Source of the DNA: a virus
DNA length: 64,000 nucleotides
Virus record (IMG/VR): IMGVR_UViG_3300021373_003510
Location: 13,942 to 77,941 of that record
Direction: 5' to 3' (one strand)
Shown: positions 1-64,000 of the stretch, piece by piece
How positions within the stretch are numbered: the stretch's first letter is position 1
Layout of the letters: each line of letters starts with the position of its first letter
Notes under the pieces: generated by a model
Told to the model about the DNA's origin: nothing
The model's input: only the letters and a program-made list of their open reading frames with translations
Databases searched by the model: none
Translations under genes and position numbers: made by a program

Positions 1-258
1 GTAGAATTCTGCATTTTCAACTTCTCTATGCATTTGTAAATCAACATTAACAGTATTAGCTGTAACATTGCACAATACAAGAGGTGAGATAATTTCAGCA
101 ACACCCGGTTCAATAACATTAGATCCACCAAAGACAAGCTCAGGAACATTATACTGAGGACAATCCACAATAACGCTCATATTAGTCGTAACGACTTTAC
201 TAATCGCAATTGGTTTTGCATCAGGTGCCTGAGATGTATTAATAGTTGTAATTGCCAT
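1..258 (-). CDS. Hypothetical virion-region protein, 5' part only (runs off the window)
   Basis: ATG at 258 with an upstream AGGA; open frame MAITTINTSQAPDAKPIAISKVV... to the window edge; not in the ORF track. Confidence 0.7.
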   Translation of the reverse strand, partial: MAITTINTSQAPDAKPIAISKVVTTNMSVIVDCPQYNVPELVFGGSNVIEPGVAEIISPLVLCNVTANTVNVDLQMHREVENAEFY

Positions 259-275
259 TTCTTATTTTCCTATAT

Positions 276-3200
276 TTAAATTACTGCTCTTGAGTTCGAA
301 GCTCTTCTTGCTAGCTTACGAACCGAAGAGGTAAATGGTCGGCCTTCAATTCGACCTGTTCGACCGTTAATTCTTAATCCTCTTGCGAAGTACTGGTTAT
401 TCAATTCATCAGCACCTGACCATCGGATTCTACCACCGTCCTCATTAAGAACCGAAGCAACCGCTGATATAGCAGCACCTAAGTTTCTAAAGTTCAGAGG
501 CAATGCATTTCTGTTAACACCAGCTGATGCACCGTTAAACTGGTGAGCAATAGATTCAACCAACGATCCGAATATTAATGTTTCAGGTCTCAATACATTG
601 TCTTTCAGACAGTCGTTGAATAATCCTTCAATCATCAATGAGTGAGTTGAATCAGGAGATAGGTTATTAACAATATATGTTCTCATTCTATCCCACGACC
701 CAACAAACGCATCTAACAAGTCTGTATTGTTAGCACCTTCTAATACCCAAGTTGAACCATTCCAATAATATATATTACCTGCATAGAAGTTTGTGGTATA
801 ATCAGTAGCTACAATGTATGCCCAGTTTGGTTTCATTCCAGTGATTGCTGAAAGATCTGAAACTTGAGCAACTGAACCCTTATACTTCAATCCTTGCATT
901 GTTGGGTTGAATACTGGGAACACATGAGTTCCGTCGTAATCAAATAACGATGCTGTAAATGTTCTTATTGCATTCTGATTTCCGTTTGTTGTATAACTCG
1001 GAACTGGTACAGTAACATCTTCGTATTTGAAATCGTTCTGTAAAGCAGTCAGAAGGTTTCTTGCATCTCTTCTTGTTAAGTTAATATCAAGGAAGTCATA
1101 AGTAGCATTTACATATCTTACAGTATCTTTCTGTAATTCTTTTCTTCTTGTTTGTAAAACATTTCGAGCATCAACAAATGGTGCTGCAGCATAACTGTAA
1201 TCAGGTTCTTCCTTAACAGGTAAGTACTTAGTATCATTATTTATTTGAGTAAAGAAGAAGATATCAGCAAGGTCTTTAACCTTTTTACTTTCAACTTCAG
1301 TTCCTATTTCACCAAGTATCTTCATACCTGGGTATTCACCGATTACGATATCTTTACAAATCTTACCTAGTTGACGATATGACTTAGCAGTTGGTGCTCG
1401 TTGATCTTCAGGCAATCTGTAAACTTGATTCCAGAAGTAGAAATCAGCGTTCCATCTTGAAGCAGTATTACCACCGAAGTTCAAGTCGAAGCTGAATGCA
1501 TCAAGTAAGAAACCTGTATCTCTTCTACACTTATCTTTGTTATAATCAAGTACATTAAATTGACTGTTTATAAATTCAGTTACATCGGAAGCAAGTTCTT
1601 CAGTATTATCAACAAGTTTCTGAGCAGCATTGTTAAGTTCAGTTGTTGGGAAACTTGAATTTGAATAAGGTCTTGGTAATTCATCATTATCATTAGCTCT
1701 TATTGAATTCTCAATAACACCAACCAAGTTAACAACCTCAGTACCTTCAACCGAAGTAGCCGCCGTACCTAATGTATTTTGCGGAGTTAAAGTATATGTA
1801 CTTGCATTGGTTACTGGAGTTTCTTGAACTACCTGAGACATTGCAGTACCAAGCAATTGTAATATGTCAGCATATTGTCTCTGCTGATCTACAGGAAGTA
1901 CTGATACTCCTTTCTCAAAGTAAATGCCTGCTGATTGTAATGTTGCGAAGTTTGTTTCATGTTGAATATCGTGTGATATAGCATCAATAGTATATCCTAT
2001 ATCTCTTCTACATCTTGCTCTTGGGAAACTCAATCCGTTATGATTAACTGATATATAACTTATAACACCTTCTGCAGCAGTATGAGATAATTTCTCAACA
2101 AGCTCTTTAGCAGTTATATAGTTATCTCCCATCCAAGTTTGATCCACATCAATTCTTTCAGGAATTGTAGCTCTTACCTCGTAAGAATCATCAACTGCAT
2201 CAGCAATAAGTTCAACAAGCTTTCTTGTAGCAATACAAGTATCTGGATTTGCACCATGTATTGAGAAGTCTTGAGCTTCTGTTGATTGATACGAAGGTAC
2301 GCCGTTCCAATATTCGTATTTCGTTACAATATCACCAGTGTAATATTTTCCGGTTCTTGGGAATAGTTTTGTTTCAATATCCTTAGCACCAACAACATGT
2401 TCTATAACTTTTGCCATGTGGAGGAATGCATCTCTTGAACCCATTCTTTGTTCGATCTGCAATCCAGTATTTACTGTATTTTCAAAATACATTCCTGCAG
2501 TTTGAACTGAAGCTGCATTACCGCCATATTGAATATCGTGAGAAACTGCATCAATAATATATCCAACATCTCTTCTGCATTTATTTTCACTGAATGGAAG
2601 TATGTCATAATTTTCTGCAAGATGAGCAAGCAAGTCTTTAGCAACTGTTTCTTTAACTCCAAGTACTTCATTAAACGCTGCTTGATTAACTGCATCGTAA
2701 ACTGATACTTTAGGCAATTCATAAGCAGGATTTAAAAGTAAGGTTGCACTTGCAAGAGCATCTGCACAAAGATCAAATAGACCTTCCATTTCGGCACCTA
2801 GCGGAGCACCACCTGAACCTGAACTGAAGTCTTGAGTTAACGCATTGCCTGTTGATTTCAAACCACCTATGTCAGTATCTTGGACAATTAAATCAACACA
2901 ATCTCCAAGATGCTTAAACAGCGCAACTGAAGGTTCAATTTGATCTTCAGGTAAACCAACATTAACTCCCTGTTCAAAATAAAGTCGAGTAAAGTTTTGA
3001 GTAGCAAAGTTACCTTGATGTTGTCCATCAAATGAAACTGCATCAATTAAGTATCCTGTGTCTCTTTCGCATTTAGCAACATCGTAAACATGACTTGGTC
3101 TGTTCGCAGCAAGCCATGCTGTTGCTTCAGCTATTAAGAACGCTTTGTTATTTTGTAGTTGAGATCTACCGTTAATTCGAGCAACACCTTGAGCATTACC

Positions 3201-6200
3201 TGTAAATACGATTGTATCAGCAGCAGCTCTACCATTTGTCATAACATCAATGATTTCATCAAATGCTTCTTCAACTTTAACCTTTAGTGCTGAATCGGTA
3301 ACTGCCTTAACTGCTAAACCTTTCGCAAATTTAATGCCTTCAACTGTCTCAGTTAATTGTTCGTTAATTACTCTGTTTGTACTTACGGTGTCAATTCTGT
3401 AAGCAGTACCGTTAAATACTGCATTATAGTTAGAACCTGTAAGTACATCAACTGCAACTGCATCAAGAAGTAAACCTAGGTCTCTCTTACATCTATCTCC
3501 ATCAAATGTATAATAACGATCTTTCAGATAACCTTGTACTTCTTCAATAATAAAGTCTCTGTTTTGTTGTAATTGCTTTCTTGCTAATGTTCTGTTTGGA
3601 TCGAACGAAGCCTTAGTTAATGTTGGGAATTCATCATCTTCGATATTTACATCATCAACCAAGTCGGCAATTGTATTAATTAAATCATGTACTATTGTAC
3701 CTGTTGCTGCATTAGCCGCAGTTCCATCTGTATTTTGATAAGGACCTGTACTAATTGAACCAACATCAGCAGAAACAAATGTATGTGGATATTGACCTGA
3801 GCCACCGCCACCAACATTCATTGTGATAGTTGTACTAGTGATTGCTGTAATCGTAACCGCTTTATTATAATACGGATGATGTTTCTGTGGTGAGGTATGG
3901 TTTTGCTGACCACTACCCATATCACAACTGAATGTAAATCCTTCAGGTTTCAGATAAACTTTATTACCTACATCAAGTGTATGAGTTCCAATTGTTGCTG
4001 TGAATACTCCAGTTGCCGGATCGTAAGTGGCATTACTTGGATTGAATGTCGTAAATGTTGTGGTATGAGCAACTTCTTTAACAACCTTTTCAGCAACATC
4101 TGCTAGGTGAGCAAATGCTTTTCTTGTTGGTTCGCGTTGTTCATAAGGCAATACATTAATTGCTTCTCTCAATCCTGAAACATTGGCAGTATCTTCATAA
4201 TCGGATAATGTTTTAAATTGTCCTTTTACTTCAATAGGCAATACATTAGTTGATCTTAACTGTTCGTAATCCGCTGATGCAGAATCGAATCTTCTAAAGT
4301 AATAATCAAATACTTCTAATGTATTTTCATTTCCACCGTATTCAATATCTCTTGATACTGCGTCAACAATTAAACCAACATCCCTTTCGCAAACTTCCTT
4401 AGCGTAAGGTAATCCGTTGTGTTCTTTTCTTAGGTAATCAATTACTGACAACGATAGATTTTCTGTTATACCATCAATTGCTTCACAAGCAGCTACCATT
4501 GCAGTTTCAACATTAGGTTCGATGTAAGCAGGTAAATGATCTATTGTATCATCAGAGATTGCTTGAGTTACAATATTAACTCTATCTCTTGCTAAGTTAG
4601 CAACCTCGATACCTCTATCGGTTCCTGAAACATCTTGAGATACAGCATTTCCTGCAGAAGGTGTAATAGTAATATCTCTAACAATATTCCAACATACATC
4701 GGCAATATGTTCCCATGTTTTGTATGTAGGTTCTTTTTGGTCAGCAGGTAATACTGAATTTGCATTTTCAAAATACAATCTTGCGAAGTTGACAGTACAT
4801 GTATTACCGCCAAACTTAACATCTTGTATTAATGAATCAACCAAGTAACCTGTATCTCTTTCACAATCGGCAACACTATATGTTAGTGAAGGATAATTAG
4901 CTGCAATGTAAGCAGTAGTTTCAGCAATAATAAATGCTCTGTTGAGAAGTAGTTGATTAGCAGCTTGTTTATGATCTTCAGTTAAAGCAGCTTCAGCTCC
5001 GTATGTCTTAGTTCCAACAGCACTTGAACCATTTTGTAAGATATCTATAATCTTATCAAAGTGTTGGTTTGAGCGAGTTAATGCAGTTCCTGTAACATTA
5101 GGATCGGCAGCAACCTCAGCCTTTAAGTAATTAATTGCACCTACTGTTTGTACTAACTGATCGTTAATAACTTTGTTAGCACCTACAGAACCAGTTCTAT
5201 AACCTAATCCCATGAATTGAGAATTCCAAGTAGAACCTGTAGCAATATCTCTTCTTACTGAATCAAGAATGAATCCTGAATCTCTTGTACATTTTTCGCC
5301 GTTGAATACAAAGTATTCAGAATCTAAATAATCAGAAACTTCTTTTTGTAAGAACTCTCTGTTAATTTGCATTTGTTCTCTTGCATATTGACCTTGAGAG
5401 TTATAAGTAACTTTCGATACCGCATCTTTGATGACCGATACAAATGTATGGGCTCCACCTGAGCTTGCAGCTAACTGAATAGTAACATCATCACCATTTA
5501 CAGCAGTGATAGCTTGCGGCTCTCTATAATTTGAATCGCCTTTTCTTGGGTATGAATGTTCAGTTGCATTACCATCCTGAGCACATGTATAAGTAAATGA
5601 TAATGGAGCAATCTCAATATAATCATCTGTTGTTAAATCATGACCAGGAATTGTCATTACACTGATTCCTGTAGCAGGATCGTATGTAGCAGTTGTTGGT
5701 GTATAATGCTTGACATAAGAAGCAGGATCTGTAAATACCAATGCGTCTGAATCAATACATCCAACCTCAGCTCTAACGAATGTATGAGCCCCGCCAGGAC
5801 CTGTTCCTACATTCATTGTAATTGTATCAGAGGTTACCGAAGTAATCTTTATAGGCTTCTTATAAGTAATACTATGATGTGATTGAGGAATAGCATGTTC
5901 ATATACATTTCCATCTAATGCACAAGTAAATACAACCGAGCCTGGTTTAATTGATACGTAATCGCCTGCTTCTAAATTATGTTGTCCGATTGTGGCAACA
6001 AATACACCGGTTGTTTCGTCGTAAGTAGCAGTTCTTGGTGTATAAGTAGATACATAATTACGTGTCTTAATATTATTTGGTGTTGCTGATATAAATGTAT
6101 GAGCAGATGTATCAGTTGAAGTACCTGCATTAACTGTAATCGTTGTGTTTGTTGTAGCAGCTACTACTAATGGCTTCTTATAACCAGGATGTTCTCTTGT

Positions 6201-9200
6201 TCCTTTAATAGCGCCTGTGATAGCAGATACAAATGTATGAGCTCCACCGCCGTTTGTAGATATACCTACATTACAACCAATTACATTTCCTTCGACTGAA
6301 GTTAATTTAACTGGCTTCTTAAAGAACGGATGATGTTCTTCAGGCACAGGGTGATTTGTTTGGTTATTATCAATTGCACAAGTAAATGTAATACCTCTTG
6401 GGGCAAATTCTATTTCATCCCCTACTCTCAATTTGTGCGTACCAATGTCTGCCGTAAACTCACCTGTAGCAGGATCATAAGAAGCAGTGCTTGGAGTAAA
6501 TCTTGTTACTGTTCTTGTTGGATATGAATGTTGAGTTGCATTACCATCCAAATCACAAGTATATGTTAAGCTCTCAGGAGCAATTAATATTTCTTGCCCA
6601 ACTTGTAAATCGTGAGAACCAATTGTAAGTACAGTTAAACCTGTTAAAGGATCATAAGTAGAATTTGAAGTTGAATAAGTTTTACCTGTGCTGTTTAGCA
6701 TATCAACAATTTTATCAAATGCTTCATCTGATCTGAACCCAGAAGCTTTATCATCAATTGCCTTAACATGTGTAATTGCATTATCGAGAGCAGATACAAA
6801 TGTATGAGCGTTTGATCCACCGTACCCAACAAACATTGTGATAGTTGTTGGAGTTGTAGATTCAATTGGACAAGGATGATTATAGAAAGGATGTCCTGGA
6901 TTTGGAACAGCATCGTTTGTAGGTCCGCTTCCTGTATCACAACTAAATGTAACACCATCCTCAAGGAACCTTACGTAATCACCAGCTTTTAATTCGTGAC
7001 GACCAATTGTAGCAGTAAAGATTCCTGTTTCAGGATCATATGTTGCATCAGTTGGAGTAAACGATTTTCCTTGGTTCTTCGCAGGAGTAATTGCATTTGC
7101 GACAGCGGATACAAATGTATGTGCTTGTTGACCTGTTGCTCCACCGTATCCTACGTTTAATGTAATAGTTGTATTTGATACTCCTATGATTGGACAAGGA
7201 ACTCCATTTGCGTATGGGTGATGAGCTTCAGGAACCGCGTGGTTTGTAGGACCTGACCCAGTATCACAACTGAATGTAATACCTTGCATCGCAAATACGA
7301 CAGTATCTCCGACTGCCAATGTATGAGCTCCAATAGTTGCTTCCATGATTCCTGTAGAAGGATCGTATGTTGCATCAGTAGGTTGGAAACCATTTTCAGT
7401 TTGAAGCGTATTAACTCTTCTCTTAAGTTCGTTTATTGCACCAGTTGTTTGTGTCAACTGATCGTTAATTACATTATCAGCTAACTCTGTACCTGCACGA
7501 TAAGCAAGTCCTGTCTGATATGCATTATAGTTTGAACCTGTTAAAATATCTCTTTCAACTGCAGGTAAGATGTACTCTGTAATATCTCTTCTACATTTTT
7601 TAGAATCATATCTGAAGTATGTTTCATCAAGATATCCATCAACGTAATCTTGTAAGAATCCTCTGTTTGCTTGTAATTGCTTTCTTGCGTTTCTCTTATT
7701 AGCAGGAATGTCTATACTATCAGACCACTTAATAGTATCACCTAATACTGAAACTGCACCTGTTGCAGCTTCTACGAATTGATAATCAAATGCAAATGGC
7801 TGTGTACCAACGTTGACTGTAATTTTACCAGGGACTGCACCCAATACTTCGACTGGAGTTTCATGAGCAGGATAACCTGGTTTTGGATAATAAGATCTTG
7901 TTTTATGACCATCTCTGCTACAAGTCATGGTGAAACCACCTGTCTTAAGCAATACATAATCGCCAACATTTAATCCATGACCTGACTGAATAGCATTTGG
8001 AGTAGCAGAAACAAATGTATGTACTTGTTGACCAGTATCTCCACCGTAACCAACATTCATTCTTATCTTATTTTTACTTACACCAATAATTGGGCATGGC
8101 TTTTCGTAATAAGGATGATGAGCTTCAGGAACAGCGTGATTTGTAGGACCTGAACCAGTATCGCAAGACCAAGTAATACTCTCAGGATTGAACCAAACAA
8201 AATCTCCTACTTCTAATTCATGCTTACCAATGTTTGCTTCCATAATTCCTGTAGCAGGATCATAAGTTCCATCAGTCATTTGATGAGATTTTGAATCTCC
8301 TATTGTAATAACAAAAAGACCAGTTACTGGATCATAGGTTGCATTACTAGGTGTATATTGTTTTCCTTTATTCTCAAGGATTTGTAAAACATTATCGTAA
8401 GCATCATCAAGTCGTTGTGAAGCAAGATAAGAATCACCATCTATCAATTCATTAGTCTGATCCTTTAATCTATTGTAAGCAGCAACTGTTTCGTTATTCT
8501 GATTTTCTATAACTGCCTTTCCTGCTTGCATATAATATGCTCGACCTGCAGTAAGTGAATTATAGTTAGTATCAAATAACATATCATTCTTAACGGCAGG
8601 AATAATATAATCAGAAACATCTCGACGACAAGATTTGCTATCATATGCAAAGAACTCATCGTTGTTTTCGATCCAATCAATTAGCTCTTCGGTAATGAAC
8701 TCTCGATTGTCTTGTAATAGCTTTCTAGCAGCTGTTCGAGGCACTGAAGTATCTTGCCATATAATCGGGTTAATGTTCTCTTCACCGTATTCTAAGACAT
8801 TTAGAAGCTCGGCAAAGGATGTATCAATCCTTGAATTAATTTCATTATTTGCTGAAATAAAGATTTCTTTTGATCTATCTCTTAGGTATTCGTTTGCACC
8901 TTTTGTTTCTTCAAGCTGTTCACCAGGAACAACATAACTGATTGGAGACCTATAAGTAATACCGGCAAGTCTTCCCCAATAGTTCGTATCAAGTGCAACG
9001 TCATAACCTGTACCATCAACTATGATACCTGAATCTCTTAAACATTTTTCTGAATCGTATTCTTGATAACCTAATCCACCATTTGCTGAATTGGCTGTTA
9101 GGTAATAAACCATATCATCAATAATTTCTTCGGCATTATTATCAATAGTATCGGCAAATGCAGTATTACCAATAATTGTTGCCGTTGTTCCTTTTGGAGC

Positions 9201-11537
9201 AAAGAACTCGGTAGTTCCTTTTGCTCGCATTGATATATCACCGAACTGAGTACCTGAGTTGTTCAGCGTCATCTGACCACCGTTCAGAGCATAGAACGCG
9301 CAACGAACGAAGATTGACAATGAACCAATACCGTTAACACCAGCACCGTCTCGAGCAACATATCCTAAACCGTTTTGTGTACGAGGTGTGAAACCAAAAC
9401 ATAATACATATGTATATAATGAATCAGTATCAAGTACTCTTCTATCTGCAAGTACACAACCACCGCCTCGACCAACTTCTCTGTTCGGGAAGTCGTCAAT
9501 ACCGATTGATTGAATAACACCTACACCACCTGATTCTGAAGTTACTGTATCACCTACAGCAAAACCTTCACCGTTTTTGAGGTTACGAACTCTGATAGTA
9601 CGATTAGTTGAAATATCTAAATCATTGCCTGCGGTTTGGTCATCGGTATCATCCCATGATAGGAAACCTATAGCACCAGATGAGAATACAACTTCATCAT
9701 CTTTTTGCCATAATTGTCTTTGTCCACCGTTTCCTGGGTAAGCACCTAAAGCAGCGTTGCCGCTATCAAATGTATGTCCTACTTCTAATACAAATGTTCT
9801 ACCTAAGTCAGCAAGTGTACCTTTTGAGTTATAAGGATTAAGAGGTGGTTCAACATCTTGTCTTAAGAAGTTTGATAACTGAGTACTATCTCTAAGATAT
9901 GGAGATCTTAATAGTTTAGCACCTGGTCGATATGCAATCGCAAATCCACCTTCTGGGAAATCAAAGTTATCAACTTGGAAGTTTTGATAACCAAATCCTT
10001 GAACGTAACAACCTGAACCTACAAGAATACCGTTATTGTTTTCGTATCCTTTCTCAAGTTCAATTACAGTTGCATACTGACCTGCGGTTGAAGTACAGGA
10101 ACAATCATCAGGTAACTGCAGATTACCTTTTGTATAATAAGTTCCTGGTCCAACCGAAATATGAACAGCATTGTTAATTGCGTTACGATTGAGTTCACCA
10201 CCTGCTTTTTCTAAACAAAGTTCAAATCCTCTCTCGAGAGTTCTAACAGGAGCCAACATTGTACCTGGGTTCTTATCATCACCAGATCCTGCGTCAACGT
10301 GTACCTTTAATGCTTGAGCTGTTTTCTTAGATACTTCTTCGAATAATTGACCGAAGTTAATTTGTTCAGTTTCACCAGTTTGTTCGTTACGAATTGCGAA
10401 ATATGATTCGTCATCAATAGGAGCTTCAAACTCCTTAGTGAGATCCATATCAAAGTCAGCAAGTCTTGACCTATCAATTGTACCGCCACTAAATACTGAT
10501 CCTGAAAGTGCACCATTATCGAATGTTGAATTATTTGCTCCGAGACCATCGGCAGACGAACTGCGGATTGTCATATCGGTTGCTACAACATTTTGCATTG
10601 TACCTTGGAAGTCAGTATTAGAAATTACTCCATCAGTGAATACTGAATCATCGATAGTTGAATTAGTTAATGTGACATTATTACCTGTGCCATCATTAAA
10701 CTGAGAATTAGTTATGATAGTATTATTTGAAGTACTATCATTAAGTTGTGAACTTGTTAGGACAACGTTATTACCAGTTGAGTCAAATATTTGTCCATTT
10801 GTAAATGATGAGCTTGTTAGTGTAACATTATTGCCTGTGCCATCATTAAATACCGATTGTGTAATCGTTACATTGTTTGCTGTTGAATCGTTAAGAACAG
10901 AATTAGCAAGTCTTATGTTATCGCCGTCAACATCTGACATTGTGCCAGCAGTGAATGACGAACTTGTCATTGTAATATTATTTGCTACAGAATCAGTAAT
11001 TGTAGAATCATCGATTGTAGAATTAGTTAATACTACATTATTACCTGTACCGTCATTAAACGATGAATTGGTAATCGCAACATTGTTTGCTGTGCTATCG
11101 TTAAGCTCAGAATTTGTTAGAACAACATTATTACCTGTACCGTCATTAAACTCTGATTGAGTTATAACTACATTGTTGGCTGTTCCGTTATTGAAAGATG
11201 AACTTGTGATCGCAACATTATTAGCAGTACCATCATTAAACTCTGAATTTGTAATAACTGTATCGTCGATAGTACCACGAACAAAATCTGTATCTTCGAT
11301 ATCTGAATTATCAATTGTGACATTATCGAGTCTGGAATCTGACATGACAACACCGGAGATTGTTCCCCCAGTGATTTTGATCCTCGAGAAAGTTTCGTAT
11401 TGAATTGCTTCAACAAGTTCCTTTCTTGTAATATTACTGGTGCCATCGTCACCTTGGACAAGGTTGACAATAACGAACAGATCTTCAGACCTGGTATTTG
11501 CACCGGTAATCGGAGGTAATTCTGAAATCTTTGCCAT
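276..11537 (-). CDS. Giant (3753 aa) virion structural / tail-fibre-like protein with beta-solenoid repeats, a pectin-lyase-like region, 9 YDPxTG beta-modules and about 12 CxRD helical repeats
   Basis: Uninterrupted ORF; MAKISELP N-terminus typical of phage fibres; motif VHVDAGSGDDKNPGTMLAPVRTL; late promoter upstream; sits in the tail module. Confidence 0.8.
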   Translation of the reverse strand: MAKISELPPITGANTRSEDLFVIVNLVQGDDGTSNITRKELVEAIQYETFSRIKITGGTISGVVMSDSRLDNVTIDNSDIEDTDFVRGTIDDTVITNSEFNDGTANNVAITSSSFNNGTANNVVITQSEFNDGTGNNVVLTNSELNDSTANNVAITNSSFNDGTGNNVVLTNSTIDDSTITDSVANNITMTSSSFTAGTMSDVDGDNIRLANSVLNDSTANNVTITQSVFNDGTGNNVTLTSSSFTNGQIFDSTGNNVVLTSSQLNDSTSNNTIITNSQFNDGTGNNVTLTNSTIDDSVFTDGVISNTDFQGTMQNVVATDMTIRSSSADGLGANNSTFDNGALSGSVFSGGTIDRSRLADFDMDLTKEFEAPIDDESYFAIRNEQTGETEQINFGQLFEEVSKKTAQALKVHVDAGSGDDKNPGTMLAPVRTLERGFELCLEKAGGELNRNAINNAVHISVGPGTYYTKGNLQLPDDCSCTSTAGQYATVIELEKGYENNNGILVGSGCYVQGFGYQNFQVDNFDFPEGGFAIAYRPGAKLLRSPYLRDSTQLSNFLRQDVEPPLNPYNSKGTLADLGRTFVLEVGHTFDSGNAALGAYPGNGGQRQLWQKDDEVVFSSGAIGFLSWDDTDDQTAGNDLDISTNRTIRVRNLKNGEGFAVGDTVTSESGGVGVIQSIGIDDFPNREVGRGGGCVLADRRVLDTDSLYTYVLCFGFTPRTQNGLGYVARDGAGVNGIGSLSIFVRCAFYALNGGQMTLNNSGTQFGDISMRAKGTTEFFAPKGTTATIIGNTAFADTIDNNAEEIIDDMVYYLTANSANGGLGYQEYDSEKCLRDSGIIVDGTGYDVALDTNYWGRLAGITYRSPISYVVPGEQLEETKGANEYLRDRSKEIFISANNEINSRIDTSFAELLNVLEYGEENINPIIWQDTSVPRTAARKLLQDNREFITEELIDWIENNDEFFAYDSKSCRRDVSDYIIPAVKNDMLFDTNYNSLTAGRAYYMQAGKAVIENQNNETVAAYNRLKDQTNELIDGDSYLASQRLDDAYDNVLQILENKGKQYTPSNATYDPVTGLFVITIGDSKSHQMTDGTYDPATGIMEANIGKHELEVGDFVWFNPESITWSCDTGSGPTNHAVPEAHHPYYEKPCPIIGVSKNKIRMNVGYGGDTGQQVHTFVSATPNAIQSGHGLNVGDYVLLKTGGFTMTCSRDGHKTRSYYPKPGYPAHETPVEVLGAVPGKITVNVGTQPFAFDYQFVEAATGAVSVLGDTIKWSDSIDIPANKRNARKQLQANRGFLQDYVDGYLDETYFRYDSKKCRRDITEYILPAVERDILTGSNYNAYQTGLAYRAGTELADNVINDQLTQTTGAINELKRRVNTLQTENGFQPTDATYDPSTGIMEATIGAHTLAVGDTVVFAMQGITFSCDTGSGPTNHAVPEAHHPYANGVPCPIIGVSNTTITLNVGYGGATGQQAHTFVSAVANAITPAKNQGKSFTPTDATYDPETGIFTATIGRHELKAGDYVRFLEDGVTFSCDTGSGPTNDAVPNPGHPFYNHPCPIESTTPTTITMFVGYGGSNAHTFVSALDNAITHVKAIDDKASGFRSDEAFDKIVDMLNSTGKTYSTSNSTYDPLTGLTVLTIGSHDLQVGQEILIAPESLTYTCDLDGNATQHSYPTRTVTRFTPSTASYDPATGEFTADIGTHKLRVGDEIEFAPRGITFTCAIDNNQTNHPVPEEHHPFFKKPVKLTSVEGNVIGCNVGISTNGGGAHTFVSAITGAIKGTREHPGYKKPLVVAATTNTTITVNAGTSTDTSAHTFISATPNNIKTRNYVSTYTPRTATYDETTGVFVATIGQHNLEAGDYVSIKPGSVVFTCALDGNVYEHAIPQSHHSITYKKPIKITSVTSDTITMNVGTGPGGAHTFVRAEVGCIDSDALVFTDPASYVKHYTPTTATYDPATGISVMTIPGHDLTTDDYIEIAPLSFTYTCAQDGNATEHSYPRKGDSNYREPQAITAVNGDDVTIQLAASSGGAHTFVSVIKDAVSKVTYNSQGQYAREQMQINREFLQKEVSDYLDSEYFVFNGEKCTRDSGFILDSVRRDIATGSTWNSQFMGLGYRTGSVGANKVINDQLVQTVGAINYLKAEVAADPNVTGTALTRSNQHFDKIIDILQNGSSAVGTKTYGAEAALTEDHKQAANQLLLNRAFIIAETTAYIAANYPSLTYSVADCERDTGYLVDSLIQDVKFGGNTCTVNFARLYFENANSVLPADQKEPTYKTWEHIADVCWNIVRDITITPSAGNAVSQDVSGTDRGIEVANLARDRVNIVTQAISDDTIDHLPAYIEPNVETAMVAACEAIDGITENLSLSVIDYLRKEHNGLPYAKEVCERDVGLIVDAVSRDIEYGGNENTLEVFDYYFRRFDSASADYEQLRSTNVLPIEVKGQFKTLSDYEDTANVSGLREAINVLPYEQREPTRKAFAHLADVAEKVVKEVAHTTTFTTFNPSNATYDPATGVFTATIGTHTLDVGNKVYLKPEGFTFSCDMGSGQQNHTSPQKHHPYYNKAVTITAITSTTITMNVGGGGSGQYPHTFVSADVGSISTGPYQNTDGTAANAATGTIVHDLINTIADLVDDVNIEDDEFPTLTKASFDPNRTLARKQLQQNRDFIIEEVQGYLKDRYYTFDGDRCKRDLGLLLDAVAVDVLTGSNYNAVFNGTAYRIDTVSTNRVINEQLTETVEGIKFAKGLAVKAVTDSALKVKVEEAFDEIIDVMTNGRAAADTIVFTGNAQGVARINGRSQLQNNKAFLIAEATAWLAANRPSHVYDVAKCERDTGYLIDAVSFDGQHQGNFATQNFTRLYFEQGVNVGLPEDQIEPSVALFKHLGDCVDLIVQDTDIGGLKSTGNALTQDFSSGSGGAPLGAEMEGLFDLCADALASATLLLNPAYELPKVSVYDAVNQAAFNEVLGVKETVAKDLLAHLAENYDILPFSENKCRRDVGYIIDAVSHDIQYGGNAASVQTAGMYFENTVNTGLQIEQRMGSRDAFLHMAKVIEHVVGAKDIETKLFPRTGKYYTGDIVTKYEYWNGVPSYQSTEAQDFSIHGANPDTCIATRKLVELIADAVDDSYEVRATIPERIDVDQTWMGDNYITAKELVEKLSHTAAEGVISYISVNHNGLSFPRARCRRDIGYTIDAISHDIQHETNFATLQSAGIYFEKGVSVLPVDQQRQYADILQLLGTAMSQVVQETPVTNASTYTLTPQNTLGTAATSVEGTEVVNLVGVIENSIRANDNDELPRPYSNSSFPTTELNNAAQKLVDNTEELASDVTEFINSQFNVLDYNKDKCRRDTGFLLDAFSFDLNFGGNTASRWNADFYFWNQVYRLPEDQRAPTAKSYRQLGKICKDIVIGEYPGMKILGEIGTEVESKKVKDLADIFFFTQINNDTKYLPVKEEPDYSYAAAPFVDARNVLQTRRKELQKDTVRYVNATYDFLDINLTRRDARNLLTALQNDFKYEDVTVPVPSYTTNGNQNAIRTFTASLFDYDGTHVFPVFNPTMQGLKYKGSVAQVSDLSAITGMKPNWAYIVATDYTTNFYAGNIYYWNGSTWVLEGANNTDLLDAFVGSWDRMRTYIVNNLSPDSTHSLMIEGLFNDCLKDNVLRPETLIFGSLVESIAHQFNGASAGVNRNALPLNFRNLGAAISAVASVLNEDGGRIRWSGADELNNQYFARGLRINGRTGRIEGRPFTSSVRKLARRASNSRAVI
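10460..11360 (-). repeat. Coding 15-aa (45-nt) tandem repeats, NNVxLTxSxFNDGTG, predicted beta-solenoid
   Basis: Repeats are visible in the protein and at DNA level (ttacctgtaccgtcattaaac at 11041 and 11131). Confidence 0.85.
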
Positions 11538-11565
11538 TTAACTCTTTCCCTTTGGTATTACTTAT

Positions 11566-11573
11566 TATTTATA
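11566..11573 (-). promoter_or_regulatory. T4-type late promoter TATAAATA
   Basis: Exact gp55 consensus about 30 nt upstream of the giant ORF. Confidence 0.8.
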
Positions 11574-11587
11574 AGACCAATCTCAAA

Positions 11588-12835
11588 TTAACCTTTGTTT
11601 TCAAGAAGGTTTTGTAAAACATTTACCTTATCACTCAATTCTTTAATTGCCTCAATAAGTACTGGCACAATTTGTTGATATCTTACAGCTTTGTAAGTAT
11701 CGTCTTCCATTTCAATATCATAAACTACTTCCGGTAAAATCTTTTCAATTTCCTGAGCAATTACACCAGGAAGTGTATCCTCAGGTCTGTCTTTATAATT
11801 AAACGTGTATGTCTTTATTTGTTCTACTTCTTCCAATCCTTTTTGGAGAGGAACAATATTTTCCTTTAATCTTTCGTCTGATGCTGAACCGTTTGTTGTT
11901 ACATCTCCTGTAAAGTATCCTGCACCTGATTCACTCATATATGCAACAATAGCGTTTGAACTATTTCTTACTACAACATCTCCACCTGTAACTCTTACAT
12001 CGTCGGTAAACTGTCCATAACCTGTTACACTTATTCCACTAGGAAGCCATTGTAATACATTATAGTTATTACCTGACCATTCTGACTTAAGTGTTCCAAT
12101 AGGTACACCACTTAATCGTGAACCTGTTACAAGCGCCGCTTCATTTCCGCTGACTGAGCCTGTAGTAATAAACTCGTTACCTTGATAAGTGTTTAGTTCA
12201 CCTTCTCCATCAAATGATATAACACCACTTGATGAAACATTAATACCGTCTCCACCAGTAAATGCTGCTCTTGCTCTTGTATCAGTATAAAATAAATTTG
12301 TAGATCCTTCAGTAATATCATCTGTGTTTAATCCAGATCCACCTGAACCTAATGATAAACTATTTGCCGATAATGATTCGGTAACAATAACATTAGGTAC
12401 TGTTAAAGTACCTGCTGCGGTTAACTGAAATTTCTTTTGACCTGTTCCTGTGTCAATGATAAATGTATGACCGCCATCAGAATCATGACCTATGTCCCAA
12501 GATATTGCACCATCAGTATATCTTGTTTGTCCGCCTGTTCCTGTATATAAGAATGTTGCCGCGACTGAAGTACCACTTGTTACTTGAATAGGATCCGAAA
12601 AATTAATAACCGCTGACGATCCTGCTCCAATCGTATTAGTCGTAACTTGAGTTGAAGCTATTAAATTGGACGCAGTAAAATTACCAACAAGAGTAGCATT
12701 ACCTGTCGTCGTGTCGCCTCCTGATGAAGCAGTGATAACATCGGTCTTAAACAGATTAACCATTTCATTGGTTTTATCAAACCATGTTTGAAATGTTTGT
12801 GCCGTTGTAATGTTTGCTATATTTGGTTTGGCCAT
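11588..12835 (-). CDS. Tail fibre protein with C-terminal peptidase S74 intramolecular chaperone
   Basis: SDERLKENI autocleavage motif, GVIAQEIEKILPEVV, terminal coiled coil. Confidence 0.85.
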   Translation of the reverse strand: MAKPNIANITTAQTFQTWFDKTNEMVNLFKTDVITASSGGDTTTGNATLVGNFTASNLIASTQVTTNTIGAGSSAVINFSDPIQVTSGTSVAATFLYTGTGGQTRYTDGAISWDIGHDSDGGHTFIIDTGTGQKKFQLTAAGTLTVPNVIVTESLSANSLSLGSGGSGLNTDDITEGSTNLFYTDTRARAAFTGGDGINVSSSGVISFDGEGELNTYQGNEFITTGSVSGNEAALVTGSRLSGVPIGTLKSEWSGNNYNVLQWLPSGISVTGYGQFTDDVRVTGGDVVVRNSSNAIVAYMSESGAGYFTGDVTTNGSASDERLKENIVPLQKGLEEVEQIKTYTFNYKDRPEDTLPGVIAQEIEKILPEVVYDIEMEDDTYKAVRYQQIVPVLIEAIKELSDKVNVLQNLLENKG

Positions 12836-13020
12836 TAGTTATTTTCCAATCTTTCTATTCGTTCATAGATTTCAATTATACTGCGCTTAATCTCTAAAAG
12901 GTCATTTTGTATTCTATCAACTTTGCGATAATAGGTTCTTTCTATTTTATATTTATTGAGAGCAACAGCATCAGTACTTAATACTGCTCCGGTTTTTTGA
13001 TCTCGTTTTATATCATTCAT
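12835..13020 (-). CDS. Small hypothetical coiled-coil virion-region protein
   Basis: 61-aa ORF whose stop overlaps the downstream start. Confidence 0.65.
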   Translation of the reverse strand: MNDIKRDQKTGAVLSTDAVALNKYKIERTYYRKVDRIQNDLLEIKRSIIEIYERIERLENN

Positions 13021-13030
13021 AACAAATACC

Positions 13031-16000
13031 TTAAGTTAGTGCGATGCCACGGTAATCTTTCAGGGTAGGTACGTTATGAATATTAGGAGATAGCATATCT
13101 ATACGAACTGCGAATCTCTTAAATCCTTCGAATACTCCGGAATTGCTTGTATATGTTAATGCACTACTTACAAATCCTCCTGTCTTATTTGCGTTAGCAA
13201 CTCTGAATTTAAATTCTCTGTAATCGTTTATATTTGAAACTGTTGAGAATACACCAACACCTTCAAACAATTCTAATTCTATCCAAGGAATTGAATCAAA
13301 GTCGTCATTATCATAACCGTTTTGTGGTTTGATATAACACTTAATATCCGTTCCTGTTGGACGGTATCCTGTTAATGTTAGATGGAAATCTTCAGCATCT
13401 AAACTTTCAGCAAGCTCAATTGTTTTTGAAATATATCTTGCTGTTGTATTTGCATCATTCGTAATTTTATATTGATAAGCAATTAACTTAGATGCTTCAA
13501 TATCAACGAATGGTGTTGAAGTTACATTACCGCCATTCTCTAATGCAACATTAATTCTAAATGGTTTTGAACCACCAGGATCGTTAGATTTACTATATAC
13601 AACAACACCATCTTCTGAGAAATAATTATTATCGTTAAATCTCATTGGTGTATTATATGTAATGTTAACATTGTCTATAGGAACAAATGTACCGCTTAAT
13701 GAAGTCTTACTTGTATTATCAGCAGCCTTCATAATCATCGGCTGAACATAACTTAAATTGATATTATCCACCGATACTACATTTGCCGTAGATTCTGAGT
13801 CCAATCCTTTAATAAGAGAACTTGATGCGAATGCTTTAGCAGTACTAGCAGACGAATCTTCCAAATGCATTTCAAAAGGATTTCTTAAATTGTAATAACT
13901 TAATGTACCTGCTACGACCGGCAACATTGAAGCTGAAACCGCGGTAGCAAATCCCCAAGGAGCAACTAATGTTAATTGTGTAGGACTGTCAACTGAAAGA
14001 ATTTGAAGAACAGCTACATTAGATCCCGATGTAATTTTAACAAATTCATCAGCAGCATAAATTGTATCAAGGCTTGTGCCAGTTATAATAGCGCTTCCTT
14101 GAGTAGCTCCTACTGTACTTGGTGAACCAGATTTTTCCTGATAAATTGTTTCACCTGGAGTAAATCTTCCTGTAAGATTGTCTACCGTAAAGAATTCATT
14201 ATTGTTATTTGTCATTACGACTGAACCAGTTGAAGAATTAAAATTATGTCTTTTTAATGTAAATTTAATATCTTCGTCTTGATATGATTTCCAAGCTGAG
14301 TTGTTGGTCGAGGTAAATAGAACACCATCTCCCCAATCCTGAGTAATAGAAGAACCTTGAGTTGAACCAGGTGTTAAATCAACGCCGCCAACTTTAGAAG
14401 TATAAATTAAATAATTAGGATCTGATGCATCAGGCTGAACAACTACTGCATATTCTTTTTCAACATCCAATCTAACCGGTGCTTCAAAAGCAAATGTTGT
14501 TGCCGCTGAAGCATCTTCAGATACATTTACTGCCGCAGGTAGTTTATGAACTGCGGAGAATGGTAAAATTTGATTTGTTGGGTAACCATTTACAACTTCT
14601 CTTATTTGAACAGTTACACCGTTTAGTGCCGCATTTGCGTTATCGTTTGTTTCTGTTGTTGAAGGCTTACGCTTGAAGTAAACATCAATCTCTGATAAGT
14701 AAACTGAATTGCTACCTGCACCCATACCTTTCTTAATAAAGAATGTTTGTGCAAGTGGATCTCTACCTCGAATACGACGTGCAACGTTTCTTGTTGTTGT
14801 CGTTGTGTTAACATCAAATGTTGGAGCTCTTGTTGAAGTTGTTAAGCTTGTTTTCTCAACACTGAAGTTATATGCTCGATATGTAACGAATCCTTTTGAG
14901 GTAGAAGCAGAATCAATACTGCTATAATTATTAACATCAACAATTTCTAATACTCTATCACCTACAAAGAATGTTTCTGGTGGTAAACTAAATACTGCTC
15001 TTAATACACCATTTGCATCTGTTGATACTGCCGAGCCTTTATCTCCGTATCGTTGAACGGCGCCTACTGAATCAGCAGTAACCGATCCTGGTGCAACGTG
15101 AGAATTAACATCAACTCCATCAAAGAAGAAATAGTGTTGTTGATTTGGTCTTAATCCTGACATATAAACTTTGATATCTCTACCTGCCATATAAGGTTGG
15201 AATCTAAAGTCAGAAACAAACTCACCAATATTTTCTATCTCAATATTGGAACTATCAATATTAATTTCACTTGTTCTTGTTGTGAATGTTGTGGTTTCAA
15301 TTCCTGCACCACGTCTTCCTCTTCGACCACGATCTCTTTCAAAGATTACTTCTGAAGATACATCCGTCATAGGAATGAATTCTTGAATTGAATCAACGAA
15401 ATCTTCAAACGGAGTTGTTAAGTCAATATCAATTGAAGCAGGATTTACTGTTGTATCGTAAGCAGCATCGTAAGGTGGAGAAATAACTCCATCACCTACA
15501 TACTTATAAAAATTACTTACACAATTTCTATAATTTGAAGCATAAGGCTGAGATATAATATCAACATTATTATTTCTTCCGATTGTTGCTACCTTACCTT
15601 CACTTGAACTTGGGAATACCGAAGCACCTGTAGAAGATTCATATTTCAAATCTAATGGGAAAGTTTTAAGTGACGGTGTTAAAATCTTTTGATTAAATGG
15701 AACCGAAGCATTGAACTTAGGATTGTTTACATCACCTAAGGATAAATTATTAAATGGATCTACTACAAATCCATTCTTAAATCTTGATAAACCATTCTCA
15801 TCACGAATAACCAAATTAGAAGTATCAGACTCTAATTGATTTAATGAAATATAATATGCCATGTTATCAATCTTCTTCTCTAAAGAATGAAGATCTTTCA
15901 TTGTATAATTTCTAACACCTGTGGCTTTTGGCTTAATTGCGTAATCTTGTTTACGAAGAACATCGGCTTGCTTTTTAGATAGAGCAGGGAATCCTGGGAT

Positions 16001-18415
16001 TTGAACATTCGCAATTGCTACTTGGTCTGTACTTATCTTTGGTGGTATTGCATATCTATCTTCTTCACCTTTAATTAAACTAATCTCTCCATAAGAATCG
16101 CAAACAATAGTATCTATTCTTGATAGATAAAATTCTATGTCAGTTGTAATTGCTTGTGAAGCAGCAGGTAATAAAGGTACACCTAAATCAGCAAATGTAA
16201 TTGAATTAGATCCAACAGGCGTTGTAATTGTTTCCGCAGCGCCTGCAGTTGCATCATCATAGATAGCAGATCCTGATGGGTGATCTATATCAACATAAGG
16301 TCTAAAGTCAAAACATTCTCTTAAATTAAATTCTTTACCTGCGGAAGATACATAAGTTGGAATTTCATATCTCTCTAATGTATTTGGGTAACTATTAATT
16401 GTAAAGAAATACTCACCTGTATTTGTTGAAGGTTGGAATACGCTCATCTTAATTGTAAGAACACCGTTTCCTGGTTTTGGTCTGCCTTCAATATATTCCA
16501 TGTAAGAAAGATCATAATAAGTATCTTTTTGATTTGGTTTTAATCTAAAGCTATTTGTATAATCTTCGTTTGACGCATCAACGATTGACTGAATCTTAAA
16601 TACATCGGGCAGTCCTAAACTATATTGGTCAGTTGACGCAACATAGTTAACTTTAACATAAGGTTCTTTAACAACTTTATTATAAGGATCAACTCCACCT
16701 GAGGATCCAATTAATCTTTTGTTATAATAAACCGTTACGTTAGTTGCAGCACTTGATGAAATCGTAATATCAAGCTGTGAATTATTTAAGCTTGTTGATT
16801 TACTTATCACTGGGTACTGTGTACTTGTTGAATCTACTACTAAGATATCATCGTTATTACAATTATAATCTTCGCCTGGATCAGCGGATAAAGTAATAGT
16901 ACCTCCTGAATGAGTAGCGGCCTCTTGAGTTCTTACAGGTATTAATGTATCATTAGTTCCAAATAGGCTGTTTAATCCTGTATCAAAAATTAATGGTCTT
17001 TTGCTCGCTTCTTGAATTCTGGTAGATACTGAAACATATCCATTACCGTCGGTGATTCTATCAAGTAATGTTATATCTGCAGCACCATTCATTCGTACTG
17101 CTGATAAGTAAACTCTTGTTGGAGTTAAATTTGTTGCGATTGCCGTACCTAAGACATTACTGCTTGCATCTTGTAAAGTAACATCAGTGTGATCAAGGTC
17201 CAACCTTCCACTGAAACCTGTAATATCAACGTAATTGCCGTAGTCCATTGATACACTTTGATTTTCAGTTTCTTCAGTTCCAACAATTTGGTCAATGACG
17301 AAAGAACGTTCGCCTGAATTTTCGACTCTGTATCCTTTGACATATGCAACTCCTGTTCCTACTAATACATTAACATCACTACCGCGATCATCAGTACTTA
17401 AAGGAAAGTTTTCTAAAATATAGTTACCAGATTCTTCGTATGTTCTTCTTGCGAGTTCCTCACCTAATACATTGTATTGTGATACATCTCGTACTGTAAT
17501 TGCGTTACCGTTCTGATAACGAATTAATGTAAAGAAGTCTGAGTTAGCGGTTGCTGTTGAAGTATCTTGTACTGTTAATACAGGAGTTAGTTTTAATCTG
17601 TCAGCACCTGGCGCGTTTTCATTTTTAGAACCATTTGCATTATCGTATAAAGATGCGTCTTGTAATGAATTAATTAAACTTTCATTAACTAAATAACCTA
17701 CAGACTTATCGTTAGGAATATCAGAATATTTTTCTACAACTAATCTCTGTGAAGCTGTAAATATAAAATGACCTTTTTGGAATATAATACCAGGTGCAGC
17801 TTCAATACCGAAAGACTTACCAACGTGTGGCGTTGATATACCTGCACTTACTGAGATACCTGATAAGACCTGAGAAGGAGCCAAGGCATCAGTTGTTGTA
17901 CCAACCTTGAATTTGTATAGGTTAATAACTAAAGGTTCACCGGCCTGAAACTGAGATGCAGAGGCACCTGTATTTAAGTAATTAATATAAAAAGTATTGA
18001 GATCTGGTGGTCTTGTTTGGAAACCAACTGATGCTTGAACTATCGTTGCTCTCAAACCTGTGTTTTGTCCAACAAGTTCGTAAACATAATCAAGCTCAAC
18101 TTCTTGACCTGTTGTATCTGTAGTCGTTACTGTTCTACTAATATATTCTGTGGCATTAAATCCACCGAGAACATCGTTAATTTTAACAAACTGCAAATCA
18201 TCGAGTTCAGTAAAGTTACATCCCTTTACAATTGAACCTTCTTTGAATATATTATCACCAAACTGCTCAACCTGATTTTGAAGCATGGTTTGCAGTTGAG
18301 TAAGTTCTCTTGCCTGTATAGCAAACCCAGGCTTAAACATAACTCGATAGAACTGCTTCTCAACATCGTAGTCATCGAAGTATGGTGCTTGGTTTAAATT
18401 TTTATTAATAGGCAT
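13031..18415 (-). CDS. DUF4815 / VrlC-like large baseplate-associated structural protein
   Basis: N-terminus NLNQAPYFDDYD...YRVMFKPGFAIQARELTQLQTMLQNQ; follows gp8. Confidence 0.8.
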   Translation of the reverse strand: MPINKNLNQAPYFDDYDVEKQFYRVMFKPGFAIQARELTQLQTMLQNQVEQFGDNIFKEGSIVKGCNFTELDDLQFVKINDVLGGFNATEYISRTVTTTDTTGQEVELDYVYELVGQNTGLRATIVQASVGFQTRPPDLNTFYINYLNTGASASQFQAGEPLVINLYKFKVGTTTDALAPSQVLSGISVSAGISTPHVGKSFGIEAAPGIIFQKGHFIFTASQRLVVEKYSDIPNDKSVGYLVNESLINSLQDASLYDNANGSKNENAPGADRLKLTPVLTVQDTSTATANSDFFTLIRYQNGNAITVRDVSQYNVLGEELARRTYEESGNYILENFPLSTDDRGSDVNVLVGTGVAYVKGYRVENSGERSFVIDQIVGTEETENQSVSMDYGNYVDITGFSGRLDLDHTDVTLQDASSNVLGTAIATNLTPTRVYLSAVRMNGAADITLLDRITDGNGYVSVSTRIQEASKRPLIFDTGLNSLFGTNDTLIPVRTQEAATHSGGTITLSADPGEDYNCNNDDILVVDSTSTQYPVISKSTSLNNSQLDITISSSAATNVTVYYNKRLIGSSGGVDPYNKVVKEPYVKVNYVASTDQYSLGLPDVFKIQSIVDASNEDYTNSFRLKPNQKDTYYDLSYMEYIEGRPKPGNGVLTIKMSVFQPSTNTGEYFFTINSYPNTLERYEIPTYVSSAGKEFNLRECFDFRPYVDIDHPSGSAIYDDATAGAAETITTPVGSNSITFADLGVPLLPAASQAITTDIEFYLSRIDTIVCDSYGEISLIKGEEDRYAIPPKISTDQVAIANVQIPGFPALSKKQADVLRKQDYAIKPKATGVRNYTMKDLHSLEKKIDNMAYYISLNQLESDTSNLVIRDENGLSRFKNGFVVDPFNNLSLGDVNNPKFNASVPFNQKILTPSLKTFPLDLKYESSTGASVFPSSSEGKVATIGRNNNVDIISQPYASNYRNCVSNFYKYVGDGVISPPYDAAYDTTVNPASIDIDLTTPFEDFVDSIQEFIPMTDVSSEVIFERDRGRRGRRGAGIETTTFTTRTSEINIDSSNIEIENIGEFVSDFRFQPYMAGRDIKVYMSGLRPNQQHYFFFDGVDVNSHVAPGSVTADSVGAVQRYGDKGSAVSTDANGVLRAVFSLPPETFFVGDRVLEIVDVNNYSSIDSASTSKGFVTYRAYNFSVEKTSLTTSTRAPTFDVNTTTTTRNVARRIRGRDPLAQTFFIKKGMGAGSNSVYLSEIDVYFKRKPSTTETNDNANAALNGVTVQIREVVNGYPTNQILPFSAVHKLPAAVNVSEDASAATTFAFEAPVRLDVEKEYAVVVQPDASDPNYLIYTSKVGGVDLTPGSTQGSSITQDWGDGVLFTSTNNSAWKSYQDEDIKFTLKRHNFNSSTGSVVMTNNNNEFFTVDNLTGRFTPGETIYQEKSGSPSTVGATQGSAIITGTSLDTIYAADEFVKITSGSNVAVLQILSVDSPTQLTLVAPWGFATAVSASMLPVVAGTLSYYNLRNPFEMHLEDSSASTAKAFASSSLIKGLDSESTANVVSVDNINLSYVQPMIMKAADNTSKTSLSGTFVPIDNVNITYNTPMRFNDNNYFSEDGVVVYSKSNDPGGSKPFRINVALENGGNVTSTPFVDIEASKLIAYQYKITNDANTTARYISKTIELAESLDAEDFHLTLTGYRPTGTDIKCYIKPQNGYDNDDFDSIPWIELELFEGVGVFSTVSNINDYREFKFRVANANKTGGFVSSALTYTSNSGVFEGFKRFAVRIDMLSPNIHNVPTLKDYRGIALT

Positions 18416-18430
18416 CTTTACTTACGTTCC

Positions 18431-20377
18431 TTAAAATTCCAGTACAAACTTAAATTCTTCTCTTGAAAGATCGGTTCTTGCTAATGGGAAGAAGTCTTCC
18501 ATGAAGTATACTTCGCCTGATCTTTGTATATAATCTGAGTAGACAACATTATTGGCTATAGGATTATTTATTGTGATTGTCTGTCCTCCGTCTGTCCTAA
18601 TTGTCAAATTAGGATTAAAAGATGTATCTTTATTGCCATCTACACGGTTATTCACATAAGGTCCTAGATATTCTGCCAAATATACTGTATTCGCCGCTGC
18701 ATCTATTTCATGCACTTTGGCGACGAATGTAACTTCATTACTTCCATCAACTTGTGTGATTGTACTATTTGCTGTTAATTTTGCGTATTCATCTGTTACG
18801 ATTGCTATTCTATTATCGAATACATCAGGTACAGGAGCAGTATTTGCTTGACCGCTTCTCCATGTTCCATCACCTACATCTATGAATGTAGGCTGTCTTA
18901 CGATACCAATAGCACCATAAGTATTTACATCACCAATTTTTGTATTATCTTCTGCTGTAATATAGGCATACATTGAAAAATGTTTACATTTGAATTCATC
19001 AAATAAATTATAAGCATGGCCTCCAGCAGGTTCAATAATAGGTCTTAATGTTGCTCTTACATCTTGTGTAAGTTGATCTTCAGGTGCAAAGCCATTCGCA
19101 GGATCGACTAAAGTAGCAATTGCATTTCTATATCCTGTGCCTCTATTTAATATCGTTACTGAATTTACCTTTCCACTCGATATTTCAGGAATTGCTACAG
19201 CTCCTGTTCCATCACCAATAATATCTATTCTTGGAAATAAACGAATGTTTGAAGAAGCTTTGACATCGGAAACTTGTAAATCTCTATCTCCATTAAATGT
19301 TCCTGTACTTGTATCATAAGCTCCAAATCCAGTTCCGTCTACTGATACTGTAGCAGCTGCATTAGAATATAATTCAAATGTATCGTCAGTTAAAACTTTT
19401 GCATAATATACTGGAGTGCCATCATTATTTGCATCGTTTAATTCAGTCATTCCTAATACATTTTTAAATCTTACTGGTTGATTCTTTACGGTACTTAATC
19501 CGTGAGCAGTAGAAGTAATCACAATTGGGTTTGCTTGAGTTGCACCTTCTACAATTCCTATAGTTGGATTTGAAACTTCAGGACTTAACACAAGATCAAC
19601 TCGAGTTGTTGTTTCGTTATAATAATAACTTTTAACTCTAAAAAGGTTTGAAACATTATCTACATTATTTGTAATATATGCATAATGACCAACATAATAA
19701 TCATCTTCTTTACCCCAATCAAGCTCTACAGGTTGTATTGTAAGTGTTGAAGTAGATACATCAATACCTGTTGTGAATGCAGTCTTTTCAAAATAACCAT
19801 TATTATCTAATGCATTTTCTACTTGAATATCAGACATACCGCCACCAACAACTTCAGTGGGTGCCGTATTTGCTGTTGGGTCAATTGGAATATAACCTAA
19901 AGCATTGTATGCTTCAAATTGTAATGTAGTTAAACGATACATATATTTCCATACGTATCCGTCAGCTGTTTCATAAATTTGATTTACATTAGCGGAATCA
20001 TATGTAGGTGGTGATTCAGCAGTTGCACCACGATTATTATCTAAACATTTATAAACTCTATAATCACCAGTGTCATTATCATTAGGTCCAACAACTGCAT
20101 AAAATTTCAATCCGTCTAAATCAAGAGTATCATCGTATTGAGCATAAGACTGTCCTCTTTGCCAAGGATAGTACTTAATCATAAAATTAATATCTTCGTT
20201 TTTAATCTTTTTGCCAAATAATGTATTCTCTAAGAATTCATTTTGAGACACGGCAGAATCTACAGGATTAAAATTCCCAATAGTAGAAACGAACATATAA
20301 AAATTTTGGTTTGCCTCTACATCGGCAACAAAAAGTTTATTAAGATCGCTCTTGAAGTTGTTTGTTAGAATTTCCAT
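18431..20377 (-). CDS. gp8: Baseplate wedge subunit gp8-like, with an inserted beta module (GATQANPIVITSTAHGL)
   Basis: YRVYKCLDNN, TADGYVWKYMY and C-terminal REEFKFVLEF motifs. Confidence 0.8.
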   Translation of the reverse strand: MEILTNNFKSDLNKLFVADVEANQNFYMFVSTIGNFNPVDSAVSQNEFLENTLFGKKIKNEDINFMIKYYPWQRGQSYAQYDDTLDLDGLKFYAVVGPNDNDTGDYRVYKCLDNNRGATAESPPTYDSANVNQIYETADGYVWKYMYRLTTLQFEAYNALGYIPIDPTANTAPTEVVGGGMSDIQVENALDNNGYFEKTAFTTGIDVSTSTLTIQPVELDWGKEDDYYVGHYAYITNNVDNVSNLFRVKSYYYNETTTRVDLVLSPEVSNPTIGIVEGATQANPIVITSTAHGLSTVKNQPVRFKNVLGMTELNDANNDGTPVYYAKVLTDDTFELYSNAAATVSVDGTGFGAYDTSTGTFNGDRDLQVSDVKASSNIRLFPRIDIIGDGTGAVAIPEISSGKVNSVTILNRGTGYRNAIATLVDPANGFAPEDQLTQDVRATLRPIIEPAGGHAYNLFDEFKCKHFSMYAYITAEDNTKIGDVNTYGAIGIVRQPTFIDVGDGTWRSGQANTAPVPDVFDNRIAIVTDEYAKLTANSTITQVDGSNEVTFVAKVHEIDAAANTVYLAEYLGPYVNNRVDGNKDTSFNPNLTIRTDGGQTITINNPIANNVVYSDYIQRSGEVYFMEDFFPLARTDLSREEFKFVLEF

Positions 20378-20425
20378 GTTTCCGCTTTCGCTCTTATATA
20401 TTATAGTTTATTTATTACAAATTAC

Positions 20426-22639
20426 TTAAGAAGAGAATGATACCTTTGGTCGCGGCCATGCTCGGCCCGATACAGGTCTTCTTCCTTCAGATGTTTGTTC
20501 TGAACCGCCTGCGATATATTTACCGCTTCCCATACGAATTCCCCAAGGAATATGTACTCTTAACGCAGGTGTTCCGTATAGTTCTGTTAAATCAGCTCCA
20601 CCATTTTGATAATCGTTATCTTTAACTCGATTTACTTCAGATGAATTATATAATTTAGTTGAAGATATATCACCAGCTGAAGGTATATTACTAAAGTCAA
20701 TTAAATTTTCACCAATTAAATTTTCTTTTGAGTGTTTTATCATCAATGCTTTTAATTGAGCAATGCTTGGATATACTCCTCGCTGAGTAAAATACCAATC
20801 TAAAAATACTGTTGCACAACCTGCAGCAACAGGAGCAGCACAACTTGTTCCACTAAAGTATCCCCAATTTCCATCAGAGAGTGTTAGTGTTGGATAACTT
20901 GTCCATGTATAAGCACCGTAAGCCGCAAAATCAATCTGAGGACCACGATTACTGTAATCATCCATGAGTCTATTTGTTTCATCTTGTTGACAAGCAGCAA
21001 TTGTAAATTGATTATCTCCACCATCAATTTCTGATCTTAATACATAATAAGATAATGTTGACCCAGTAACAATATCGGTAAATTGATTACGACCATCGGT
21101 GTCCAAAGTATTTAACACTCCATTTGCACTGCCGTCAATATTAATTTTATTGTTCCATCTTGGGTCATCAGGATTCACTGCAACGTGAGCATTGTTACCT
21201 GCACTCTTAAAATGATAAATTCCATTGTAAGAATTATATTGACCCATTACTGTATCAAATGTAGAATAACGAGTTTGGTCAGGAACTGATATCATCCAAT
21301 AATCATTACCATCTATAGGATCTTCAACGACTCTTGGAATGATTAAGTTATCTGTAAATGGTGTTAAGTCAGAACCCCACCCAGCTGGTGTTGATTCTGT
21401 CACAATAATTTGACCAACCATTGAACCATGATATTGGCAAATGTAATAATATGTACCTGCTGCAGTCGGTGTCCAACTCATTGAACTTGTGCCTGCACCA
21501 GTCACTCCAGTAACTTGACTTCCTGTTCCTGTTACAGAAGCTGTTTTGAAATACATTGGGTGTCCACCCGATGCATTATTTGTCATATTAATTGTATCAC
21601 CAACAACCATATTAATTGTTGGGTCATTACCTGAAACTGAACCGTTCCTATCTGTTCCACTTACTTGATAATTACTTGAGTCGGACGCAGAAGCAGTAAA
21701 GCTCAAATTTTGAGCAGAACCTGTTCCTGTTGGTCTATTAATTGTCGACATATTACCGGCTGAATCATATACTTCAAGGGAATTAATTTCATCAACTCGA
21801 TAAAATCTTTCGTGCTCAACACCAGAATATCCCCATGCCCCAGTTACGACTGTTGCGTTTTTAACTCCTGTTGCCGGATTTACTGGTTTATCAATATGCC
21901 ATTGAAGAACTCCATAATAAGCATTTGTAACACCGTCCGACAAATAGATAACTCTTAATGTTGATTTTTTACCCCATCCACAATATTTACCACCTGCTGC
22001 ACTTAATACTCCAATTGCATGACTTGAGAACCAATTTGTATTATTATTCGTTACTTGATTATTTCTTGCATCATTTAAAGCACTTGAAACTGTTGACCAA
22101 TCCATAGGAACAAATTTAGAGTCCGTAGAATCAAACTCTTGGAAGTCAACATGGTTTTCATGTCCTGCATTTCCTGCAGCTGGAGAACCGGCTTCAATCG
22201 CAACAATATCTACATACTCTCCAAGAAAATTAGACTTAACTGTATCGTCAAATTGATAATCACCAAAGTAACCTAATGGAGGAGATGCTCCTGCCACAGG
22301 ATCAAATTCACTAGAAAGATACATATTCATACCTGTATACTGTGCACCATTAGAACCGCCTGATGGATTATATCTTGTTCTATATGTTACTGTACCACTT
22401 TCGTATCTTGGTGTTGAAGAAGGATATGAATGTTCTATAACGTCTCGTTCAGGAGCAACCTCAATAACAAAAGAAACTCCTCTAAGTATTTCTGCCTCAG
22501 GGTCTGTTAAATTCATACATATCATACCATCCCAGAGATCAAAGTTATTTAATACTTCCATGCCTGCTGCTTCGTTTGAAAGAAAGGCAGCTTCGTCTGT
22601 TCCTGGCTCAAGTAATATGTTATGAATACGTTTACTCAT
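20426..22639 (-). CDS. Subtilisin-like (S8) protease with an I9-like prodomain and an inserted cupredoxin domain
   Basis: SHAIGVLSAAGG (His), SAGNN (oxyanion Asn), FSGTSCAAPVAAG (Ser); cupredoxin GGHPMYF...YYYICQYHGSM. Confidence 0.75.
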   Translation of the reverse strand: MSKRIHNILLEPGTDEAAFLSNEAAGMEVLNNFDLWDGMICMNLTDPEAEILRGVSFVIEVAPERDVIEHSYPSSTPRYESGTVTYRTRYNPSGGSNGAQYTGMNMYLSSEFDPVAGASPPLGYFGDYQFDDTVKSNFLGEYVDIVAIEAGSPAAGNAGHENHVDFQEFDSTDSKFVPMDWSTVSSALNDARNNQVTNNNTNWFSSHAIGVLSAAGGKYCGWGKKSTLRVIYLSDGVTNAYYGVLQWHIDKPVNPATGVKNATVVTGAWGYSGVEHERFYRVDEINSLEVYDSAGNMSTINRPTGTGSAQNLSFTASASDSSNYQVSGTDRNGSVSGNDPTINMVVGDTINMTNNASGGHPMYFKTASVTGTGSQVTGVTGAGTSSMSWTPTAAGTYYYICQYHGSMVGQIIVTESTPAGWGSDLTPFTDNLIIPRVVEDPIDGNDYWMISVPDQTRYSTFDTVMGQYNSYNGIYHFKSAGNNAHVAVNPDDPRWNNKINIDGSANGVLNTLDTDGRNQFTDIVTGSTLSYYVLRSEIDGGDNQFTIAACQQDETNRLMDDYSNRGPQIDFAAYGAYTWTSYPTLTLSDGNWGYFSGTSCAAPVAAGCATVFLDWYFTQRGVYPSIAQLKALMIKHSKENLIGENLIDFSNIPSAGDISSTKLYNSSEVNRVKDNDYQNGGADLTELYGTPALRVHIPWGIRMGSGKYIAGGSEQTSEGRRPVSGRAWPRPKVSFSS

Positions 22640-22642
22640 TTA

Positions 22643-24508
22643 TTAGCTCTCAAGCTTTAATGCGTCAATAGTAACTGTTACTGTACCTGCACTTCCTGAA
22701 TTGTTTTGGATTGCTACAGGAACTTCCGTTTCTGAATTATCAAGCCAACCCATAATAGAAGGAGTAACTTTAAATGTTGTGTTTGCCGAAGTGGCAATAA
22801 ATTCTGCTATAACACCAGACCCATCAGCTGGATCCGTTCCTTGTGTTCTACCTGCATCAGCTGTTCTTGATGCTGTATCGGAATATATTCTTATCCAAGC
22901 TTCTTTGTCAACTTGAACTTTTTGTAACGCAAATGATTTGCCTAGTGTTGCATATTGAACTGAACCTGAAGCACCGTCTGCAATAGAGCCAGTTGTTTCT
23001 GCTTCCTGAACTCTTGAGGCACCACTGCCTCCGCTAGATGATGGGTCAGCAATTACAATATCGCCAATCATTGAACCAGCGTGGACTTGACATATGTATT
23101 TGTAAGTTCCGCTTATACTACCAGGTACTTTCCAATATAATACACCGCTTACTTTGCCTTGTGCGGCACTACCTGTTGTTCTTGTTCCGTCAGGAGCAAT
23201 ATGAACAAGTCCTGTATCATATGCAGATCCACCTGCTGTATTAATTTGAAATGGATGTGATGAAGTAACACTTGTTAAATCAAATGCAATTGTTTCTCCA
23301 GCATTAACATATAGTGTCGGATTGTCCGCTGTACCATAATGATCTGATCGCCATGATGACGAACCGTTTGGTGTTATAACGTGAACTGTTGTTGCTGGGA
23401 AAGCAACATCGTGTACATCAAGATCCGCTGTATTAATTTCAGATAAAGCAGCTAAGGTTGAAGAACCGCCTCCGCCTGTTGCATCGGCAACCCAAGCATA
23501 ATCAGAACCGTCCCAAGATAATATTTGATTATTACTTGCGCTTGAAACATTTAAGTGAGAATCAACATCAGAGTTAGCATAACCTGCGGCTGCACTTAAT
23601 TGACCTGAAGAAGCAGTTAAACCTGAACCTGCGATTGAAGCAACAAAGTCTGCTACTGATTCTTTCTTTGTATTACCTGAATCATCAGCATCAATAAATG
23701 CAATACTATCTGCGGTAACATTAAGAATTCCAGCATCAACACTATTTAAGTTAACGCTGTTTGAACCTCCACCACCACCTGATGCCGCAATTGTTACTGT
23801 ATCGGTTGCAGAGTTAGCAGTTAATGTAATATTAGATCCTGCGACAATATTTAATGTATCACCGCCTGATGCTTGAATGTTAACTCCACCTACTGCGACT
23901 GTTGTAAATGCATCTGATGATTGAGCAACCCACTCGTAATCTGAACCATCCCAAGATAATACTTCGTTACTTTGTGCTGTACTTGTATTTAAGTGGGAAT
24001 CAATATCAGTATTAGCAAATGATGATCCACCACCGCCACCACCACCGCTTGTCATTTCAACCCAACTATAACTTCCGTTTGCGCTCGTACCAAGAACATA
24101 ACCATCAACTTCACTATTTAATATATTGGCCGAATATACAAATGAGTTAAGTGGGTCTGTGTAATTTGTTACTGATCCGCCTGAAGTGTCGGTTAATAAT
24201 TTTCTCCATTCTCCGTGGGCATAATATAATGCTCCTGTGGAATGAGCGTGTCCGATAGATCCATGATATGATGATGGATCCACCGCAAGTAATTCTGCTT
24301 CCGTTGAATATAAGAATGATATCTTATTTGGCTTATTTTGATAATCAATGTTTCCATTCACATCAAATAAGTTAATTGGATTTGTTGAGCTACCTAATGC
24401 TAGGTATAACTCATTAAAGTTATCGTTTGTTTTATCGAATGCATTCCTTAACGGATCACCTGTCCCGTCATTTGCGGATACACCGATATTAATTGTTTGC
24501 TTGGCCAT
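22643..24508 (-). CDS. Tail fibre / gp9-gp10-like baseplate protein with a cupredoxin domain
   Basis: N-terminus MAKQTINIGVSANDGTGDPLRNAFDKTNDNFNELY; LSWDGSDY repeats; SHPFQI...YICQVHAGSM. Confidence 0.75.
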   Translation of the reverse strand: MAKQTINIGVSANDGTGDPLRNAFDKTNDNFNELYLALGSSTNPINLFDVNGNIDYQNKPNKISFLYSTEAELLAVDPSSYHGSIGHAHSTGALYYAHGEWRKLLTDTSGGSVTNYTDPLNSFVYSANILNSEVDGYVLGTSANGSYSWVEMTSGGGGGGGSSFANTDIDSHLNTSTAQSNEVLSWDGSDYEWVAQSSDAFTTVAVGGVNIQASGGDTLNIVAGSNITLTANSATDTVTIAASGGGGGSNSVNLNSVDAGILNVTADSIAFIDADDSGNTKKESVADFVASIAGSGLTASSGQLSAAAGYANSDVDSHLNVSSASNNQILSWDGSDYAWVADATGGGGSSTLAALSEINTADLDVHDVAFPATTVHVITPNGSSSWRSDHYGTADNPTLYVNAGETIAFDLTSVTSSHPFQINTAGGSAYDTGLVHIAPDGTRTTGSAAQGKVSGVLYWKVPGSISGTYKYICQVHAGSMIGDIVIADPSSSGGSGASRVQEAETTGSIADGASGSVQYATLGKSFALQKVQVDKEAWIRIYSDTASRTADAGRTQGTDPADGSGVIAEFIATSANTTFKVTPSIMGWLDNSETEVPVAIQNNSGSAGTVTVTIDALKLES

Positions 24509-24541
24509 AGCGTTTTCCTAAAAATTTTTATATATTTATTA

Positions 24542-27500
24542 TTAATAAGTTATATTGTAATTATCTTCCAGGTATTTATTAATGAGGTTTCTCATATCTG
24601 CTGAAACTGTATGTCCTACATCGTCGTTCATAAATATGACATCTCCGTAATCAACGATGAAAGAATCTGTTCCATATGAGGTACCTGTTGATTGGCTACC
24701 TGAATATCCTTGTGCTTGAGCAAATGCAAATGCACTATTTGGAGCGCTCAAGTGAGTCATACCTGTAAAGTTAGCACCACCGTTATATGGAATAACTGTA
24801 TCGTTTCTTCCATTGAATTGTACTATTTTTCTTTGAGGTATTGGGTTTTTAACTGTATCATATCCATCGTTAGCATATGCATCACCTGTAAGTTCTTCAT
24901 CTGCTGGATAATAGAAATAACCACCTCTGTATTGATCGTCATTAGTTTGTGATCCTCCACATAAAATAACATCAACTTCTGGTGCAGTTATTTCTACAGC
25001 AGCTCTTAATGCAAGTGCTCCACCATTTGAGAATCCTAAAATTCTAAACTTGGTCTTATCAACATTATTATAAAGTTTCAGCTTAGTAATTAAATCATTT
25101 AACATTTCAATGTCAGGACCGTTGCTTGCCTCATTTGAAATATTCCATGTATCATTATAACCGTCTACTGCGACTAATACATGTCCTGGTAATACGGAAG
25201 CATATTGAGAAATCATACCTGCACCGTTACCACCTGCTCCATGTAATAAAATAGCAACTGGGTAAGGAGCTGAACCTGCTGAAGGCATTTGTACTGTTAC
25301 TTCATAATCAAAGAAACCTTGGCTCCAATTTTTTGTTATGTTTAAATTTGAATTTGCACTTAAGGTAAGTCCGCCTGTTCCGCCAGGTTCGTGGTCGGCT
25401 GAAACGAATGTACTATCCGCGGTAAAGTTTGTAATTGAAGCTCGTAATGTTGCTATATCAGCAATGTCTAATGGTGAGCCTGTTCCTTGGTCATTAAATA
25501 ATCTTAAGAATCTTGGTCTGATTGTCGAATCAATTTTTGCTTTGAATATAAAGTCACCAAATAGTTTTGATCCTGCTAGGTGAACACTTTCTTTTAACAA
25601 ATCTTCATATTCTTGTAATGGTAAAGTGGATTTAATTTGATATGAATACTCCTGGAAGTAATCACTATCTTGAATCCTTGCTCCAGAATCATAATAATAT
25701 AAAGAAGGATTTGTACTGTCAATTGGTTTATAACCACTTAGGTGAGAATTCTCTCCTGCCCAATATCCAGCGGTTATGCCTTGCCTATCAGCTTCAATTC
25801 TTCCTTGCACAACAATAGCATTATTTGCATCTCTTAATTCGCCTTGACCTGTCGCAAAGGTATTAATTTCAGATAAAGGTTTACCTGCTTTCAAATAATC
25901 TACATATCCAAACCCTGATTGTAAAATCGCAACTTCTTCAACAACACCAACTGCAAATGAAGTATCGGTATTAATAATTGCATTTTCTCCAAGAGGATCT
26001 GAATTACTATAATCTCGTTCAACAGCAATCACATCAAATATTTGAGTGGGAGTGCCTTCCTTATAAACATCGTTTCCAGTAAATCCATAATAATCAAATG
26101 GAGTAACGGTGATTGACCCCGCTTCGGTATTTACTGATTTTACAACACCTTTAATATTAGTTGACTGTTCTTGTACTCTATCACCAATTGAAAATACACC
26201 TGCATCGCCTGAATCAGTAAATGATATAATTTGATTCTTACGATCATATATGTTAAATGTATCATCTTTAGCAATTGCGAACACATCGTTAACATATCCG
26301 TCGCCTGGGTTAAGATTTTGAAATCCTACAATAGAACCAATTGTTAAATCTTGAATATCAAATGCATCTTCTAATGCTGTTGATAAAGTAACAGGTGAAG
26401 CAGTTCCTGACATTGGAGTAACTGCACCATAATCAGCTGCATTAATATTCACACTTACATAAGGTGAAACAACATCAGTAATGACAGATGCAACAGATGT
26501 ATCTGCAAGTGAAGAAACTTTAACATGATCGGGGTTGTTTGTGTCGGGATATAACTGACCAGGAGACGTTTCATTTTTTGTGGTTATTTCATTCCCAGCA
26601 GTGTTTACTGTAACTACAACTTCGTTTGAACCACGAGTCGTTGTTATAACACTATTTAAATCAAATGCCTTTCCTGCATCCATTCTGAAACCAACTGCAC
26701 CAATATTTTGTCCTATTACGGTACCTGTGTTTGTTTGTTGGTCTTGAACGGTTTCTCCTACAATGTATCTATAAGGGTTGTTATCAGTAATAAGAGATTG
26801 GTTTGAAACTAATAGGCGAGTATCTTCAAGTGTATAACCATATCCTCCATCTGCAACTTCGTAATTAATTCTTCCTGTTAAATCATTGGTAACTTTTGTT
26901 ACGATTGCTTGTCCTGCATATCCATCTTTTTGTTTGACATCATAAACAGCACCTACTTCAACTCCTGTTTGGAATACGGTATTTGCACCAGTTGTGTCAG
27001 GTACAAATCCTGATAGAGATCCATTAATTTGTCCAAAAGTTACTTGCTCGCCTGATATTTTTGTTCGTATGTATTCAAACTTTTGAAAGTTACCTTTAAT
27101 ATCATCAAGATAAACGACAGGAGTTTTAATACCATTTAAGATAAAGAAGTTAACCGAGCGGACGGCAGCAATTGCACCTGATGTAGTACCTTTAATATTA
27201 CGAGATAATAAATCAAAGTAAGTATATTGTTTTCCAGCTTCCGAAAAGAATTTACCGTTATTAGAAAACATTTGTAGGTAAACGCCTTGTCTCCATTCTG
27301 AATCAGAAACTTTGGCCATCTTTTCAGAAGGATATAATATTTCAATATCGAACTCTTGATAGAATATCGCAAAGAATAATTCTATACCACGAGCAGTACC
27401 TTTTGAGCGATATAAGTCAAGAATATTTTTAACAATAAACTTTATAATATCAGATTTAAGTGGAAGATCAGCAAGAAACTTTTTCTTAAAGAATATAATC

Positions 27501-27700
27501 ATATTCTCTAATGTAGTATCAATATCCTTATTTTCAAAGTATCTTCTTTGTTGATAGATATGTTGATCTGTTTGAGTCTCAGAGAATTTGTAATAGTCTT
27601 CTACTAATTGAACAAGCTCAGGACCATCCTCACGATATATCGCAGGAAATTGTTGCTTTATAAAAAGCGAAATATTTTTTTCAATATCACCCTGAGGCAT
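24542..27700 (-). CDS. Baseplate wedge gp7-like protein with a C-terminal alpha/beta-hydrolase (esterase) fusion
   Basis: LYRSKGTARGIELFF and IQDSDYFQEYSYQIKS motifs; C-terminal LLHGAGG, GFSNGG, GRNDTVIPYNGG, VGH. Confidence 0.75.
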   Translation of the reverse strand: MPQGDIEKNISLFIKQQFPAIYREDGPELVQLVEDYYKFSETQTDQHIYQQRRYFENKDIDTTLENMIIFFKKKFLADLPLKSDIIKFIVKNILDLYRSKGTARGIELFFAIFYQEFDIEILYPSEKMAKVSDSEWRQGVYLQMFSNNGKFFSEAGKQYTYFDLLSRNIKGTTSGAIAAVRSVNFFILNGIKTPVVYLDDIKGNFQKFEYIRTKISGEQVTFGQINGSLSGFVPDTTGANTVFQTGVEVGAVYDVKQKDGYAGQAIVTKVTNDLTGRINYEVADGGYGYTLEDTRLLVSNQSLITDNNPYRYIVGETVQDQQTNTGTVIGQNIGAVGFRMDAGKAFDLNSVITTTRGSNEVVVTVNTAGNEITTKNETSPGQLYPDTNNPDHVKVSSLADTSVASVITDVVSPYVSVNINAADYGAVTPMSGTASPVTLSTALEDAFDIQDLTIGSIVGFQNLNPGDGYVNDVFAIAKDDTFNIYDRKNQIISFTDSGDAGVFSIGDRVQEQSTNIKGVVKSVNTEAGSITVTPFDYYGFTGNDVYKEGTPTQIFDVIAVERDYSNSDPLGENAIINTDTSFAVGVVEEVAILQSGFGYVDYLKAGKPLSEINTFATGQGELRDANNAIVVQGRIEADRQGITAGYWAGENSHLSGYKPIDSTNPSLYYYDSGARIQDSDYFQEYSYQIKSTLPLQEYEDLLKESVHLAGSKLFGDFIFKAKIDSTIRPRFLRLFNDQGTGSPLDIADIATLRASITNFTADSTFVSADHEPGGTGGLTLSANSNLNITKNWSQGFFDYEVTVQMPSAGSAPYPVAILLHGAGGNGAGMISQYASVLPGHVLVAVDGYNDTWNISNEASNGPDIEMLNDLITKLKLYNNVDKTKFRILGFSNGGALALRAAVEITAPEVDVILCGGSQTNDDQYRGGYFYYPADEELTGDAYANDGYDTVKNPIPQRKIVQFNGRNDTVIPYNGGANFTGMTHLSAPNSAFAFAQAQGYSGSQSTGTSYGTDSFIVDYGDVIFMNDDVGHTVSADMRNLINKYLEDNYNITY

Positions 27701-27715
27701 TACTCTTCTCTCTTA

Positions 27716-29620
27716 TTAATACGATGATGATGAGGCAGTAGTTGTAGTGTTAGGTGGATTCGTTGCCGACTGTGTTGCTATCGGTCTTGAGAATTCCTGA
27801 AGTTCCATCGTTGTTTTAACATCGGTGTCTCTTAATATAAACACTCTTCCTTTTGGTGCCTTAACATCATTATCTTTTGTCTTTGCCGTAAACTTAATGG
27901 CAGATCCTGTATAACTTTCTACTATAAAGTTTGTTAATCTAACTTCACCTGTTTCGTAATCCACAGTTCCCGCAGTTGGGTTAATAATTTGTGGGTTTGT
28001 TATTTCATCAGTAATCAACATCATATTACCTTGGCCATCATCTTGTAAGAATACACAAGTACCATTAACATCAAATGGAGTTGACTTAATCGCAGGTTTA
28101 TAATCTACGAAGCCGTTTGCTGCTTTATAAGGATAAGGTTTAATTAATTCAGACTCAAATCTAAACTTAGGATTTGTATTGAAGTTAACTGGAGGTGAAT
28201 ACTCAATAATAGGTAACACTGTAATTTCATTACTTTCAATACCTGGGTCTAGGTTATCAATAATACCTGAAAGTTTTGATACTCTTAATGTCTTATTAAA
28301 ATCTTCGAGGTTATCATCAGAATATTTAGCAATTGCATTTCTTACTAATACTTCAAGTTCAGCACTTGTCTTTTCAGTATTCTTTCTACTATATTTTACT
28401 GCTACATTCATATCACCGTAAACGAATTGTGTTTGAACAAAGATAGGCTCAATACCCAATGGTGATCTTTCACTTAAATAAGAAAGATATGAATTTGATA
28501 ATGTTGATGAAACAATTTCAGTGTCGTCATTTAAGAATACTGAAATAGCAACTCTTCCGTATTGAGGTGGATCTAATTGCTCTCCACCGTATGCAGAGAC
28601 TGCTTTAATTTCTGGGAATGCTTGTTGTAATAGTACTTCGTAATCAGATGTTGTGACTGCACGTTCTTGAATTTGTAAAGCCTTAGGAGCAAAGTATCGA
28701 ATAGATTCCATTGATTCACGTTCTGCTCCACCAGTCGCAGGTTGTGTTACTGTAACCGTAATAGTACCGCCTTCAATAAATGATGCACTAAATGTACCAC
28801 TTTGTCCAGCACCATTTGGCTCTTCACCTGAACAGATTCTATATCTTACTCTTACATCCTCAAATTCTTCAGGCTGTAAACCAAACTGATTCTTACCAAA
28901 ATAAATTGCATACTTGTCATCAAGATAAGGTTCTAAATAAAATACTTTATCTGTAGGTCTTACACCAAAAATAGTATTGGCTCTTGTAAATACGTTTTGG
29001 TCATCAGTTTGTTCAGCATCAACAAACACAACAATAGAATCAGTATCTACTTCGTTGTTTGTTAAATTAACTCTTAATACTCCATCAGCATCTACAATAA
29101 ATCCTTCTCTTTGGAAACTTTGTAAAATTTCTCCTTCAAAGATTTCAACTCCTTCAACAACAAAATCATTTCCTGGTGTTGTATCATCTAGAGCTTTAGG
29201 AACACGTCTTGCTACATATGCTTGGTCTGTAATGAAGTTATAACTTTCACCTTTATGTGTAATTGAGAAATCAGCATACTTTGGAATTGTAATTGTTGAC
29301 TCGGTTTGCTCTCTTCTAATACTAACTGTAACAACAGCCTTTGCTGATTTACGTGATCTTGGAATATAATTTAATTCTTTGGCGTGAGAAACAATTGAGT
29401 TCTTGAGGACGGCAGAGTCAAGAAACATTTCGTTCATTGCCATATTAGTATAGAAATTATTTTGATAACTGTTAAACGCAAGTACGTCTAATAAGACGGA
29501 CATATTAGAACCTTCAAAGTTATAATCTTTGAATTGCGTTTGTGTTTGTAAATATGTCTTGAGTTGAGTCTTTATTGAATCAAAGTCAAGTTCTGTAATT
29601 GGAGTTTTTGGATTTGCCAT
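27716..29620 (-). CDS. gp6: Baseplate wedge subunit gp6
   Basis: ELDFDSIKTQLKTYL...FKDYNFEGSNMSVLLDVLA; QERAVTTSDY. Confidence 0.93.
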   Translation of the reverse strand: MANPKTPITELDFDSIKTQLKTYLQTQTQFKDYNFEGSNMSVLLDVLAFNSYQNNFYTNMAMNEMFLDSAVLKNSIVSHAKELNYIPRSRKSAKAVVTVSIRREQTESTITIPKYADFSITHKGESYNFITDQAYVARRVPKALDDTTPGNDFVVEGVEIFEGEILQSFQREGFIVDADGVLRVNLTNNEVDTDSIVVFVDAEQTDDQNVFTRANTIFGVRPTDKVFYLEPYLDDKYAIYFGKNQFGLQPEEFEDVRVRYRICSGEEPNGAGQSGTFSASFIEGGTITVTVTQPATGGAERESMESIRYFAPKALQIQERAVTTSDYEVLLQQAFPEIKAVSAYGGEQLDPPQYGRVAISVFLNDDTEIVSSTLSNSYLSYLSERSPLGIEPIFVQTQFVYGDMNVAVKYSRKNTEKTSAELEVLVRNAIAKYSDDNLEDFNKTLRVSKLSGIIDNLDPGIESNEITVLPIIEYSPPVNFNTNPKFRFESELIKPYPYKAANGFVDYKPAIKSTPFDVNGTCVFLQDDGQGNMMLITDEITNPQIINPTAGTVDYETGEVRLTNFIVESYTGSAIKFTAKTKDNDVKAPKGRVFILRDTDVKTTMELQEFSRPIATQSATNPPNTTTTASSSSY

Positions 29621-29622
29621 CT

Positions 29623-30042
29623 CTATCTATTCCTTTGTAAAATAACGTCTAATTGAATTGGTTGTTGAACATTGCGAACAAAGAATGTTATACCAACATA
29701 AACAGTCGACTCATCTGAACTGTTACTAACTGATACATTAAGTAATTGAGCTCGAGGTTCGTATGTTTCAATTGTGGACGTTACTCTGTCTTCTATAAGT
29801 TTTAGAGTACCAGGTGTCATATTCTCAAACAACATTGCTCGAATATTGCCACCAATAAATGGTTGCATTAATCTTTCACCACGGTCCGTTAAAATTAAAT
29901 TCTTAATTGATTCCTTAACCGAATCTTCGTCTTTAAGCAATGCAAGGTCTTTTGACACTGGACTCGTTTTCAAGTCCTTATGAAAATCAGAGTTTAAGCT
30001 AATCTTCTTCTTTGTCGGTGATATGTATTCTGCGATTGCCAT
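29623..30042 (-). CDS. gp25: Baseplate wedge subunit gp25
   Basis: SVKESIKNLILTDRGERLMQPFIG; IETYEPRA. Confidence 0.92.
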   Translation of the reverse strand: MAIAEYISPTKKKISLNSDFHKDLKTSPVSKDLALLKDEDSVKESIKNLILTDRGERLMQPFIGGNIRAMLFENMTPGTLKLIEDRVTSTIETYEPRAQLLNVSVSNSSDESTVYVGITFFVRNVQQPIQLDVILQRNR

Positions 30043-31595
30043 TAAATTATTGCTCTTATATCTAAATGAATAAATTTATCATATTCTTTAACAAACTTAA
30101 ATCCTGTTTTTAATGCCCTTTGCATAAAATCTTCAGGATCTGATAAATCTGATTTTCTTATATCAACGACCAAACCACTCAAATGACTGTTCTGTTCGTC
30201 GCCCTTAATCTTCTTGTTGTAGGCTTTGCTTATCCAGCCGTTGGTAATTATCAACTTGGTACCAACTTGTTCCTGTAGCCGCATTAAATATACTTTAACA
30301 TCAAGATCTACCCTTGTATATCCATATATTCCGACGCCGTCCTCTTCATTAAATACTTCTGCACTATTGTCAACTCCAAATACTCCAGAGCTTCCATTAA
30401 ATACATTTCCACATCTTGGTAAGCTTTTATAATCTTCAGCGGTAATCGGCTTTATATTATTAACAGGTCCGCCTGTGTTAGTAATCTGATTACCACCTTC
30501 TTCAGTCCATCTACCTTGTAATCTATTTATTACCTCTTGCCTAGTTGATGGAGAATACCTTATAGCTCCTGCTCTCACAGCGGAAGAAGTATTGATTCTT
30601 GAAATGTTCTTTAGACGACTTACAATAGTTGAGTACCTATTATTATAATCGTCAAGTGGCTTTTTAATATCATTCATTAACGCTTCAATGTTAGCAGCGA
30701 AAGAACAAATTCTTGCGATTAAAAACTGAATCTCTTCAAGTCCTGGGCTTTCAAATAGACTTACAGCATACTTAATTAAATTAACTACCTTATCTTTTAA
30801 GTTCTTTTTATTTGCATCAGTAAAGAAGGCGCACATCTGTTCTCTTGTTGTCATAATGCCTTTAGTGACTGACTTATCTAAAAATGTTTCAAACCCGGCA
30901 GTAATTTTTGATGGGTCAAAATTGTCTATCTTATCTTGTACCTCAGCAAAGATTTTATCAATGACATCAGTAATCTTTTCTATGACTTCATCAATTAACT
31001 TTTTAATTAATGCTGCGGCTCCTAAATCTTGTATGCCTTGATAAGTTCTTATTTTATTAATAAAGGAAGATACGTCAGCAATGATATTTCCTACAGTTCC
31101 AATCAAATCAAAGAATGCATCAATTGAAGCAAAGACATTGGCAAAGCCATTACAAAATCCACCAAGTATACTTGTACTAAAATCGTTTTTGTAATATGAA
31201 TCTAAATTACGAGCAAGTCTTTGATAATTGTTTTCAAGTAAAAATCCTTGAGGTGTATAATTATATGCTTGTAAGAAGTCTGCCATTTCAAGATTTGAAA
31301 TAGATCCTCTTTCCCATCTTGCAGCTAGGTCTGGATAATTTGTTGTGTCTCCAATTAACTGTCTTAATAGACCGTTTAAGTAATCAGTTGACTTATATAC
31401 ATCATCACCATATTTGTTTACAGCAACTATAAGTGGATTTGTTTCAGCATCCTTTACGATTGTTTCTGCAAGTTCTTTAGCTGCAGCATCGACTTGTGCA
31501 AGAGTATATCGTCCACTGCCATCTACTAAAGCAGCTGATGATAACGCTAATTGATTTTGCGTTACCTGATCATTTGTATCAATACAATCACTCAT
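30042..31595 (-). CDS. Helical baseplate-associated protein with a C-terminal peptidase M15-like (Zn, cell-wall hydrolase) domain
   Basis: SHLSGLVVD...FIHLDIR (H-x6-D...H) at the C-terminus; lies between gp5 and gp25. Confidence 0.65.
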   Translation of the reverse strand: MSDCIDTNDQVTQNQLALSSAALVDGSGRYTLAQVDAAAKELAETIVKDAETNPLIVAVNKYGDDVYKSTDYLNGLLRQLIGDTTNYPDLAARWERGSISNLEMADFLQAYNYTPQGFLLENNYQRLARNLDSYYKNDFSTSILGGFCNGFANVFASIDAFFDLIGTVGNIIADVSSFINKIRTYQGIQDLGAAALIKKLIDEVIEKITDVIDKIFAEVQDKIDNFDPSKITAGFETFLDKSVTKGIMTTREQMCAFFTDANKKNLKDKVVNLIKYAVSLFESPGLEEIQFLIARICSFAANIEALMNDIKKPLDDYNNRYSTIVSRLKNISRINTSSAVRAGAIRYSPSTRQEVINRLQGRWTEEGGNQITNTGGPVNNIKPITAEDYKSLPRCGNVFNGSSGVFGVDNSAEVFNEEDGVGIYGYTRVDLDVKVYLMRLQEQVGTKLIITNGWISKAYNKKIKGDEQNSHLSGLVVDIRKSDLSDPEDFMQRALKTGFKFVKEYDKFIHLDIRAII

Positions 31596-33190
31596 TAGAT
31601 ATCCTTTGCGTTATCGTCTGTTGGTGATAAGTAACCTAATGCATGTCCTAATGCAAAATAACCTCTTTCTACAATTGAGGTATTCTTTCCTGGTGGCTCT
31701 GGCATTTTTGCTACACCTGATCCATCGTTAGGTAATGCGTATCCCAATATAGGAACACTTGTCGCAGGCAAGGTGATGGCAGGCAGTGTTGGTATTGTAA
31801 ATACCGGTGCTGCCACCGTAGCAGCAGTACTACCAACAGGACCTGTGTATGCCGCCGCATTTAAGGCAGCCGCTGAAGCAGTTGCGAACAATGCTGTTGT
31901 TGCGTTTAATCCTGTTGCGTTTAATCCTGCGAAGTTTCCAGTAGTTCCTGTTACAACTCCACCATTTAATGTACCTGCATTCCAAATACCACTAAAGCTA
32001 CCTGTTGCTGATAATATATGCATAGCAGGTGCCGTGATACTAAATCCTACTCCTGCTGGGTTTGCCGAACCATTAAGTGGATTCGGAGGTACTGCTCCGC
32101 TTGATGTAAATATATGATTACTTGCTTGACAATGGAAATCCCATAGAGTAGTAATCTTCATACTCTTTGTTGCATATAATTGAAAATCTAATAAAGAAGT
32201 AATATTTACATTTTGAGCTTTTGCTTGTAGTTGAGCTCCGCCTTCAATTCTTACTTCCTTCTCTGCGTGTAAAGAAGCAGTACCAACATTTGCATCAACA
32301 ACTACATCAGCTCCACGAATTTGTACTTGTTCTCCACCATTAATATTCATTTGACCGCCAACACCATATTCAGCATTGCCATGAATTATTTGTTTATAGT
32401 CTCCTTCAATTTCTTCTGTCTTATTACCTTTGACATATACATGAGAGTTACCGTTAATTGTAATAACATTATGACCTGACGATTCGTGTTTTGTTCCGAT
32501 GTTGATTTCATAACGGTCTCCTTGTGCTCTTTCAGCAACAGTTCCTTTAGAGTCAATTTCAATATATGATCCTGCTCTATGATGAATAGTAATTCTTTCA
32601 GCACCAGGAGTATCGTCTAATTCAATACTATGATTTGATGTTTTAATAACTCTATTGTGTGGATACTTTGCTGCATAAGAAGGTCCTGGCTCTGACCAAG
32701 TATCTTCTTCTCCGCCAATTTTTTGATCGTGAACTTTATTTGCCGCCATAGACAACAAGTAAGTTTCTAATAGATCCTCTGCTCGAGCCAATCTATCAGG
32801 TCCTCCACCTGCATTGAAATCTGTAGGACTATAACCTGCTGCTAATAAGTCTGCATCTGAAACAGGAATAGCACCATATCCGTCTGCTTCAGGATTAGCC
32901 TCTTTATTATACATACCTGGGATTAATCCAAGCACTAATGGATGTTGTGCTAATCTTCCATCTAAAAATAATCCATAAACAAATGCACCTATTCTTGGAG
33001 GCGGATTATTTGAATCATAATTACCTGCCGCACAAATAGCCCAAGGCAATTCTTTGTTTTCGATTTCCTTATTTGTTCCGTGTACACCAAATGCTCTTAC
33101 TTGTACTTTTCCTTCGTTTGTTGGATCGACATTATTTTCTACAACGCCTAAAAAGAAAAACGGATTACTTATTCCACTTCCATCAATCAT
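31595..33190 (-). CDS. gp5: Baseplate central spike gp5-like (OB fold plus beta-helix, no lysozyme domain)
   Basis: FFLGVVENNVDP..GKVQVRAFGVH..LPWA; YPHNRVIKTSNHSIELDDTPGAERITIHHRAGSYIEI. Confidence 0.88.
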   Translation of the reverse strand: MIDGSGISNPFFFLGVVENNVDPTNEGKVQVRAFGVHGTNKEIENKELPWAICAAGNYDSNNPPPRIGAFVYGLFLDGRLAQHPLVLGLIPGMYNKEANPEADGYGAIPVSDADLLAAGYSPTDFNAGGGPDRLARAEDLLETYLLSMAANKVHDQKIGGEEDTWSEPGPSYAAKYPHNRVIKTSNHSIELDDTPGAERITIHHRAGSYIEIDSKGTVAERAQGDRYEINIGTKHESSGHNVITINGNSHVYVKGNKTEEIEGDYKQIIHGNAEYGVGGQMNINGGEQVQIRGADVVVDANVGTASLHAEKEVRIEGGAQLQAKAQNVNITSLLDFQLYATKSMKITTLWDFHCQASNHIFTSSGAVPPNPLNGSANPAGVGFSITAPAMHILSATGSFSGIWNAGTLNGGVVTGTTGNFAGLNATGLNATTALFATASAAALNAAAYTGPVGSTAATVAAPVFTIPTLPAITLPATSVPILGYALPNDGSGVAKMPEPPGKNTSIVERGYFALGHALGYLSPTDDNAKDI

Positions 33191-34569
33191 AAATCACCTT
33201 TATCCCAATCATATTTTGTTATCTCTGCGGAAGTATTTAATTGATTTTCTTGTATTGAATGACTTACCGATGATACTAAATATAGACCACTTAATCTCTC
33301 ATCATTTTCTTCTGATAATTCAACATTAGGTTCTTGAACAATAACATTTACTACTTGACCTGGCTGAAGATCTAATCTTCCTTGTATTGTAATTTGAACT
33401 TTAGAATTATTTAAATGGTGATTATACGCTTTTCTATTTTGTATAATTTCAACCATATTTTGTGGTTCTCTTATTTTTTGTTCAGGTTTAGTTTCAGTAC
33501 CTTCTGCTTGCCAATCTCTAAACACTACACTTTGATTAGCATTTTCCTTTGTAAATGTGTTCTTAATAAATGTATCCGAATGGACCGCACCTGCATTTGA
33601 AGTTTGAGGCGCTCCACCCATTTGCTTAAATTTCTTTTTTTGTTCTTGATAATTAAAATTGTGATATTGCATATGATGAGTAATAAGGTCAATCTCCAAT
33701 ACCGTATTCGTATAAGCGCCGCTGTCAAGGTCAGCCTCCGTATTAACGTGATTAGTATTTTCAAAGCTTTCTAAAGTTTGTGAAATTAATTCAGCCTTTC
33801 TTGGATCCTTTTCAGTAAATGGCATATAATATAAATCTTTAATTTTTTTCTTATTTTCCTTTGCTCTTTTTAATAACCATTCATCTGTACACCAATAATA
33901 TCCATCATAAGTTTCAAAGAAACGAAACATATTTGACGGTGATGCTGAAGTTGCTAAAGACTTGCTTGCTAAAAAATTCATTGCTCCGGCTGGAGTAAAG
34001 TCAGGTATAATACAATGCAGCTTGTTTTTTGAATTCTCTAAATAAAATTTTCTATCTGAACCTTGTATTCTTAATCTTTCGGATTCAACTGGCAAGAGCT
34101 CTCTAACATCACCATAAGCATTAAGAGTTTTACCTTTATTAAAGTACTTTTTAAATACAGATTTCGCCGCAGTAGATCCTGTCATATTTTGATAAGGAGC
34201 AATTACATTTTGTATGCCTGCTTCATAAGATGTCAAAGTAACAAAATGCAAATTATAAAAATATCCATCACCAGCAGTATTTGACTTTACATTATCAATT
34301 TTTATAATCTGACCGACGATTCTCACTTCAGTTTGAAAGTCATGGCCTTTTAATGTTAGATTTAATTTTTCTTCACCGCGCAATGGATGATTATGTAATG
34401 TACCTACTGAATCGTAAACTTCTATTGTGCCCACCAATGCGGACGCAGATAATGCCGAATAAGTACCTACACCATATATTAATGGAGTAATGTCCACAAC
34501 CCTTTCATCAACCGAAGTTAAGGTTGCTTCTTCAATGGTACAAAATGATGGATTGAAAGTTTCACTCAT
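33187..34569 (-). CDS. Baseplate hub protein (gp27-like)
   Basis: Position upstream of gp5; FRFFETYDGYYW; LSGLYLVSSVSHSI. Confidence 0.7.
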   Translation of the reverse strand: MSETFNPSFCTIEEATLTSVDERVVDITPLIYGVGTYSALSASALVGTIEVYDSVGTLHNHPLRGEEKLNLTLKGHDFQTEVRIVGQIIKIDNVKSNTAGDGYFYNLHFVTLTSYEAGIQNVIAPYQNMTGSTAAKSVFKKYFNKGKTLNAYGDVRELLPVESERLRIQGSDRKFYLENSKNKLHCIIPDFTPAGAMNFLASKSLATSASPSNMFRFFETYDGYYWCTDEWLLKRAKENKKKIKDLYYMPFTEKDPRKAELISQTLESFENTNHVNTEADLDSGAYTNTVLEIDLITHHMQYHNFNYQEQKKKFKQMGGAPQTSNAGAVHSDTFIKNTFTKENANQSVVFRDWQAEGTETKPEQKIREPQNMVEIIQNRKAYNHHLNNSKVQITIQGRLDLQPGQVVNVIVQEPNVELSEENDERLSGLYLVSSVSHSIQENQLNTSAEITKYDWDKGDL

Positions 34570-34826
34570 TATTCACTTCTTACGCTTGTTTTGAATTCTC
34601 GTGTAAGCTGAGGTAAGAACTCATTATCGAATAAAAAGATTTCCTTTTTGTTATCGTTAAGCATTGTTTCATATTCATAGATACGATAAGGTACCCAATC
34701 TTCAGGAATAATCCTTTTAATAATAATCTTTTGACCACGCTCAGTTCGCATAATAACACGGTCCTCACGTCGAAGATAAATCGTTCGGAATGATTCCGGT
34801 GCTAAAATAATATTGTCAACTGCCAT
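34569..34826 (-). CDS. gp53 C-terminal part (split gene)
   Basis: YEYETMLNDNKKEIFLFDNEFLPQLTREF resembles the gp53 C-terminus; own AGGA RBS. Confidence 0.65.
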   Translation of the reverse strand: MAVDNIILAPESFRTIYLRREDRVIMRTERGQKIIIKRIIPEDWVPYRIYEYETMLNDNKKEIFLFDNEFLPQLTREFKTSVRSE

Positions 34827-34835
34827 GTTTTATTC

Positions 34836-35216
34836 CTAAACTGTTTTAATATAATACAAAATATTTTCGTCGATGTTTTCGTTCTTTGTCCAATCAATTA
34901 CATCTTCACCAATCTCTCCAGACTGGGCCGTATATTTTGCTACCAAGTAATCGTTAAACGTTTGTGTATCCATCGGCCACTCGTAATACGGATCTATAAT
35001 ATTGTTTGCCATATACACAAGCCAAACATAATCTACTGAACCATAATAATTTAATGCTATGTCCTCTGCTCTCTCACCTTCTTTAACGGTGTAAGGATAA
35101 TATACATAAGGATTATTTGCTACTGCTCTAACAAAAGATGCACGCCTGGAAATGTCTCGAACTTTTCTTCCTTGATATTCTATAATTGGAAAATTTTCAA
35201 AATACTTAGTTGCCAT
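34836..35216 (-). CDS. gp53: Baseplate wedge gp53 N-terminal (LysM-like) part; probable start at MATKYF
   Basis: YFENFPII...YTVKEGERAEDIALNYYGSVDYVWLVYMANNIIDPYYEWP. Confidence 0.85.
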   Translation of the reverse strand: MATKYFENFPIIEYQGRKVRDISRRASFVRAVANNPYVYYPYTVKEGERAEDIALNYYGSVDYVWLVYMANNIIDPYYEWPMDTQTFNDYLVAKYTAQSGEIGEDVIDWTKNENIDENILYYIKTV

Positions 35217-36228
35217 TGTTTTGTTGCTCCTGCGAATTATTATCCTCGAAATCTTCAGCGGTTTGAATTTCAAGTTCCTTAAAGCTCATTGATATTTTAA
35301 CGCCTTGTGGTACACCACCTTGAGCAATGACAATTGCACCACTTGGTCCATAATCTACAGATATGCTATCAACCATACATGGTTTAAATTTAATGAATGA
35401 AGATTCATCAATACCTAATAAATTAATAAAGCAAACTGAAGGATATTCTAAAAAGGCACGAGCAAGTGAAGATTGTAAGTTACCGCCACCAACTCCTTCA
35501 ATATCACCAGTTAAAGACTGAGTCCTTGGAAGTATTTCTCTTTTAATTGTTCTTATGATATTTTTAATATCGGTTGCTTCTCCTTCGCTTTCTGGATATA
35601 AAGTCCAATCCATTTGAAACGATCTAAGATTAACACCTTCAAATGATAATGTTGATTGTGGGTTAACTGCTTGTCCTGTTGCTGCATTAATAGATTTACC
35701 TAAACCCATATTGTTTAATGTATTACGCATAAAGAAGGTTAATACTTTACTACCTTGTGCTGCTAATTGACCTAACTGACTATCTTTTGCAGCTTTTGAA
35801 GGATCTGATATAACTCCAATTAAATCAGCTGCGCCTTGTACTGCTCCTTCTCCCATTCCAAATAATGCATTAGCTGCGTCCTGAAATCCACCACCTTCGC
35901 CTGAAAATGCTGGTGCTAATGCGTCGGACACAAATGATTCTACGAATGTTCTTTCAAATCCATTTATCATTAATCCTGTTGAATCTTGTAATGCAGTTGG
36001 CATTGGTAATTCAATAATAGATGCACTTGCTTCTTGTGCAGCTTTAGTTCTTGTTGTTCTGTCAATAAATCCAGACCCAAATGCTGGATCTCTATCAACA
36101 AGAAGGCTTTTGTAATCGTATTTTTTGAAGATCATTTGTATTCCATGCGGATATGGTGCCGCAGGAAAGTGTAATCTTTTATCAGAGATTTCCGAAGGCC
36201 TTCGTAATACTATGTTAGGGTTGCTCAT
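35206..36228 (-). CDS. gp48: Baseplate tail-tube cap gp48
   Basis: IELPMP; AVNPQSTLSFEGVNLRSFQMDWTLYPESEGEA; MSFKELEI. Confidence 0.82.
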   Translation of the reverse strand: MSNPNIVLRRPSEISDKRLHFPAAPYPHGIQMIFKKYDYKSLLVDRDPAFGSGFIDRTTRTKAAQEASASIIELPMPTALQDSTGLMINGFERTFVESFVSDALAPAFSGEGGGFQDAANALFGMGEGAVQGAADLIGVISDPSKAAKDSQLGQLAAQGSKVLTFFMRNTLNNMGLGKSINAATGQAVNPQSTLSFEGVNLRSFQMDWTLYPESEGEATDIKNIIRTIKREILPRTQSLTGDIEGVGGGNLQSSLARAFLEYPSVCFINLLGIDESSFIKFKPCMVDSISVDYGPSGAIVIAQGGVPQGVKISMSFKELEIQTAEDFEDNNSQEQQNNGN

Positions 36229-36259
36229 TCCAATTTACCTTGTCGTTCCGTCATATTCG

Positions 36260-36267
36260 TATAAATA
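36260..36267 (+). promoter_or_regulatory. Late promoter TATAAATA for the gp4-gp2-gp54-gp26 operon
   Basis: Exact consensus in the divergent intergenic region. Confidence 0.8.
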
Positions 36268-36291
36268 TGGTAATACGGTTACTTTTGTAGT

Positions 36292-36299
36292 TATTTATA
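36292..36299 (-). promoter_or_regulatory. Late promoter TATAAATA for the gp48-baseplate operon
   Basis: Exact consensus on the minus strand. Confidence 0.8.
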
Positions 36300-36319
36300 C
36301 ATAAAGCGAGAAATATATT

Positions 36320-36781
36320 ATGGCATATAAAGGTCGATTTAGACCAAAGAACCCCAATAAGTATAAAGGGGATCCTACTAAGATTATTTATAGGTCTTTA
36401 TGGGAGTTTAAAGTATTTAAGTATGTAGATACACACCCTGATGTTATTTGGTGGCAATCTGAAGAAGTGGTTGTACCTTATAGGTCGCCTATAGATGGAA
36501 AAATACATAGGTATTTTCCTGATGTTGTAGTACATAAAAAAGATAACTTAGGTAATCTTAATACAATTATGATTGAGATTAAACCAAGCGCTCAATGTAG
36601 ACCGCCTGATCCTAAGAATAAAAATAAAACAAAAACTGGTAGAGTATCAAGAAGATATTTAAATGAAGTTAAAACATGGGGAGTCAACGAAGCAAAGTGG
36701 AAAGCAGCAAGATCTTTTTGTGCTGACCGTGGTTGGTTGTTTACTATCATGACAGAAAAGCATATACCAGGAGCAAGGTAA
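36320..36781 (+). CDS. gp4: Head completion nuclease gp4
   Basis: MAYKGRFRPKNPNKYKGDPTKIIYRSLWE; HRYFPD; IEIKP; VNEAKWKAA. Confidence 0.93.
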   Translation: MAYKGRFRPKNPNKYKGDPTKIIYRSLWEFKVFKYVDTHPDVIWWQSEEVVVPYRSPIDGKIHRYFPDVVVHKKDNLGNLNTIMIEIKPSAQCRPPDPKNKNKTKTGRVSRRYLNEVKTWGVNEAKWKAARSFCADRGWLFTIMTEKHIPGAR

Positions 36782-37387
36782 ATGGCGACAATTTTTACAG
36801 ATATATTAGCAAAAGGAATTCGTCAAGGTCAAGTGCCTGCTCGAACAACAGCTGCTAGAGAATGGTATCGTAACCAAGCAAGAACAGGTCGCACCAGTGC
36901 TGAAGAAGTAATTTCAGGAACAAAGAAAAGTAATACAAGAGCAACAGTTTCTAATGAAAGTCATATCGGCCAAATGTTATTATTTGAGTATGATGCAAAA
37001 CATAAAGACACATTACCGTATTATGATCGCTTCCCTCTGATATTCCCAATAAATATAGTTAAAGGTGGATTCATGGGAATCAACATGCATTACTTACCAC
37101 CACAATTGAGAGCACAATTAATGGACCAATTATATACAGTTGCTAACAATGATAAGTATGATGCAAAGACAAGATTAATGTTATCTTACGATGTATTAAA
37201 TGGTGCATCGAAGTTTAGATTATTTAAGCCAACAATTAAAAGATATTTACAAAGACAAGTAAGATCTAGGTTTATAAAGATAGCATCGAGCGAATGGGAT
37301 ATTGCATTATTCTTACCGCTTCAGAAATTTGTTGGTGCAAGTAGTAATAAAGTATATGCTGATTCAAGAAAGATCATAAGAGGATAA
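36782..37387 (+). CDS. gp2: DNA end protector gp2
   Basis: YDAKHKDTLPYYDRFPLIF; GINMHYLPP. Confidence 0.92.
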   Translation: MATIFTDILAKGIRQGQVPARTTAAREWYRNQARTGRTSAEEVISGTKKSNTRATVSNESHIGQMLLFEYDAKHKDTLPYYDRFPLIFPINIVKGGFMGINMHYLPPQLRAQLMDQLYTVANNDKYDAKTRLMLSYDVLNGASKFRLFKPTIKRYLQRQVRSRFIKIASSEWDIALFLPLQKFVGASSNKVYADSRKIIRG

Positions 37388-37388
37388 C

Positions 37389-38168
37389 ATGGCATTTAAT
37401 ATTAGCAATTTTAAAAGTAGCTTTGAAAGATACGGCGGACCTGCTAAAGCAAACTTGTTTGAAATACAACTAAGTAAGCTGCCAAGGTTTATGCCTGAAA
37501 ATAAACAAATGGATTACTTGAGAGAAATTAAATTCTTTTGTAGTGAAGTTACCTTTCCTGCTATCAATATTAATACATCAGAAATTGCACATGCAGGTCA
37601 AATGTTAAAAAGATATCCAACTGCAGTACAAAATCCTGGTCCTTTATCTGCTAAGTTCTTAGTTGATAGTGATCATCAAATATTAACATTCTTTCATAAC
37701 TGGTCGCAACAAATAGTTCAGTATAGTAAAAGAGGTGGAGCTTTTGCTGAAACCGATGGAAAGCTTCCACACGAGGTTGGATTCAAAAATGACTTTGCTT
37801 GTGATTTATTAATTAAACATTTTACAACAGATAGTTTTCCAAATACTTATTATGAAGCAAAATTATATAAAGTTTTTCCTGTTGCGGTTGGTGCATTGGC
37901 ATTAAACTGGGAAGGAGCAAGTTCGTTTCTTTCACTTGATGTTCAATTCAGTGCTGAAGATATGGAATTCAGTTCTGATAAAACTGGTAAGACAGGAGAT
38001 CGCTCAAAAAGAGGAGGCGGTCTTTTAGATATCCTTGGAGATATCGCTGGGTTTGCTGATACTGTAAGAGGTACAGTTAAATCAGGTAGACCTACGAGTA
38101 TACAAGATGCGGTAAACAGATTAAATAGATTAGGTAACGCAATTGATAACTTGGGTGACAACATTTAA
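37389..38168 (+). CDS. Tail-tube initiator gp54 / gp19-like protein
   Basis: GGPAKANLFEI; LYKVFPVAVGALALNW; gene context. Confidence 0.75.
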   Translation: MAFNISNFKSSFERYGGPAKANLFEIQLSKLPRFMPENKQMDYLREIKFFCSEVTFPAININTSEIAHAGQMLKRYPTAVQNPGPLSAKFLVDSDHQILTFFHNWSQQIVQYSKRGGAFAETDGKLPHEVGFKNDFACDLLIKHFTTDSFPNTYYEAKLYKVFPVAVGALALNWEGASSFLSLDVQFSAEDMEFSSDKTGKTGDRSKRGGGLLDILGDIAGFADTVRGTVKSGRPTSIQDAVNRLNRLGNAIDNLGDNI

Positions 38169-38184
38169 ATTATAGGAGTATATA

Positions 38185-38886
38185 ATGGCACTACCAAAAA
38201 TTAATTTACCAATTTCGGAATTAGTTCTTCCGTCAAGTGGTAAGAAAATAAAATACAGACCTTTTTCTGTAGCAGAAGAAAAAGTATTACTTGTCGCAGG
38301 TGAGACTGGCGACCCAGTACAAGAAATGGTTGCTATGAAGCAAATTTGTAATAACTGTTTAATTGATACTGATGTTGAAACTCTTGCTATGTTTGACTTT
38401 GAATACTTGTTCTTAAAGTTAAGATCAAGGTCGGTAGATAATGTATCTAAGTTTGTGGTTAACGATCCTGATACAAAACTTCCTGTTCAGTTGGAAGTTG
38501 ATATTGACGACATTAATTATATCTTTGACGAAGGTCATACAAAAGAAATAGATATAAATGATGAATATCGTTTATTTTTAAAGTATCCTGGGATTGATGA
38601 TTTTATCGCAATCATTGATAAAGATCCTGAGGATCCATTAACAAATTATTATATTATGACAAAGTGTTTAGATAAGCTTGCATCGGAAGATGAAGTACAC
38701 GAGTTTAGTGAATATAGTGATGAAGAGATTGATGAATTCTTGGATGGAATATCAAGTGAGATATTGAAAAAGATTGGAAATTTCTTTGACACAATGCCGA
38801 AACTAAAACATTCAATTGAATATGAAAATAGTGAAGGAAAGAAAGTAACATTTAATATTGAGGGTACGAGAAGTTTTTTTACCTAA
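38185..38886 (+). CDS. gp26: Baseplate hub protein gp26 (possible tail assembly chaperone)
   Basis: MALPKINLP..LVLPSSGKKIKYRPFSVAEEKVLL; FDFEYLFLKLRSRSV; FFDTMPKL; ends EGTRSFF. Confidence 0.88.
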   Translation: MALPKINLPISELVLPSSGKKIKYRPFSVAEEKVLLVAGETGDPVQEMVAMKQICNNCLIDTDVETLAMFDFEYLFLKLRSRSVDNVSKFVVNDPDTKLPVQLEVDIDDINYIFDEGHTKEIDINDEYRLFLKYPGIDDFIAIIDKDPEDPLTNYYIMTKCLDKLASEDEVHEFSEYSDEEIDEFLDGISSEILKKIGNFFDTMPKLKHSIEYENSEGKKVTFNIEGTRSFFT

Positions 38887-38921
38887 GCCTTAGTCATATT
38901 AGCCTAGGGCATTATTATCAA

Positions 38922-39053
38922 ATGATATTTTCTATGGCACAACACCACAAATGGTCTGTGTCCGAAATTGAGGCTATGATACCTTATGAGCGGGATTTAT
39001 ATTTTAATATGTTAATAGAATTTATAGAACAGCAAAAGGAAGCACAACAGTAA
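38922..39053 (+). CDS. gp51: gp51-like baseplate hub assembly protein (43 aa from first ATG; frame open from 38862, possibly reached by -1 frameshift)
   Basis: MIFSMAQHHKWSVSEIEAMIPYERDLYFNML resembles gp51 (QHHKYSLxELENMxPWERxIY); not in the ORF track. Confidence 0.8.
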   Translation: MIFSMAQHHKWSVSEIEAMIPYERDLYFNMLIEFIEQQKEAQQ

Positions 39054-39067
39054 AAGGTTAGTAACAA

Positions 39068-40897
39068 ATGGCAGAGAATAAAGATCAAATAGTAGAACGC
39101 CTAACGGAGGAAGGACTCTTATTAAGAAATAAGGGTACTAATTCTCTTAAGTCAGTTAAAGATAGAATAGGCGATTTAGATACAAAGTTTAGCGGAGTAC
39201 TAAATTCTATTTCAATGCGCACTGGTGAAACTGCTCGTGCTTTAGGTTCAATTGAAAGTTATTTAATAACAGGAAATACTATTGCTAACGAAGGTCTTAA
39301 TGAGCTTGCTGATAGAATAGACACAACTAACGAACAAGCAAAAGAACAAGCCGAAGATCAAAGACAACAAGATCAGGAAAACAGAAGACAAGAAAACGAA
39401 AATAGAAGAGAAGGGATTCTTCAAAATCCATTTAGTGCCATCATGGGAGACCTTGATAATTTAAGAAAGGATATAAGACAAAAGCCTGGAGAAACTTTAT
39501 TTAAAGGATTGAAATATGCGTTCCTTGCTCCTATCTTAGCAGGTGCGGTAAAAGGAGTATTAGATTTAACATTTGGAGAAGGTTGGATTGATTCTCCGAT
39601 TATGCAATTAGTTAGAGAGAATCCTGCTAAAGCTTTAATTGGAGCATTCGTTGCATTTAAGGCAGTTGATTGGATTGCGATTGGCGCATCTATTACATCA
39701 GCTATGTTATCTCTTAAAGCAATGGCCATGTCGAACGGCGGAAGAGGTGGACCTGTTGTTGCTCCTGGTGCTCCGGGAGCTCCTGGCGGTCAGGGTTCAA
39801 AGGGTAGTAGGTTAAAGAATTTCTTAAAAGGCAATAAAGGTAAAGTAGGTTTAATTTTAGGAGGCACAGGTTTATTATTATACGGCAACGAATTCTTTGA
39901 CGGTGATGATGTCAAAGATGTTGAATCTGAAGTAAAAAGAATTAATCAAGAAGCAACTGCAGATGAACAGCGTGTTATTGATGAAAAATTAACAAGTTTT
40001 GAAAAAGAAAGAACAGGACTAGGCGATGCTTTAATTGACGCAACGACAGGTGCAGGTATTGGTTTCCTTACAGGTGGTCCTGTTGGCGCATTGGTTGGTG
40101 CTGCAGGTGGTCTTGCCTTTACTTTGATTGGAAGAACATGGGAAGCCATTGATGATTCTATGAATGATATTGATGCTATACCTAATGATATTGAGCAAGC
40201 ATTACGACAAGAAACAGCAGCTCTCAATAGAAGAAGAAATAAATTATCAGCAGAACAACAAGTAGAGCTATATAAAACTACTAACGCGGCAATTGAAAAA
40301 ACAATCAAAGATCTTACTGATGAAACTGGTACAATGGATGCTGACATTGCTGCATTAGAAGGTGTTGATTTTGAAGCCGGCGTTACAAGAAGAACAGGCG
40401 GAAGATCTGGTAGGGAAATTACAGAGTTTGAAGTTAACGGCGAAATGTTAGAAAGAAGTGAAATAGAGAAAAAGCTACAAGACCTTAAAAATGAAAGAAT
40501 ATTAAGAGAAGAACAACTCGTTGCTTCAAGAAGAATTTTAGAATTAAGACAACAAGAATCCGAAGCAGTACAAGAAAATATTAATGCACAAGGAGAAGCA
40601 ACTGATACTGTTGCCGCAGTTGCCGATGAAGTACTTAAAAAGACAGGTACTAATCCTGAAATTGATCCTGACACAACAACAAGAGAAAGAGATGTTAGAA
40701 CAACACAAACTGGTGGGTTTGCTTTTAATACAGTAAATAATTACTATAATAAAGGTGGTGATAACATTATGACAAACAGTTCTGATAACAGATCAAATGT
40801 TAGTAAGAATGTTGGTGTTGTTGTAAATGGTGGCGGTGGTGGAGGAAGTCGTTTCTCAGGTGGATTAATTGGTCCTAACGGACAAGCTATGGGATAA
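39068..40897 (+). CDS. Tail tape-measure-like protein (gp29-like)
   Basis: 609 aa of coiled coil with Gly/Ala hydrophobic segments; directly after gp26/gp51. Confidence 0.6.
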   Translation: MAENKDQIVERLTEEGLLLRNKGTNSLKSVKDRIGDLDTKFSGVLNSISMRTGETARALGSIESYLITGNTIANEGLNELADRIDTTNEQAKEQAEDQRQQDQENRRQENENRREGILQNPFSAIMGDLDNLRKDIRQKPGETLFKGLKYAFLAPILAGAVKGVLDLTFGEGWIDSPIMQLVRENPAKALIGAFVAFKAVDWIAIGASITSAMLSLKAMAMSNGGRGGPVVAPGAPGAPGGQGSKGSRLKNFLKGNKGKVGLILGGTGLLLYGNEFFDGDDVKDVESEVKRINQEATADEQRVIDEKLTSFEKERTGLGDALIDATTGAGIGFLTGGPVGALVGAAGGLAFTLIGRTWEAIDDSMNDIDAIPNDIEQALRQETAALNRRRNKLSAEQQVELYKTTNAAIEKTIKDLTDETGTMDADIAALEGVDFEAGVTRRTGGRSGREITEFEVNGEMLERSEIEKKLQDLKNERILREEQLVASRRILELRQQESEAVQENINAQGEATDTVAAVADEVLKKTGTNPEIDPDTTTRERDVRTTQTGGFAFNTVNNYYNKGGDNIMTNSSDNRSNVSKNVGVVVNGGGGGGSRFSGGLIGPNGQAMG

Positions 40898-40924
40898 AAA
40901 ATAAGGGACCCGAAAGCCCCTTAT
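40896..40924. terminator. Intrinsic terminator between convergent genes, probably bidirectional
   Basis: Minus strand reads AUAAGGGGCU-UUCG-GGUCCCUUAU followed by a U run. Confidence 0.8.
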
Positions 40925-40933
40925 CTTTGTTCA

Positions 40934-41098
40934 TTAAGCGACCCATTTCACACCGCGGTAAATTCCTTGCCGCTGTGCTTTAGATGGCTTACTTAGATTT
41001 TCGCTTTTCCAAGATACACCACGATAGACACCAGATTCAGTTTTTCTGGTTTCTTTCTTAGGCTTGTCTTGAACTTTGATACCTCTATAATAAGTCAT
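40934..41098 (-). CDS. 54-aa basic peptide with three YRG motifs (DUF4278 / GifB N-terminus-like)
   Basis: GGAGG 6 nt before ATG 41098; MTYYRG..VYRGV..IYRGV. Confidence 0.75.
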   Translation of the reverse strand: MTYYRGIKVQDKPKKETRKTESGVYRGVSWKSENLSKPSKAQRQGIYRGVKWVA

Positions 41099-41160
41099 AT
41101 CATGCCTCCAGTTTTCGTTTCGATTTCGTACATACAACTTTCGTTGCACACCCTTCTCAA

Positions 41161-41274
41161 CGCGTTCCTTCGGTATAACTGTCGGTCTCGTTCGGCAGAA
41201 CGCCTACTTGCTTCCCCACAGAACGTGGGAGGTTTTCAGGTTATCCTACTTCCGCTATATTTCTATAGTGAACG
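41161..41274 (-). ncRNA. Glutamine riboswitch (glnA-RNA class) with an expanded P3 arm
   Basis: CGUUCA-[CUAUA GAAA UAUAG]-CGGAAGUAGG...CCGAAGGAACGC; upstream of a YRG peptide. Confidence 0.8.
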
Positions 41275-41292
41275 TATTACTATATATATCGG

Positions 41293-41820
41293 TTAACCTT
41301 TTGGTCTAGGACCAAATTTCAAATAAGCAAGAACTTTTTCAGGAGCAGTTTCACCATACGGATCCGACTGACAATTATCAATCATTCCTGGCTCAGTGAA
41401 TAATTTTTCAACTGTACCATTATCTACAACCATAGCATATCTCCAAGATCTTCTTCCAAAACCAAGATTGTCCTTTGCGACTAACATATCCATGCCAGCC
41501 GTGAACTCACAAGATCCATCAGGAATGAATTTTACATTCTTAACTCTTAGATCTTCAGCCCATGCATTCATAACAAAAGCATCATTACAGGAGACACAAT
41601 ATACTTCATCAATGCCTGCTGCAATAATCTCGTCATATAATACATCAAAGCCTGGAACTTGATTATTAGAACAAGTAGGTGTAAATGCGCCTGGCAGCGA
41701 AAATACTACTACTTTTTTATTGTCAAAATAGTCTGCAGTTGTTGGATGTGTCCATTCGACTTCTCCAGTATCTACATTTCTGCTTCTTACTTTGAAAGTT
41801 ACGTTAGGTACTTGTTTCAT
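41293..41820 (-). CDS. Peroxiredoxin (Prx5 type)
   Basis: FSLPGAFTPTCS; NDAFVMNAW; GFGRRSWRYAM. Confidence 0.93.
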   Translation of the reverse strand: MKQVPNVTFKVRSRNVDTGEVEWTHPTTADYFDNKKVVVFSLPGAFTPTCSNNQVPGFDVLYDEIIAAGIDEVYCVSCNDAFVMNAWAEDLRVKNVKFIPDGSCEFTAGMDMLVAKDNLGFGRRSWRYAMVVDNGTVEKLFTEPGMIDNCQSDPYGETAPEKVLAYLKFGPRPKG

Positions 41821-41841
41821 TATATAATTTCCTATTTAATT

Positions 41842-41862
41842 GGGAGGCCATTGCGACCTCCC
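41842..41862 (-). terminator. GC-rich hairpin downstream of Hsp20 (weak terminator or processing/stability element)
   Basis: GGGAGGUCG-CAA-UGGCCUCCC stem with no clear U tract. Confidence 0.45.
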
Positions 41863-41875
41863 GGATTAATAAAGA

Positions 41876-42325
41876 TTAACCTTTTAAGAATTCTTTCTTA
41901 GTATCAATCTTAATTTTTCTAGCCTTTTTGCTCTCAGGAATTATTCTTTCCAAAGCAACAGTTAAAAGGCCGTTTTTGAAGTTGGCTCCAATTACCTCAA
42001 TATCGTCTGCAAGAGTAAAACTTCTTGTAAACTTTTTGAAGGAAATTCCACGATGAACATAGTCACCGCCACCATTGAAGTAATCTCCTGCTTCATCCCA
42101 TGTGGAACGAACAGTTAATACATCTTCTTTTACTTCGATTTCTACATCATTAATATCAAGACCAGCTAAAGCAAGATCAATAAAGAACTTATCTTCGTCT
42201 CTTCTGATATTGTAAGGCGGAAAGCCTTGTGCTTGATGTTGATGAGGGAACTCCACCAATCTGTCAAAGACTCTATCGAATCCTACCGCAAATGGGTGTA
42301 GTTGATTTATATTTAATCCAGTCAT
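41876..42325 (-). CDS. hsp20: Small heat-shock protein Hsp20 (IbpA-like)
   Basis: GFDRVFDRL; FPPYNI; YVHRGIS; NGLLTVALERIIPE. Confidence 0.93.
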   Translation of the reverse strand: MTGLNINQLHPFAVGFDRVFDRLVEFPHQHQAQGFPPYNIRRDEDKFFIDLALAGLDINDVEIEVKEDVLTVRSTWDEAGDYFNGGGDYVHRGISFKKFTRSFTLADDIEVIGANFKNGLLTVALERIIPESKKARKIKIDTKKEFLKG

Positions 42326-42410
42326 ATTATTCTCCTATTAAGCAAGATTAATTATTATTTGATGGTTTATACCCATCACCTTTGTAAAGCCCTATCGGCG
42401 CCTTACAAAA
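42323..42410 (-). promoter_or_regulatory. ROSE-like RNA thermometer in the Hsp20 5' UTR
   Basis: Three hairpins; the last pairs UCUUGCU with the SD sequence AGGAGA. Confidence 0.65.
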
Positions 42411-42411
42411 C

Positions 42412-42419
42412 TATTTATA
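42412..42419 (-). promoter_or_regulatory. Late promoter TATAAATA upstream of hsp20
   Basis: Exact consensus overlapping the dUTPase stop codon. Confidence 0.7.
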
Positions 42420-42936
42420 CACCAGTTGAGCCTATACCACCATCTCGGTCAGTTTTTTTCTCAGGTCGTGTATTTGTTTCTTTAAGTGTTGTTTGTTTAG
42501 TTTTTACTAATCTGCATTGTGCCAATCTGTCACCATCATGTACACTAACTAACGTATCTGAAATATTGTGTACAATAATATGCGTTTCGTCGACATAATC
42601 AGAATCAATTATACCAATACTATTAACTAATGTCAATCCTCTTTTCGTTGCTACACTTGAACGAATCATCATTTCCATTACATGGTTTTCTGGTATATCA
42701 AATATAAGTCCTGTTGGAATAAGAACTCTTGTTTCAGGTGGAATCTGAATTGTTGATGAAACTTTGTTACCACCTATGTTTTTTAATTTTGTTAAGATTG
42801 GTATTTCTTTATTCCAAGCGTCATATCCTTTTACACGCTCGCCATTAGTCAAGCAAGCTTTTACATCAAAGCAAGCTGAACCTTCGGTTGCGTATTCTGG
42901 AAGTGTTGCGTTGTCTCGTACTTTAAATACATTCAT
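42415..42936 (-). CDS. dut: Trimeric dUTPase
   Basis: Five motifs: GSACFD, RSS, GIIDSDY, GDRLAQ, RDGGIGSTG. Confidence 0.93.
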   Translation of the reverse strand: MNVFKVRDNATLPEYATEGSACFDVKACLTNGERVKGYDAWNKEIPILTKLKNIGGNKVSSTIQIPPETRVLIPTGLIFDIPENHVMEMMIRSSVATKRGLTLVNSIGIIDSDYVDETHIIVHNISDTLVSVHDGDRLAQCRLVKTKQTTLKETNTRPEKKTDRDGGIGSTGV

Positions 42937-42959
42937 AATATATAATTCCTATTTGTTAT

Positions 42960-42988
42960 ATTATACAACAGTTCGTTAGAAATGTCAA
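42960..42988 (-). promoter_or_regulatory. Sigma70-type promoter (dut)
   Basis: TTGACA-N17-TATAAT, exact. Confidence 0.85.
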
Positions 42989-42992
42989 TAGT

Positions 42993-43397
42993 TTATTTTT
43001 TTCCGATATTATATTTAACAGTCAATTCCCAATCGTTCTTTTCTTTAAATGAAATGATTTTAATTTGATTTAGAGAAGCAACTGGATCTTTAGTCTTTGA
43101 AGGATCCACTATTTTAACAAGTTCCCATTCTTCTAATAAATTCACTATCGTATTACGACGAGAGATATCTTCTTCTGTTAACGTGTTATGCTTTCCGTCC
43201 AAAATAAACAATTCTTTAAAGTGCAAAATAGCGTACCTACCTTTCTTGTGCAGGATATGACATGATTGATATAATTTCTTTTCTTTTCTGGAGGAAATTC
43301 CAATACGAGTTAAAGTCTCTTTGATTTTTAAAAAGCTGTCTTGTGTAGGCAACTCAACTTCGACTCCAACTCCTTTGAAGATATCTATGTTGTCCAT
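42993..43397 (-). CDS. regA: Translational repressor RegA
   Basis: FLKIKETLTRIGISSRKEKKLYQSCHILHKKGRYAILHFKELF. Confidence 0.96.
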   Translation of the reverse strand: MDNIDIFKGVGVEVELPTQDSFLKIKETLTRIGISSRKEKKLYQSCHILHKKGRYAILHFKELFILDGKHNTLTEEDISRRNTIVNLLEEWELVKIVDPSKTKDPVASLNQIKIISFKEKNDWELTVKYNIGKK

Positions 43398-43456
43398 GAT
43401 TTATATTCACCTTGTAAATTATTATTAGTGGCAATGGTTTACAACCATATTACATT

Positions 43457-43464
43457 TATTTATA
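43457..43464 (-). promoter_or_regulatory. Late promoter TATAAATA upstream of regA
   Basis: Exact consensus in the gp62-regA spacer (AT-rich context). Confidence 0.55.
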
Positions 43465-43475
43465 ATATACATATT

Positions 43476-43871
43476 TCAGCCACCTTCTGTAAGGCGTTCA
43501 TGGACAGTCTCAAGCTGTTGTTTGTTCAACACTTTAAGATATTGTTTCGCAACAGTTCTATTACACTGATACACTTCTTGGATTGCATCAAGATCTTTAT
43601 CTTTATCAGCCTTAGGCCATTTTGAAAATCTTTTGCGCTTTCTTAGAACAGAACGATAATAATCAAACTGAGCTCCATCAAATAAATGATGTCTCATGTT
43701 CATTTCGTTTGCGTGTAATATGGTATCTTCAAAATTAACAAAGCCACGGTTCACGATAAAGGCGTTGTACATCTTTTCAGTATGTTCAGGTATATCTGAG
43801 TTACGAATGATATCTTCCTTTGTAAAGGATGCTGCATTCATAAAATCAAATGGTGTTAGGTCTTTCATCAA
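43476..43871 (-). CDS. gp62: Clamp loader small subunit gp62
   Basis: YNAFIVNRG..TILHANEMN..RKRKRFSKW. Confidence 0.9.
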   Translation of the reverse strand: MMKDLTPFDFMNAASFTKEDIIRNSDIPEHTEKMYNAFIVNRGFVNFEDTILHANEMNMRHHLFDGAQFDYYRSVLRKRKRFSKWPKADKDKDLDAIQEVYQCNRTVAKQYLKVLNKQQLETVHERLTEGG

Positions 43872-44028
43872 GTACCTCCTGAAGTTCTTTTGCTAATTTG
43901 TCAAAATCTTTACCACAAGAATCACAAAGAGTTACTTTGTGTTTACCATCAGCGGTATTCATTTCAACCGTATATGCTTTGTGCTTTGGAGTTGTAGTAT
44001 TACAATAAAAACATCTTGTCTTCAGCAT
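43846..44028 (-). CDS. Small zinc-ribbon protein
   Basis: CFYC and CDSC pairs; overlaps both gp44 and gp62. Confidence 0.6.
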   Translation of the reverse strand: MLKTRCFYCNTTTPKHKAYTVEMNTADGKHKVTLCDSCGKDFDKLAKELQEVLDERPNTI

Positions 44029-44981
44029 TATACATACTCACACTCAATCATTACCTCGGTTAAGAAGGCAACCATATTAATTTCTTGGTCAGCAACTAAA
44101 CCTGACTTATACATATAATCAGCAAGAGTTACAATAAACCCAGCTTGACTTTGAAGTGTAACCTTTTCAGATGCTGCATCGTATAGCCTACGAAACATTT
44201 CATTCATATCTTGGTCAGAGTTCTTGGCAACCCATTTACGCATATCGGTAAACTGTTTGCCTTTGAGCATTTTGAATAACTCATCAATAGATTCTTCTTT
44301 CAAATTAACAAAGATACCTTCATCAATTTTACCTGAAGCTGCATATGATTGTAATTCAGTTAGTACTCTACGAAAATCAGGAAAGTGCTTTTCAATAACT
44401 TTAGCAACTACTTGCTTGTTATATTCAACGCCTTCTTGTTCGAGAATTCCCATTACACGTTTGAAGAACTCCATTGCCATTTGTGGACGATCATCAGTAT
44501 CAATAGTAAAGTCAACTTCAGAAAGTCGAGATCTCAATGGACTGATAATACGATTCTTGAAATTACAAGTAAAGATAAATCCACAGTTAGAGGAATATTC
44601 TTCAATAAAATTACGAAGAGCAGGTTGAACATTAGCTGCGTTCAAATAATCTGCTTCGTCAAAAATTACATACTTACGACCTGTACCTGTTAGAGAAACA
44701 GCGGATGCGAAAGTAGAGATGTCGTATCGGAGAGTATCAATATTAACATTAAGAGAACCGTTCTTTACGATATAATCGCAACCAAGTTCTTCAAGCATTG
44801 CCTTTGCGATAGTAGTCTTACCTACACCGGGACCGCCTGTTAATAATAGATTTGGAACACTTCCGTCGGATACGAACTTACGGAATGTTTCTTTTGTCTT
44901 TTCTGGTAAAATAGTATCAGTAACTACTTGAGGACGATACTTTTCAACCCATAAGACTTCGTTTGATTTTGCATCAATCAT
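44028..44981 (-). CDS. gp44: Clamp loader AAA+ subunit gp44
   Basis: LWVEKYRP; GGPGVGKTT; DEAD; PLRSR; FPDFRR. Confidence 0.96.
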   Translation of the reverse strand: MIDAKSNEVLWVEKYRPQVVTDTILPEKTKETFRKFVSDGSVPNLLLTGGPGVGKTTIAKAMLEELGCDYIVKNGSLNVNIDTLRYDISTFASAVSLTGTGRKYVIFDEADYLNAANVQPALRNFIEEYSSNCGFIFTCNFKNRIISPLRSRLSEVDFTIDTDDRPQMAMEFFKRVMGILEQEGVEYNKQVVAKVIEKHFPDFRRVLTELQSYAASGKIDEGIFVNLKEESIDELFKMLKGKQFTDMRKWVAKNSDQDMNEMFRRLYDAASEKVTLQSQAGFIVTLADYMYKSGLVADQEINMVAFLTEVMIECEYV

Positions 44982-45011
44982 AGCTCACCTTAAACATAAT
45001 ATAAAATAATA

Positions 45012-45060
45012 AAAAATTCGAGACCGAACGTAGGGGGCCTTTCGGCCGCCCCACTTCTCG
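45012..45060 (-). terminator. GAAA-capped hairpin with U tract upstream of gp44
   Basis: Minus strand CGAGA..GUGGGGCGGCC-GAAA-GGCCCCCUAC..UCUCG AAUUUUUU. Confidence 0.55.
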
Positions 45061-45081
45061 AGAATAGGTTAAAGCTGTAGA

Positions 45082-45387
45082 TTACTCGACAACTTTATCA
45101 GCTAAAGTAGCACCATCAGCTTCTGATGTATCGACATCAACTGCCTGTTCCGCAACGGTTGAACCGTCAGGTTGAGGAGCCTTTTGTCTTAGGAATGCTT
45201 CGAGTTTATTTCTCAGCATACCTACACCAGCAAGCTCTTGCCCTTGAAACCCACCACGTTGTGATACTACATCAATAATCTGTAGGATCGTGGAGATGTC
45301 GCCAAGAGTAATATCTACTTCTTGCTGTTGCTGTTGACCACCCATTTGCATAGGTTGGCCTTGCATTGCTTCATTCATATTAATCAC
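45082..45387 (-). CDS. Hypothetical protein
   Basis: 101-aa ORF overlapping the gp45 stop; IIDVVSQRGGFQGQEL core. Confidence 0.7.
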   Translation of the reverse strand: MINMNEAMQGQPMQMGGQQQQQEVDITLGDISTILQIIDVVSQRGGFQGQELAGVGMLRNKLEAFLRQKAPQPDGSTVAEQAVDVDTSEADGATLADKVVE

Positions 45388-46046
45388 CTTTTATTATAAG
45401 TCGACTTTGAATCAATTGCCACATAATATGTGACGCCTTCTCCCTTAAATTCTGAGATACCTTTTGAACAAAGAGTAACCTCATAATCTAAAGGCATTAG
45501 TTTCAAGTTATCAGTTTTAATAATAATCTTGAACTCATCGTCAGTCTCCCCGATTTCAACGCCAAAGTCATCTGCGCCTTCGTTCGTACTGTCGATTGCT
45601 TTCAGATAACATTTGCCACTTTCGCCAACAAATGCGATCTCTGAAAATTGTAATACCCCTGCTGCCTTCAATACAGAAGACAAATCGCCGTTACTCACAT
45701 TGACAACTACATCAGCCGAAGGGATAGTGATATCCTTTTCAGGTGGAGTGTGGATCATTGAGAGATCAGCATAAACGTATTTGGTTCTACGCTTACCTTC
45801 CGAGATAATAAAGTATTTATCAAAAAACTCTACATCTGGATCATTATAAAGAGATAAAATTGATAAAAATCTCGATAGGTCATAAACACATGCATCTGAT
45901 GGAATTACATCAGGGATGTCCGCTATCGCGATCAATGTTTTCTCTGGAGTTATGGTCTTAAGAACTGAACCTTCTTTCAACAAGATTGACTTATTGATAG
46001 TGGTAAAGCTTTTAAGTACCGTCATAGTTTCGTTAGAAAATTTCAT
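45384..46046 (-). CDS. gp45: Sliding clamp gp45
   Basis: MKFSNETMTVLKSFTTINKSIL; YDLSRFLSILSL; position before gp44/62. Confidence 0.92.
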   Translation of the reverse strand: MKFSNETMTVLKSFTTINKSILLKEGSVLKTITPEKTLIAIADIPDVIPSDACVYDLSRFLSILSLYNDPDVEFFDKYFIISEGKRRTKYVYADLSMIHTPPEKDITIPSADVVVNVSNGDLSSVLKAAGVLQFSEIAFVGESGKCYLKAIDSTNEGADDFGVEIGETDDEFKIIIKTDNLKLMPLDYEVTLCSKGISEFKGEGVTYYVAIDSKSTYNKR

Positions 46047-46079
46047 TATATAGATTCTCCGTTAGTTATATTGTGGTAT

Positions 46080-46108
46080 ATTATATACCAATTACTTGGA
46101 CTTGTCAA
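46080..46108 (-). promoter_or_regulatory. Sigma70-type promoter (gp45)
   Basis: TTGACA-N17-TATAAT, exact. Confidence 0.85.
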
Positions 46109-46961
46109 TAGGATTGTAAGCTTTCTTTTTAGATTTATCATCTGCAGTTGCAGTTACTCCCAGTGACCCTAGGCTTCCCATGTCACCCTTAAAGATATAA
46201 GAACCAACATGGTTAATTTTCATCCAAGGACACATCGTTACTGATAATCCAGCTGCACGAGCCATTTTACAGAAAAAGTAATCTTCGGACAGATACCTTT
46301 TTGATTCTGGGTCAATCACACAATCAAAGAAGGCATGTATTTCTCGAGAACCATCAAATTGGTCGTTACGAATATGGTCAGGCAAATATGATAACTCAGG
46401 ATATGCTTCTCTGTACTTTTCTAAAGCATCTCTTGTAATTAACATAAATCCAGTTCCACCTTCGGAAACCTCAACAGGTTCTGAGAGCTTAAATTGTTTT
46501 ATTCCTTTTACAGGATTAAAGACAAAATCTGATATGTATTTTTCTAGGTCAAAAGGATTCTCTACACCAATACCTTGCTGTGCAGCAACAGAAACCTTTT
46601 CCCATGCAATTGTTTTCTTTGGATATGGACCACATACAATATCATACTTATCTGGGTCTGATATTTGTAATGCAACTAATGCTAATGCATCTCTTGGATC
46701 AAATCCAATATCCGAATCAATGAATAATAAATGAGAACAATCGGAACGAAGAAATTCGTCTACAATATAATTTCTTGCTCTTTGAACAAGACTCTCATTA
46801 AATAAAAAATAATATTTCATTGGAATCTTATGTGCTGCGCATAACATACTTAAATCATTTGTTGACTTTGTATATATGCCTGCGCATTGACCACCATACA
46901 TTGGTGTGCCAACGAATATTTTTTGCTTTGCTAAATCTTCTGTTTTTACTTCAAGCTTCAT
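46092..46961 (-). CDS. GT-A fold glycosyltransferase-like protein
   Basis: IFVGTPMYGG; ESLVQRARN; LLFIDSDIGF (DxD); GTGFMLI; LSEDYFFC; HVG. Confidence 0.78.
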   Translation of the reverse strand: MKLEVKTEDLAKQKIFVGTPMYGGQCAGIYTKSTNDLSMLCAAHKIPMKYYFLFNESLVQRARNYIVDEFLRSDCSHLLFIDSDIGFDPRDALALVALQISDPDKYDIVCGPYPKKTIAWEKVSVAAQQGIGVENPFDLEKYISDFVFNPVKGIKQFKLSEPVEVSEGGTGFMLITRDALEKYREAYPELSYLPDHIRNDQFDGSREIHAFFDCVIDPESKRYLSEDYFFCKMARAAGLSVTMCPWMKINHVGSYIFKGDMGSLGSLGVTATADDKSKKKAYNPIDKSK

Positions 46962-47596
46962 ACTTTAATTTGCTCCATATCGTTTTCGGCTCTAACAATA
47001 CTCTGCAGTCTTAATACATCTGCAAGTATATCCCAAGAGCTATCGTGTGCTTTGAATACTGAATCCCACTTCTCATCGTTTTCGCAAGGAGCAAATCCAT
47101 TTTTCTTTAATTCAAAATTAAACTTTGCATCAATGTAAGTTCTTGTATCTCTTACTGACCAGTACTTAAGATGCTGTTCCATGTGTGGTAATTTGTTTTG
47201 TGATTGAAATAGTCGAGACAAAATCATAGGGTCAAAAGTATTTGACCTAGACCACCAGTATTTGATAGTAGGTGCCTCAATTAAAAAATCAGTGAATTGT
47301 TTTACAAAATCAGAAACTGATAAATCAGAACTCTTAGGAGCAATGTTTCTTCTTACTTCTTTAGATTGCTCATTCCAAAATGCCAGTGTATTAGGATCTA
47401 TTTCCCAACCGTATTTTTGTACTTGTTCTTTTACATCAAACTTGAACTTCCTACACTTGCTTATATCTGCCAAAGTGTATGGATCGTTAGACGTCATCTT
47501 ATCCCAATTGAATACCATTGCTGATATATCAATGACAGCACATTTATTAACGTCCTGTCCCATTGTTTCAAAATCGATGATTAAGTCATGTCGCAT
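46958..47596 (-). CDS. DexA-like 3'-5' exonuclease (DEDDh)
   Basis: IIDFETMG; WSRSNTFD; RDTRT; HDSSWD. Confidence 0.8.
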   Translation of the reverse strand: MRHDLIIDFETMGQDVNKCAVIDISAMVFNWDKMTSNDPYTLADISKCRKFKFDVKEQVQKYGWEIDPNTLAFWNEQSKEVRRNIAPKSSDLSVSDFVKQFTDFLIEAPTIKYWWSRSNTFDPMILSRLFQSQNKLPHMEQHLKYWSVRDTRTYIDAKFNFELKKNGFAPCENDEKWDSVFKAHDSSWDILADVLRLQSIVRAENDMEQIKV

Positions 47597-47619
47597 AATT
47601 TTTTCCTATTCAATGTACC

Positions 47620-47648
47620 ATTATACAACAATACACCATGAATGTCAA
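47620..47648 (-). promoter_or_regulatory. Sigma70-type promoter (dexA-like gene)
   Basis: TTGACA-N17-TATAAT, exact. Confidence 0.85.
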
Positions 47649-47652
47649 TGGT

Positions 47653-48876
47653 TTATCCAAAGAATTCTTCGAGATTTGGAGTTGTGTCTTTTCCATTTGG
47701 ATCATACTCCATAAGTTGTTTTAAGTTATTTTGTCTTAAATAAGTTGTATCAGAAAGCTCAAGATCTCCATTCAAAAACTTACCAATTTCTAAATGCATA
47801 TCTCTTGATGTAGGTACAGGACAATTCTGAGCAATATGATTCATCTTCTTTAATCCATCAAGTAACTCAAAGTCTTCCGGGAATCCCATCATATGTAATG
47901 CTTCACGAATTGTTAAAGACCTTTCTTCAGTAGGATGAATTGTATCAACCATATTACGACCAATCACTGCATTCATATATTCACCAAAGACGTGTACTGA
48001 ACCATCCCATACACCTTTACCGTCTGCATACTTTTTAATTGCATGGTCAGAATACTTAATACCTTTTTCATGTCCTGTCTTATGGAACCATTCGTTAGCT
48101 TCTTTCATCCAACCTTTTTTATTTACATAATTCAGAGTTGTCTTAACGCCTTCTTCAATCATCAGTTCACGAATATCGCGATTTGTTTTTGTTTTAATAA
48201 ATGTATAGTAAGGTTCTTCAGGTACGTTCTTATTAATAATCAAATCTTGATGTAACGCATCTTCAGGAATCTCTTGAAGATATTCAGCAAAGTCCTTTCT
48301 TGGTCGATTATAATAATTCATAACTGGTGCAGATTCTGATTTCCAACCAATCGCAAATGATCTGTCTCTACCTTGAGGAACACCATGAAATCTTGTTGAT
48401 GTTTTAAATAATGTTAATGAGTATCCGCGTTCTTTACAAATTTCATATAACTTGTTTGCGACAGGACGACCTTTATTTGTATATAGTGCAGGAGCATTTT
48501 CAACAATGACTACCTTTGCTCCAAGAACATCAATACCATTCTCAAAGACCATATACATAAAGTCGTTCTTTGCACAACCTGGTCCTTTTGATTCTGTTGT
48601 CGTTCCTGTATTTAATTGCGATAAAGCAGCACAAGGTGGAGTACCTGTAACTACATCAACCTTTTTAATTTTAGGATTCTCTGAATCTAACAAGACATAA
48701 GGAATATCACGTCCCAATGTATTTTGCTGATAATTTACATAATGCCCATCGTTAGCTTCAAAACCACCAAAAGAATATATTGCTTCGGGTGGTTTACCAA
48801 ATGCTTTTTCTGCGCCTAATGCTTGTCCACCAATTAATGGAATTAGTGGTGCCCACGTTATTTCTTTTTTACTCAT
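47653..48876 (-). CDS. DNA cytosine-C5 methyltransferase-fold protein with atypical SAM-binding motifs
   Basis: Motif IV GTPPC, VI VENA, VIII QGRDR, IX RSLTIREALHMMGFPEDF; motif I reads LIPLIGG. Confidence 0.8.
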   Translation of the reverse strand: MSKKEITWAPLIPLIGGQALGAEKAFGKPPEAIYSFGGFEANDGHYVNYQQNTLGRDIPYVLLDSENPKIKKVDVVTGTPPCAALSQLNTGTTTESKGPGCAKNDFMYMVFENGIDVLGAKVVIVENAPALYTNKGRPVANKLYEICKERGYSLTLFKTSTRFHGVPQGRDRSFAIGWKSESAPVMNYYNRPRKDFAEYLQEIPEDALHQDLIINKNVPEEPYYTFIKTKTNRDIRELMIEEGVKTTLNYVNKKGWMKEANEWFHKTGHEKGIKYSDHAIKKYADGKGVWDGSVHVFGEYMNAVIGRNMVDTIHPTEERSLTIREALHMMGFPEDFELLDGLKKMNHIAQNCPVPTSRDMHLEIGKFLNGDLELSDTTYLRQNNLKQLMEYDPNGKDTTPNLEEFFG

Positions 48877-50132
48877 CCGAAAAAGTCCTCAAGTGTTGCA
48901 GCCGTTTTCTTTTCGTATTGTGATATATCAGTAGCGATATAATCTTTATCAATGGCTGTCATAATTTTGTTATTCAAAAAAGTACCATCATAATATTCAG
49001 GCTTACATATTAATTTACGCAAACCTCTTATTACTGATTCGTACTCATTTTCGTTATTTAATAACCTAGTCATTCTTTCTTTAAATTCAGTAGGAGTTTT
49101 AGGTCTTAAAAAATCTGGTATAGGTAGATGTTTTTGTTCATCATAAGTAGGATGTAAGAATGGTATTACACCAGCATGTACCATTTCAATATACTTTGAA
49201 GTTACCCAACCCTTTGCGATTGGAATAATAAAAGTAAACTTAACATTGTTCATTTTTGCCATTACATCATCAAGATGAATTGAACCTTTAAATCTTGCAT
49301 CGGTTGTTGTATCAGGATGATCCCACTTACCATAAATTTCAACATCTTCATGATCGTCCAATACCCATTCTTTTAATAAGTTATATCTTGAAGGCTTTGC
49401 TTCATTTAATATAACCATGAATGGTACTTTACGATTCAAATTAAACTGTTCTGAATGTTCGTAATTAACACAGAAGCAAGTTTCCATACCTGCATATGTT
49501 GAAGGTACTTTTCTTTCGTATCTGTTTTGATCTTCATAATTGCGAATACTGCTTACTTCGTATTCATAATCGTATTGACCCAAAGACACTGTTGGTAAAT
49601 GGAATATGTCTCTTGATTGATTCATTACATATCGTGGATCATTTACAATTTCAACATAAGGTGGTTGAACTTCATTTAACCAAATAGCAATAGGTGATGT
49701 ATAGTTCTTAGTCATATCAATTACAGATGCAGGTTTACCATCAGTGATACCTTCTTTCAAATGTTTCACTTGAGTAATTTTACCTGGGATAGTAACTGTT
49801 CCAACTTGACCTACCATCATAACTGTATTGTCTAATTGAAATCCTTTCTGATTAAAGTAATCTATAATATGTCGATAGAATCTATCATCGTCTTCATTCT
49901 TTACGCCTTTCCAAATATCAACTACATTATCATACGGAAACAACTCTAATACTTCAGACTCATTTAGAGTACTGAAATCCGAACGACCAATAATATAAAA
50001 GGTCTTATCTGGGTTATTGTTTGCTAATGATATTAGAACTGTAGATGGCTCGTTGTCTCCACCAATAGGAGAGAATCGAGTGCGTTTGAATTTGACCGAC
50101 TTACCGATCTTTGCGAATCCAATGTTTTTCAT
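48873..50132 (-). CDS. GT-B fold DNA glycosyltransferase-like protein (T4 beta-glucosyltransferase-like C-terminal domain)
   Basis: VEIYGKW; TSKYIEMVHAGVIPFLHPTYDEQ; neighbours gp42; clamp-like tail TLEDFFG. Confidence 0.6.
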   Translation of the reverse strand: MKNIGFAKIGKSVKFKRTRFSPIGGDNEPSTVLISLANNNPDKTFYIIGRSDFSTLNESEVLELFPYDNVVDIWKGVKNEDDDRFYRHIIDYFNQKGFQLDNTVMMVGQVGTVTIPGKITQVKHLKEGITDGKPASVIDMTKNYTSPIAIWLNEVQPPYVEIVNDPRYVMNQSRDIFHLPTVSLGQYDYEYEVSSIRNYEDQNRYERKVPSTYAGMETCFCVNYEHSEQFNLNRKVPFMVILNEAKPSRYNLLKEWVLDDHEDVEIYGKWDHPDTTTDARFKGSIHLDDVMAKMNNVKFTFIIPIAKGWVTSKYIEMVHAGVIPFLHPTYDEQKHLPIPDFLRPKTPTEFKERMTRLLNNENEYESVIRGLRKLICKPEYYDGTFLNNKIMTAIDKDYIATDISQYEKKTAATLEDFFG

Positions 50133-50156
50133 AATATAATATATCCGACTATAATT

Positions 50157-50591
50157 TTATTTATTAGATTCCACCACACGTTGTCTAAGCTCGGTTGAGC
50201 TAAACGAGTGCCTTCTTCTATTATAATGAACAGGACATAAACCTTTACCCGTATGTTCTTGATCTTTATATTCTTCACCGACAATTCTTATGTCAGGATT
50301 AATTGTTAAAATCATATCAACGATTTCTTGTTCCGTTGTAAAAGGTATAACCTCGTCAACGTACTTACAAGATGATACCTGTATGTATCTTTCAAAAGGT
50401 GTCTGAACAGGCTTGTTCTTTGCTTCAGGGCGGTCTACTGTTGGGTCAATCAATAATCCAACAATTAAATAATCACACATGGTCTTTGCTTCTTGTAACA
50501 TTACAATATGACCTGCGTGGAATAAATCAAAAGTAGAACATGTAAATCCTACTTTGAAATCTTGAGGTAGTTTCTTTCTATCTAAAAACAT
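50157..50591 (-). CDS. TagD-like cytidylyltransferase
   Basis: STFDLFHAGH; DYLIVGL; YVDEVIP; HSFSSTELR. Confidence 0.88.
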   Translation of the reverse strand: MFLDRKKLPQDFKVGFTCSTFDLFHAGHIVMLQEAKTMCDYLIVGLLIDPTVDRPEAKNKPVQTPFERYIQVSSCKYVDEVIPFTTEQEIVDMILTINPDIRIVGEEYKDQEHTGKGLCPVHYNRRRHSFSSTELRQRVVESNK

Positions 50592-50601
50592 ATTTTCTCC
50601 A

Positions 50602-51633
50602 TTACATAATCTCTGCCATTACATCGTTAACACATTGTATAATAAAATCTTTATCAGGGTGGTACTTATATACACGAATGATTTCTGATGCTACAGTAGT
50701 CCAAACTGATTTCTCATCAAGATTATTATATAAACATAATACCTTTAGAGATTCGTTTTGTAAATCTACAGGATAACGATTAATAATTAAACTTGCCACA
50801 AATTTAGATATATCTAATTGTGTATTTCCAAATGCTGACGGGATAGGATCAATTAAGACTAAATTACAGTCATTAAACAGCATGTTCTTAACACCAAAAT
50901 CTCCATGCGAAAAAGATGGAAACTGATGTGGCAAAGCAACAAGACGATCTACGATATCTTCAAAGGCAGCAATACCTGTTGGCTTAACATGGTTTACAAT
51001 TCTTCCAATATAATCTTCCCATACTAAATCCACGGGAGGATTAGCAATATGCTTCATAGATTCTAATGCATCTTGAATTAATCCAAAAGCCATGTAACGA
51101 TTTTCAATCAAATAGTCTTCTTGATGTTCAATGTACTCCATCGTAATTGTATTTCCAACAACACGATCTATCCTTGGAGTATTAAGTAAACCTTTTGTGT
51201 ATTCAAACCAAGCAGCTGCTTCATGCGCATTATCTGCAGTCTTATGAACAAGTCTACCATCGGTGTAAATATCAGAACCACTTAGTCCGCCTTCTAACTC
51301 TCTTATATCGGCCTCTAAAAATAACTCAGGTGTAATACCTTTGTCATCAATGTAATAGGCTCCAAGAGGTTTATCAAAACTCAGAAGTCCATATTTGACC
51401 TGATGCTTATCTAACCAATGTTCGATCTGAGCTCGGTATTTTTTATCAGCTTCTTCTCGAGTCTTACAAGAAATTGAACCACGAGCAGTGTAAATATCAA
51501 CAAGCCAACCAGAATCAAACAGCTTATTACATTTTTCAATTAAAGGAAGATTAGGTTTTGCTCTTTCCCAATCTCTGTTTGATGTAAATGCTAAAGTGTC
51601 ATCAAAGTCTAAAATGATTCTTTTATTGTACAT
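50602..51633 (-). CDS. Fusion of a HAD phosphatase (EcbF/BcbF-like) and an aminoglycoside/choline-kinase-like domain
   Basis: DFDDTL, YTARG, KP..YYIDDK; then GGLSGS, HGDFGVKN, LIDP. Confidence 0.78.
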   Translation of the reverse strand: MYNKRIILDFDDTLAFTSNRDWERAKPNLPLIEKCNKLFDSGWLVDIYTARGSISCKTREEADKKYRAQIEHWLDKHQVKYGLLSFDKPLGAYYIDDKGITPELFLEADIRELEGGLSGSDIYTDGRLVHKTADNAHEAAAWFEYTKGLLNTPRIDRVVGNTITMEYIEHQEDYLIENRYMAFGLIQDALESMKHIANPPVDLVWEDYIGRIVNHVKPTGIAAFEDIVDRLVALPHQFPSFSHGDFGVKNMLFNDCNLVLIDPIPSAFGNTQLDISKFVASLIINRYPVDLQNESLKVLCLYNNLDEKSVWTTVASEIIRVYKYHPDKDFIIQCVNDVMAEIM

Positions 51634-51639
51634 TGTTTC

Positions 51640-51846
51640 TTAAAATTTGTTTTTGAAGATAACTGAACGAGTTAAACCACCGAACAGATAAGTAAAGTAT
51701 AAGAAGAATGGTACTGCAAGAGCAATTCTAATTGAATCCTTTGTGGCTCCTACCACTTCTCCGAGAGTAATAAGAACAAAAATTACAGCAGTAATTGCTA
51801 ACACTGTTCCTGCACCAAACATAAAGTCTTTTAACATTTCTTTCAT
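51640..51846 (-). CDS. Small membrane protein with two predicted TM helices
   Basis: Two hydrophobic segments; AGGA RBS; first gene after a promoter. Confidence 0.65.
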   Translation of the reverse strand: MKEMLKDFMFGAGTVLAITAVIFVLITLGEVVGATKDSIRIALAVPFFLYFTYLFGGLTRSVIFKNKF

Positions 51847-51876
51847 AATATAGTTTCCTTTAATAAATTAGATACC

Positions 51877-51905
51877 ATTATACCATAGTTACGATCATTT
51901 GTCAA
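51877..51905 (-). promoter_or_regulatory. Sigma70-type promoter (kinase/cytidylyltransferase/GT/MTase operon)
   Basis: TTGACA-N17-TATAAT, exact. Confidence 0.85.
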
Positions 51906-52653
51906 TAGAAAAAATTGACTCAACATCGTAGTGAGGTACTTCTATTTCCTCAACCCAGTTAACTTGTTTATTATAAGGTCTCCATTTATCTCTAACAAAG
52001 TAATCCTCATAACATATAATTTCACCTGGGTATATACTATATAGCCATTTCATCCGTTCGTAATTATCACGAATTTGATTAATGCAGTTTGGAACAGTGA
52101 CTACTCCCATTCCACCTGTTAACATTGGATCATTAGGATCAACTTCAACAATATGTTTTTCGTCTTTACCTAAAAATCCTAAATGAGTTTCTCTTACAAA
52201 CTCATCAGTCATTTTTTTAGCCTGAACTTTGAATCCTGTTTTAGAAAAGTCTCCCCATCTTCTTACAGCAACCCAACTCTTACATGTGGCTTCAAAATCT
52301 CTACGATACAAATAATAAATCTTATCTACTGATTTTAGTATTTCTTTAATCATATAGTCTTCGCGTACTTGCCAAGGCATAATCTTAAAGCAAATTTCAA
52401 CATCAGGTTTACGAAGTTCAGTCATTAAGTTGGCATCACTTTGAATTAGATCGAGTATTTCATACTGCATAATCCCATATTCATTTTGAAGTTTATACCT
52501 AGCAGGAATTGCTCCTACTTTATTTGCTTTCTCATGACTAAACGCTTCACCACCATAAGGTAGTCCGTATTCTTCAGCCTTTTGTAATGTAAAAGTAGTA
52601 CTGCCTGTTCTATAATTACATATGACTGCTACTTTTTTAATGTTTTGTTCCAC
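51895..52653 (-). CDS. PAPS-dependent sulfotransferase-like protein
   Basis: 5'-PSB loop NYRTGSTTF; FKIMP; 3'-PB-like YLYRRDFEATCKSW; CYED. Confidence 0.65.
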   Translation of the reverse strand: MEQNIKKVAVICNYRTGSTTFTLQKAEEYGLPYGGEAFSHEKANKVGAIPARYKLQNEYGIMQYEILDLIQSDANLMTELRKPDVEICFKIMPWQVREDYMIKEILKSVDKIYYLYRRDFEATCKSWVAVRRWGDFSKTGFKVQAKKMTDEFVRETHLGFLGKDEKHIVEVDPNDPMLTGGMGVVTVPNCINQIRDNYERMKWLYSIYPGEIICYEDYFVRDKWRPYNKQVNWVEEIEVPHYDVESIFSIDK

Positions 52654-53089
52654 TCATAAACTCCGTTTCAACACCTGCTTCAGTAAACATACGTTGTGAC
52701 TTGTCAAATGATTCTAACCATTTTTGCGGAATATCATCAGCCGACATAACAATTCTATTTATGCCCACCTGAATAATTCCTTTTGCACAGTCATGACAAA
52801 CTGGTAAACCCCAAACATATAATGTAGAATCCTTTAGAGATATTCCATTAAATGTAGCATTATATATGCAATTCATTTCAGCATGAACAACAAGATCATA
52901 TTTAATAGTTCTATCTATGTATCTTTCAGGACTATCTTCGATTCCTTTTGGAAATCCATTATATCCAGTTGCTAGGATGCGACGGTCTGAGTTAACAGCC
53001 ACCGCACCGATTTGTTTTGAAGGGTCTTTACTCCAAGTTGAGATTTCTTGTGCGACTCTTAAGAATCGTTTATCCCACTTTTCTTGCAT
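52637..53089 (-). CDS. cd: dCMP deaminase
   Basis: WSKDPS; TGYNGFP; HAEMN; PVCHDCAKGIIQ. Confidence 0.93.
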   Translation of the reverse strand: MQEKWDKRFLRVAQEISTWSKDPSKQIGAVAVNSDRRILATGYNGFPKGIEDSPERYIDRTIKYDLVVHAEMNCIYNATFNGISLKDSTLYVWGLPVCHDCAKGIIQVGINRIVMSADDIPQKWLESFDKSQRMFTEAGVETEFMSGTKH

Positions 53090-53744
53090 CTATCAATTCC
53101 TCAACGAAGTTAAAATGTCTTTCATATACATGGAAATTAGAAGCAGTCCAAATTAAATTACCAACTCGTATACCAAGATCATGCGCAAGGTTGGTTTGAA
53201 CATATCTTGCCCAAGCATAATCATTGTTATAACCAAACACTGCATCGTTTGAACGCATTAGGTAATGAGAATCAAGTTCACCATCTCGAACATAAAAAGT
53301 ATTCGCATAGGTACACATAAAGTCATTCATACCGTCTCTTGTGAAATCAACATGCATGCTTGGTCGATTATAAATCATAGTTGCTCTGCGAGAGTTTGGA
53401 TTGTTTTTCAATTCGCGAAGAACATGTTGGTATTGATTACCGTTCTCTTCAGAGTATATACACCAACCATAATTAGAATTGATCTCACCTTCGGTTGAAG
53501 CAATGTCTTTCCAAATTTTTGGAGTTTCACCAGGAATATCATTTACATTCAACGATTGAGACTTATACCATTGTAACTCACGGCCGATATACTCATATGC
53601 AGGTTTGCGAACAATATAATCTTCGTCAGCAAGAAATGTTGCGCCGATGATTTCAATTGTCTTTGCACCTGTTCTATCAATAATGAAATCTTCATCAAGA
53701 TATTTGTCAGTGATAAGTTGTCTTACTAGGTTGATCGTTAGCAT
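53070..53744 (-). CDS. gp42: dCMP hydroxymethyltransferase (thymidylate synthase fold)
   Basis: Close to T4 gp42 as recalled: DRTGAKTIEIIGATF, DIPGETPKIW, GEINSNYGW, DFMCT, MRSNDAVFGYNND (Asp at the dCMP-specificity position). Confidence 0.9.
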   Translation of the reverse strand: MLTINLVRQLITDKYLDEDFIIDRTGAKTIEIIGATFLADEDYIVRKPAYEYIGRELQWYKSQSLNVNDIPGETPKIWKDIASTEGEINSNYGWCIYSEENGNQYQHVLRELKNNPNSRRATMIYNRPSMHVDFTRDGMNDFMCTYANTFYVRDGELDSHYLMRSNDAVFGYNNDYAWARYVQTNLAHDLGIRVGNLIWTASNFHVYERHFNFVEELIDARKVG

Positions 53745-53998
53745 TATATTGTTTCCATTAACGCTTCAATATCCGATACTTCTGCAACTAGGTCAGAAAC
53801 ATTTTGATTATGGAAAGCTCTTGCAGTTTTCCTTAAGATTGATTTTGGGATTTGAACTTCTTCGGCCAAAGCATTGATTGCTTCTTTTTGAAAATCTCTT
53901 TCAGATTCCATTCTTGTAAACGAATTACTCATTTCTTCCATGCAGCCACGAATTCTTTTCTTATCTTCGTCGCTTGTTGGTAATATCACATTAGTCAT
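53744..53998 (-). CDS. dsDNA-binding protein, T4 DsbA-like
   Basis: 84-aa helical protein; ERDFQKEAINALAEEVQIPKSILRKTARAFH pattern. Confidence 0.6.
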   Translation of the reverse strand: MTNVILPTSDEDKKRIRGCMEEMSNSFTRMESERDFQKEAINALAEEVQIPKSILRKTARAFHNQNVSDLVAEVSDIEALMETI

Positions 53999-54341
53999 TT
54001 TTTATTCTCCTATTGAATATATCGGCTCTAGGATTTTGGCCTGGTATCATCTGACGACAATACGCAACAAAAAAACTAGAATAGTTTATAAGATCTTTTG
54101 CTGAATCTTCAAGAGATTCAAAGTTTGGTTCGTAATCATCACCTTGCATTGCTTCCATTACAGATTTCATACGCAACATTTTTGCATGCATAATATCATG
54201 AATCGTTGTGACACCATTCGGATAATAGTCTGCTTGTTGCACAGTGCTGTTTGGATTTTGATAATCACGAGATTTTTGAGTTTGTAAGTCAATGCATTCT
54301 TGTAATACATTAACGCTTTCTCGATTTACTTTTTTAGTCAT
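53991..54341 (-). CDS. Nucleotide-modification-associated helical protein (DUF1599/Nmad-like)
   Basis: LQECIDLQTQKSRDY...FESLEDSAKDLINYSSF; adjacent to gp42. Confidence 0.65.
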   Translation of the reverse strand: MTKKVNRESVNVLQECIDLQTQKSRDYQNPNSTVQQADYYPNGVTTIHDIMHAKMLRMKSVMEAMQGDDYEPNFESLEDSAKDLINYSSFFVAYCRQMIPGQNPRADIFNRRIKND

Positions 54342-54370
54342 ATAGGCGTATCCTCATAATATAAAAATCT

Positions 54371-54399
54371 ATTATAACAAAATTGACACTGCATGTCAA
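54371..54399 (-). promoter_or_regulatory. Sigma70-type promoter of the gp42 operon, containing a TTGACA-N5-TGTCAA palindrome
   Basis: TTGACA-N17-TATAAT, exact; inverted repeat at 54383-54399. Confidence 0.85.
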
Positions 54400-54875
54400 T
54401 AGCTAATTTCATACTTTAGAAATAACTCTGTAGCCTCAGTGCATTTGTTGTCGGTTGAATTGTAACTTGCTGACCAACGAATGTTATCAGGACAGTTACC
54501 TTTTGAATTTGGAGTATCTAAAAACTCGAACATGACATCATGGGGTATCATAGATATACGATACTTATTGTTTTCCAAAGAAGAAGCATCTACTAACGCA
54601 AACCAATCACAACCATTTCGCTTACACATTAAACTCCAAGCACCTAGTTTGCCTTCGGTTGGTTTGTTTGCTGTTTTTACTTCAATTCGACCAGGATATC
54701 TTGTTTTACCAAGAACGTCGAATTTACCGTTTACTGATTCGCCTTCGGTGAGACTGACGATTTGCGATTCACCTATAGAACCTACAAGCGATTTATACAA
54801 ATCGTCAGTACCACATAACTTGCCATCTTTATGAAGACTAATTGCTTCGTTGAGCAATATCGTCAAATTATCCAT
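54396..54875 (-). CDS. PD-(D/E)XK restriction-endonuclease-like protein
   Basis: GSIGE...KFDVLG...RIEVKT catalytic pattern. Confidence 0.55.
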   Translation of the reverse strand: MDNLTILLNEAISLHKDGKLCGTDDLYKSLVGSIGESQIVSLTEGESVNGKFDVLGKTRYPGRIEVKTANKPTEGKLGAWSLMCKRNGCDWFALVDASSLENNKYRISMIPHDVMFEFLDTPNSKGNCPDNIRWSASYNSTDNKCTEATELFLKYEISY

Positions 54876-54908
54876 AATGTAAAGTCCATTAATTTAATTT
54901 ATAGATAT

Positions 54909-54937
54909 ATTATACTCTATATCATAAAGAATGTCAA
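54909..54937 (-). promoter_or_regulatory. Sigma70-type promoter (nuclease-like gene)
   Basis: TTGACA-N17-TATAAT, exact. Confidence 0.85.
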
Positions 54938-55005
54938 TAGTTATTTTAAGATTACTCTCCAAACATTTTGTATTCTGCCGGATTTCATTATTTTATGTAG
55001 GTATT

Positions 55006-55350
55006 TCATCCTAATGCCACCAAGGATTCTATTTTACAAGATCCCATACTTTTATTTCGGGTTCCTGCATCTAAAAAAGAAATTCTTGTTCCTTCTTTAA
55101 TTCTAGTGCCGTGGGCATAGAGTCCTAGATTATCGTATTCGGAGTTTATAGTTCTATCTATATACTTCTTTACTGGACAATGTTGTATGAATTCACCTTC
55201 ATATACATTTGTTTTTGTATGGAAAAATATTTTTCCTGTCTCAGTAATGTTTATATCTTGTATAGATTTTTGCGAGATGTGGTCTGCTGCCATCGCGGCA
55301 GTAGAGAACAACAGGCTAAACATTACTGATAAAGTTGCTACCTTTATCAT
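55006..55350 (-). CDS. Exported/periplasmic hypothetical protein
   Basis: Signal peptide ending AMA; two Cys; AGGAG RBS. Confidence 0.7.
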   Translation of the reverse strand: MIKVATLSVMFSLLFSTAAMAADHISQKSIQDINITETGKIFFHTKTNVYEGEFIQHCPVKKYIDRTINSEYDNLGLYAHGTRIKEGTRISFLDAGTRNKSMGSCKIESLVALG

Positions 55351-55372
55351 TGGCGTTCTCCTTGTTTGTTTA

Positions 55373-55412
55373 TGTTACACTAATGAAACTGTAATGTTAC
55401 ATTCGTGTTACA
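55373..55412. repeat. 11-bp-phased TGTTACA direct repeats (OmpR/PhoB-like operator candidate)
   Basis: TGTTACA at 55373, 55395 and 55406; degenerate TGAAACT at 55384. Confidence 0.6.
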
Positions 55413-55414
55413 AT

Positions 55415-55422
55415 TATTTATA
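55415..55422 (-). promoter_or_regulatory. Late promoter TATAAATA
   Basis: Exact consensus upstream of the exported protein. Confidence 0.65.
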
Positions 55423-55448
55423 CAAAGAAAACTGTAAAGAGTTGAAAT

Positions 55449-55676
55449 TTATACAACTTTTGGTGGAACTACTGTAGCAAATTGTTTTACTGACTGCAAT
55501 TTATCTTCAGCTTCCGCTAATTTAGCCACTTCTCCATCTATTGTTTCAATAGTACCAGGATGTTCTGCTACTCCAACTCCATTCTCTAAAAATAAAGCAA
55601 TGTTTGCTCTTGCTTCAGAAATTTGAGCTTCGTACTTTGAAATTAAGGCATTAACTAATACTTCTTTAAGTGCCAT
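55449..55676 (-). CDS. Small conserved-type helical hypothetical phage protein
   Basis: 75 aa; ANIALFLENGVGVAEHP; AGGAG RBS. Confidence 0.7.
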   Translation of the reverse strand: MALKEVLVNALISKYEAQISEARANIALFLENGVGVAEHPGTIETIDGEVAKLAEAEDKLQSVKQFATVVPPKVV

Positions 55677-55680
55677 AATA

Positions 55681-56094
55681 TTATTCTCCTTTTAATTTTG
55701 GTAGGATACCATGATTACCTTCATGAGATGGAGCCGTCCATCCTTCAGGTTTCATAAGATCAGGTAATCCTAACGGGTTCGGCCTTCCTTCCTTTACACC
55801 AGGTTCTTTGGCCATATTTGCTTCGAGAACAGAGTCCCAAGCTTTATAAGGGTCGACTCCAAAGGCATCGAGAGTACCGATTGCCACTACACAAAGGTCA
55901 ACTAAACCATCAACGATTTCTTCGGAGTCGATAACTTTTTGAGCATTTCTTGTTTCAGTTAATTCCTCTTCCAAGAAATCTATTCTAAAGCGCAAGAATG
56001 CCTTTAATTGATTTAAGTCTGCGTTTTTAATCCAATCATGCGTTTGGTATTTGGATTGCATTTCATTAATGTCTTTTACCCAATCTTTACTCAT
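55681..56094 (-). CDS. MazG/HisE-superfamily NTP pyrophosphohydrolase; probable start at MSKDW
   Basis: FLEEELTE...EIVDGLVDLCVVAIG; ANMAK; KPEGW. Confidence 0.82.
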   Translation of the reverse strand: MSKDWVKDINEMQSKYQTHDWIKNADLNQLKAFLRFRIDFLEEELTETRNAQKVIDSEEIVDGLVDLCVVAIGTLDAFGVDPYKAWDSVLEANMAKEPGVKEGRPNPLGLPDLMKPEGWTAPSHEGNHGILPKLKGE

Positions 56095-56395
56095 CAGGAT
56101 ATCCTTGTGTAATATAAACGCCAATCATACCAATTTCGCCTTCAGTTAACATGCCTGCTGTTGGCCACATCATTGCAGATTGTGGTCCTACAACTTCTTT
56201 ATTTTTATATGCCAACAATTTAGAAATAATTTCATCAGCAGTTTGTCCTTGAAGTTTAGGTCCTAAACCACCTTGACCTTGAGGTCCGTGGCATGCGGCA
56301 CAAGTATTCATTGTTTGACGAATACTCGCAAACCTATCTTCTGCTACTGCATTTGTTGATAATACCAATGTCAATGCGATAATAAACTTGTTCAT
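56087..56395 (-). CDS. Class I c-type cytochrome (c553-like) with a signal peptide
   Basis: CAACHG haem motif; GPKLQGQ; distal Met in SAMMW. Confidence 0.9.
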   Translation of the reverse strand: MNKFIIALTLVLSTNAVAEDRFASIRQTMNTCAACHGPQGQGGLGPKLQGQTADEIISKLLAYKNKEVVGPQSAMMWPTAGMLTEGEIGMIGVYITQGYPDE

Positions 56396-56607
56396 ATTAA
56401 TTCCCTTAGTTCCATAAAGCCACCAATTGATTCTTCATCAATTGTAATTTGAGGAAAAGTTCTTGCTGTTGGAAACTTTTCAAAAAACTCTTCCTGTGTA
56501 TAATCTACGTTGAGCTGTAGATATTTAAAATCTTTCTTTTTCTGTTCACAAAGTTGTTTTGCCATATTACAATATGCGCAATTGTCTTTTCCGTATATCT
56601 CTATCAT
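56392..56607 (-). CDS. Glutaredoxin
   Basis: CAYC; TFPQI; IGGF. Confidence 0.92.
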   Translation of the reverse strand: MIEIYGKDNCAYCNMAKQLCEQKKKDFKYLQLNVDYTQEEFFEKFPTARTFPQITIDEESIGGFMELRELI

Positions 56608-56894
56608 TGTACTATATGTAAACCGCCGCTATCTGGCATTGCGATTCCCGTCGTTGCTTCAATTACTTGCTTTTTCAATTCATCAGCTGGTTCAACGACA
56701 AACATAACATGTTGTTCACCGATAGTAACTGGATCTCTTTTTGCGTAAGGTACGAAAGGAACCATTCCAATTTTACCTTCACCTGCTGGTACTAACAAGA
56801 TTCCATCGGTTAACGTATAGAAACCTTTGTCATATACCACTTTTGCTACAACCTCTTCACCGGTTGATAGTCTTACAATTTGTACATCACTCAT
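56604..56894 (-). CDS. Small beta-barrel (Sm-like) hypothetical protein
   Basis: VQIVRLSTGEEVVAKV pattern. Confidence 0.6.
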   Translation of the reverse strand: MSDVQIVRLSTGEEVVAKVVYDKGFYTLTDGILLVPAGEGKIGMVPFVPYAKRDPVTIGEQHVMFVVEPADELKKQVIEATTGIAMPDSGGLHIVQ

Positions 56895-56918
56895 TGCTTT
56901 TCTCCTTTAGTGTGGTCC

Positions 56919-56947
56919 ATTATACCACAGTTTAATATAAATGTCAA
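56919..56947 (-). promoter_or_regulatory. Sigma70-type promoter
   Basis: TTGACA-N17-TATAAT, exact. Confidence 0.85.
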
Positions 56948-56951
56948 TAGT

Positions 56952-59504
56952 TTAACTGAAGAAATCTTCAATTGTATTTACCTTTTCTGCTGACCATCCA
57001 ACCGCATCTAGGATCGACTGAATCGGATTCAAGAATACTTTATCAAACTGTAGCTCATAGTCAATATATTCATGAAGACCAAGTTGTTTAGGTAATAGGC
57101 CAGGAACCGATATAACATTTTCTCTTATCGGATTTGGCACTTTAAGATAGAGAAATTTGACTTTGTCTCCACCTTGTATTGTCTCAAACTTTTTATCAAG
57201 TCCTTTCTCTTTAAGGAAATGATTATACATAATTGCACCACGAACATGCATAGGACAACCTTTTCTATATAAGGAAGTCTTGTCTTGATACTTTTTAATA
57301 TTATCAGTGCCTGAAGTTTTTGCGATAGCAACAGGATCAAGCTTGCGAAACTCTTCGCGGAAGTCTTGAATAAAGTCTTGAGTTGTCTTTTCATCGGTAT
57401 TCATAATAACCTCAAAACATTCCTTAAGCTTTTCTCGACAGACCTCAGGAGTCGAAGATCTTACTGATTCCAAACCTGTAACTGATATCTTAGGAGTATC
57501 ATAATGAACTCCTTCAGAATTCAATGTATTTAGGATATACCTTTTCTTAGCAACAAAGATACCGCGGTGAGCAATCTTTTCACGTTTCATCACCATTGCA
57601 TTACGATAAGTACCTAAATCAGCGGCAAGCTTTTCGTAACCGTCTTCAATGATTTGCTCAATTTTTGTTGAGCATACTCTATCAAGGAACTCTTCACCTT
57701 TACTTTTATCAATATCAGTTGTACCAAATACTTCAGTAATCAGAGGACCGAAGTCAACATAGATAGAGTCAGTATCAATATAAATGATATAGTCAGTATC
57801 ATCAGTTCCAAGAATCTTGTTCAAATAATCGTTTACAGATTTTTGAGCATAACGAATAGATAACTGACCACTTGTTGTAATTGCTTCGGCCATTTCGTTA
57901 ATATAGTATAAGAAGTAGATGTTTGCCGTTGCTCCATACAAACTGTTCATAGCAATCTTAATTGACATTTGCGAGTTGTGAAGCTGATTGATTTCACGTT
58001 TCAGTCTTTTTAGTTCAGTACTATCTGTTTCAATTTCAAACTGCTGTTCAGCTGCAATCATTTGCTTTTTGATAACAGAACGGTTATTATAGTATTCATC
58101 AATGATTTCAGGAATGATTCCAAGTTTCTTGTTTGAGAAACAAACACCGTTAGCGGCAACCGATACATCTTTACGATCATTCTGATATTCACCTTTTAGA
58201 ACCATATCCTGAGTTACGTATTCACGATCGTCAGGCATATATGTTTCAGGTGACATATTATATTGTAGCATCAAATGTGGATATAGAGAGTTAAGGTCAA
58301 AAGATACAACCCAAGGATGCATTCCAACTTTAGGATCTTTTACATAACCACCTACGAGATCTCCTGCTCGCATTCCTGGGCCACCTTTAAGTGGAGGAAC
58401 GATCTTGTCTTTAATCAACCTACGATAAATGGTTGATTCCCAAATGCCAACAGTTCCAAAGGCGTCTCCGTAATTAACTCCACCATCATAAGCAACGGTC
58501 ATAACCAAAGCAAGCAATCCTGTTTCTTCTTCAAGTCGAGCAATCAACTGAGTATCTTTCAAATTATAGTCAAGATACAGTTGTGGATTTTCATCATATA
58601 AACCTGTAAGAGAACCATATTCTGAATAGTCAATCTTTTTCTCACCAAGAACAACATAAGCAATATGATCCAACCTATATGATTCTTGAGGACCGTACTT
58701 ATAACCAAATTTCTTGAAAGCATCCATATAGTCAATAACAGCAATACCCATAAGTGAATATGTTGAGTTGACTTTACCAAATACTTCTCGACTTTGCTTT
58801 TTAATTGATTTGTGTGGAGATAGACGTTTAGCAGTTTCTTCTCCAAGCAAACGAATAATCCTCGTGACAATATACATTATGTCAAAGTACTCAACGTTCC
58901 AACCTGTTACAATATCAGGATAGTCGGTTGTCCATAATTTAACAAAGTACTGAAGTAGCTGGACTTCAGAATCAAACTTGACATATTGAATCTTGTCTTG
59001 AGGAATGTCCGTTACCGTTTGTGTCTTGTCGTAATCTTTTTGGCCAAGCAGATAGTAAATATCAGATCTTGAACTATGATAAGCAATTGATGTAATAGGG
59101 TTGTCTGCTTCGTCAATATTAGCAAAGCCATCTCTGATGTCAACCTCAATATCAAACGAAACAATATTCACATGACTTACATCGTATGAAATCTTTTCAG
59201 GATATTCTTCTTGTATGAATTGCGTAATATAATTTGTTGAGCCAAAGATCTTCATACCGTGAACACCTTTGTATTCCTCAATAAAGTTTTTGGCTTCGCG
59301 CATATCGCCGAACTTGTGTGGAGATAATGGTAGGTTACCATCTGTTAAAGACTTATAACCTTCTTCTCCTGCTTTCGGCGTATGAACATATAGAGTTGGT
59401 TGAAACGGTACACGATACGAGAAACGCTTTCCGTTTTCGTAACCACGATGTAGGATATTATTTCCGTACCGCTCAACAGATGTATAGAATTTTGTCAATG
59501 CCAT
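56952..59504 (-). CDS. gp43: Family B DNA polymerase gp43
   Basis: ExoI FDIEV; TGWNVEYFD; SFDLNSLYP; KIAMNSLYG; YIDTDS; KKRY. Confidence 0.97.
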   Translation of the reverse strand: MALTKFYTSVERYGNNILHRGYENGKRFSYRVPFQPTLYVHTPKAGEEGYKSLTDGNLPLSPHKFGDMREAKNFIEEYKGVHGMKIFGSTNYITQFIQEEYPEKISYDVSHVNIVSFDIEVDIRDGFANIDEADNPITSIAYHSSRSDIYYLLGQKDYDKTQTVTDIPQDKIQYVKFDSEVQLLQYFVKLWTTDYPDIVTGWNVEYFDIMYIVTRIIRLLGEETAKRLSPHKSIKKQSREVFGKVNSTYSLMGIAVIDYMDAFKKFGYKYGPQESYRLDHIAYVVLGEKKIDYSEYGSLTGLYDENPQLYLDYNLKDTQLIARLEEETGLLALVMTVAYDGGVNYGDAFGTVGIWESTIYRRLIKDKIVPPLKGGPGMRAGDLVGGYVKDPKVGMHPWVVSFDLNSLYPHLMLQYNMSPETYMPDDREYVTQDMVLKGEYQNDRKDVSVAANGVCFSNKKLGIIPEIIDEYYNNRSVIKKQMIAAEQQFEIETDSTELKRLKREINQLHNSQMSIKIAMNSLYGATANIYFLYYINEMAEAITTSGQLSIRYAQKSVNDYLNKILGTDDTDYIIYIDTDSIYVDFGPLITEVFGTTDIDKSKGEEFLDRVCSTKIEQIIEDGYEKLAADLGTYRNAMVMKREKIAHRGIFVAKKRYILNTLNSEGVHYDTPKISVTGLESVRSSTPEVCREKLKECFEVIMNTDEKTTQDFIQDFREEFRKLDPVAIAKTSGTDNIKKYQDKTSLYRKGCPMHVRGAIMYNHFLKEKGLDKKFETIQGGDKVKFLYLKVPNPIRENVISVPGLLPKQLGLHEYIDYELQFDKVFLNPIQSILDAVGWSAEKVNTIEDFFS

Positions 59505-59529
59505 ATTGCCTTTTTATATTTGAACAACC

Positions 59530-59558
59530 ATTATACACTATTTGACAGCAAATGTCAA
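59530..59558 (-). promoter_or_regulatory. Sigma70-type promoter of gp43, containing a TTGACA-N5-TGTCAA palindrome
   Basis: TTGACA-N17-TATAAT, exact; inverted repeat at 59542-59558. Confidence 0.85.
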
Positions 59559-59563
59559 TAGGT

Positions 59564-61276
59564 TTATGCTGCAAGTTCAGAGAAGTTCTTAATCTTTTCA
59601 AACTTGAGGTTGTTCTCAAACTTTTCTGCGAACTGATCTCCACGATGAGATATCACAAAGATATTGTCATCGGAGTTCAATCCATGTAGAGTCTCAATCA
59701 AACTTTCGATACCTACGCCATCCAAAGCGCCGTCAAGAGTTTCATCAAGTATCAATAGATTAGTCGATACTGAAGATCTTAGTTTAGCAACGGATCTCCA
59801 AGCCAACATAATTGATAATGTGATACGTAGTTTTTCACCTTCGGAAAAACTAGCATAAGTAAATTTGTCTCTGAACCTTGAACGAATTACTTCATCAAAG
59901 TTTTCGTCGAGCTGAAAGTCAACGAACAGATCAAACGCAGCAAGATACTTGTTGATGAGTTTATTAATAACAGGTATGTACTGACTAATAATCTTTGCCT
60001 TAATACCACCGTCTCTTAAAATTGTTTGAACGATATTAAGTACTTCATGTTCGTCAAGTAGCTTTGTTCTAATTTCTGTTTGCTTATCAAGTTTCTTTTG
60101 AAGATTTTTTAGTTTGGTAGTATCAACTTCATCAACTTCTCTCTGAGCATTGTCCAAGTCTTTCTTATATGAAACTAACGCATTCTTAGACATTTTAATT
60201 TCAGCTCGTATTTCAGATATCTTAAAGTTAACTTCTTGAATCTGATCTTCAATTTTTGAGATAGAACTCAAACGATCTTGATGTTTCTTAATGATCTTAT
60301 CAATATCAACTAAACCTTTTTCTATATGAGCCTTTTGTTGATTCTTGTCCATGATCTGTTCTTGTTTGAAATCATGAGCAATACCTTGCTTACAGGTTGG
60401 GCAATCATCATTGTGTTCATAGAAAGATAATTCTTTATCAAATTGAACGCGGCTTCTTTCAAGTTCAGCTCTCTTTTCAGTAGCATCTCCAAACTTTTTC
60501 TTTTCATCAGCCTTATCGGATATATCATCGTATAGTACTTTAAGTATTTCATCTTGAGTATCAATCGTTGAATTCTTTTGTTCAACTTGGTCAATATGTT
60601 CAGACATCTTTTCTTTAATCTTATCAACCTCAACTGTTTTTAATTTACGAATCTCTTCGTTATTTTCTTCAGCCGCCCTTATGTTGTTTTCAATAATCTC
60701 AATGTCATATTTGTTATCGGTGATTGTCTTTTTAATATCAGACATACGATCTTTTGCCAAGGTACCCATAACTGAGAATACTTGAATATCTAATAGGTCT
60801 TCAATAATTTCGCGACGTTGATAGGCTCGCAATTCCATGAAAGGAATATAAGTAGCAGATCCAAGAACAACTATTTGATTAAATGCTTTGAAGTTGATAC
60901 CTAAAATTGATTCTTCAAGGAATGCCTGATAGTCTCGAACCGATGCATCTTGATTAACCATTCCACCGTTCTTCCAAATTTCAAATAGATTTGGTTTGAT
61001 ACCACGAACGATTTTATACTTATCACCACCTGCGCTGAAATATAATTCAACAACAAGTTCTTTATTATTAATAGAATTTACAAGTTGTGCTTTATTAATA
61101 TTACGAAATGGTCGACCATATAGACCAAATACAATTGCATCAAGTAATGTACTTTTGCCTGAACCGTTTGAACCTGCTATAAGTGTACTAGGTACTTGAT
61201 TTAACTCAATGGTTGTATATACATTTCCTGTAGATAAGATGTTTTTATATTTTACCTTCTCAAAATTAATTCTCAT
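59564..61276 (-). CDS. gp46: Recombination ATPase gp46 (Rad50/SbcC-like)
   Basis: GSNGSGKST; CPTC zinc hook; FSEGEK; LILDE. Confidence 0.96.
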   Translation of the reverse strand: MRINFEKVKYKNILSTGNVYTTIELNQVPSTLIAGSNGSGKSTLLDAIVFGLYGRPFRNINKAQLVNSINNKELVVELYFSAGGDKYKIVRGIKPNLFEIWKNGGMVNQDASVRDYQAFLEESILGINFKAFNQIVVLGSATYIPFMELRAYQRREIIEDLLDIQVFSVMGTLAKDRMSDIKKTITDNKYDIEIIENNIRAAEENNEEIRKLKTVEVDKIKEKMSEHIDQVEQKNSTIDTQDEILKVLYDDISDKADEKKKFGDATEKRAELERSRVQFDKELSFYEHNDDCPTCKQGIAHDFKQEQIMDKNQQKAHIEKGLVDIDKIIKKHQDRLSSISKIEDQIQEVNFKISEIRAEIKMSKNALVSYKKDLDNAQREVDEVDTTKLKNLQKKLDKQTEIRTKLLDEHEVLNIVQTILRDGGIKAKIISQYIPVINKLINKYLAAFDLFVDFQLDENFDEVIRSRFRDKFTYASFSEGEKLRITLSIMLAWRSVAKLRSSVSTNLLILDETLDGALDGVGIESLIETLHGLNSDDNIFVISHRGDQFAEKFENNLKFEKIKNFSELAA

Positions 61277-62337
61277 TATAAACTAAGTGCCTCGTGGTAT
61301 AATTCGTCGACTAACGATTTGACTTTTGTCTTATCAACATTTGTCTCTAACGAATCTATATATTGACTTAAGATCTCCGTTGTATCTTTTGTTTCGTCGA
61401 GTATTTCTTCAACGCCTTCTGCGTCCAAATTCATATGATCGTCAACCGCTCGAACATCAACAGCTCCGCATTCTGACATACGACCCATAAACATATCATA
61501 GAGATACGCATTTGTTCTGTTCTGAACAATAACCTTTACATAAGTATCTTTATATTGACTAACATCATAATTAGCAACAGTATCAACTGTCCAATCTGCA
61601 TCGTCATAAAATACTTTATAGAATACACGATTAGGATTTTCAATCTTAATCATTTCTCGAGTTTCAGTATCAAACACATGGAAACCTCGACTACCTTTGT
61701 AATCAGACCATGTCATTTCGTATGGAGATCCAAGGTATTCAACATTACCATATCTTGAAGGATGGTGAAAATGACCAGAGTATGCGGATTCAAAATTCTT
61801 AAATACGTTCATATCTAGTCCATGAGTACATAATGCACCTTTCATCATCTCAAAACCTTTTACTTCAAGGTGTCCCATCAATATATTGGCATCAGAGTTT
61901 CTAACAATCTCAAGATTCTTTTCGCTGTTCTCTTTATTAATCCAAGGAAGCATAAGGAATTTTGTAGATCCTAATGTAAGTTCTTGAGCAATGTCTTGAT
62001 ATAATGTGAACTGAGGATATTCCTTTGTAAGTAGATTCATACTATTGATTTCATTAGTACTTGCATAATATGTATCGTGATTACCAATCAATGCATGGAA
62101 ATCAATATTACGCTTTGCTAATTCATCAAATAGAAACTCTTTACCTTTTTGTAAGGATGCATAGTTAATATACTTTCGGCGATCAAAAGTATCTCCAAGA
62201 TCAAACACAGTAGTAATACCATGTTCATCAATATATGGAAAGAAGACCTCTTGAAAGAATTTTCTTTGGACTTCGTGGAATACTTTAGAATCACCTCTTA
62301 CACCGATGTGTATATCGGTTACGATAGCTATCTTCAT
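61276..62337 (-). CDS. gp47: Recombination nuclease gp47 (Mre11/SbcD-like)
   Basis: TDIHIG; GDTFD; GNHD; GHFH. Confidence 0.96.
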   Translation of the reverse strand: MKIAIVTDIHIGVRGDSKVFHEVQRKFFQEVFFPYIDEHGITTVFDLGDTFDRRKYINYASLQKGKEFLFDELAKRNIDFHALIGNHDTYYASTNEINSMNLLTKEYPQFTLYQDIAQELTLGSTKFLMLPWINKENSEKNLEIVRNSDANILMGHLEVKGFEMMKGALCTHGLDMNVFKNFESAYSGHFHHPSRYGNVEYLGSPYEMTWSDYKGSRGFHVFDTETREMIKIENPNRVFYKVFYDDADWTVDTVANYDVSQYKDTYVKVIVQNRTNAYLYDMFMGRMSECGAVDVRAVDDHMNLDAEGVEEILDETKDTTEILSQYIDSLETNVDKTKVKSLVDELYHEALSL

Positions 62338-62339
62338 AT

Positions 62340-62912
62340 TTAGTTAGCAGCTGCTTCTTTTTCAGCTGTCTCTTTAGGTAGTTGTTGTTGTAAATGTTTA
62401 AGGTAAGCCATAGCAGCCTGGCGCTGTTTGGTAATTTTACCTTTCTTCTTTAATGCTCGATCCCATTTAAGTCGAGACACTTTATCTTTATACACCACTC
62501 CGTATAGGTGGTCAAATTCATGCAAGAAACATCTTGCGGTATAACCTTCAAAAGTACCTGTCTTTTCATTCAGTTCTTCGTCGTACCACTTTGCTTCCAC
62601 TTGACTTGGTCTTGCCATTCTAATAAACATATCAGGATAGCTTAAGCAACCTTCAATATCAAGTTCAGTTTCTTCCGATACACTAATCACTTCAGGATTG
62701 ATAAACATCATCGAGTTTTCTTTATTCTCTCCAATAATAAAAACCTTATGATCCAATCCTACTTGACACGCTGAGAGACCGAGACCTCTTTGCGACTCCA
62801 TTAGAGTAACCATTTGTTCTTTTAATTCTACTGGATCAAATCCTGGATCCTTAAGATTGACGTCTGCCAACTCTCTATGCATAATTGGATCGGAGTGATG
62901 TACTAATTTCAT
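62340..62912 (-). CDS. def: Peptide deformylase
   Basis: GLGLSACQVG; EGCLS; HEFDH. Confidence 0.94.
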   Translation of the reverse strand: MKLVHHSDPIMHRELADVNLKDPGFDPVELKEQMVTLMESQRGLGLSACQVGLDHKVFIIGENKENSMMFINPEVISVSEETELDIEGCLSYPDMFIRMARPSQVEAKWYDEELNEKTGTFEGYTARCFLHEFDHLYGVVYKDKVSRLKWDRALKKKGKITKQRQAAMAYLKHLQQQLPKETAEKEAAAN

Positions 62913-63337
62913 AACTTGCCTTCTTCTCTCATTTTAGCACGAATCTTTGTGGCTGATATTTCATGAACATCTTTACCAAGATCATGCTCTGTAAATGTAT
63001 AACCGACACCGCGACCATAACTAATGTCAACAATGTTCGGTACTGCCATAATCATATACTCTCTGCCTTCTTCATACCCTGCATCACCGAGTCCTTTCTT
63101 GATTCCGTCAATAACAGCAATCTCTCCAAAAGGATTATCGGTTTGAGCAACAGTACGACCAGCACCTGCATCTCCTTCGATACCGTATACTTCACGTACC
63201 ATTATAACAACTTGTCCTGTCAATGTCAAGGCCTTTTCAAATAATTTTGTGTGGCCTTCATGCCAAGGTTGCCATCTTCCCAACATTTGAACTGTTGGTT
63301 TCTTAAAATCGAATTGATTCTCCATGTCAAAATTCAT
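62909..63337 (-). CDS. HxGH nucleotidyltransferase (cytidyltransferase-like)
   Basis: LGRWQPWHEGH; ISATKIR. Confidence 0.82.
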   Translation of the reverse strand: MNFDMENQFDFKKPTVQMLGRWQPWHEGHTKLFEKALTLTGQVVIMVREVYGIEGDAGAGRTVAQTDNPFGEIAVIDGIKKGLGDAGYEEGREYMIMAVPNIVDISYGRGVGYTFTEHDLGKDVHEISATKIRAKMREEGKL

Positions 63338-63549
63338 TATTCTTTAACTCCAAACTTGATGTAATTGTACCAAAGTCTTTCATGTCCATAATACAATACA
63401 AATTTAATAACTAGGTCCGCCAAAAAGACGGCTCCCACAGCCTTCTGAGGTAGGCCAAAATATAACGCGATAAGAGCTGTAGTACAGGATGCAATAATTC
63501 TCCATGTAATAGCTTTACCTAAATGTCTTAACTTTGTGACTTCTGCCAT
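63337..63549 (-). CDS. DUF2061-like small membrane protein
   Basis: RHLGKAITWRIIA...LYYGHERLW. Confidence 0.78.
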   Translation of the reverse strand: MAEVTKLRHLGKAITWRIIASCTTALIALYFGLPQKAVGAVFLADLVIKFVLYYGHERLWYNYIKFGVKE

Positions 63550-63962
63550 TTTGCGAACTCCTTTTCAATGATAGGAGCAAGGACCAAGTCTGTTCTATCT
63601 TTCCATTCTGTTATAATATAATCTACTTCAGTAGGCATTTCGAAGATCTTATTCGTATCTTCAAATCTACCTGCTTTAATTGTGTCCATCCAAATTGTAA
63701 AATCGGCATCAAAGCCATCTCTTGCTTTTTGGAAAGGACAAACGAAATCTGTTATAGCAATTTTACCTGCCATAGATACTCCGTCTGAAAGATGTCTCAT
63801 ACGATTTGCTTGTCTCATTCTACCTTCGTCGGAGAAATCCCAATCGTCGTATGTTTCTCTTACTGTGTCTGCGTTAATCCAAACACCTTCTAACTGCTCT
63901 GCGAGCGGTTGTGCTAACGTACTTTTGCCACTACCTGGCAATCCAAATACTAATACTTTCAT
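63528..63962 (-). CDS. cysC: Adenylylsulfate (APS) kinase-like protein
   Basis: GLPGSGKST; NADTVR..DWDFSDEGRMRQA; DFVCP; FEMP. Confidence 0.78.
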   Translation of the reverse strand: MKVLVFGLPGSGKSTLAQPLAEQLEGVWINADTVRETYDDWDFSDEGRMRQANRMRHLSDGVSMAGKIAITDFVCPFQKARDGFDADFTIWMDTIKAGRFEDTNKIFEMPTEVDYIITEWKDRTDLVLAPIIEKEFAKWQKSQS

Positions 63963-63969
63963 AAACTCC

Positions 63970-64000
63970 TTACTTTTTTAGTTTATTTTCGAAGTCATCA
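63970..64000 (-). CDS. 3' end of an upstream gene (..DDFENKLKK*); gp55 is possible by synteny but not shown
   Basis: Open frame entering from the window edge; stop overlaps the cysC RBS. Confidence 0.35.
   Translation of the reverse strand, partial: DDFENKLKK

Follow-up and report, generated by a model that had tools for sequence, protein, structure and literature searches.

The giant open reading frame and its domains

The window analysed here is a 64,000-nucleotide stretch of IMG/VR virus record IMGVR_UViG_3300021373_003510 (positions 13,942 to 77,941). Within it, a single open reading frame on the minus strand (276..11537) encodes a protein of 3753 residues and encloses an entire array of repeated domains. 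A profile built from the repeat and run with hmmsearch counts twelve copies, matching an earlier note on this DNA, which had proposed about twelve tandem domains. The features are as follows, in order from the N-terminus of the protein; E-values are for the repeat profile.

11566..11573, minus strand: T4-type late-promoter-like TATAAATA, about 29 nt upstream of the ATG; sequence match only
276..11537, minus strand: giant open reading frame, putative baseplate-attached fibre / virion structural protein with the domain array (PHROG matches, baseplate neighbours, orthologues)
10428..11537, minus strand: N-terminal part, residues 1-370, pentapeptide-type repeats (NNVxxTxSxFNDGT...), Pfam PF13599 Pentapeptide_4
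8862..9164, minus strand: phycobiliprotein-like domain 1, residues 792-892, Cys832 CLRD, E 5e-12
8442..8825, minus strand: phycobiliprotein-like domain 2, residues 905-1032, Cys970 CRRD, E 6e-40
7758-8420 and 3738-4055, minus strand: beta-rich modules, additional copies
7422..7739, minus strand: phycobiliprotein-like domain 3, residues 1267-1372, Cys1315 CRRD, E 2e-34
5448..7400, minus strand: beta-rich modules, main block ('ATYDPxTG ... TFxCD ... NHxxPxxHHP ... AHTFVS'), from motif counts
5124..5423, minus strand: phycobiliprotein-like domain 4, residues 2039-2138, Cys2083 CTRD, E 2e-33
4650..5120, minus strand: phycobiliprotein-like domain 5, residues 2140-2296, Cys2225 CERD, E 5e-59
4062..4655, minus strand: phycobiliprotein-like domain 6, residues 2295-2492, Cys2383 CERD, E 5e-55
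3339..3737, minus strand: phycobiliprotein-like domain 7, residues 2601-2733, Cys2683 CKRD, E 4e-39
2868..3326, minus strand: phycobiliprotein-like domain 8, residues 2738-2890, Cys2823 CERD, E 2e-56; AF2-modelled
2355..2852, minus strand: phycobiliprotein-like domain 9, residues 2896-3061, Cys2987 CRRD, E 3e-60; AF2-modelled
1797..2294, minus strand: phycobiliprotein-like domain 10, residues 3082-3247, Cys3176 CRRD, E 2.5e-59
1344..1793, minus strand: phycobiliprotein-like domain 11, residues 3249-3398, Cys3337 CRRD, E 2.5e-57
1020..1298, minus strand: phycobiliprotein-like domain 12, degenerate and without Cys, residues 3414-3506, Thr3488 TRRD, E 1.4e-6
279..1019, minus strand: C-terminal region, residues 3507-3753

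The PF13599 match in the N-terminal part (E 1.2e-11) is over the curated cut-off. The array is broken up by the beta-rich modules, which matched nothing in Pfam or in PDB sequence searches, and family searches, Pfam included, assigned the C-terminal region (residues 3507-3753) to no recognised family. Domain 6 carries an insertion of about 40 residues.

The motif C-x-R-D occurs twelve times in the protein, against 0.12 occurrences expected by composition. Eleven of these are in helical repeats, so that eleven of the twelve domains have an intact motif at the position of phycobiliprotein Cys84; the Cys codons are 9042-44, 8628-30, 7593-95, 5289-91, 4863-65, 4389-91, 3489-91, 3069-71, 2577-79, 2010-12 and 1527-29, and the remaining domain has a degenerate T-R-R-D at 1074-76. 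The earlier note had placed its eleven motifs and one TRRD copy at these same sites, and both peptides it quoted, KDKCRRDTGFLLDAFSFDLNFGGN and NKCRRDVGYIIDAVSHDIQYGGN, are found in the protein. The twelfth C-x-R-D, which it did not list, is C-S-R-D (Cys 1206, codon 7920-22), located inside an unrelated beta-rich module.

The giant open reading frame matches PHROG 701, 5342, 18802 and 4527 (E 1e-129 to 2e-57), which bear the labels 'virion structural protein', 'tail fiber protein' and 'short tail fiber protein'. It sits directly 3' of T4-like baseplate genes, and the genes upstream of it encode a baseplate hub, a gp6-like wedge, a wedge-fibre connector and fibre proteins. In two related genomes, G030 and G034, the orthologue has 3674 and 3830 residues, respectively; another (L011/G004) is 92% identical. 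On this sequence evidence the product is assigned to the baseplate/tail-fibre-type proteins of T4-like phages. The same matches and neighbours bear out the fibre half of the proposal that this is a late-expressed fibre; for the other half, promoter-like TATAAATA suggests a late gene.

The gp6 of this phage is closest to that of Sinorhizobium phage phiM12 (40% identity vs about 31% to cyanophages), its core genes are nearer to phiM12-type phages of alphaproteobacteria than to cyanomyoviruses, and no large array-bearing contig encodes psbA or psbD. The phage is an uncultured marine T4-like virus whose host is probably not a cyanobacterium. The contig is 36% complete and its relative G004 73%. 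The only complete relative, G030, has a gp6 that is 58% identical and an orthologous fibre of 3674 residues with 12 domains.

Homology to phycobiliproteins

Comparison by hhalign of 547 repeat copies with 28 non-redundant phycobiliproteins scored 95.7% (E 9e-9) over 103 aligned columns, in a register that places C-x-R-D on Cys84-x-Arg86-Asp87 and also aligns a conserved Asn of the preceding helix. A second comparison from independent alignments (84.6%, E 6.8e-6) returned the register unchanged. Controls, consisting of reversed profiles and 20 column shuffles (22 in total), scored at most 22, vs 54 for the real pair. About 40% of the score is contributed by the C-x-R-D columns; with these removed the register is kept (score 31.8, P 8e-5). 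The homology spans helices B to G. Local alignments begin at phycobiliprotein residue 36-37, leaving the X-Y region unmatched.

Phage repeats resemble phycobiliproteins in size (about 160 residues, with Cys near position 90), and their counterpart of Tyr74 is a Tyr at -5 from the Cys. As in alpha subunits, a Gly follows the Cys at +5 and a G-G pair at +18/+19. Actual CpcA sequences, from Acaryochloris pREB3 and others, read K-C-x-R-D-I-G-Y-Y-L-R-...-G-G-T, and both the phycocyanin-alpha pattern that the earlier note gave and its G-G spacing, equal in CpcA and the phage repeat, prove correct.

The model PF00502, suggested there as a comparison, gave no hit to the full-length protein (E cut-off 1), to any of ten individual repeats (E cut-off 10) or anywhere on the contig; membership of the repeats in PF00502 was rejected. 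A PDB sequence-profile search with the repeat likewise returned nothing. In phycobiliproteins the alpha-beta contact is made by Asp13 and Arg93, both invariant among the 20 sequences aligned. Neither these nor Tyr97 are conserved in the phage repeats, 78% of which have an Asp where Arg93 would align. The residues of alpha-beta heterodimer or (alpha-beta)3 assembly are absent, with Asp13, Arg93 and the X-Y hairpin all unmatched. The sequence comparisons indicate that the repeats are remote homologues of phycobiliproteins, detectable at the profile-profile level.

Two AF2 models, built from different repeats and different alignments, cover domain 8 (ma67ce39416a9) and domain 9 (m2d472dbaae0b), each with a middling pLDDT of 71. 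For both, the best Foldseek matches among 350,000 chains are phycobiliproteins, which make up almost all of the top lists, at weak E-values of 0.04-0.7. VIA-align, a structural search independent of Foldseek, was run over 48,161 PDB representatives and ranked allophycocyanin first (Z 10.5, for domain 9, and 9.9, where values near 10 are not exceptional for helical proteins), followed by photocobilin at 9.9, phycoerythrin at 9.6 and the bilin domain of ApcE at 9.3. Superposition on APC, PE and ApcE gave rmsd 2.8-3.8 A over 99-118 residues. The top matches include photocobilin globin domains at Z 9.9 and 8.2, and also the heme globins of a globin-coupled sensor and DosC (Z 9.3, 8.4). The repeats are thus predicted to share the globin-type fold of the light-harvesting phycobiliproteins (CpcA/B, ApcA/B/D/F, CpeA/B and the ApcE bilin domain). 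The proposal of globin-fold phycobiliprotein-like domains holds up, both on profile-profile homology with Cys on Cys84 and on phycobiliproteins as top structural matches. The repeat family is placed in the superfamily of bilin-binding globins, alongside phycobiliproteins, BBAGs (bilin biosynthesis-associated globins) and photoglobins.

Extent of the family and conservation of the site

The family comprises 1327 cluster representatives with up to 37 copies per protein. It has no match in a Pfam search, and we found no description of a phage phycobiliprotein-like array in the literature; it is a new, previously undescribed domain family. Its members occur as 4-37 tandem copies in giant structural proteins, whereas phycobiliproteins are free subunits of 17-20 kDa, and unlike phycobiliprotein systems the phage genomes carry no lyases, linkers or photosystem genes.

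In phycobiliproteins the Cys of the triad forms the thioether attachment, the Arg binds a propionate, and the Asp hydrogen-bonds the pyrrole nitrogens. Across about 1600 phage copies from 151 proteins, with background identity of about 22%, conservation is 95% for Cys, 95% for Arg and 99% for Asp, and 1491 of 1606 copies (93%) have all three residues. C-x-R-D is also retained by 576 of the 635 copies found at 85 other viral loci. Where Cys is missing, Arg falls to 51% and Asp to 72%, and the structural Asp at +14 still stands at 96%; in 37 of the 78 cases an aromatic residue, Phe, Tyr or Trp, takes the place of the Cys. The family has invariant residues of its own, Asp +14 (100%) and Tyr +30 (98%), which are not phycobiliprotein features.

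Among cultured phages, tblastn with the array matched solely 33 Synechococcus/Prochlorococcus myovirus records (23-29% identity), S-RSM4, S-RIM32, S-WAM1 and P-RSM6 among them. The array-like sequences lie in T4-like fibre proteins annotated as 'short tail fiber', 'virion structural protein' or 'baseplate wedge initiator'; an 8573-residue open reading frame of P-RSM6 has at least six repeat copies, three with C-x-R-D. Published cyanomyovirus annotations do not mention the domain.

Bilin biosynthesis genes in related phages

The earlier note had suggested looking for bilin genes elsewhere in the genome. No gene for heme oxygenase, ferredoxin-dependent bilin reductase (FDBR), CpeT or a phycobiliprotein is present on the contig (36% complete) or G004 (73%), and the cassette is also missing from two further array-bearing contigs that are 53-56% complete. 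Heme oxygenase and FDBR genes were found instead in near-complete relatives. They are adjacent in G007, G019, G012 and G015 (79-100% complete), and G030 has both. A search begun from the FDBR found two 100%-complete genomes, G020 and G022, and both have the array. The cassette, its two genes side by side, is present in seven of seven near-complete array-bearing genomes examined, G030 included, although these genomes are kin and not independent observations. The 24-kb block of G030 that holds the cassette has no counterpart in the contig or G004, its flanking blocks matching contig ends; the block falls outside both. Array and cassette are far apart in G030, at about 30-38 kb and 144-145 kb.

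No S/U- or T-type lyase gene was found in five complete genomes. The closest cultured FDBR (40% identity) is from Pelagibacter phage Mosig, which has the cassette; in the 96 kb searched, all annotated structural genes included, neither an array nor a C-x-R-D domain was detectable. The cassette therefore does not require the array.

The gene pair matches the hemO-pcyX/pcyA cassettes (plus alaS) described from marine and freshwater phages (PMC11480375 and work cited there). The setting is also common to both, since those phages are T4-like and lack photosystem genes, as do G007, G011/G012, G015, G019, G020, G022 and G030.

Interpretation

In phycobiliproteins, C-X-R-D is the motif at which a bilin is covalently attached (PMC10151467). 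Outside photosynthetic organisms, phycobiliprotein paralogues are known as BBAGs and as photoglobins or photocobilins (Rockwell et al. 2023, PMC10151467). BBAG-1 and BBAG-3 have the C-X-R-D motif also seen in the phage repeats and attach bilins to themselves with no need of lyases, BBAG-2 proteins bind biliverdin, and BBAG genomes, like the near-complete array-bearing relatives, also encode heme oxygenase and FDBR (PMC10151467). BBAGs differ in being soluble, single-domain proteins whose genes neighbour the FDBR gene in bacterial clusters, whereas the phage domains are arrayed and far from the cassette.

On balance we favour, guardedly, the reading that the phage domains covalently bind a bilin. 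The shaft of a late, baseplate-attached fibre protein would hold twelve domain copies, and each intact domain would take up a linear tetrapyrrole covalently during particle assembly. Since lyase genes were not found, the domains would probably attach it autocatalytically, in the manner of BBAGs and ApcE. The phage would supply the pigment itself, its heme oxygenase and ferredoxin-dependent bilin reductase converting heme taken from the host. Indirect support comes from the family-wide conservation of the triad and the joint loss of its members, and likewise from the two enzyme genes in complete relatives.

The same domains might instead be descendants of bilin-binding globins reused as pigment-free helical spacers, with Cys, Arg and Asp kept for a buried polar or packing network, which we consider possible if rather doubtful. 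Reuse of this kind would suit a fibre-type structural protein whose repeats have gained the invariants Asp +14 (100%) and Tyr +30 (98%) and lost Arg93, Tyr97 and Asp13; it is also consistent with five complete genomes in which lyase genes were not found, a contig and a G004 without bilin genes, and a cassette without array in Mosig. Packing alone, however, explains poorly why a lone Cys is 95% conserved over about 1600 extracellular copies that are about 22% identical, why its loss relaxes Arg and Asp but not Asp +14, why bulky aromatics most often replace it, as if filling a cavity, and why a rare cassette should be present in all seven near-complete array-bearing genomes, none with photosystem genes.

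A different occupant of the same site, such as non-covalent biliverdin, heme held in the style of globin-coupled sensors, or a metal bound through Cys and Asp, seems unlikely to us. Heme globins do score highly in the structural search (Z 9.3, 8.4), BBAG-2 binds biliverdin (PMC10151467), and the family-specific invariant Asp, Asn and Tyr could ligate something different; but the motif in common is that of covalent bilin attachment rather than a heme-ligating His, at sequence level the repeats match phycobiliproteins, their Cys falling on Cys84, and the co-occurring enzymes yield reduced bilins. That an unrelated helical bundle merely happens to have C-x-R-D is very improbable. PF00502 misses single repeats even at E 10, the PDB sequence-profile search is empty, and Foldseek E-values exceed 0.01, as such a coincidence would allow; yet the two hhalign comparisons (95.7% and 84.6%, about 100 columns) stand above 22 of 22 negative controls, the register persists once the motif is deleted, and two independent models rank phycobiliproteins first among both 350,000 chains and 48,161 representatives.

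If the domains do bind bilin covalently, virions of this phage could contain a bile pigment. Speculatively, this could help the domain to fold or stay stable as a cofactor, shield a sunlit particle as a photoprotectant or antioxidant, or sense light and so tune adsorption. The hemO-pcyX/pcyA cassettes in phages of heterotrophs have no known purpose and no known acceptor protein (PMC11480375). Array-bearing genomes with the cassette encode a candidate: if bilin is bound, the array would be a candidate acceptor for phage-made bilin, where the literature has named none.

A giant fiber protein with tandem C-x-R-D domains

The window contains an uninterrupted ORF of 3753 amino acids directly downstream of a T4-like baseplate block that encodes a hub/lysozyme, a gp6-like wedge protein, a wedge-fiber connector and fiber-like proteins. 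PHROG profiles match the giant protein as virion structural or tail-fiber protein, with E-values down to 1e-129. These matches, together with the position after the baseplate block, bear out an earlier note on this DNA, which had proposed helical domains strung into a fiber. The features of the region are as follows.

276-11537, minus strand: giant ORF, 3753 aa, uninterrupted
11566-11573, minus strand: TATAAATA, T4 late-promoter-like motif, 29 nt upstream of the giant ORF ATG
5448-7400, 7758-8420 and 3738-4055, minus strand: beta-rich modules, about 8-10, interleaved with the helical domains

The motif C-x-R-D occurs 12 times in the giant ORF, compared with 0.12 occurrences expected from composition. 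Eleven copies share the helical context Y-x-F/Y-x(3,4)-C-x-R-D-x-G-x-I/L-x-D-A-x(3)-D-x(3)-G-G-N, and their Cys codons in ORF 276-11537 (minus strand) agree exactly with the positions that the note had listed. The remaining motif, C-S-R-D, falls inside an unrelated beta-rich module, and one further repeat copy has T-R-R-D in place of C-x-R-D. A profile built from ten repeats identifies 12 domain copies of about 100-200 residues each. Pentapeptide-type repeats (PF13599) occupy the N-terminus. The beta-rich modules are rich in His and Cys, show the pattern ATYDPxTG...IGxHxLxxGDxV...TFxCD...NHxxPxxHHP...AHTFVS, and have no Pfam match and no PDB sequence match; they could represent a metal-binding fiber module. 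PDB sequence searches with residues 380-800, a beta module and the C-terminus of the giant protein returned nothing, and the giant-ORF region had no megablast match among cultured phages.

Elsewhere in the window, which is otherwise minus-strand, a plus-strand island (36320-40897) carries an ORF with a TnsA-like endonuclease N-domain (36320-36781), a tail-tube-like ORF and a T4 baseplate (PF12322) ORF, and the GC skew switches at about 36-40 kb. A C-5 cytosine DNA methylase (PF00145; 47653-48876, minus strand) adjoins genes for replication, among them that of the clamp loader (44028-44981).

Homology of the repeat to phycobiliproteins

Pfam searches with the whole protein and with single repeats found no PF00502, matching only the N-terminal pentapeptide repeat, and the repeat, used as a sequence-profile query against the PDB, gave no meaningful hit. 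Real phycobiliproteins were therefore collected for profile-profile comparison. Because a search for CpcA homologs gave only close CpcA sequences, diverse phycobiliproteins were drawn from three cyanobacterial genomes; with Acaryochloris plasmid pREB3, these provided a reference set of 28 sequences below 80% identity that covers Cpc, Cpe, Apc and divergent paralogs. The fetched CpcA reads K-C-x-R-D-I-G-Y-Y-L-R...G-G-T, in line with the phycocyanin pattern given in the note, and its G-G pair is spaced from the Cys (+18/+19) as it is in the phage repeat.

Alignment by hhalign of 547 repeat copies to the 28 phycobiliproteins gave a probability of 95.7% and an E-value of 9e-9 over 103 aligned columns. 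This register places C-x-R-D over Cys84-x-Arg86-Asp87 and the helix with L-x-x-N-x-x-x-I over helix B, and it matches Tyr74 with the Tyr that precedes the Cys by five positions. Control comparisons (reversed profiles and 20 column shuffles) scored at most 22.3, against 54.2 for the real profiles. With the four motif columns deleted from both profiles, the register was unchanged and the score was 31.8 (P 8e-5); with seven columns deleted, the score was 25.4. The motif thus supplies about 40% of the signal, not all of it. A second comparison, from independently built alignments of 93 repeats and 20 phycobiliproteins, gave 84.6%, an E-value of 6.8e-6 and the identical register.

The residues common to the two families are those of the chromophore site. 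In contrast, Asp13 and Arg93, which are invariant in the phycobiliprotein alignment and make the alpha-beta contact, are not kept in the phage repeat; Asp occupies the column aligned to Arg93 in 78% of the phage repeats. The phycobiliprotein X-Y hairpin has no aligned counterpart in the repeat, and the phage family has invariant residues peculiar to itself, an Asp at +14 and a Tyr at +30.

Two AF2 models, made from different repeats and alignments, both have six helices and a pLDDT of 71; the deeper alignment (93 sequences) brought no gain (70.9 vs. 71.2). When both models were compared by Foldseek to 350,542 PDB chains, the top lists consisted almost purely of phycobiliproteins, at weak E-values of 0.04-0.7 and TM-scores of at most 0.51. 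VIA-align, run exhaustively over 48,161 representative chains, gave the following ranking.

Structural matches to the modeled phage repeat by VIA-align
Far-red allophycocyanin: Z 10.5
Another allophycocyanin: Z 9.9
Photocobilin globin domain: Z 9.9
Phycoerythrin: Z 9.6
ApcE bilin domains: Z 9.3 to 8.9
Heme globin-coupled sensors: Z 9.3 and 8.4

For a helical protein, a Z of about 10 does not settle the matter by itself. Bilin-binding globins are concentrated among the top structural matches, in agreement with the sequence evidence. Profile alignments and predicted models together argue strongly that the phage repeat is homologous to the bilin-binding globin/phycobiliprotein superfamily. The description of the domains as phycobiliprotein-like therefore holds at the level of the superfamily, as hhalign and the structural matches indicate, but not as strict membership in PF00502, whose profile finds no match. 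The repeat defines a family that is new and divergent, and its architectural setting is new as well.

Family size and conservation

From 1.84 billion cluster representatives, the repeat profile retrieves 1327 proteins at E <=1e-3 and 547 at <=1e-30. Most are giant proteins, of up to 6382 aa and with up to 37 copies each; among the best 150 of the 1327, copies per protein range from 4 to 34, with a median of 9. Mean column identity of the repeat family is only about 22%. Over about 1600 copies, the Cys is conserved in 95%, Arg in 95%, Asp in 99%, Asp +14 in 100%, Tyr +30 in 98% and a Thr in 90%. Of 1606 copies, 1491 have the whole Cys/Arg/Asp triad, and 85 independently fetched viral loci keep C-x-R-D in 576 of their 635 copies.

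Of the 78 copies that lack the Cys, only 51% retain Arg, 72% Asp and 58% Tyr +30, whereas 96% still have Asp +14; Phe, Tyr or Trp takes the place of the Cys in 37 of them. This co-loss is what would be expected, as indirect evidence from sequence, if Cys, Arg and Asp jointly serve a ligand whose site, once emptied, is taken up by a bulky side chain. Alternatively, a greater overall divergence of the degenerate copies may be the whole explanation.

Relatives and host of the phage

By tblastn, the array of tandem domains occurs among cultured phages only in 33 Synechococcus and Prochlorococcus myovirus records. Cultured carriers of the domain include P-RSM6, which infects Prochlorococcus NATL2A, as well as S-RSM4, S-RIM32 and S-WAM1. 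The gp6 of the present phage is closest to those of Sinorhizobium phages phiN3 and phiM12 (40%), followed by those of Stenotrophomonas, Rhizobium, Caulobacter, Methylophilales and Pelagibacter phages, with cyanophages at about 31%. Neither psbA/psbD nor CpeT was found in the present contig (G000, 78 kb, 36% complete) or its 92%-identical relative (G004, 156 kb, 73% complete), and 16 array-bearing viral contigs of at least 80 kb likewise lack psbA/psbD. An ordinary cyanophage was rejected on these two grounds, the nearness of gp6 to phiM12-type phages and the absence of psbA/psbD from the contigs examined; the present phage is not a typical cyanophage.

Bilin biosynthesis genes in array-bearing genomes

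A cassette of a ferredoxin-dependent bilin reductase (FDBR, PF05996) and an adjacent heme oxygenase (PF01126) is present in five of the 16 array-bearing contigs of at least 80 kb, including all four that are at least 79% complete (G007, 222 kb; G019, 365 kb; G012, 266 kb; G015, 280 kb). The G007 cassette is surrounded by gp32, gp59 and gp33 homologs. Beside it (locus L206, G007:C1:130000-140000), between gp59/gp33 and other T4-like genes, are a rubrerythrin, a weak 2OG-Fe(II) oxygenase match and a family-2 glycosyltransferase. A reverse search that took the G007 FDBR as its query retrieved two 100%-complete genomes (G020, 190 kb; G022, 203 kb, with terminal repeats), and both have the C-x-R-D array but no psbA/psbD; no array was found in the fragments retrieved with that FDBR.

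The only complete genome in the clade of the present phage, G030 (221 kb, gp6 58% identical), encodes a 3674-aa fiber ortholog with 12 domain matches, has both cassette genes, and lacks psbA.

G030, 143997-144536: heme oxygenase
G030, 144771-145454: FDBR

The surrounding 24 kb (G030:C1:137902-161700, about 30 ORFs; loci L327, L328 and L316) have no homolog in G004 or G000, and the flanks of this block map onto the two ends of contig G004, so that absence of the cassette from G000 and G004 is uninformative. The search for bilin genes elsewhere in the genome, suggested in the note, found them in the complete relative and none on G000 or G004, whose contigs miss that block. A search of 50,697 cultured phage records located FDBR in cyanophages and, beyond these, in Pelagibacter phage Mosig alone; the cassette is therefore rare. 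Given this rarity, its presence in seven of seven near-complete array-bearing genomes is notable, although these genomes are mutually related.

Discussion

That phages encode enzymes of bilin synthesis (PebS, PcyA, PcyX, HemO) was recognized about two decades ago. In 2024, hemO-pcyX/pcyA(-alaS) cassettes were described in Nature Communications from marine and freshwater phages with presumed alphaproteobacterial hosts; a light-harvesting role was judged unlikely, phytochromes or bilin biosynthesis-associated globins (BBAGs) were named merely as possibilities, and in phages of heterotrophs the purpose of bilin synthesis was unexplained and the acceptor protein not known (PMC11480375). BBAGs are phycobiliprotein paralogs of heterotrophic, non-photosynthetic bacteria that are linked to heme oxygenase and FDBR genes and attach bilins themselves, without lyases, and C-X-R-D is the covalent bilin motif (Rockwell et al. 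2023, PMC10151467). The same study leaves open how phycobiliproteins originated. Our full-text literature searches found no paper on phycobiliprotein-like domains in phage structural proteins.

We regard covalent bilin binding as the likeliest function of the domains, and somewhat favor it, because the triad is conserved and co-varies, the bilin pathway co-occurs with the array, and BBAGs offer a precedent. The main rival, a purely structural role, seems rather unlikely to us. Several observations weigh against bilin binding. Searches of five complete array-bearing genomes for lyases of the CpeT or CpeS type were negative, and three array-bearing contigs that are 53-73% complete have no cassette. 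Mosig has the cassette without a detectable array: its locus (L282/L329, MT647606.1 39650-44735) encodes heme oxygenase, FDBR, ferrochelatase and five 2OG-Fe(II) oxygenases, adjoining neck genes. Profile search detected no array in Mosig, HTVC008M, Melnitz or phiM12, and the 96-kb part of Mosig that holds its structural genes gave no match by filter-free hmmsearch with repeat and phycobiliprotein profiles or by C-x-R-D scan; its bilin must therefore go to some other destination. Cultured cyanophage P-RSM6 keeps C-x-R-D in only three of six detected copies. Its array lies in an 8573-aa ORF annotated as hypothetical protein, with at least six domain copies (L331, HQ634193.1 103907-129628); since P-RSM6 also encodes pcyA, it provides a culturable test system.

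If covalent bilin binding is the function, host heme would be converted to bilin by the phage-encoded heme oxygenase and bilin reductase, the bilin would be joined autocatalytically to the 4-37 phycobiliprotein-like domains of a baseplate fiber, and the outcome would be a chromophore rod on the virion, light-sensing or light-protective. We propose only tentatively the joint reading that many uncultured T4-like and jumbo phages of non-photosynthetic aquatic bacteria, together with some cyanophages, have particles pigmented in this way by self-made bilin on fiber arrays.

The candidate acceptor is a virion protein with up to dozens of phycobiliprotein-type attachment sites, encoded alongside the cassette, which opens the cassette-acceptor puzzle to direct experiment. 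Should bilin binding prove false, the array would still show clearly that the fold of an antenna protein was taken over to construct phage fibers. Should it prove true, a phage particle that bears pigment would be known for the first time, as would a structural role of the phycobiliprotein fold outside photosynthesis, and the bilin-binding globin superfamily would gain a large new branch, with 1327 cluster representatives undetected by Pfam. New fluorescent tags would be possible, and this phage-borne lineage of C-X-R-D globins may bear on the origin of phycobiliproteins (PMC10151467).

Follow-up and report, generated by a model that had tools for sequence, protein, structure and literature searches.

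The window analysed here is a 64,000-nt stretch of a 77.9-kb IMG/VR virus record that is 36% complete. On its minus strand, positions 40897-41288 contain, in this order, a late-promoter-like box, an aptamer leader, the sequence GGAGG, a 54-codon open reading frame (ORF) and a terminator (Table 1). The neighbours of this cassette encode a peroxiredoxin, an Hsp20 protein, a dUTPase and the T4 translational repressor RegA. The GC content is approximately 35-37%. No tRNA genes were found within the window, and a blastn search with the cassette found nothing similar among GenBank phages. The RegA protein shows approximately 63-66% identity both to that of Sinorhizobium phiM12-type phages and to that of cyanomyoviruses, and the phage is T4-like and close to no isolate. 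Nearly all elements listed in an initial annotation of this DNA are present on the minus strand where it had placed them.

Table 1. Features of the riboswitch cassette, given in positions of the window and in ascending order.
Feature	Positions	Strand	Evidence or remark
Intrinsic terminator, hairpin and U run	40897-40928	minus	-16.5 kcal/mol, z -4.3; 0/200 shuffles fold as well
Basic protein of 54 aa with three YRG motifs	40934-41098	minus	Pfam PF14105
Shine-Dalgarno sequence GGAGG	41105-41109	minus	6 nt before AUG, 6 nt after P0
P0: C41162 + GUU (41159-41162) with AACG (41116-41119)	41116-41162	minus	covariation
Hairpin C, GAAA-capped	41132-41149	minus	
Aptamer including inserted domain	41159-41276	minus	RF01739, 43.3 bits; long-form model R1, 93.8 bits
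P1: CGUUC (41270-41274) with GAACG (41163-41167)	41163-41274	minus	sequence and RF01739
P3 base and loop-E 3' strand, CCGAAG	41168-41173	minus	sequence and RF01739
P3 base and stem: GG-AUAAC(C)UG with CAGUUAU-A-CC	41237-41246 with 41172-41181	minus	sequence
Inserted three-way-junction domain	41175-41244	minus	recurrence and covariation
Stem S	41237-41244 with 41175-41181	minus	
Junction strand AGACCGA	41182-41188	minus	
Arm B	41189-41210	minus	closing pair C41210-G41189
Arm B, GAA	41191-41193	minus	
Arm B, GGC/GCC hairpin	41194-41204	minus	
Arm B, second AGUA	41205-41208	minus	within AAGUAGG, 41203-41209
Helix A, hairpin UCCCAC/GUGGGG	41214-41230	minus	
Junction strand GAAAACC	41231-41237	minus	
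J2/3 and loop-E 5' strand, CGGAAGUAGG	41245-41254	minus	RF01739 alignment
P2, hairpin CUAUA-GAAA-UAUAG	41255-41268	minus	sequence and covariation
T4-type late-promoter-like box, TATATATA	41281-41288	minus	6 nt upstream of P1

The leader was proposed initially to be a glutamine-I (glnA) riboswitch, and the Rfam covariance model bears this out. A permissive-filter scan of positions 40850-41400 matched the Glutamine family (RF01739) over the full model (positions 1-53) at 43.3 bits (cut-off 35, E 3.4e-8). With default filters, the Rfam gathering scan over the entire window yielded no match and missed the aptamer. Membership in the Downstream-peptide family (RF01704), which had been named as well, was not recovered: between 40850 and 41400 this model gave no match at E values up to 10. 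In the RF01739 alignment 69 nt replace the 4-nt loop of P3, and every consensus letter of the core is present. A covariance model built on the aptamer together with its insert (R1) matches the window with an E value of 1.7e-22, and with these two scores a chance origin is excluded.

CGUUC/GAACG and CGG are found at the consensus positions of the binding pocket (the C-G and G-C pairs of P1 and the G of J2/3). Also present are the loop-E letters AGUA (41247-41250) and GAA (41169-41171), as well as G41252 and the linchpin C41162, which are predicted to form a long-range pair. In the solved glutamine-I structure the groove of P1 binds glutamine, with contacts that involve C1:G59, a triple of G2:C58 with G22, and the long-range pair (PMC6698751); the role of this linchpin G-C pair was described in two reports (PMC6212724, PMC6698751). 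By its sequence, the core of P1, P2 and loop-E, in which the glutamine pocket lies, is of the canonical type, and glutamine is its expected ligand. P2 is supported by double-sided changes in 5 of its 7 pairs among relatives, with 97% of cells paired; P1 is invariant in 69 leaders, although it was fixed by the search pattern. The leader departs from RF01739 in its P3, which is not short: the 69 nt that replace the 4-nt loop are kept as a structured domain. P3 was reported to project "out to one side" in the solved structure (PMC6698751), and because it is peripheral there, a long P3 changes the subclass and not the class. The minimum-free-energy (MFE) fold of the single leader (z -0.69) is uninformative.

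The initial annotation had placed a large structured domain inside P3, and the same domain recurs in viral and SAR86 loci with stems that covary. The insert folds as a three-way junction of stem S, hairpin A and arm B, the last carrying a second AGUA/GAA loop-E. Viral contigs were scanned with an exact pattern in which the two core strands lie 45-75 nt apart; this gave 64 loci, 61 of which carry the insert of the window, the other three being simple tandem aptamers. An insert-specific pattern applied to one genome per prokaryote species gave at least 120 loci. The complete composite leader is found in at least 40 loci among the matches listed, and these belong to SAR86-cluster assemblies or to a few other gammaproteobacterial assemblies, with contigs of up to 640 kb. 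The rest of the loci listed are without aptamer flanks and were rejected as chance matches.

The leaders were parsed as 69 distinct sequences (31 viral, 38 from SAR86). The insert that the 61 viral loci share with the window has the order variable stem S, GAAAACC, hairpin A, G-N-W-AGC(U)A-AGUA, short hairpin B, GAA-C(A)G-AGACCGA, stem S. Its junction strands are nearly invariant, in part through ascertainment because the search patterns fixed most of them together with the core strands, AAAACCUC, AAGUA, GAGACCGA, GGAGG and CCUC. The stems and joiners between these anchors were left free, and all stems of the insert covary. In 100% of the 69 leaders helix A is closed by pairs between the UC of CCUC and the two G that follow the hairpin; the 3-7 pairs beyond them are variable, with up to five standard types, and are 90-100% canonical. 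Two pairs of hairpin B are canonical in all leaders and occur in three or four types. Stem S is found as AGAUA/UAUCU, AAAC/GUUU, UAGA/UCUA, UAAAG/CUUUA and AUAAC/GUUAU. The U in AGC(U)AAGUA and the A in GAAC(A)GAG are both present in 15 leaders and both absent from 54, and by the tree their co-insertion is found in at least three separate lineages. From this co-insertion it follows that the C of AGC faces the G of GAG and that arm B is a continuous helix with the second loop-E. A closing helix CUC/GAG for the insert was considered and rejected, since in CCUC the UC is invariably paired with the GG that follows hairpin A; the partner that the co-insertion gives to the G of GAG also contradicts it. 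For the alignment of the whole leaders, the 45-pair structure has 94.0% standard pairs versus 81.9% in column shuffles, and 26 of the 45 pairs change on both sides. The covariation score is 0.280 versus 0.108 in shuffles; none of 500 shuffles reaches the observed score, which drops to 0.03-0.07 when the partners are slid by 1-3 columns.

An inner CGUUC/GAACG hairpin is present in the insert as annotated initially, although it is peculiar to this lineage; the conserved part is a short helix (here GGC/GCC) flanked by AGUA and GAAC. It had also been suggested that the inner copy swaps with P1. However, the inner CGUUC...GAACG depends on the hairpin-B loop GUUCU, in place of which relatives have GCAA, GUAA, AUCC and others. 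The complementarity is thus confined to the loop of this lineage and absent from relatives, and the swap is unsupported. No description of an extra P3 domain was found in the literature. The conserved long-arm form is a variant of a known riboswitch class.

The box TATATATA matches the late consensus TATAAATA in seven of eight letters. Four relatives of the same clade (L014, L016, L017 and L019) have the exact TATAAATA at the same 6-nt distance. The nearest relative (L063) has TATATATA at 6 nt; its cassette is 94% identical and is also located after a peroxiredoxin gene. Exact copies of TATAAATA were found in 12 of 29 distinct viral upstream regions, 6, 22 or 25 nt from P1. Either TATAAATA or TATATATA is present at fixed distances in 14 of these 29 regions versus none of 39 SAR86 regions, and the SAR86 regions contain sigma-70-type, TTG...TATAAT-like elements. 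The terminator is placed between convergent genes, and the proposed bounding of the unit by a late-promoter-like box and a terminator stands. Other viral loci are flanked by genuine T4-like genes, which differ per locus: major head protein and tail tube (L017), a gp32-like SSB (L014), the late sigma factor and a helicase (L004), and Hsp20 (L015). Since the flanks differ between loci, the cassette is regarded as a mobile unit in marine T4-like phages. The explanation favoured here takes the unit, with its promoter box, leader, small ORF and terminator, to be a late-gene cassette complete in itself in a marine T4-like phage, with a long-arm glutamine-I riboswitch as leader, a probable SAR86-type host and a proposed ON switch; taken jointly, these parts are considered fairly probable.

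Searched with R1, 151 SAR86-order genomes gave 44 long-form copies at 114-131 bits. Short canonical copies (50-64 nt) are numerous in the same genomes and often lie next to each other in pairs. In 151 cyanobacterial genomes the best match had 42 bits and nearly all matches were short forms; none carried the long-form domain, and two longer matches (113 and 131 nt) scored 32-35 bits. In the sole SAR86 locus that was annotated (L075), the cassette is located between rnc-era and recO-acpS-adk. The SAR86 era-recO cassettes (L075 and others) share with the phage copy the whole leader (aptamer, insert, P0, hairpin C and GGAGG) and a peptide of 52-55 aa with three YRG motifs. They differ in having sigma-70-type promoters and a longer P2 and helix A, whereas the phage copy has the late-promoter box and lies between phage genes. 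In a maximum-likelihood tree of leader plus ORF, viral and SAR86 sequences are interleaved with four label changes (bootstrap range 2-5), and the window copy sits in an all-viral clade. The interleaving argues that exchange of the cassette between phages and SAR86 has happened more than once, in a tree that is without a rooted direction of exchange. It is near certain that the element is a glutamine-I riboswitch, that it belongs to a distinct and conserved long-arm subclass, and that its cassette is of SAR86 type.

The downstream peptide had been linked initially to DUF4278, and the Pfam profile (PF14105) matches residues 3-51 of its 54 residues at 32.1 bits, above the cut-off of 25.3. Seventy-two distinct homologues were gathered. 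In 30 aligned homologues with three repeats, Y-R-G shows no variation at any of the three sites and lies in the frame (G)-[IV]-Y-R-G-[VIT]-[KR]-[HW]; a few homologues with two repeats exist. AlphaFold2 with the homologue alignment gave a model (pLDDT 69, pTM 0.23) too loose for a fold search, which consists of three loose beta-hairpins with YRG at each turn and floppy basic linkers. As the model contains no globular fold, the protein probably becomes ordered upon binding a partner. The C-terminal region of IF17/IF7 is absent, the protein ending three residues past the DUF4278 match. Short DUF4278 proteins were described to lack the C-terminal IF17 residues required for binding of glutamine synthetase (GS) (PMC6212724).

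In SAR86, a comparison of coordinates with a GS family search placed short forms of the riboswitch immediately before GS genes in at least eight genomes, and tandem pairs of short forms occur approximately 400-500 nt before two type-I GS genes. Most sampled SAR86 genomes, including cassette-bearing ones, gave a weak partial Gln-synt_C match of approximately 50 bits. In one genome (G001) this match is a 358-aa protein with Gln-synt_N and Gln-synt_C, followed by an NtrB-like kinase. The peptide is a possible, putative inhibitor of GS, since it shares a regulatory signal with GS in SAR86. The stronger proposal is that it is an IF17-like inactivating factor with which the phage shuts off host GS when glutamine is high. 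This has some appeal, as DUF4278 is common to both proteins and the control by a glutamine riboswitch is the same as that of gifB (PMC6212724), and as the other glutamine riboswitches of SAR86, directly upstream of GS genes, would place GS and the peptide under one signal. However, the 54-aa protein is DUF4278 alone, and the GS-binding C-terminal residues of IF17 are missing also in the short Prochlorococcus homologues (PMC6212724). The weak GS matches in most cassette-bearing genomes, the 358-aa GS that is not of type I in the one examined, and the loose hairpins of the low-pTM model also speak against it, and the proposal is considered doubtful, with perhaps one chance in a few of being right.

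Beyond P1 the leaders have the order GAGAAGGGUGU, covarying hairpin C, AUGUACGAAAUCGA and NRAAC-UGGAGG. In helix P0, C41162 and the two or three nucleotides that follow it pair with those immediately 5' of NRAAC-UGGAGG; the helix encloses the conserved module GAGAAGGGUGU - hairpin C - AUGUACGAAAUCGA. Its positions 1-3 are paired in 100, 100 and 99% of the 69 leaders, with the variants CGU/ACG, CAU/AUG and CUA/UAG, and in one viral group it is extended to six pairs. In hairpin C 6 of 8 pairs show double-sided changes. Two coding readings of this region were rejected, namely an upstream ORF in the spacer (AUG in AUGUAC, with a stop overlapping the main AUG) and a 71-aa ORF extended to a GTG start. 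In relatives the same conserved nucleotides lie in other frames or are stopped early, so that spacer and GTG extension are non-coding. P0 stops 6 nt short of the Shine-Dalgarno sequence and leaves it uncovered, which is a weakness of a model based on this helix.

In Synechocystis gifB the C after P1, together with its neighbouring nucleotides, is paired to the putative ribosome-binding site, and Klähn et al. postulate that glutamine melts that helix (PMC6212724). A similar switch can be proposed for the leader of the window. Without glutamine, the C 3' of P1 would be held in P0, 6 nt upstream of the Shine-Dalgarno sequence, and P0 would clamp the structured spacer against the ribosome-binding region. 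With glutamine bound, C41162 would be recruited to the long-range pair with G41252 and P0 would melt. Translation of the 54-residue DUF4278 protein would then increase, making the element an ON switch. By analogy with gifB, such a glutamine-ON translational switch operating via P0 is given about even chances. In partition-function modelling with the aptamer enforced, the median accessibility of the Shine-Dalgarno sequence rises from 0.53 to 0.69, an effect that is modest and inconsistent, with varying partners of the Shine-Dalgarno sequence.

This rise also fits a mechanism in which P0 has no controlling role and in which CCUC(Y) of the insert, or other CC strands, sequester the Shine-Dalgarno sequence directly when the aptamer is unfolded. 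RNAalifold applied to the whole-leader alignment pairs CCUCY with GGAGG, as does the MFE fold in 7 of 68 leaders. However, CCUC and GGAGG are both invariant, being fixed by the pattern, and therefore do not covary; helix A already uses the UC of CCUC at its base in all sequences, and the MFE partner of the Shine-Dalgarno sequence differs among sequences. Direct sequestration is judged unlikely, and control through P0 is retained as the working model.

As P3 points away from the pocket, a large domain on its tip is compatible with an intact pocket. The insert is most simply regarded as a peripheral scaffold or docking domain, which is its most likely role. It also repeats the layout of the parent aptamer (a hairpin, a purine-rich joiner, AGUA, a short helix and GAA) and could be a partial internal duplicate acting as a second sensor, for glutamine, another ligand or a protein, in a two-input or cooperative switch. 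In this respect, the insert alone aligns to positions 9-43 of RF01739, but this match is not significant (12.3 bits, E 1.8). Its junction strands are conserved as strongly as the core, and tandem glutamine aptamers occur in SAR86 and in viral contigs; however, stem S, the equivalent of P1, varies freely, and the insert is without the pocket-forming C-G and G-C pairs and the linchpin (PMC6698751). A second sensor is thus rated as quite unlikely. A wider proposal keeps the insert as a functional second module, docking a ligand, a protein or an RNA and gating or tuning the response to glutamine. The YRG mini-protein would in that case be a hitherto unrecognised regulator of nitrogen assimilation in SAR86, directed at the 358-aa GS, PII/GlnK or another target, and would have been captured repeatedly by T4-like phages and rewired to late promoters to manipulate the nitrogen flow of the host. 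Taken as a whole, this proposal is speculative and improbable, and the peripheral scaffold or docking domain remains the preferred role of the insert.

The initial annotation had doubted a cyanobacterial host, and the host is indeed probably no cyanobacterium, given a long form that occurs in SAR86 genomes and in none of the 151 cyanobacterial ones. Since this type of cassette is chromosomal in SAR86, SAR86 or a closely related bacterium is the most likely host of the phage, an assignment drawn solely from cassette similarity. No tRNA or prophage link of the phage to a host was found, and a search of 266 SAR86 assemblies for RegA gave one homologue with 60% identity, which is no proof of the host. 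The phage would then express a host-type nitrogen-status protein late in infection. That it is instead a cyanophage with a cyanobacterial gifB-like cassette is highly improbable: RegA shares about 65% identity with its cyanomyovirus counterpart and glutamine riboswitches are classically cyanobacterial, but RegA is equally close to that of Sinorhizobium phages, no psbA was found in the 78-kb record (36% complete), the long-form domain is absent from the 151 cyanobacterial genomes, and among the matches listed all of the at least 40 true genome loci are in SAR86 or other gammaproteobacterial assemblies.

Glutamine riboswitches have so far been treated as a cyanobacterial device, and SAR86 ranks among the most abundant heterotrophs in ocean surface waters. 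The cassette and its relatives place these riboswitches in SAR86 and in probable SAR86 phages. A division is seen within SAR86, with short and often tandem forms before GS genes and the long-arm form before the DUF4278 mini-protein. The additional domain of approximately 70 nt is a defined and testable addition to a riboswitch of solved core structure. Phage copies with late promoters at varying sites suggest that reading glutamine and making the small protein pay off late in infection. Also, the cassette is a candidate host marker for uncultured T4-like phages.

The element has several described relatives. With the gifB (IF17) leader of Synechocystis sp. PCC 6803, an RF01739 member (PMC6212724; structure by Ren et al. 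according to PMC6698751), it shares the P1/P2/loop-E core, the linchpin C, a downstream DUF4278 gene and, likely, the translational ON logic. It differs from that leader in that P3 carries a three-way-junction domain of approximately 70 nt and not a 4-nt loop, that the Shine-Dalgarno sequence is located approximately 55 nt downstream, behind a structured spacer within P0, that the product is a 54-aa protein with DUF4278 alone, and that it occurs in SAR86 and T4-like phages and not in cyanobacteria. According to the available part of one report, glutamine riboswitches are present in the OM43 phage Melnitz, the Pelagibacter phage Mosig and pelagimyophage MAVGs (PMC9004378). As presented there, these elements are also of the RF01739 type and in marine T4-like myoviruses of non-cyanobacterial hosts, but are located in the 3' portion of a tmRNA gene made of two pieces, whereas the element of the window precedes a DUF4278 ORF and follows a late-promoter-like box; neither the peptide cassette nor the P3 domain is mentioned in that part of the text (PMC9004378). 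The glutamine-II (Downstream-peptide, RF01704) riboswitch has the same ligand and the same kind of downstream gene, with a near-identical binding pocket (PMC6698751), but a pseudoknot architecture unlike the element of the window. Weinberg et al. listed the taxa of glnA RNAs as "Cyanobacteria, marine" and reported their association with PII, GS, GOGAT and ammonium transporters, as well as tandem copies (PMC2864571). Klähn et al. reported marine metagenomic copies, some upstream of glnA, of a taxonomic affiliation then unknown (PMC6212724), and a long-read study of 2025 mentions RF01739 in SAR86 MAGs in passing (PMC12379486).

Assembled metatranscriptome contigs were compared with the cassette region. 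Phage-like sequence occurs there at low depth only. In a 2016 RNA library one 8.1-kb contig (depth 17.5) spans the whole region; its sequence is like that of the phage and is no sign of transcription of this copy. Phage-like contigs of 2025 runs (depth approximately 4-11) extend down to approximately 41187 only and have no bearing on the transcription or the 5' end of this copy. In three seawater runs of 2025, short contigs with a word depth of approximately 1,070-3,290 match only the leader at 41093-41175. These high-depth contigs run on both sides into SAR86-type sequence, with an L085-like insert and the N-terminus TYYRGVKVNS, which suggests that RNA from SAR86 homologues of the cassette is abundant in the sea.

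Short glutamine riboswitches of the canonical form directly precede glutamine synthetase (GS) genes in SAR86 (genomes G045, G033, G061, G022, G041, G018, G030 and G007; loci L188 and L190), often as adjacent tandem pairs. The taxonomy of the glnA-associated marine metagenomic copies was called unknown by Klähn et al. (PMC6212724); given this position upstream of the GS genes, SAR86 is probably the organism behind them. The SAR86 genome G001, which carries the cassette, has as its sole GS homologue an unusually short and divergent Gln-synt_N+C protein of 358 aa, whose gene is followed by that of an NtrB-like PAS/HisKA kinase. A comparable weak, partial GS match is present in most other SAR86 genomes sampled. 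A T4-type RegA homologue, 60% identical to the RegA of the window, was found in one SAR86-order assembly (G117), on contig C62 (locus L186), which may be a T4-like phage, either co-assembled or infecting. The coordinates of the features described here are compiled in the table.

Coordinates of the features
Feature	Location	Strand	Remark
609-aa ORF, convergent with the cassette	window 39068-40897	+	no Pfam family
12-codon frame opened by the conserved AUGUAC... segment	window 41096-41131	-	segment also in relatives
Peroxiredoxin (Redoxin/AhpC-TSA) and Hsp20	window 41293-42325	-	immediately upstream of the cassette
Gln-synt_N+C protein, 358 aa	L187 (SAR86 G001:C4) 1195-2271	minus	Pfam score only ~61 bits
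Long cyanobacterial glutamine-riboswitch match	G347:C5:202924-203054
Long cyanobacterial glutamine-riboswitch match	G407:C1:147714-147826

The 609-aa ORF contains long Gly/Ala-rich stretches as well as coiled, charged ones; a 608-aa ORF likewise adjoins the cassette in locus L014. The phage peroxiredoxin and Hsp20 are auxiliary stress genes, and Hsp20 is also a neighbor of the cassette in L015. The UGA of the 12-codon frame overlaps the AUG of the peptide (AUGA) in the window phage and in several SAR86 copies. This frame is probably not a conserved uORF, since it is shifted or broken in other lineages.

The two cyanobacterial matches are 113-131 nt long, but the long-form model gives them no more than 32-35 bits, which suggests that some cyanobacteria carry unrelated P3 insertions in their glutamine riboswitches. 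Canonical glutamine aptamers occur in tandem in the viral contigs L009, L018 and L060 (for one of them, on a contig of 228 kb), ahead of unrelated ORFs of 32-33 aa that are devoid of YRG motifs.

What the first reader, a model, noticed from the sequence alone, without database searches (positions are those of the whole stretch)
46092..54341. Putative cytosine hypermodification pathway built around dCMP hydroxymethylase
Seen: within 8 kb and co-oriented, an Nmad-like gene, gp42, dCMP deaminase, a sulfotransferase, a HAD-phosphatase/kinase fusion, a TagD-like cytidylyltransferase, a GT-B transferase, a C5-MTase-fold protein, DexA and a GT-A transferase, running into gp45. Known: T4 makes hmdCMP with gp42 and glucosylates DNA using host UDP-glucose. 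Inference: this phage makes its own activated donor (kinase, then CDP-alditol or CDP-sugar) and decorates hmC in several steps, potentially giving a base unlike glucosyl-hmC as defence against restriction and CRISPR. Some of these genes could instead modify virion proteins or the host surface.
Basis: partly seen in the sequence, partly recalled or inferred. Interest (0 to 1): 0.85.

Follow-up and report, generated by a model that had tools for sequence, protein, structure and literature searches.

The report
Phage hydroxymethylcytosine sugar-decoration gene cluster
An uncultured marine T4-like phage carries a tight block of early genes that should replace cytosine with hydroxymethylcytosine, make its own activated sugar (probably a heptose) and attach it to its DNA; a matching enzyme kit was shown to do this in 2023, so this is a new variant, with two unexplained extra enzymes.

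Summary

- **Cytosine step:** the thymidylate-synthase homologue is a T4-type dCMP hydroxymethylase (E 4e-73 to T4 gp42). Its active-site signature is that of 5hmdCMP synthases, not of the RB69-type 5-hydroxy-dCMP synthases.
- **DNA as target:** the GT-B protein and the C5-methylase-like protein end in the same acidic-hydrophobic tail as the phage DNA polymerase. This suggests tethering to the sliding clamp.
- **Conservation:** the block is kept in 80 viral contigs. Its donor/transferase slot is swapped for other DNA-glycosylation cassettes in relatives.

This scan reached the same reading on other genomes. No chemistry has been measured.

The parts
56952..59504 (-). DNA polymerase (gp43-like, 850 aa) ending in ...NTIEDFFS
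   Evidence: 44% identity to T4-like cyanophage polymerases. Its C-terminal tail is one of only three such tails among 292 ORFs of the window.
55681..56124 (-). MazG-like NTP pyrophosphatase, candidate dCTPase (inferred)
   Evidence: PF01503 8.4e-9; phrog_671 2e-21. Kept upstream of gp42 in related loci.
54371..54399 (-). Perfect sigma-70 consensus promoter before the Nmad1-like/DsbA/gp42/deaminase/252-aa unit
   Evidence: 12 of 12 match. Ten such sites in the window against 0.05 expected.
53991..54341 (-). 116-aa protein, weakly Nmad1 (DUF1599)-like
   Evidence: PF07659 E 0.03, sub-threshold; phrog_18404 3.9e-13; no PDB match.
53744..53998 (-). DsbA-like small DNA-binding/transcription protein (84 aa)
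   Evidence: phrog_639 1.4e-12; PF11126 4.6e-4, sub-threshold.
53070..53744 (-). dCMP hydroxymethylase (gp42 type, 224 aa)
   Evidence: E 4e-73 to T4 1B5E. Signature D141/C144/D167/D175, equivalent to E. coli ThyA L143D, C146, D169 kept, N177D (PMC13326640).
52637..53089 (-). dCMP deaminase (150 aa)
   Evidence: PF00383 1.7e-19.
51895..52653 (-). Sulfotransferase-like protein (252 aa), accessory
51877..51905 (-). Perfect sigma-70 consensus promoter before the donor/transferase unit
51640..51846 (-). 68-aa hydrophobic peptide, function unknown
   Evidence: ORF; kept in 35 related loci; no family match.
50602..51633 (-). HAD phosphatase / APH-like kinase fusion (343 aa)
   Evidence: TIGR01689 3.7e-11; PDB 1xpj 7e-10 and 9iqw 4e-8; APH E 0.03 here and 2.7e-4 in the L009 homologue; HGDFGVKN motif.
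50157..50591 (-). HxGH nucleotidyltransferase (144 aa)
   Evidence: PF01467 4e-15; TIGR02199 2.6e-21 and TIGR01518 5e-14, both below cut-off; PDB ECT 4e-23 and TagD 2.8e-14.
48873..50132 (-). GT-B DNA glycosyltransferase-like protein (419 aa) ending in ...ATLEDFFG
47653..48876 (-). C5-cytosine methyltransferase-fold protein (407 aa) ending in ...PNLEEFFG; role unknown
   Evidence: PF00145 1.5e-22. Motifs PPC, ENAP, PQxRxR and IAQN(C/V)P conserved; motif I reads IPLIGG. Tail.
47620..47648 (-). Perfect sigma-70 consensus promoter before DexA/GT-A
46958..47596 (-). DexA-like 3'-5' exonuclease (212 aa)
   Evidence: PF16473 2.7e-20; phrog_255 6e-35.
46092..46961 (-). GT-A-like glycosyltransferase (289 aa)
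   Evidence: phrog_1574 5e-56. Invariant QRARNY, D82-x-D84 and E226-D227-Y228. Atlas 0.98 to a nucleotide-diphospho-sugar transferase cluster. Pfam matches only sub-threshold.
46080..46108 (-). Perfect sigma-70 consensus promoter before gp45
45384..46046 (-). gp45 sliding clamp (220 aa)
   Evidence: PF09116 1.7e-14.

Best explanation
This is an early-transcribed cytosine-hypermodification cassette of a marine T4-like phage.

- **Step 1, strongly supported by sequence.** A gp42-type synthase turns dCMP into 5-hydroxymethyl-dCMP. A dCMP deaminase and MazG-like pyrophosphatases shape the nucleotide pool, so the polymerase builds hmC DNA.
- **Step 2, inferred from architecture and from a published reconstitution of the same kind of kit.** The APH-like kinase phosphorylates a host sugar phosphate, most likely D-glycero-D-manno-heptose 7-phosphate, at C1. 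The fused HAD phosphatase removes the other phosphate. The HxGH nucleotidyltransferase then makes an NDP-sugar.
- **Step 3, fold shown, substrate inferred.** The T4 beta-glucosyltransferase-like GT-B enzyme transfers that sugar to the hydroxyl of hmC in duplex DNA. It is probably brought to new DNA by a polymerase-like C-terminal tail that binds the gp45 clamp.
- **Step 4, inferred.** The GT-A enzyme adds or extends a sugar. In this sub-lineage a sulfotransferase-like enzyme may further decorate the glycan.

The clamp-tailed C5-methylase look-alike also acts on DNA at the fork, but its reaction is not known. The result would be DNA resistant to restriction and other nucleases.
For: - **gp42.** E 4e-73 to T4 dCMP hydroxymethylase. 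Residues equivalent to E. coli ThyA L143, C146, D169 and N177 read D, C, D, D. All 42 full-length homologues in related loci read the same. PMC13326640 gives N177D as the dCMP marker, L143D/E as the hydroxymethyl marker and D169N as the 5-hydroxy-dCMP marker; here D169 is kept.
- **Kit.** Pyle et al. report that a HAD/APH bifunctional enzyme, a CTP transferase and a GT-B DNA GT were all needed for Hep- and di-Hep-5hmC. Their annotation HMMs TIGR01689 and TIGR02199 are the ones hit here. Their GT53 (429 aa) matches the same PDB entries (3mbo, 1bgt, 2jjm) as this 419-aa protein.
- **Clamp tail.** Only 3 of 292 ORFs end in [LIVMF][ED][EDS]FF-like tails: the polymerase, the GT-B protein and the MTase-like protein. 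The tail is conserved in homologues. In T4, similar acidic-hydrophobic C-termini of gp43, gp55 and gp33 bind gp45 (PMC2988020).
- **Synteny.** 80 loci keep the order. The same slot holds a T4-type DNA alpha-glucosyltransferase (PF11440, 2.3e-77) in one relative. Another relative carries a TET-associated GT with an epimerase. A similar kit sits beside a TS homologue in Enterococcus phage Planchet and Pseudoalteromonas phage XG4.
- **Timing.** Six perfect sigma-70 promoters in the gene gaps point to early expression together with the replication genes.
Against: - No chemistry exists for this phage, which is uncultured.
- The nucleotidyltransferase is closer by sequence to ethanolamine-phosphate and glycerol-3-phosphate cytidylyltransferases than to any heptose enzyme of known structure. 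Its TIGR02199 score is far below that model's cut-off.
- No heptose isomerase (SIS_2) was found in the phage genomes, so the precursor must come from an unknown host.
- No gp1-type dNMP kinase was found, so the hmdCMP kinase step is unassigned.
- The GT-A assignment rests on motifs and sub-threshold matches.
- The sulfotransferase-like family also occurs in contigs without recognisable modification genes.
Confidence: 0.7

Rival explanations
1. The donor is not a sugar nucleotide but a CDP-activated alcohol phosphate (CDP-glycerol, CDP-ribitol, CDP-ethanolamine or CDP-choline). It would be made Kennedy/TagD-style by the APH/choline-kinase-like kinase and the cytidylyltransferase. The GT-B-fold enzyme would then lay a phosphodiester-linked group on hmC, in the manner of teichoic-acid synthesis.
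For: The best solved-structure sequence matches of the 144-aa enzyme are ethanolamine-phosphate cytidylyltransferase (4e-23), TagD (2.8e-14) and choline-phosphate cytidylyltransferase. The kinase is of the APH/choline-kinase type. The HAD domain matches a 'capsule biosynthesis phosphatase' family.
Against: The GT-B model matches sugar transferases, with T4 beta-GT first, and not TagF-type phosphotransferases. There is no Glyphos_transf match. The published kit of the same architecture gave heptose adducts. A fused phosphatase has an obvious role in a bisphosphate sugar route and none in a Kennedy route. In relatives the nucleotidyltransferase is replaced by an RmlA-like sugar-1-phosphate type.
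Confidence: 0.12
2. The sugar genes do not act on DNA. They would glycosylate virion proteins or remodel the host surface, and they would sit beside gp42 only because this region of T4-like genomes collects accessory genes.
For: GT-A and GT-B folds are generic. Homologues of the GT-A protein occur in phages that are not known to have modified DNA. The region is clearly plastic. Another follow-up in this scan judged a heptose cassette in a different phage to serve fibre proteins (a lead only).
Against: The best structural matches of the GT-B model are the three known kinds of phage DNA glycosyltransferase. The GT-B protein carries the polymerase-type clamp tail. Relatives hold bona fide DNA GT families (AGT, TAGT) in the same region, AGT in the very same slot. 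The genes are driven by early promoters together with replication genes. The order is kept in 80 loci.
Confidence: 0.06
3. The cluster glycosylates hmC as in the best explanation. The 252-aa protein, however, is a P-loop-kinase-fold enzyme, or a sulfotransferase with an unrelated small-molecule or nucleotide target, and takes no part in the DNA adduct.
Against: The nucleotide loop reads RTGST and not the Walker A GK[ST]. An Arg and a Ser are conserved at the spacing of the 3'-phosphate site. Where the neighbours are recognisable, the gene sits directly beside three different DNA-glycosylation cassettes.
Confidence: 0.45

Closest known systems
'Contig 53' subclass III gene cluster giving heptosyl- and di-heptosyl-5hmC (Pyle, Lund, O'Toole, Saleh; bioRxiv 10.1101/2023.12.21.572611)
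   Same: HAD/APH-like bifunctional enzyme, CTP_transf_like nucleotidyltransferase and a GT-B DNA glycosyltransferase of about 420 aa with T4 beta-GT, BshA and 2jjm as structural matches, next to a C5-methyltransferase gene. The same TIGR01689 and TIGR02199 matches appear.
   Different: There, 5hmC is made after replication by a C5-MT plus a TET-like dioxygenase at MT sites. Here it is made before replication by a gp42-type synthase, and no Tet_JBP gene was found. This window adds a GT-A enzyme, a sulfotransferase-like protein and clamp-type tails. Sequence-level orthology could not be tested because no sequences are held.
T-even glucosyl-hmC system (T4 gp42, gp56, gp1, cd, alpha- and beta-glucosyltransferases)
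   Same: gp42 homologue with the full active-site signature, dCMP deaminase, a candidate NTP pyrophosphatase, and a GT-B enzyme whose model is closest to T4 beta-GT.
   Different: T4 uses host UDP-glucose and encodes no donor pathway. The GT-B protein here matches no T4 glucosyltransferase Pfam family. No gp1-type kinase was found. There are extra MTase-like, GT-A and sulfotransferase-like genes.
Arabinosyl-5-hydroxycytosine system of RB69, DLP3 and HY126 (Lee et al., NAR 2026, PMC13326640)
   Different: Those synthases carry Asn at the ThyA D169 position and make 5-hydroxy-dCMP. Here, and in all 42 relatives, the residue is Asp as in T4. The donor enzymes also differ.
SAM-dependent C5-cytosine DNA methyltransferases (PF00145; M.HhaI, DNMT1)
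   Same: Fold and catalytic motifs IV (PPC), VI (ENAP), VIII (PQxRxR) and IX/X-like. Recruitment by a clamp tail would parallel DNMT1-PCNA (that parallel is from general knowledge).
   Different: Motif I reads IPLIGG and not FxGxG, invariantly across the family. The phage's cytosines should already carry a C5 substituent. The NCBIfam dcm score (59 bits) is far below the cut-off of 100.65.
Stf0-type carbohydrate sulfotransferases (PDB 1TEX)
   Different: No detectable sequence-family membership. The margin over P-loop kinases is small. No sulfated DNA modification is known (general knowledge).

Membership tests
T4-type 5-hydroxymethyl-dCMP synthase (dCMP hydroxymethylase, gp42) | Close sequence similarity to T4 gp42 over the whole thymidylate-synthase fold | tested here: met
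   E 4e-73, 249 bits, residues 14-215 aligned to 1B5E; true thymidylate synthases score E 1e-14 or worse.
T4-type 5-hydroxymethyl-dCMP synthase (dCMP hydroxymethylase, gp42) | Catalytic Cys, plus Asp at the ThyA N177 position (dCMP specificity) and an acidic residue at the L143 position | tested here: met
   C144, D175 and D141 align with T4 C148, D179 and D145. The criteria come from PMC13326640.
T4-type 5-hydroxymethyl-dCMP synthase (dCMP hydroxymethylase, gp42) | Asp kept at the ThyA D169 position (Asn marks 5-hydroxy-dCMP synthases) | tested here: met
   D167 in MRSND, as in T4. 42 of 42 full-length relatives read D-C-D-D.
T4-type 5-hydroxymethyl-dCMP synthase (dCMP hydroxymethylase, gp42) | Folate-dependent hydroxymethylation of dCMP | not testable with these tools
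   Needs an enzyme assay.
Contig-53-type heptosyl-5hmC kit (Pyle et al. 2023) | HAD/APH bifunctional enzyme, CTP_transf_like enzyme and GT-B DNA GT encoded together | tested here: met
   Adjacent genes at 50602-51633, 50157-50591 and 48873-50132.
Contig-53-type heptosyl-5hmC kit (Pyle et al. 2023) | Sequence homology to the tested contig-53 proteins | not testable with these tools
   The supplement holds no sequences or contig names.
Contig-53-type heptosyl-5hmC kit (Pyle et al. 2023) | 5hmC supplied after replication by a C5-MT plus a 5mYOX (TET-like) enzyme | tested here: not met
   No Tet_JBP match in the contig or in two near-complete relatives, although the search's control genomes did not ring. 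A gp42-type synthase is present.
Contig-53-type heptosyl-5hmC kit (Pyle et al. 2023) | Product is heptose on 5hmC | not testable with these tools
   Needs LC-MS of nucleosides.
T4 DNA beta-glucosyltransferase (GT63) | GT-B fold superposable on T4 BGT over its full length | tested here: met
T4 DNA beta-glucosyltransferase (GT63) | Sequence-family membership | tested here: not met
   Only a weak Glyco_trans_1_2 match (E 0.003) in Pfam; 10-12% identity in the structural alignments.
C5-cytosine DNA methyltransferase (PF00145) | Pfam match above the gathering score, with catalytic motifs IV, VI and VIII | tested here: met
   80.9 bits against a cut-off of 22. PPC, ENAP and PQxRxR are invariant or nearly so in 22 sequences.
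C5-cytosine DNA methyltransferase (PF00145) | SAM-binding motif I, FxGxG | tested here: not met
   Reads IPLIGG, with L14, G16 and G17 invariant across the family.
C5-cytosine DNA methyltransferase (PF00145) | SAM binding and methyl transfer to C5 | not testable with these tools
   Needs biochemistry.
PAPS-dependent sulfotransferase (Stf0-like) | Sulfotransferase fold | tested here: inconclusive
PAPS-dependent sulfotransferase (Stf0-like) | 5'-phosphosulfate loop and 3'-phosphate Arg/Ser pair | tested here: met
   R15 invariant and S18 nearly so in NYRTGST. R117 nearly invariant and S126 invariant in 23 sequences. Matching these to the known motifs rests on inspection and general knowledge.
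PAPS-dependent sulfotransferase (Stf0-like) | HMM membership in a sulfotransferase family | tested here: not met
   No Pfam match for any of 23 family members, and no PDB match for the family profile.
JGT/TarP-like GT-A DNA glycosyltransferases (Pyle et al.) | R...DxD...EDY/F active-site motifs | tested here: met
   R61/R63, D82-x-D84 and E226-D227-Y228 are invariant in 11 sequences.
JGT/TarP-like GT-A DNA glycosyltransferases (Pyle et al.) | GT-A fold matching TarP/JGT | not tested
A profile search of the PDB found nothing. The Atlas points to a nucleotide-diphospho-sugar transferase cluster.
Teichoic-acid-type CDP-alditol route (TagD plus TagF) | TagD-family cytidylyltransferase | tested here: inconclusive
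   TagD E 2.8e-14 in the PDB, but TIGR01518 scores 52 bits against a cut-off of 165.
Teichoic-acid-type CDP-alditol route (TagD plus TagF) | TagF-like CDP-alditol phosphotransferase | tested here: inconclusive
   No Glyphos_transf match. TagF-type chains are not among the listed structural matches, which does not exclude them.

The most novel reading that the evidence does not exclude
In this sub-lineage the glycan on hydroxymethylcytosine, or the hydroxymethyl group itself, is sulfated by the 252-aa Stf0-like enzyme. That would be the first sulfated DNA base. The clamp-tethered C5-methylase look-alike, with its rebuilt cofactor pocket, would carry out a non-methylating reaction on C5-substituted cytosine at the replication fork.
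Probability: 0.12. Interest if true: 0.85.

Novelty: new variant of a known kind. Interest (0 to 1): 0.45.

Why it matters
Sugar coats on phage DNA decide which restriction, CRISPR and other nuclease defences can cut it. This cluster shows the published heptose-type kit wired to T4-style pre-replicative hmC synthesis in an abundant group of uncultured marine phages. It also shows the donor/transferase slot being swapped among at least four cassette types, which is the pattern expected of an arms race. Three points are directly testable and not yet described in the papers read here. The first is polymerase-like clamp tails on DNA-modifying enzymes. The second is a conserved methylase look-alike in DNA that should have no free C5. 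The third is a possible sulfotransferase beside DNA glycosyltransferases.

Tried and rejected
- A megablast of the 8.25-kb region against 50,697 phage records found nothing. The phage has no close cultured relative; its polymerase is under 60% identical to all of them.
- Tet_JBP, the gp1-type dNMP kinase PF21448, the thymidylate-kinase-like gene that precedes gp42 in relative L148 and the heptose isomerase family SIS_2 were not found in the contig or in three larger relatives. The contig is only about 36% of a genome, and the Tet_JBP control did not ring.
- Profile searches of the 252-aa family against the PDB and Pfam gave only noise. Foldseek alone was ambiguous.
- The idea that the APS-kinase-like gene (63528-63962) and the HxGH gene (62909-63337) feed the 252-aa protein with PAPS is not supported by co-occurrence. 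Both complete relatives have the kinase and lack the 252-aa family.
- A GT-A profile search of the PDB found nothing.
- The 116-aa and 147-aa proteins are not detectably related to each other.
- The supplement of Pyle et al. holds no sequences.
Context for the 252-aa family was taken from the search for related loci.

Full report
**Source and layout.** The window is the last 64 kb of a 77.9-kb IMG/VR viral contig estimated to be about 36% complete. It belongs to an uncultured, low-GC (about 35%) T4-like myovirus. Its DNA polymerase is at most 44.5% identical to that of any phage record, the nearest being marine cyanomyoviruses. All genes of the finding lie on the minus strand. In the order of transcription they are:

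| Window coordinates | Size | Product |
|---|---|---|
| 53991-54341 | 116 aa | Unassigned, weakly Nmad1-like |
| 53744-53998 | 84 aa | DsbA-like |
| 53070-53744 | 224 aa | Thymidylate-synthase homologue (gp42 type) |
| 52637-53089 | 150 aa | dCMP deaminase |
| 51895-52653 | 252 aa | Sulfotransferase-like |
| 51640-51846 | 68 aa | Hydrophobic peptide |
| 50602-51633 | 343 aa | HAD/kinase fusion |
| 50157-50591 | 144 aa | Nucleotidyltransferase |
| 48873-50132 | 419 aa | GT-B protein |
| 47653-48876 | 407 aa | C5-methylase-fold protein |
| 46958-47596 | 212 aa | DexA-like exonuclease |
| 46092-46961 | 289 aa | GT-A-like protein |
| 45384-46046 | 220 aa | gp45 |

Gaps between neighbouring genes run from a 20-nt overlap to 56 nt.

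**Check of the observation.**
- Pfam, NCBIfam, PHROGs and PDB sequence searches confirm the deaminase, the cytidylyltransferase-like enzyme, the C5-methylase fold, the exonuclease and gp45.
- The HAD half of the fusion matches the 'capsule biosynthesis phosphatase' family TIGR01689 (3.7e-11) and PDB 1xpj and 9iqw.
- The kinase half carries HGDFGVKN. It has only a weak APH match here (E 0.03) and a better one in a 60%-identical homologue (2.7e-4).
- 'Nmad-like' rests on a sub-threshold DUF1599/Nmad1 match (E 0.03).
Otherwise the list is right.

**Which modified cytosine.** This matters because Lee et al. (PMC13326640) showed that the 'gp42' of RB69-like phages makes 5-hydroxy-dCMP, not 5-hydroxymethyl-dCMP, and that Asn at the E. 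coli ThyA D169 position marks that activity. The window's protein aligns with T4 dCMP hydroxymethylase at E 4e-73. It reads D141, C144, D167 and D175 at the positions of ThyA L143, C146, D169 and N177, exactly as T4 does (D145, C148, D171, D179). All 42 full-length homologues in related loci have the same D-C-D-D signature. The base built into the DNA is therefore predicted to be hmC. Two MazG-like or Nmad-like small proteins upstream are candidate dCTP-clearing enzymes. No gp1-type dNMP kinase was found, which leaves one step unassigned.

**The donor and transferase kit.** A literature search led to Pyle, Lund, O'Toole and Saleh (bioRxiv 10.1101/2023.12.21.572611). In their 'contig 53', a HAD-like/APH-like bifunctional enzyme, a CTP transferase and a GT-B DNA glycosyltransferase were all required in E. 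coli to make heptosyl- and di-heptosyl-5hmC. Four points of agreement:
- The three adjacent genes here have the same architecture.
- The HMMs that paper uses to label such genes (TIGR01689, TIGR02199) are the ones hit here.
- I folded the 419-aa protein on a 30-sequence alignment (pLDDT 88.3). Foldseek puts T4 DNA beta-glucosyltransferase first (7.6e-9), followed by BshA 3mbo and 2jjm. Those are the same entries listed for their 429-aa GT53.

The most economical chemistry mirrors the bacterial NDP-heptose route (from general knowledge). A kinase puts a phosphate on C1 of a host heptose 7-phosphate, the HAD phosphatase removes the 7-phosphate, and the nucleotidyltransferase activates the 1-phosphate. 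This part is inference. The nucleotidyltransferase is in fact closest in the PDB to ethanolamine-phosphate and glycerol-phosphate cytidylyltransferases, and no heptose isomerase is phage-encoded. A CDP-alcohol donor therefore remains a minor rival.

**Evidence that DNA is the target.** Among 292 stop-to-stop ORFs of 50 aa or more in the window, exactly three end in an acidic-hydrophobic ...[LI]E[DE]FF[GS] tail. They are the DNA polymerase (NTIEDFFS), the GT-B enzyme (ATLEDFFG) and the methylase-like protein (PNLEEFFG). The tail is conserved in the homologues of both enzymes. In T4 the similar C-termini of gp43, gp55 and gp33 are the ligands of the gp45 clamp and are interchangeable (PMC2988020). 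I infer that both enzymes ride the clamp behind the fork.

Ten perfect TTGACA-N17-TATAAT promoters lie in the window, all on the coding strand, against 0.05 expected. Six of them sit in the gene gaps of this region. The cluster is therefore early, like T4's nucleotide and replication genes.

**Comparative genomics.**
- The GT-B gene has relatives at 62-95% identity in 80 IMG/VR loci, and the whole order from gp42 to gp45 is kept.
- The core is gp42, deaminase, a donor module, GT-B, MTase-like, DexA, GT-A and gp45.
- The donor module varies. In more distant relatives, in Pseudoalteromonas phage XG4 and in Enterococcus phage Planchet, it is a stand-alone HAD plus an RmlA-like nucleotidyltransferase fused to an APH-like kinase. 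The logic is the same and the parts differ.
- In one relative the slot holds a T4-type DNA alpha-glucosyltransferase (PF11440, 2.3e-77).
- In another relative, without gp42 in the region, a TET-associated glycosyltransferase sits with an epimerase and a UDP-glucose dehydrogenase.

This cassette swapping argues strongly that the slot encodes DNA glycosylation, and that the adduct is under diversifying pressure.

**The GT-A protein.** It has invariant QRARNY, DxD and EDY motifs, which fit the R...DDD...EDY/F signature that Pyle et al. describe for JGT/TarP-like DNA transferases. The support is limited to motifs, a large PHROG of unknown function, sub-threshold Pfam matches and an Atlas lead. I could not fold it.

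**The 252-aa protein.**
- It matches no HMM.
- Its nucleotide loop reads RTGST and not GK[ST], and an Arg...Ser pair is conserved. I rate 'sulfotransferase' at about two in three.
- It is an accessory gene, present in 8 of the 80 loci.
- Where its neighbours can be recognised, it sits beside three different DNA-glycosylation cassettes. Many family members lie in unrecognisable contexts.
- The suggested PAPS route through the APS-kinase-like gene at 63528-63962 is not supported. Two complete relatives keep that kinase and lack the 252-aa family. That kinase could equally be the missing nucleotide kinase.

**The methylase look-alike.** It keeps motifs IV, VI and VIII but has IPLIGG for motif I, invariantly. 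It accompanies the GT-B gene in all 80 loci. In DNA whose cytosines already carry a C5 group, an ordinary methylation is hard to picture. I cannot say what it does, and the scan's earlier follow-ups on relatives reached the same impasse.

**Verdict.** The pathway type was reconstituted in 2023, and that paper's survey already noted GT-B contigs with thymidylate-synthase homologues, dCMP deaminase, APH, methyltransferase and gp45 annotations. This scan has also reported the same cluster type on other genomes. It is a new variant of a known kind. The clamp tails, the methylase look-alike and the sulfotransferase-like gene are its open, testable parts.

Noticed in passing
window 42608-63229, minus strand: Ten perfect TTGACA-N17-TATAAT sites, all on the coding strand and in gene gaps, against 0.05 expected by shuffling. 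This reads as a set of consensus early promoters for the host sigma-70 polymerase.
   Followed up: partly
window 62909-63962: An APS-kinase-like P-loop kinase (144 aa), a DUF2061 peptide (70 aa) and a small HxGH protein (142 aa) lie in a row. The kinase and the HxGH protein match the two halves of one PHROG family (phrog_10255). The kinase is kept in two complete relatives that lack the sulfotransferase-like gene. It may be the missing hmdCMP kinase, not a PAPS enzyme.
   Followed up: partly
L148:7843-9075; L107:5959-9620; L070:11250-12383; L001:4238-5344: Related phages carry other DNA-glycosylation cassettes at or near the same slot. One has a T4-type alpha-glucosyltransferase. One has a TET-associated GT with an epimerase and a UDP-glucose dehydrogenase. 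Two have a second GT-B-like gene of about 370 aa between the GT-B and MTase-like genes.
   Followed up: partly
L087 (Enterococcus phage Planchet, OX422066.1 50620-57148): A Gram-positive siphovirus has a parallel block: nucleotide kinase, TS homologue, dUTPase, a small HAD annotated 'polynucleotide kinase', an RmlA-like NT/kinase fusion annotated 'glycosyltransferase', a GT-B homologue (29% identity), RNase H and another GT. Two of the record's product names look wrong.
   Followed up: partly
L009:8632-9549: In many close relatives an extra 305-aa ORF with no family match sits between the HAD/kinase fusion and the nucleotidyltransferase. In those relatives the fusion is only about 60% identical while its neighbours are about 90% identical, which suggests a different donor.
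   Followed up: no
window 54396-54875 and 55006-55350: Two ORFs (159 and 114 aa) have no match in Pfam, NCBIfam or PHROGs. The first has its own perfect promoter and is kept in 14 related loci.
   Followed up: no
window 56087-56607 and 62340-62912: Host-like auxiliary genes sit among the replication genes: a cytochrome c-like protein, a glutaredoxin and a peptide deformylase.
   Followed up: no
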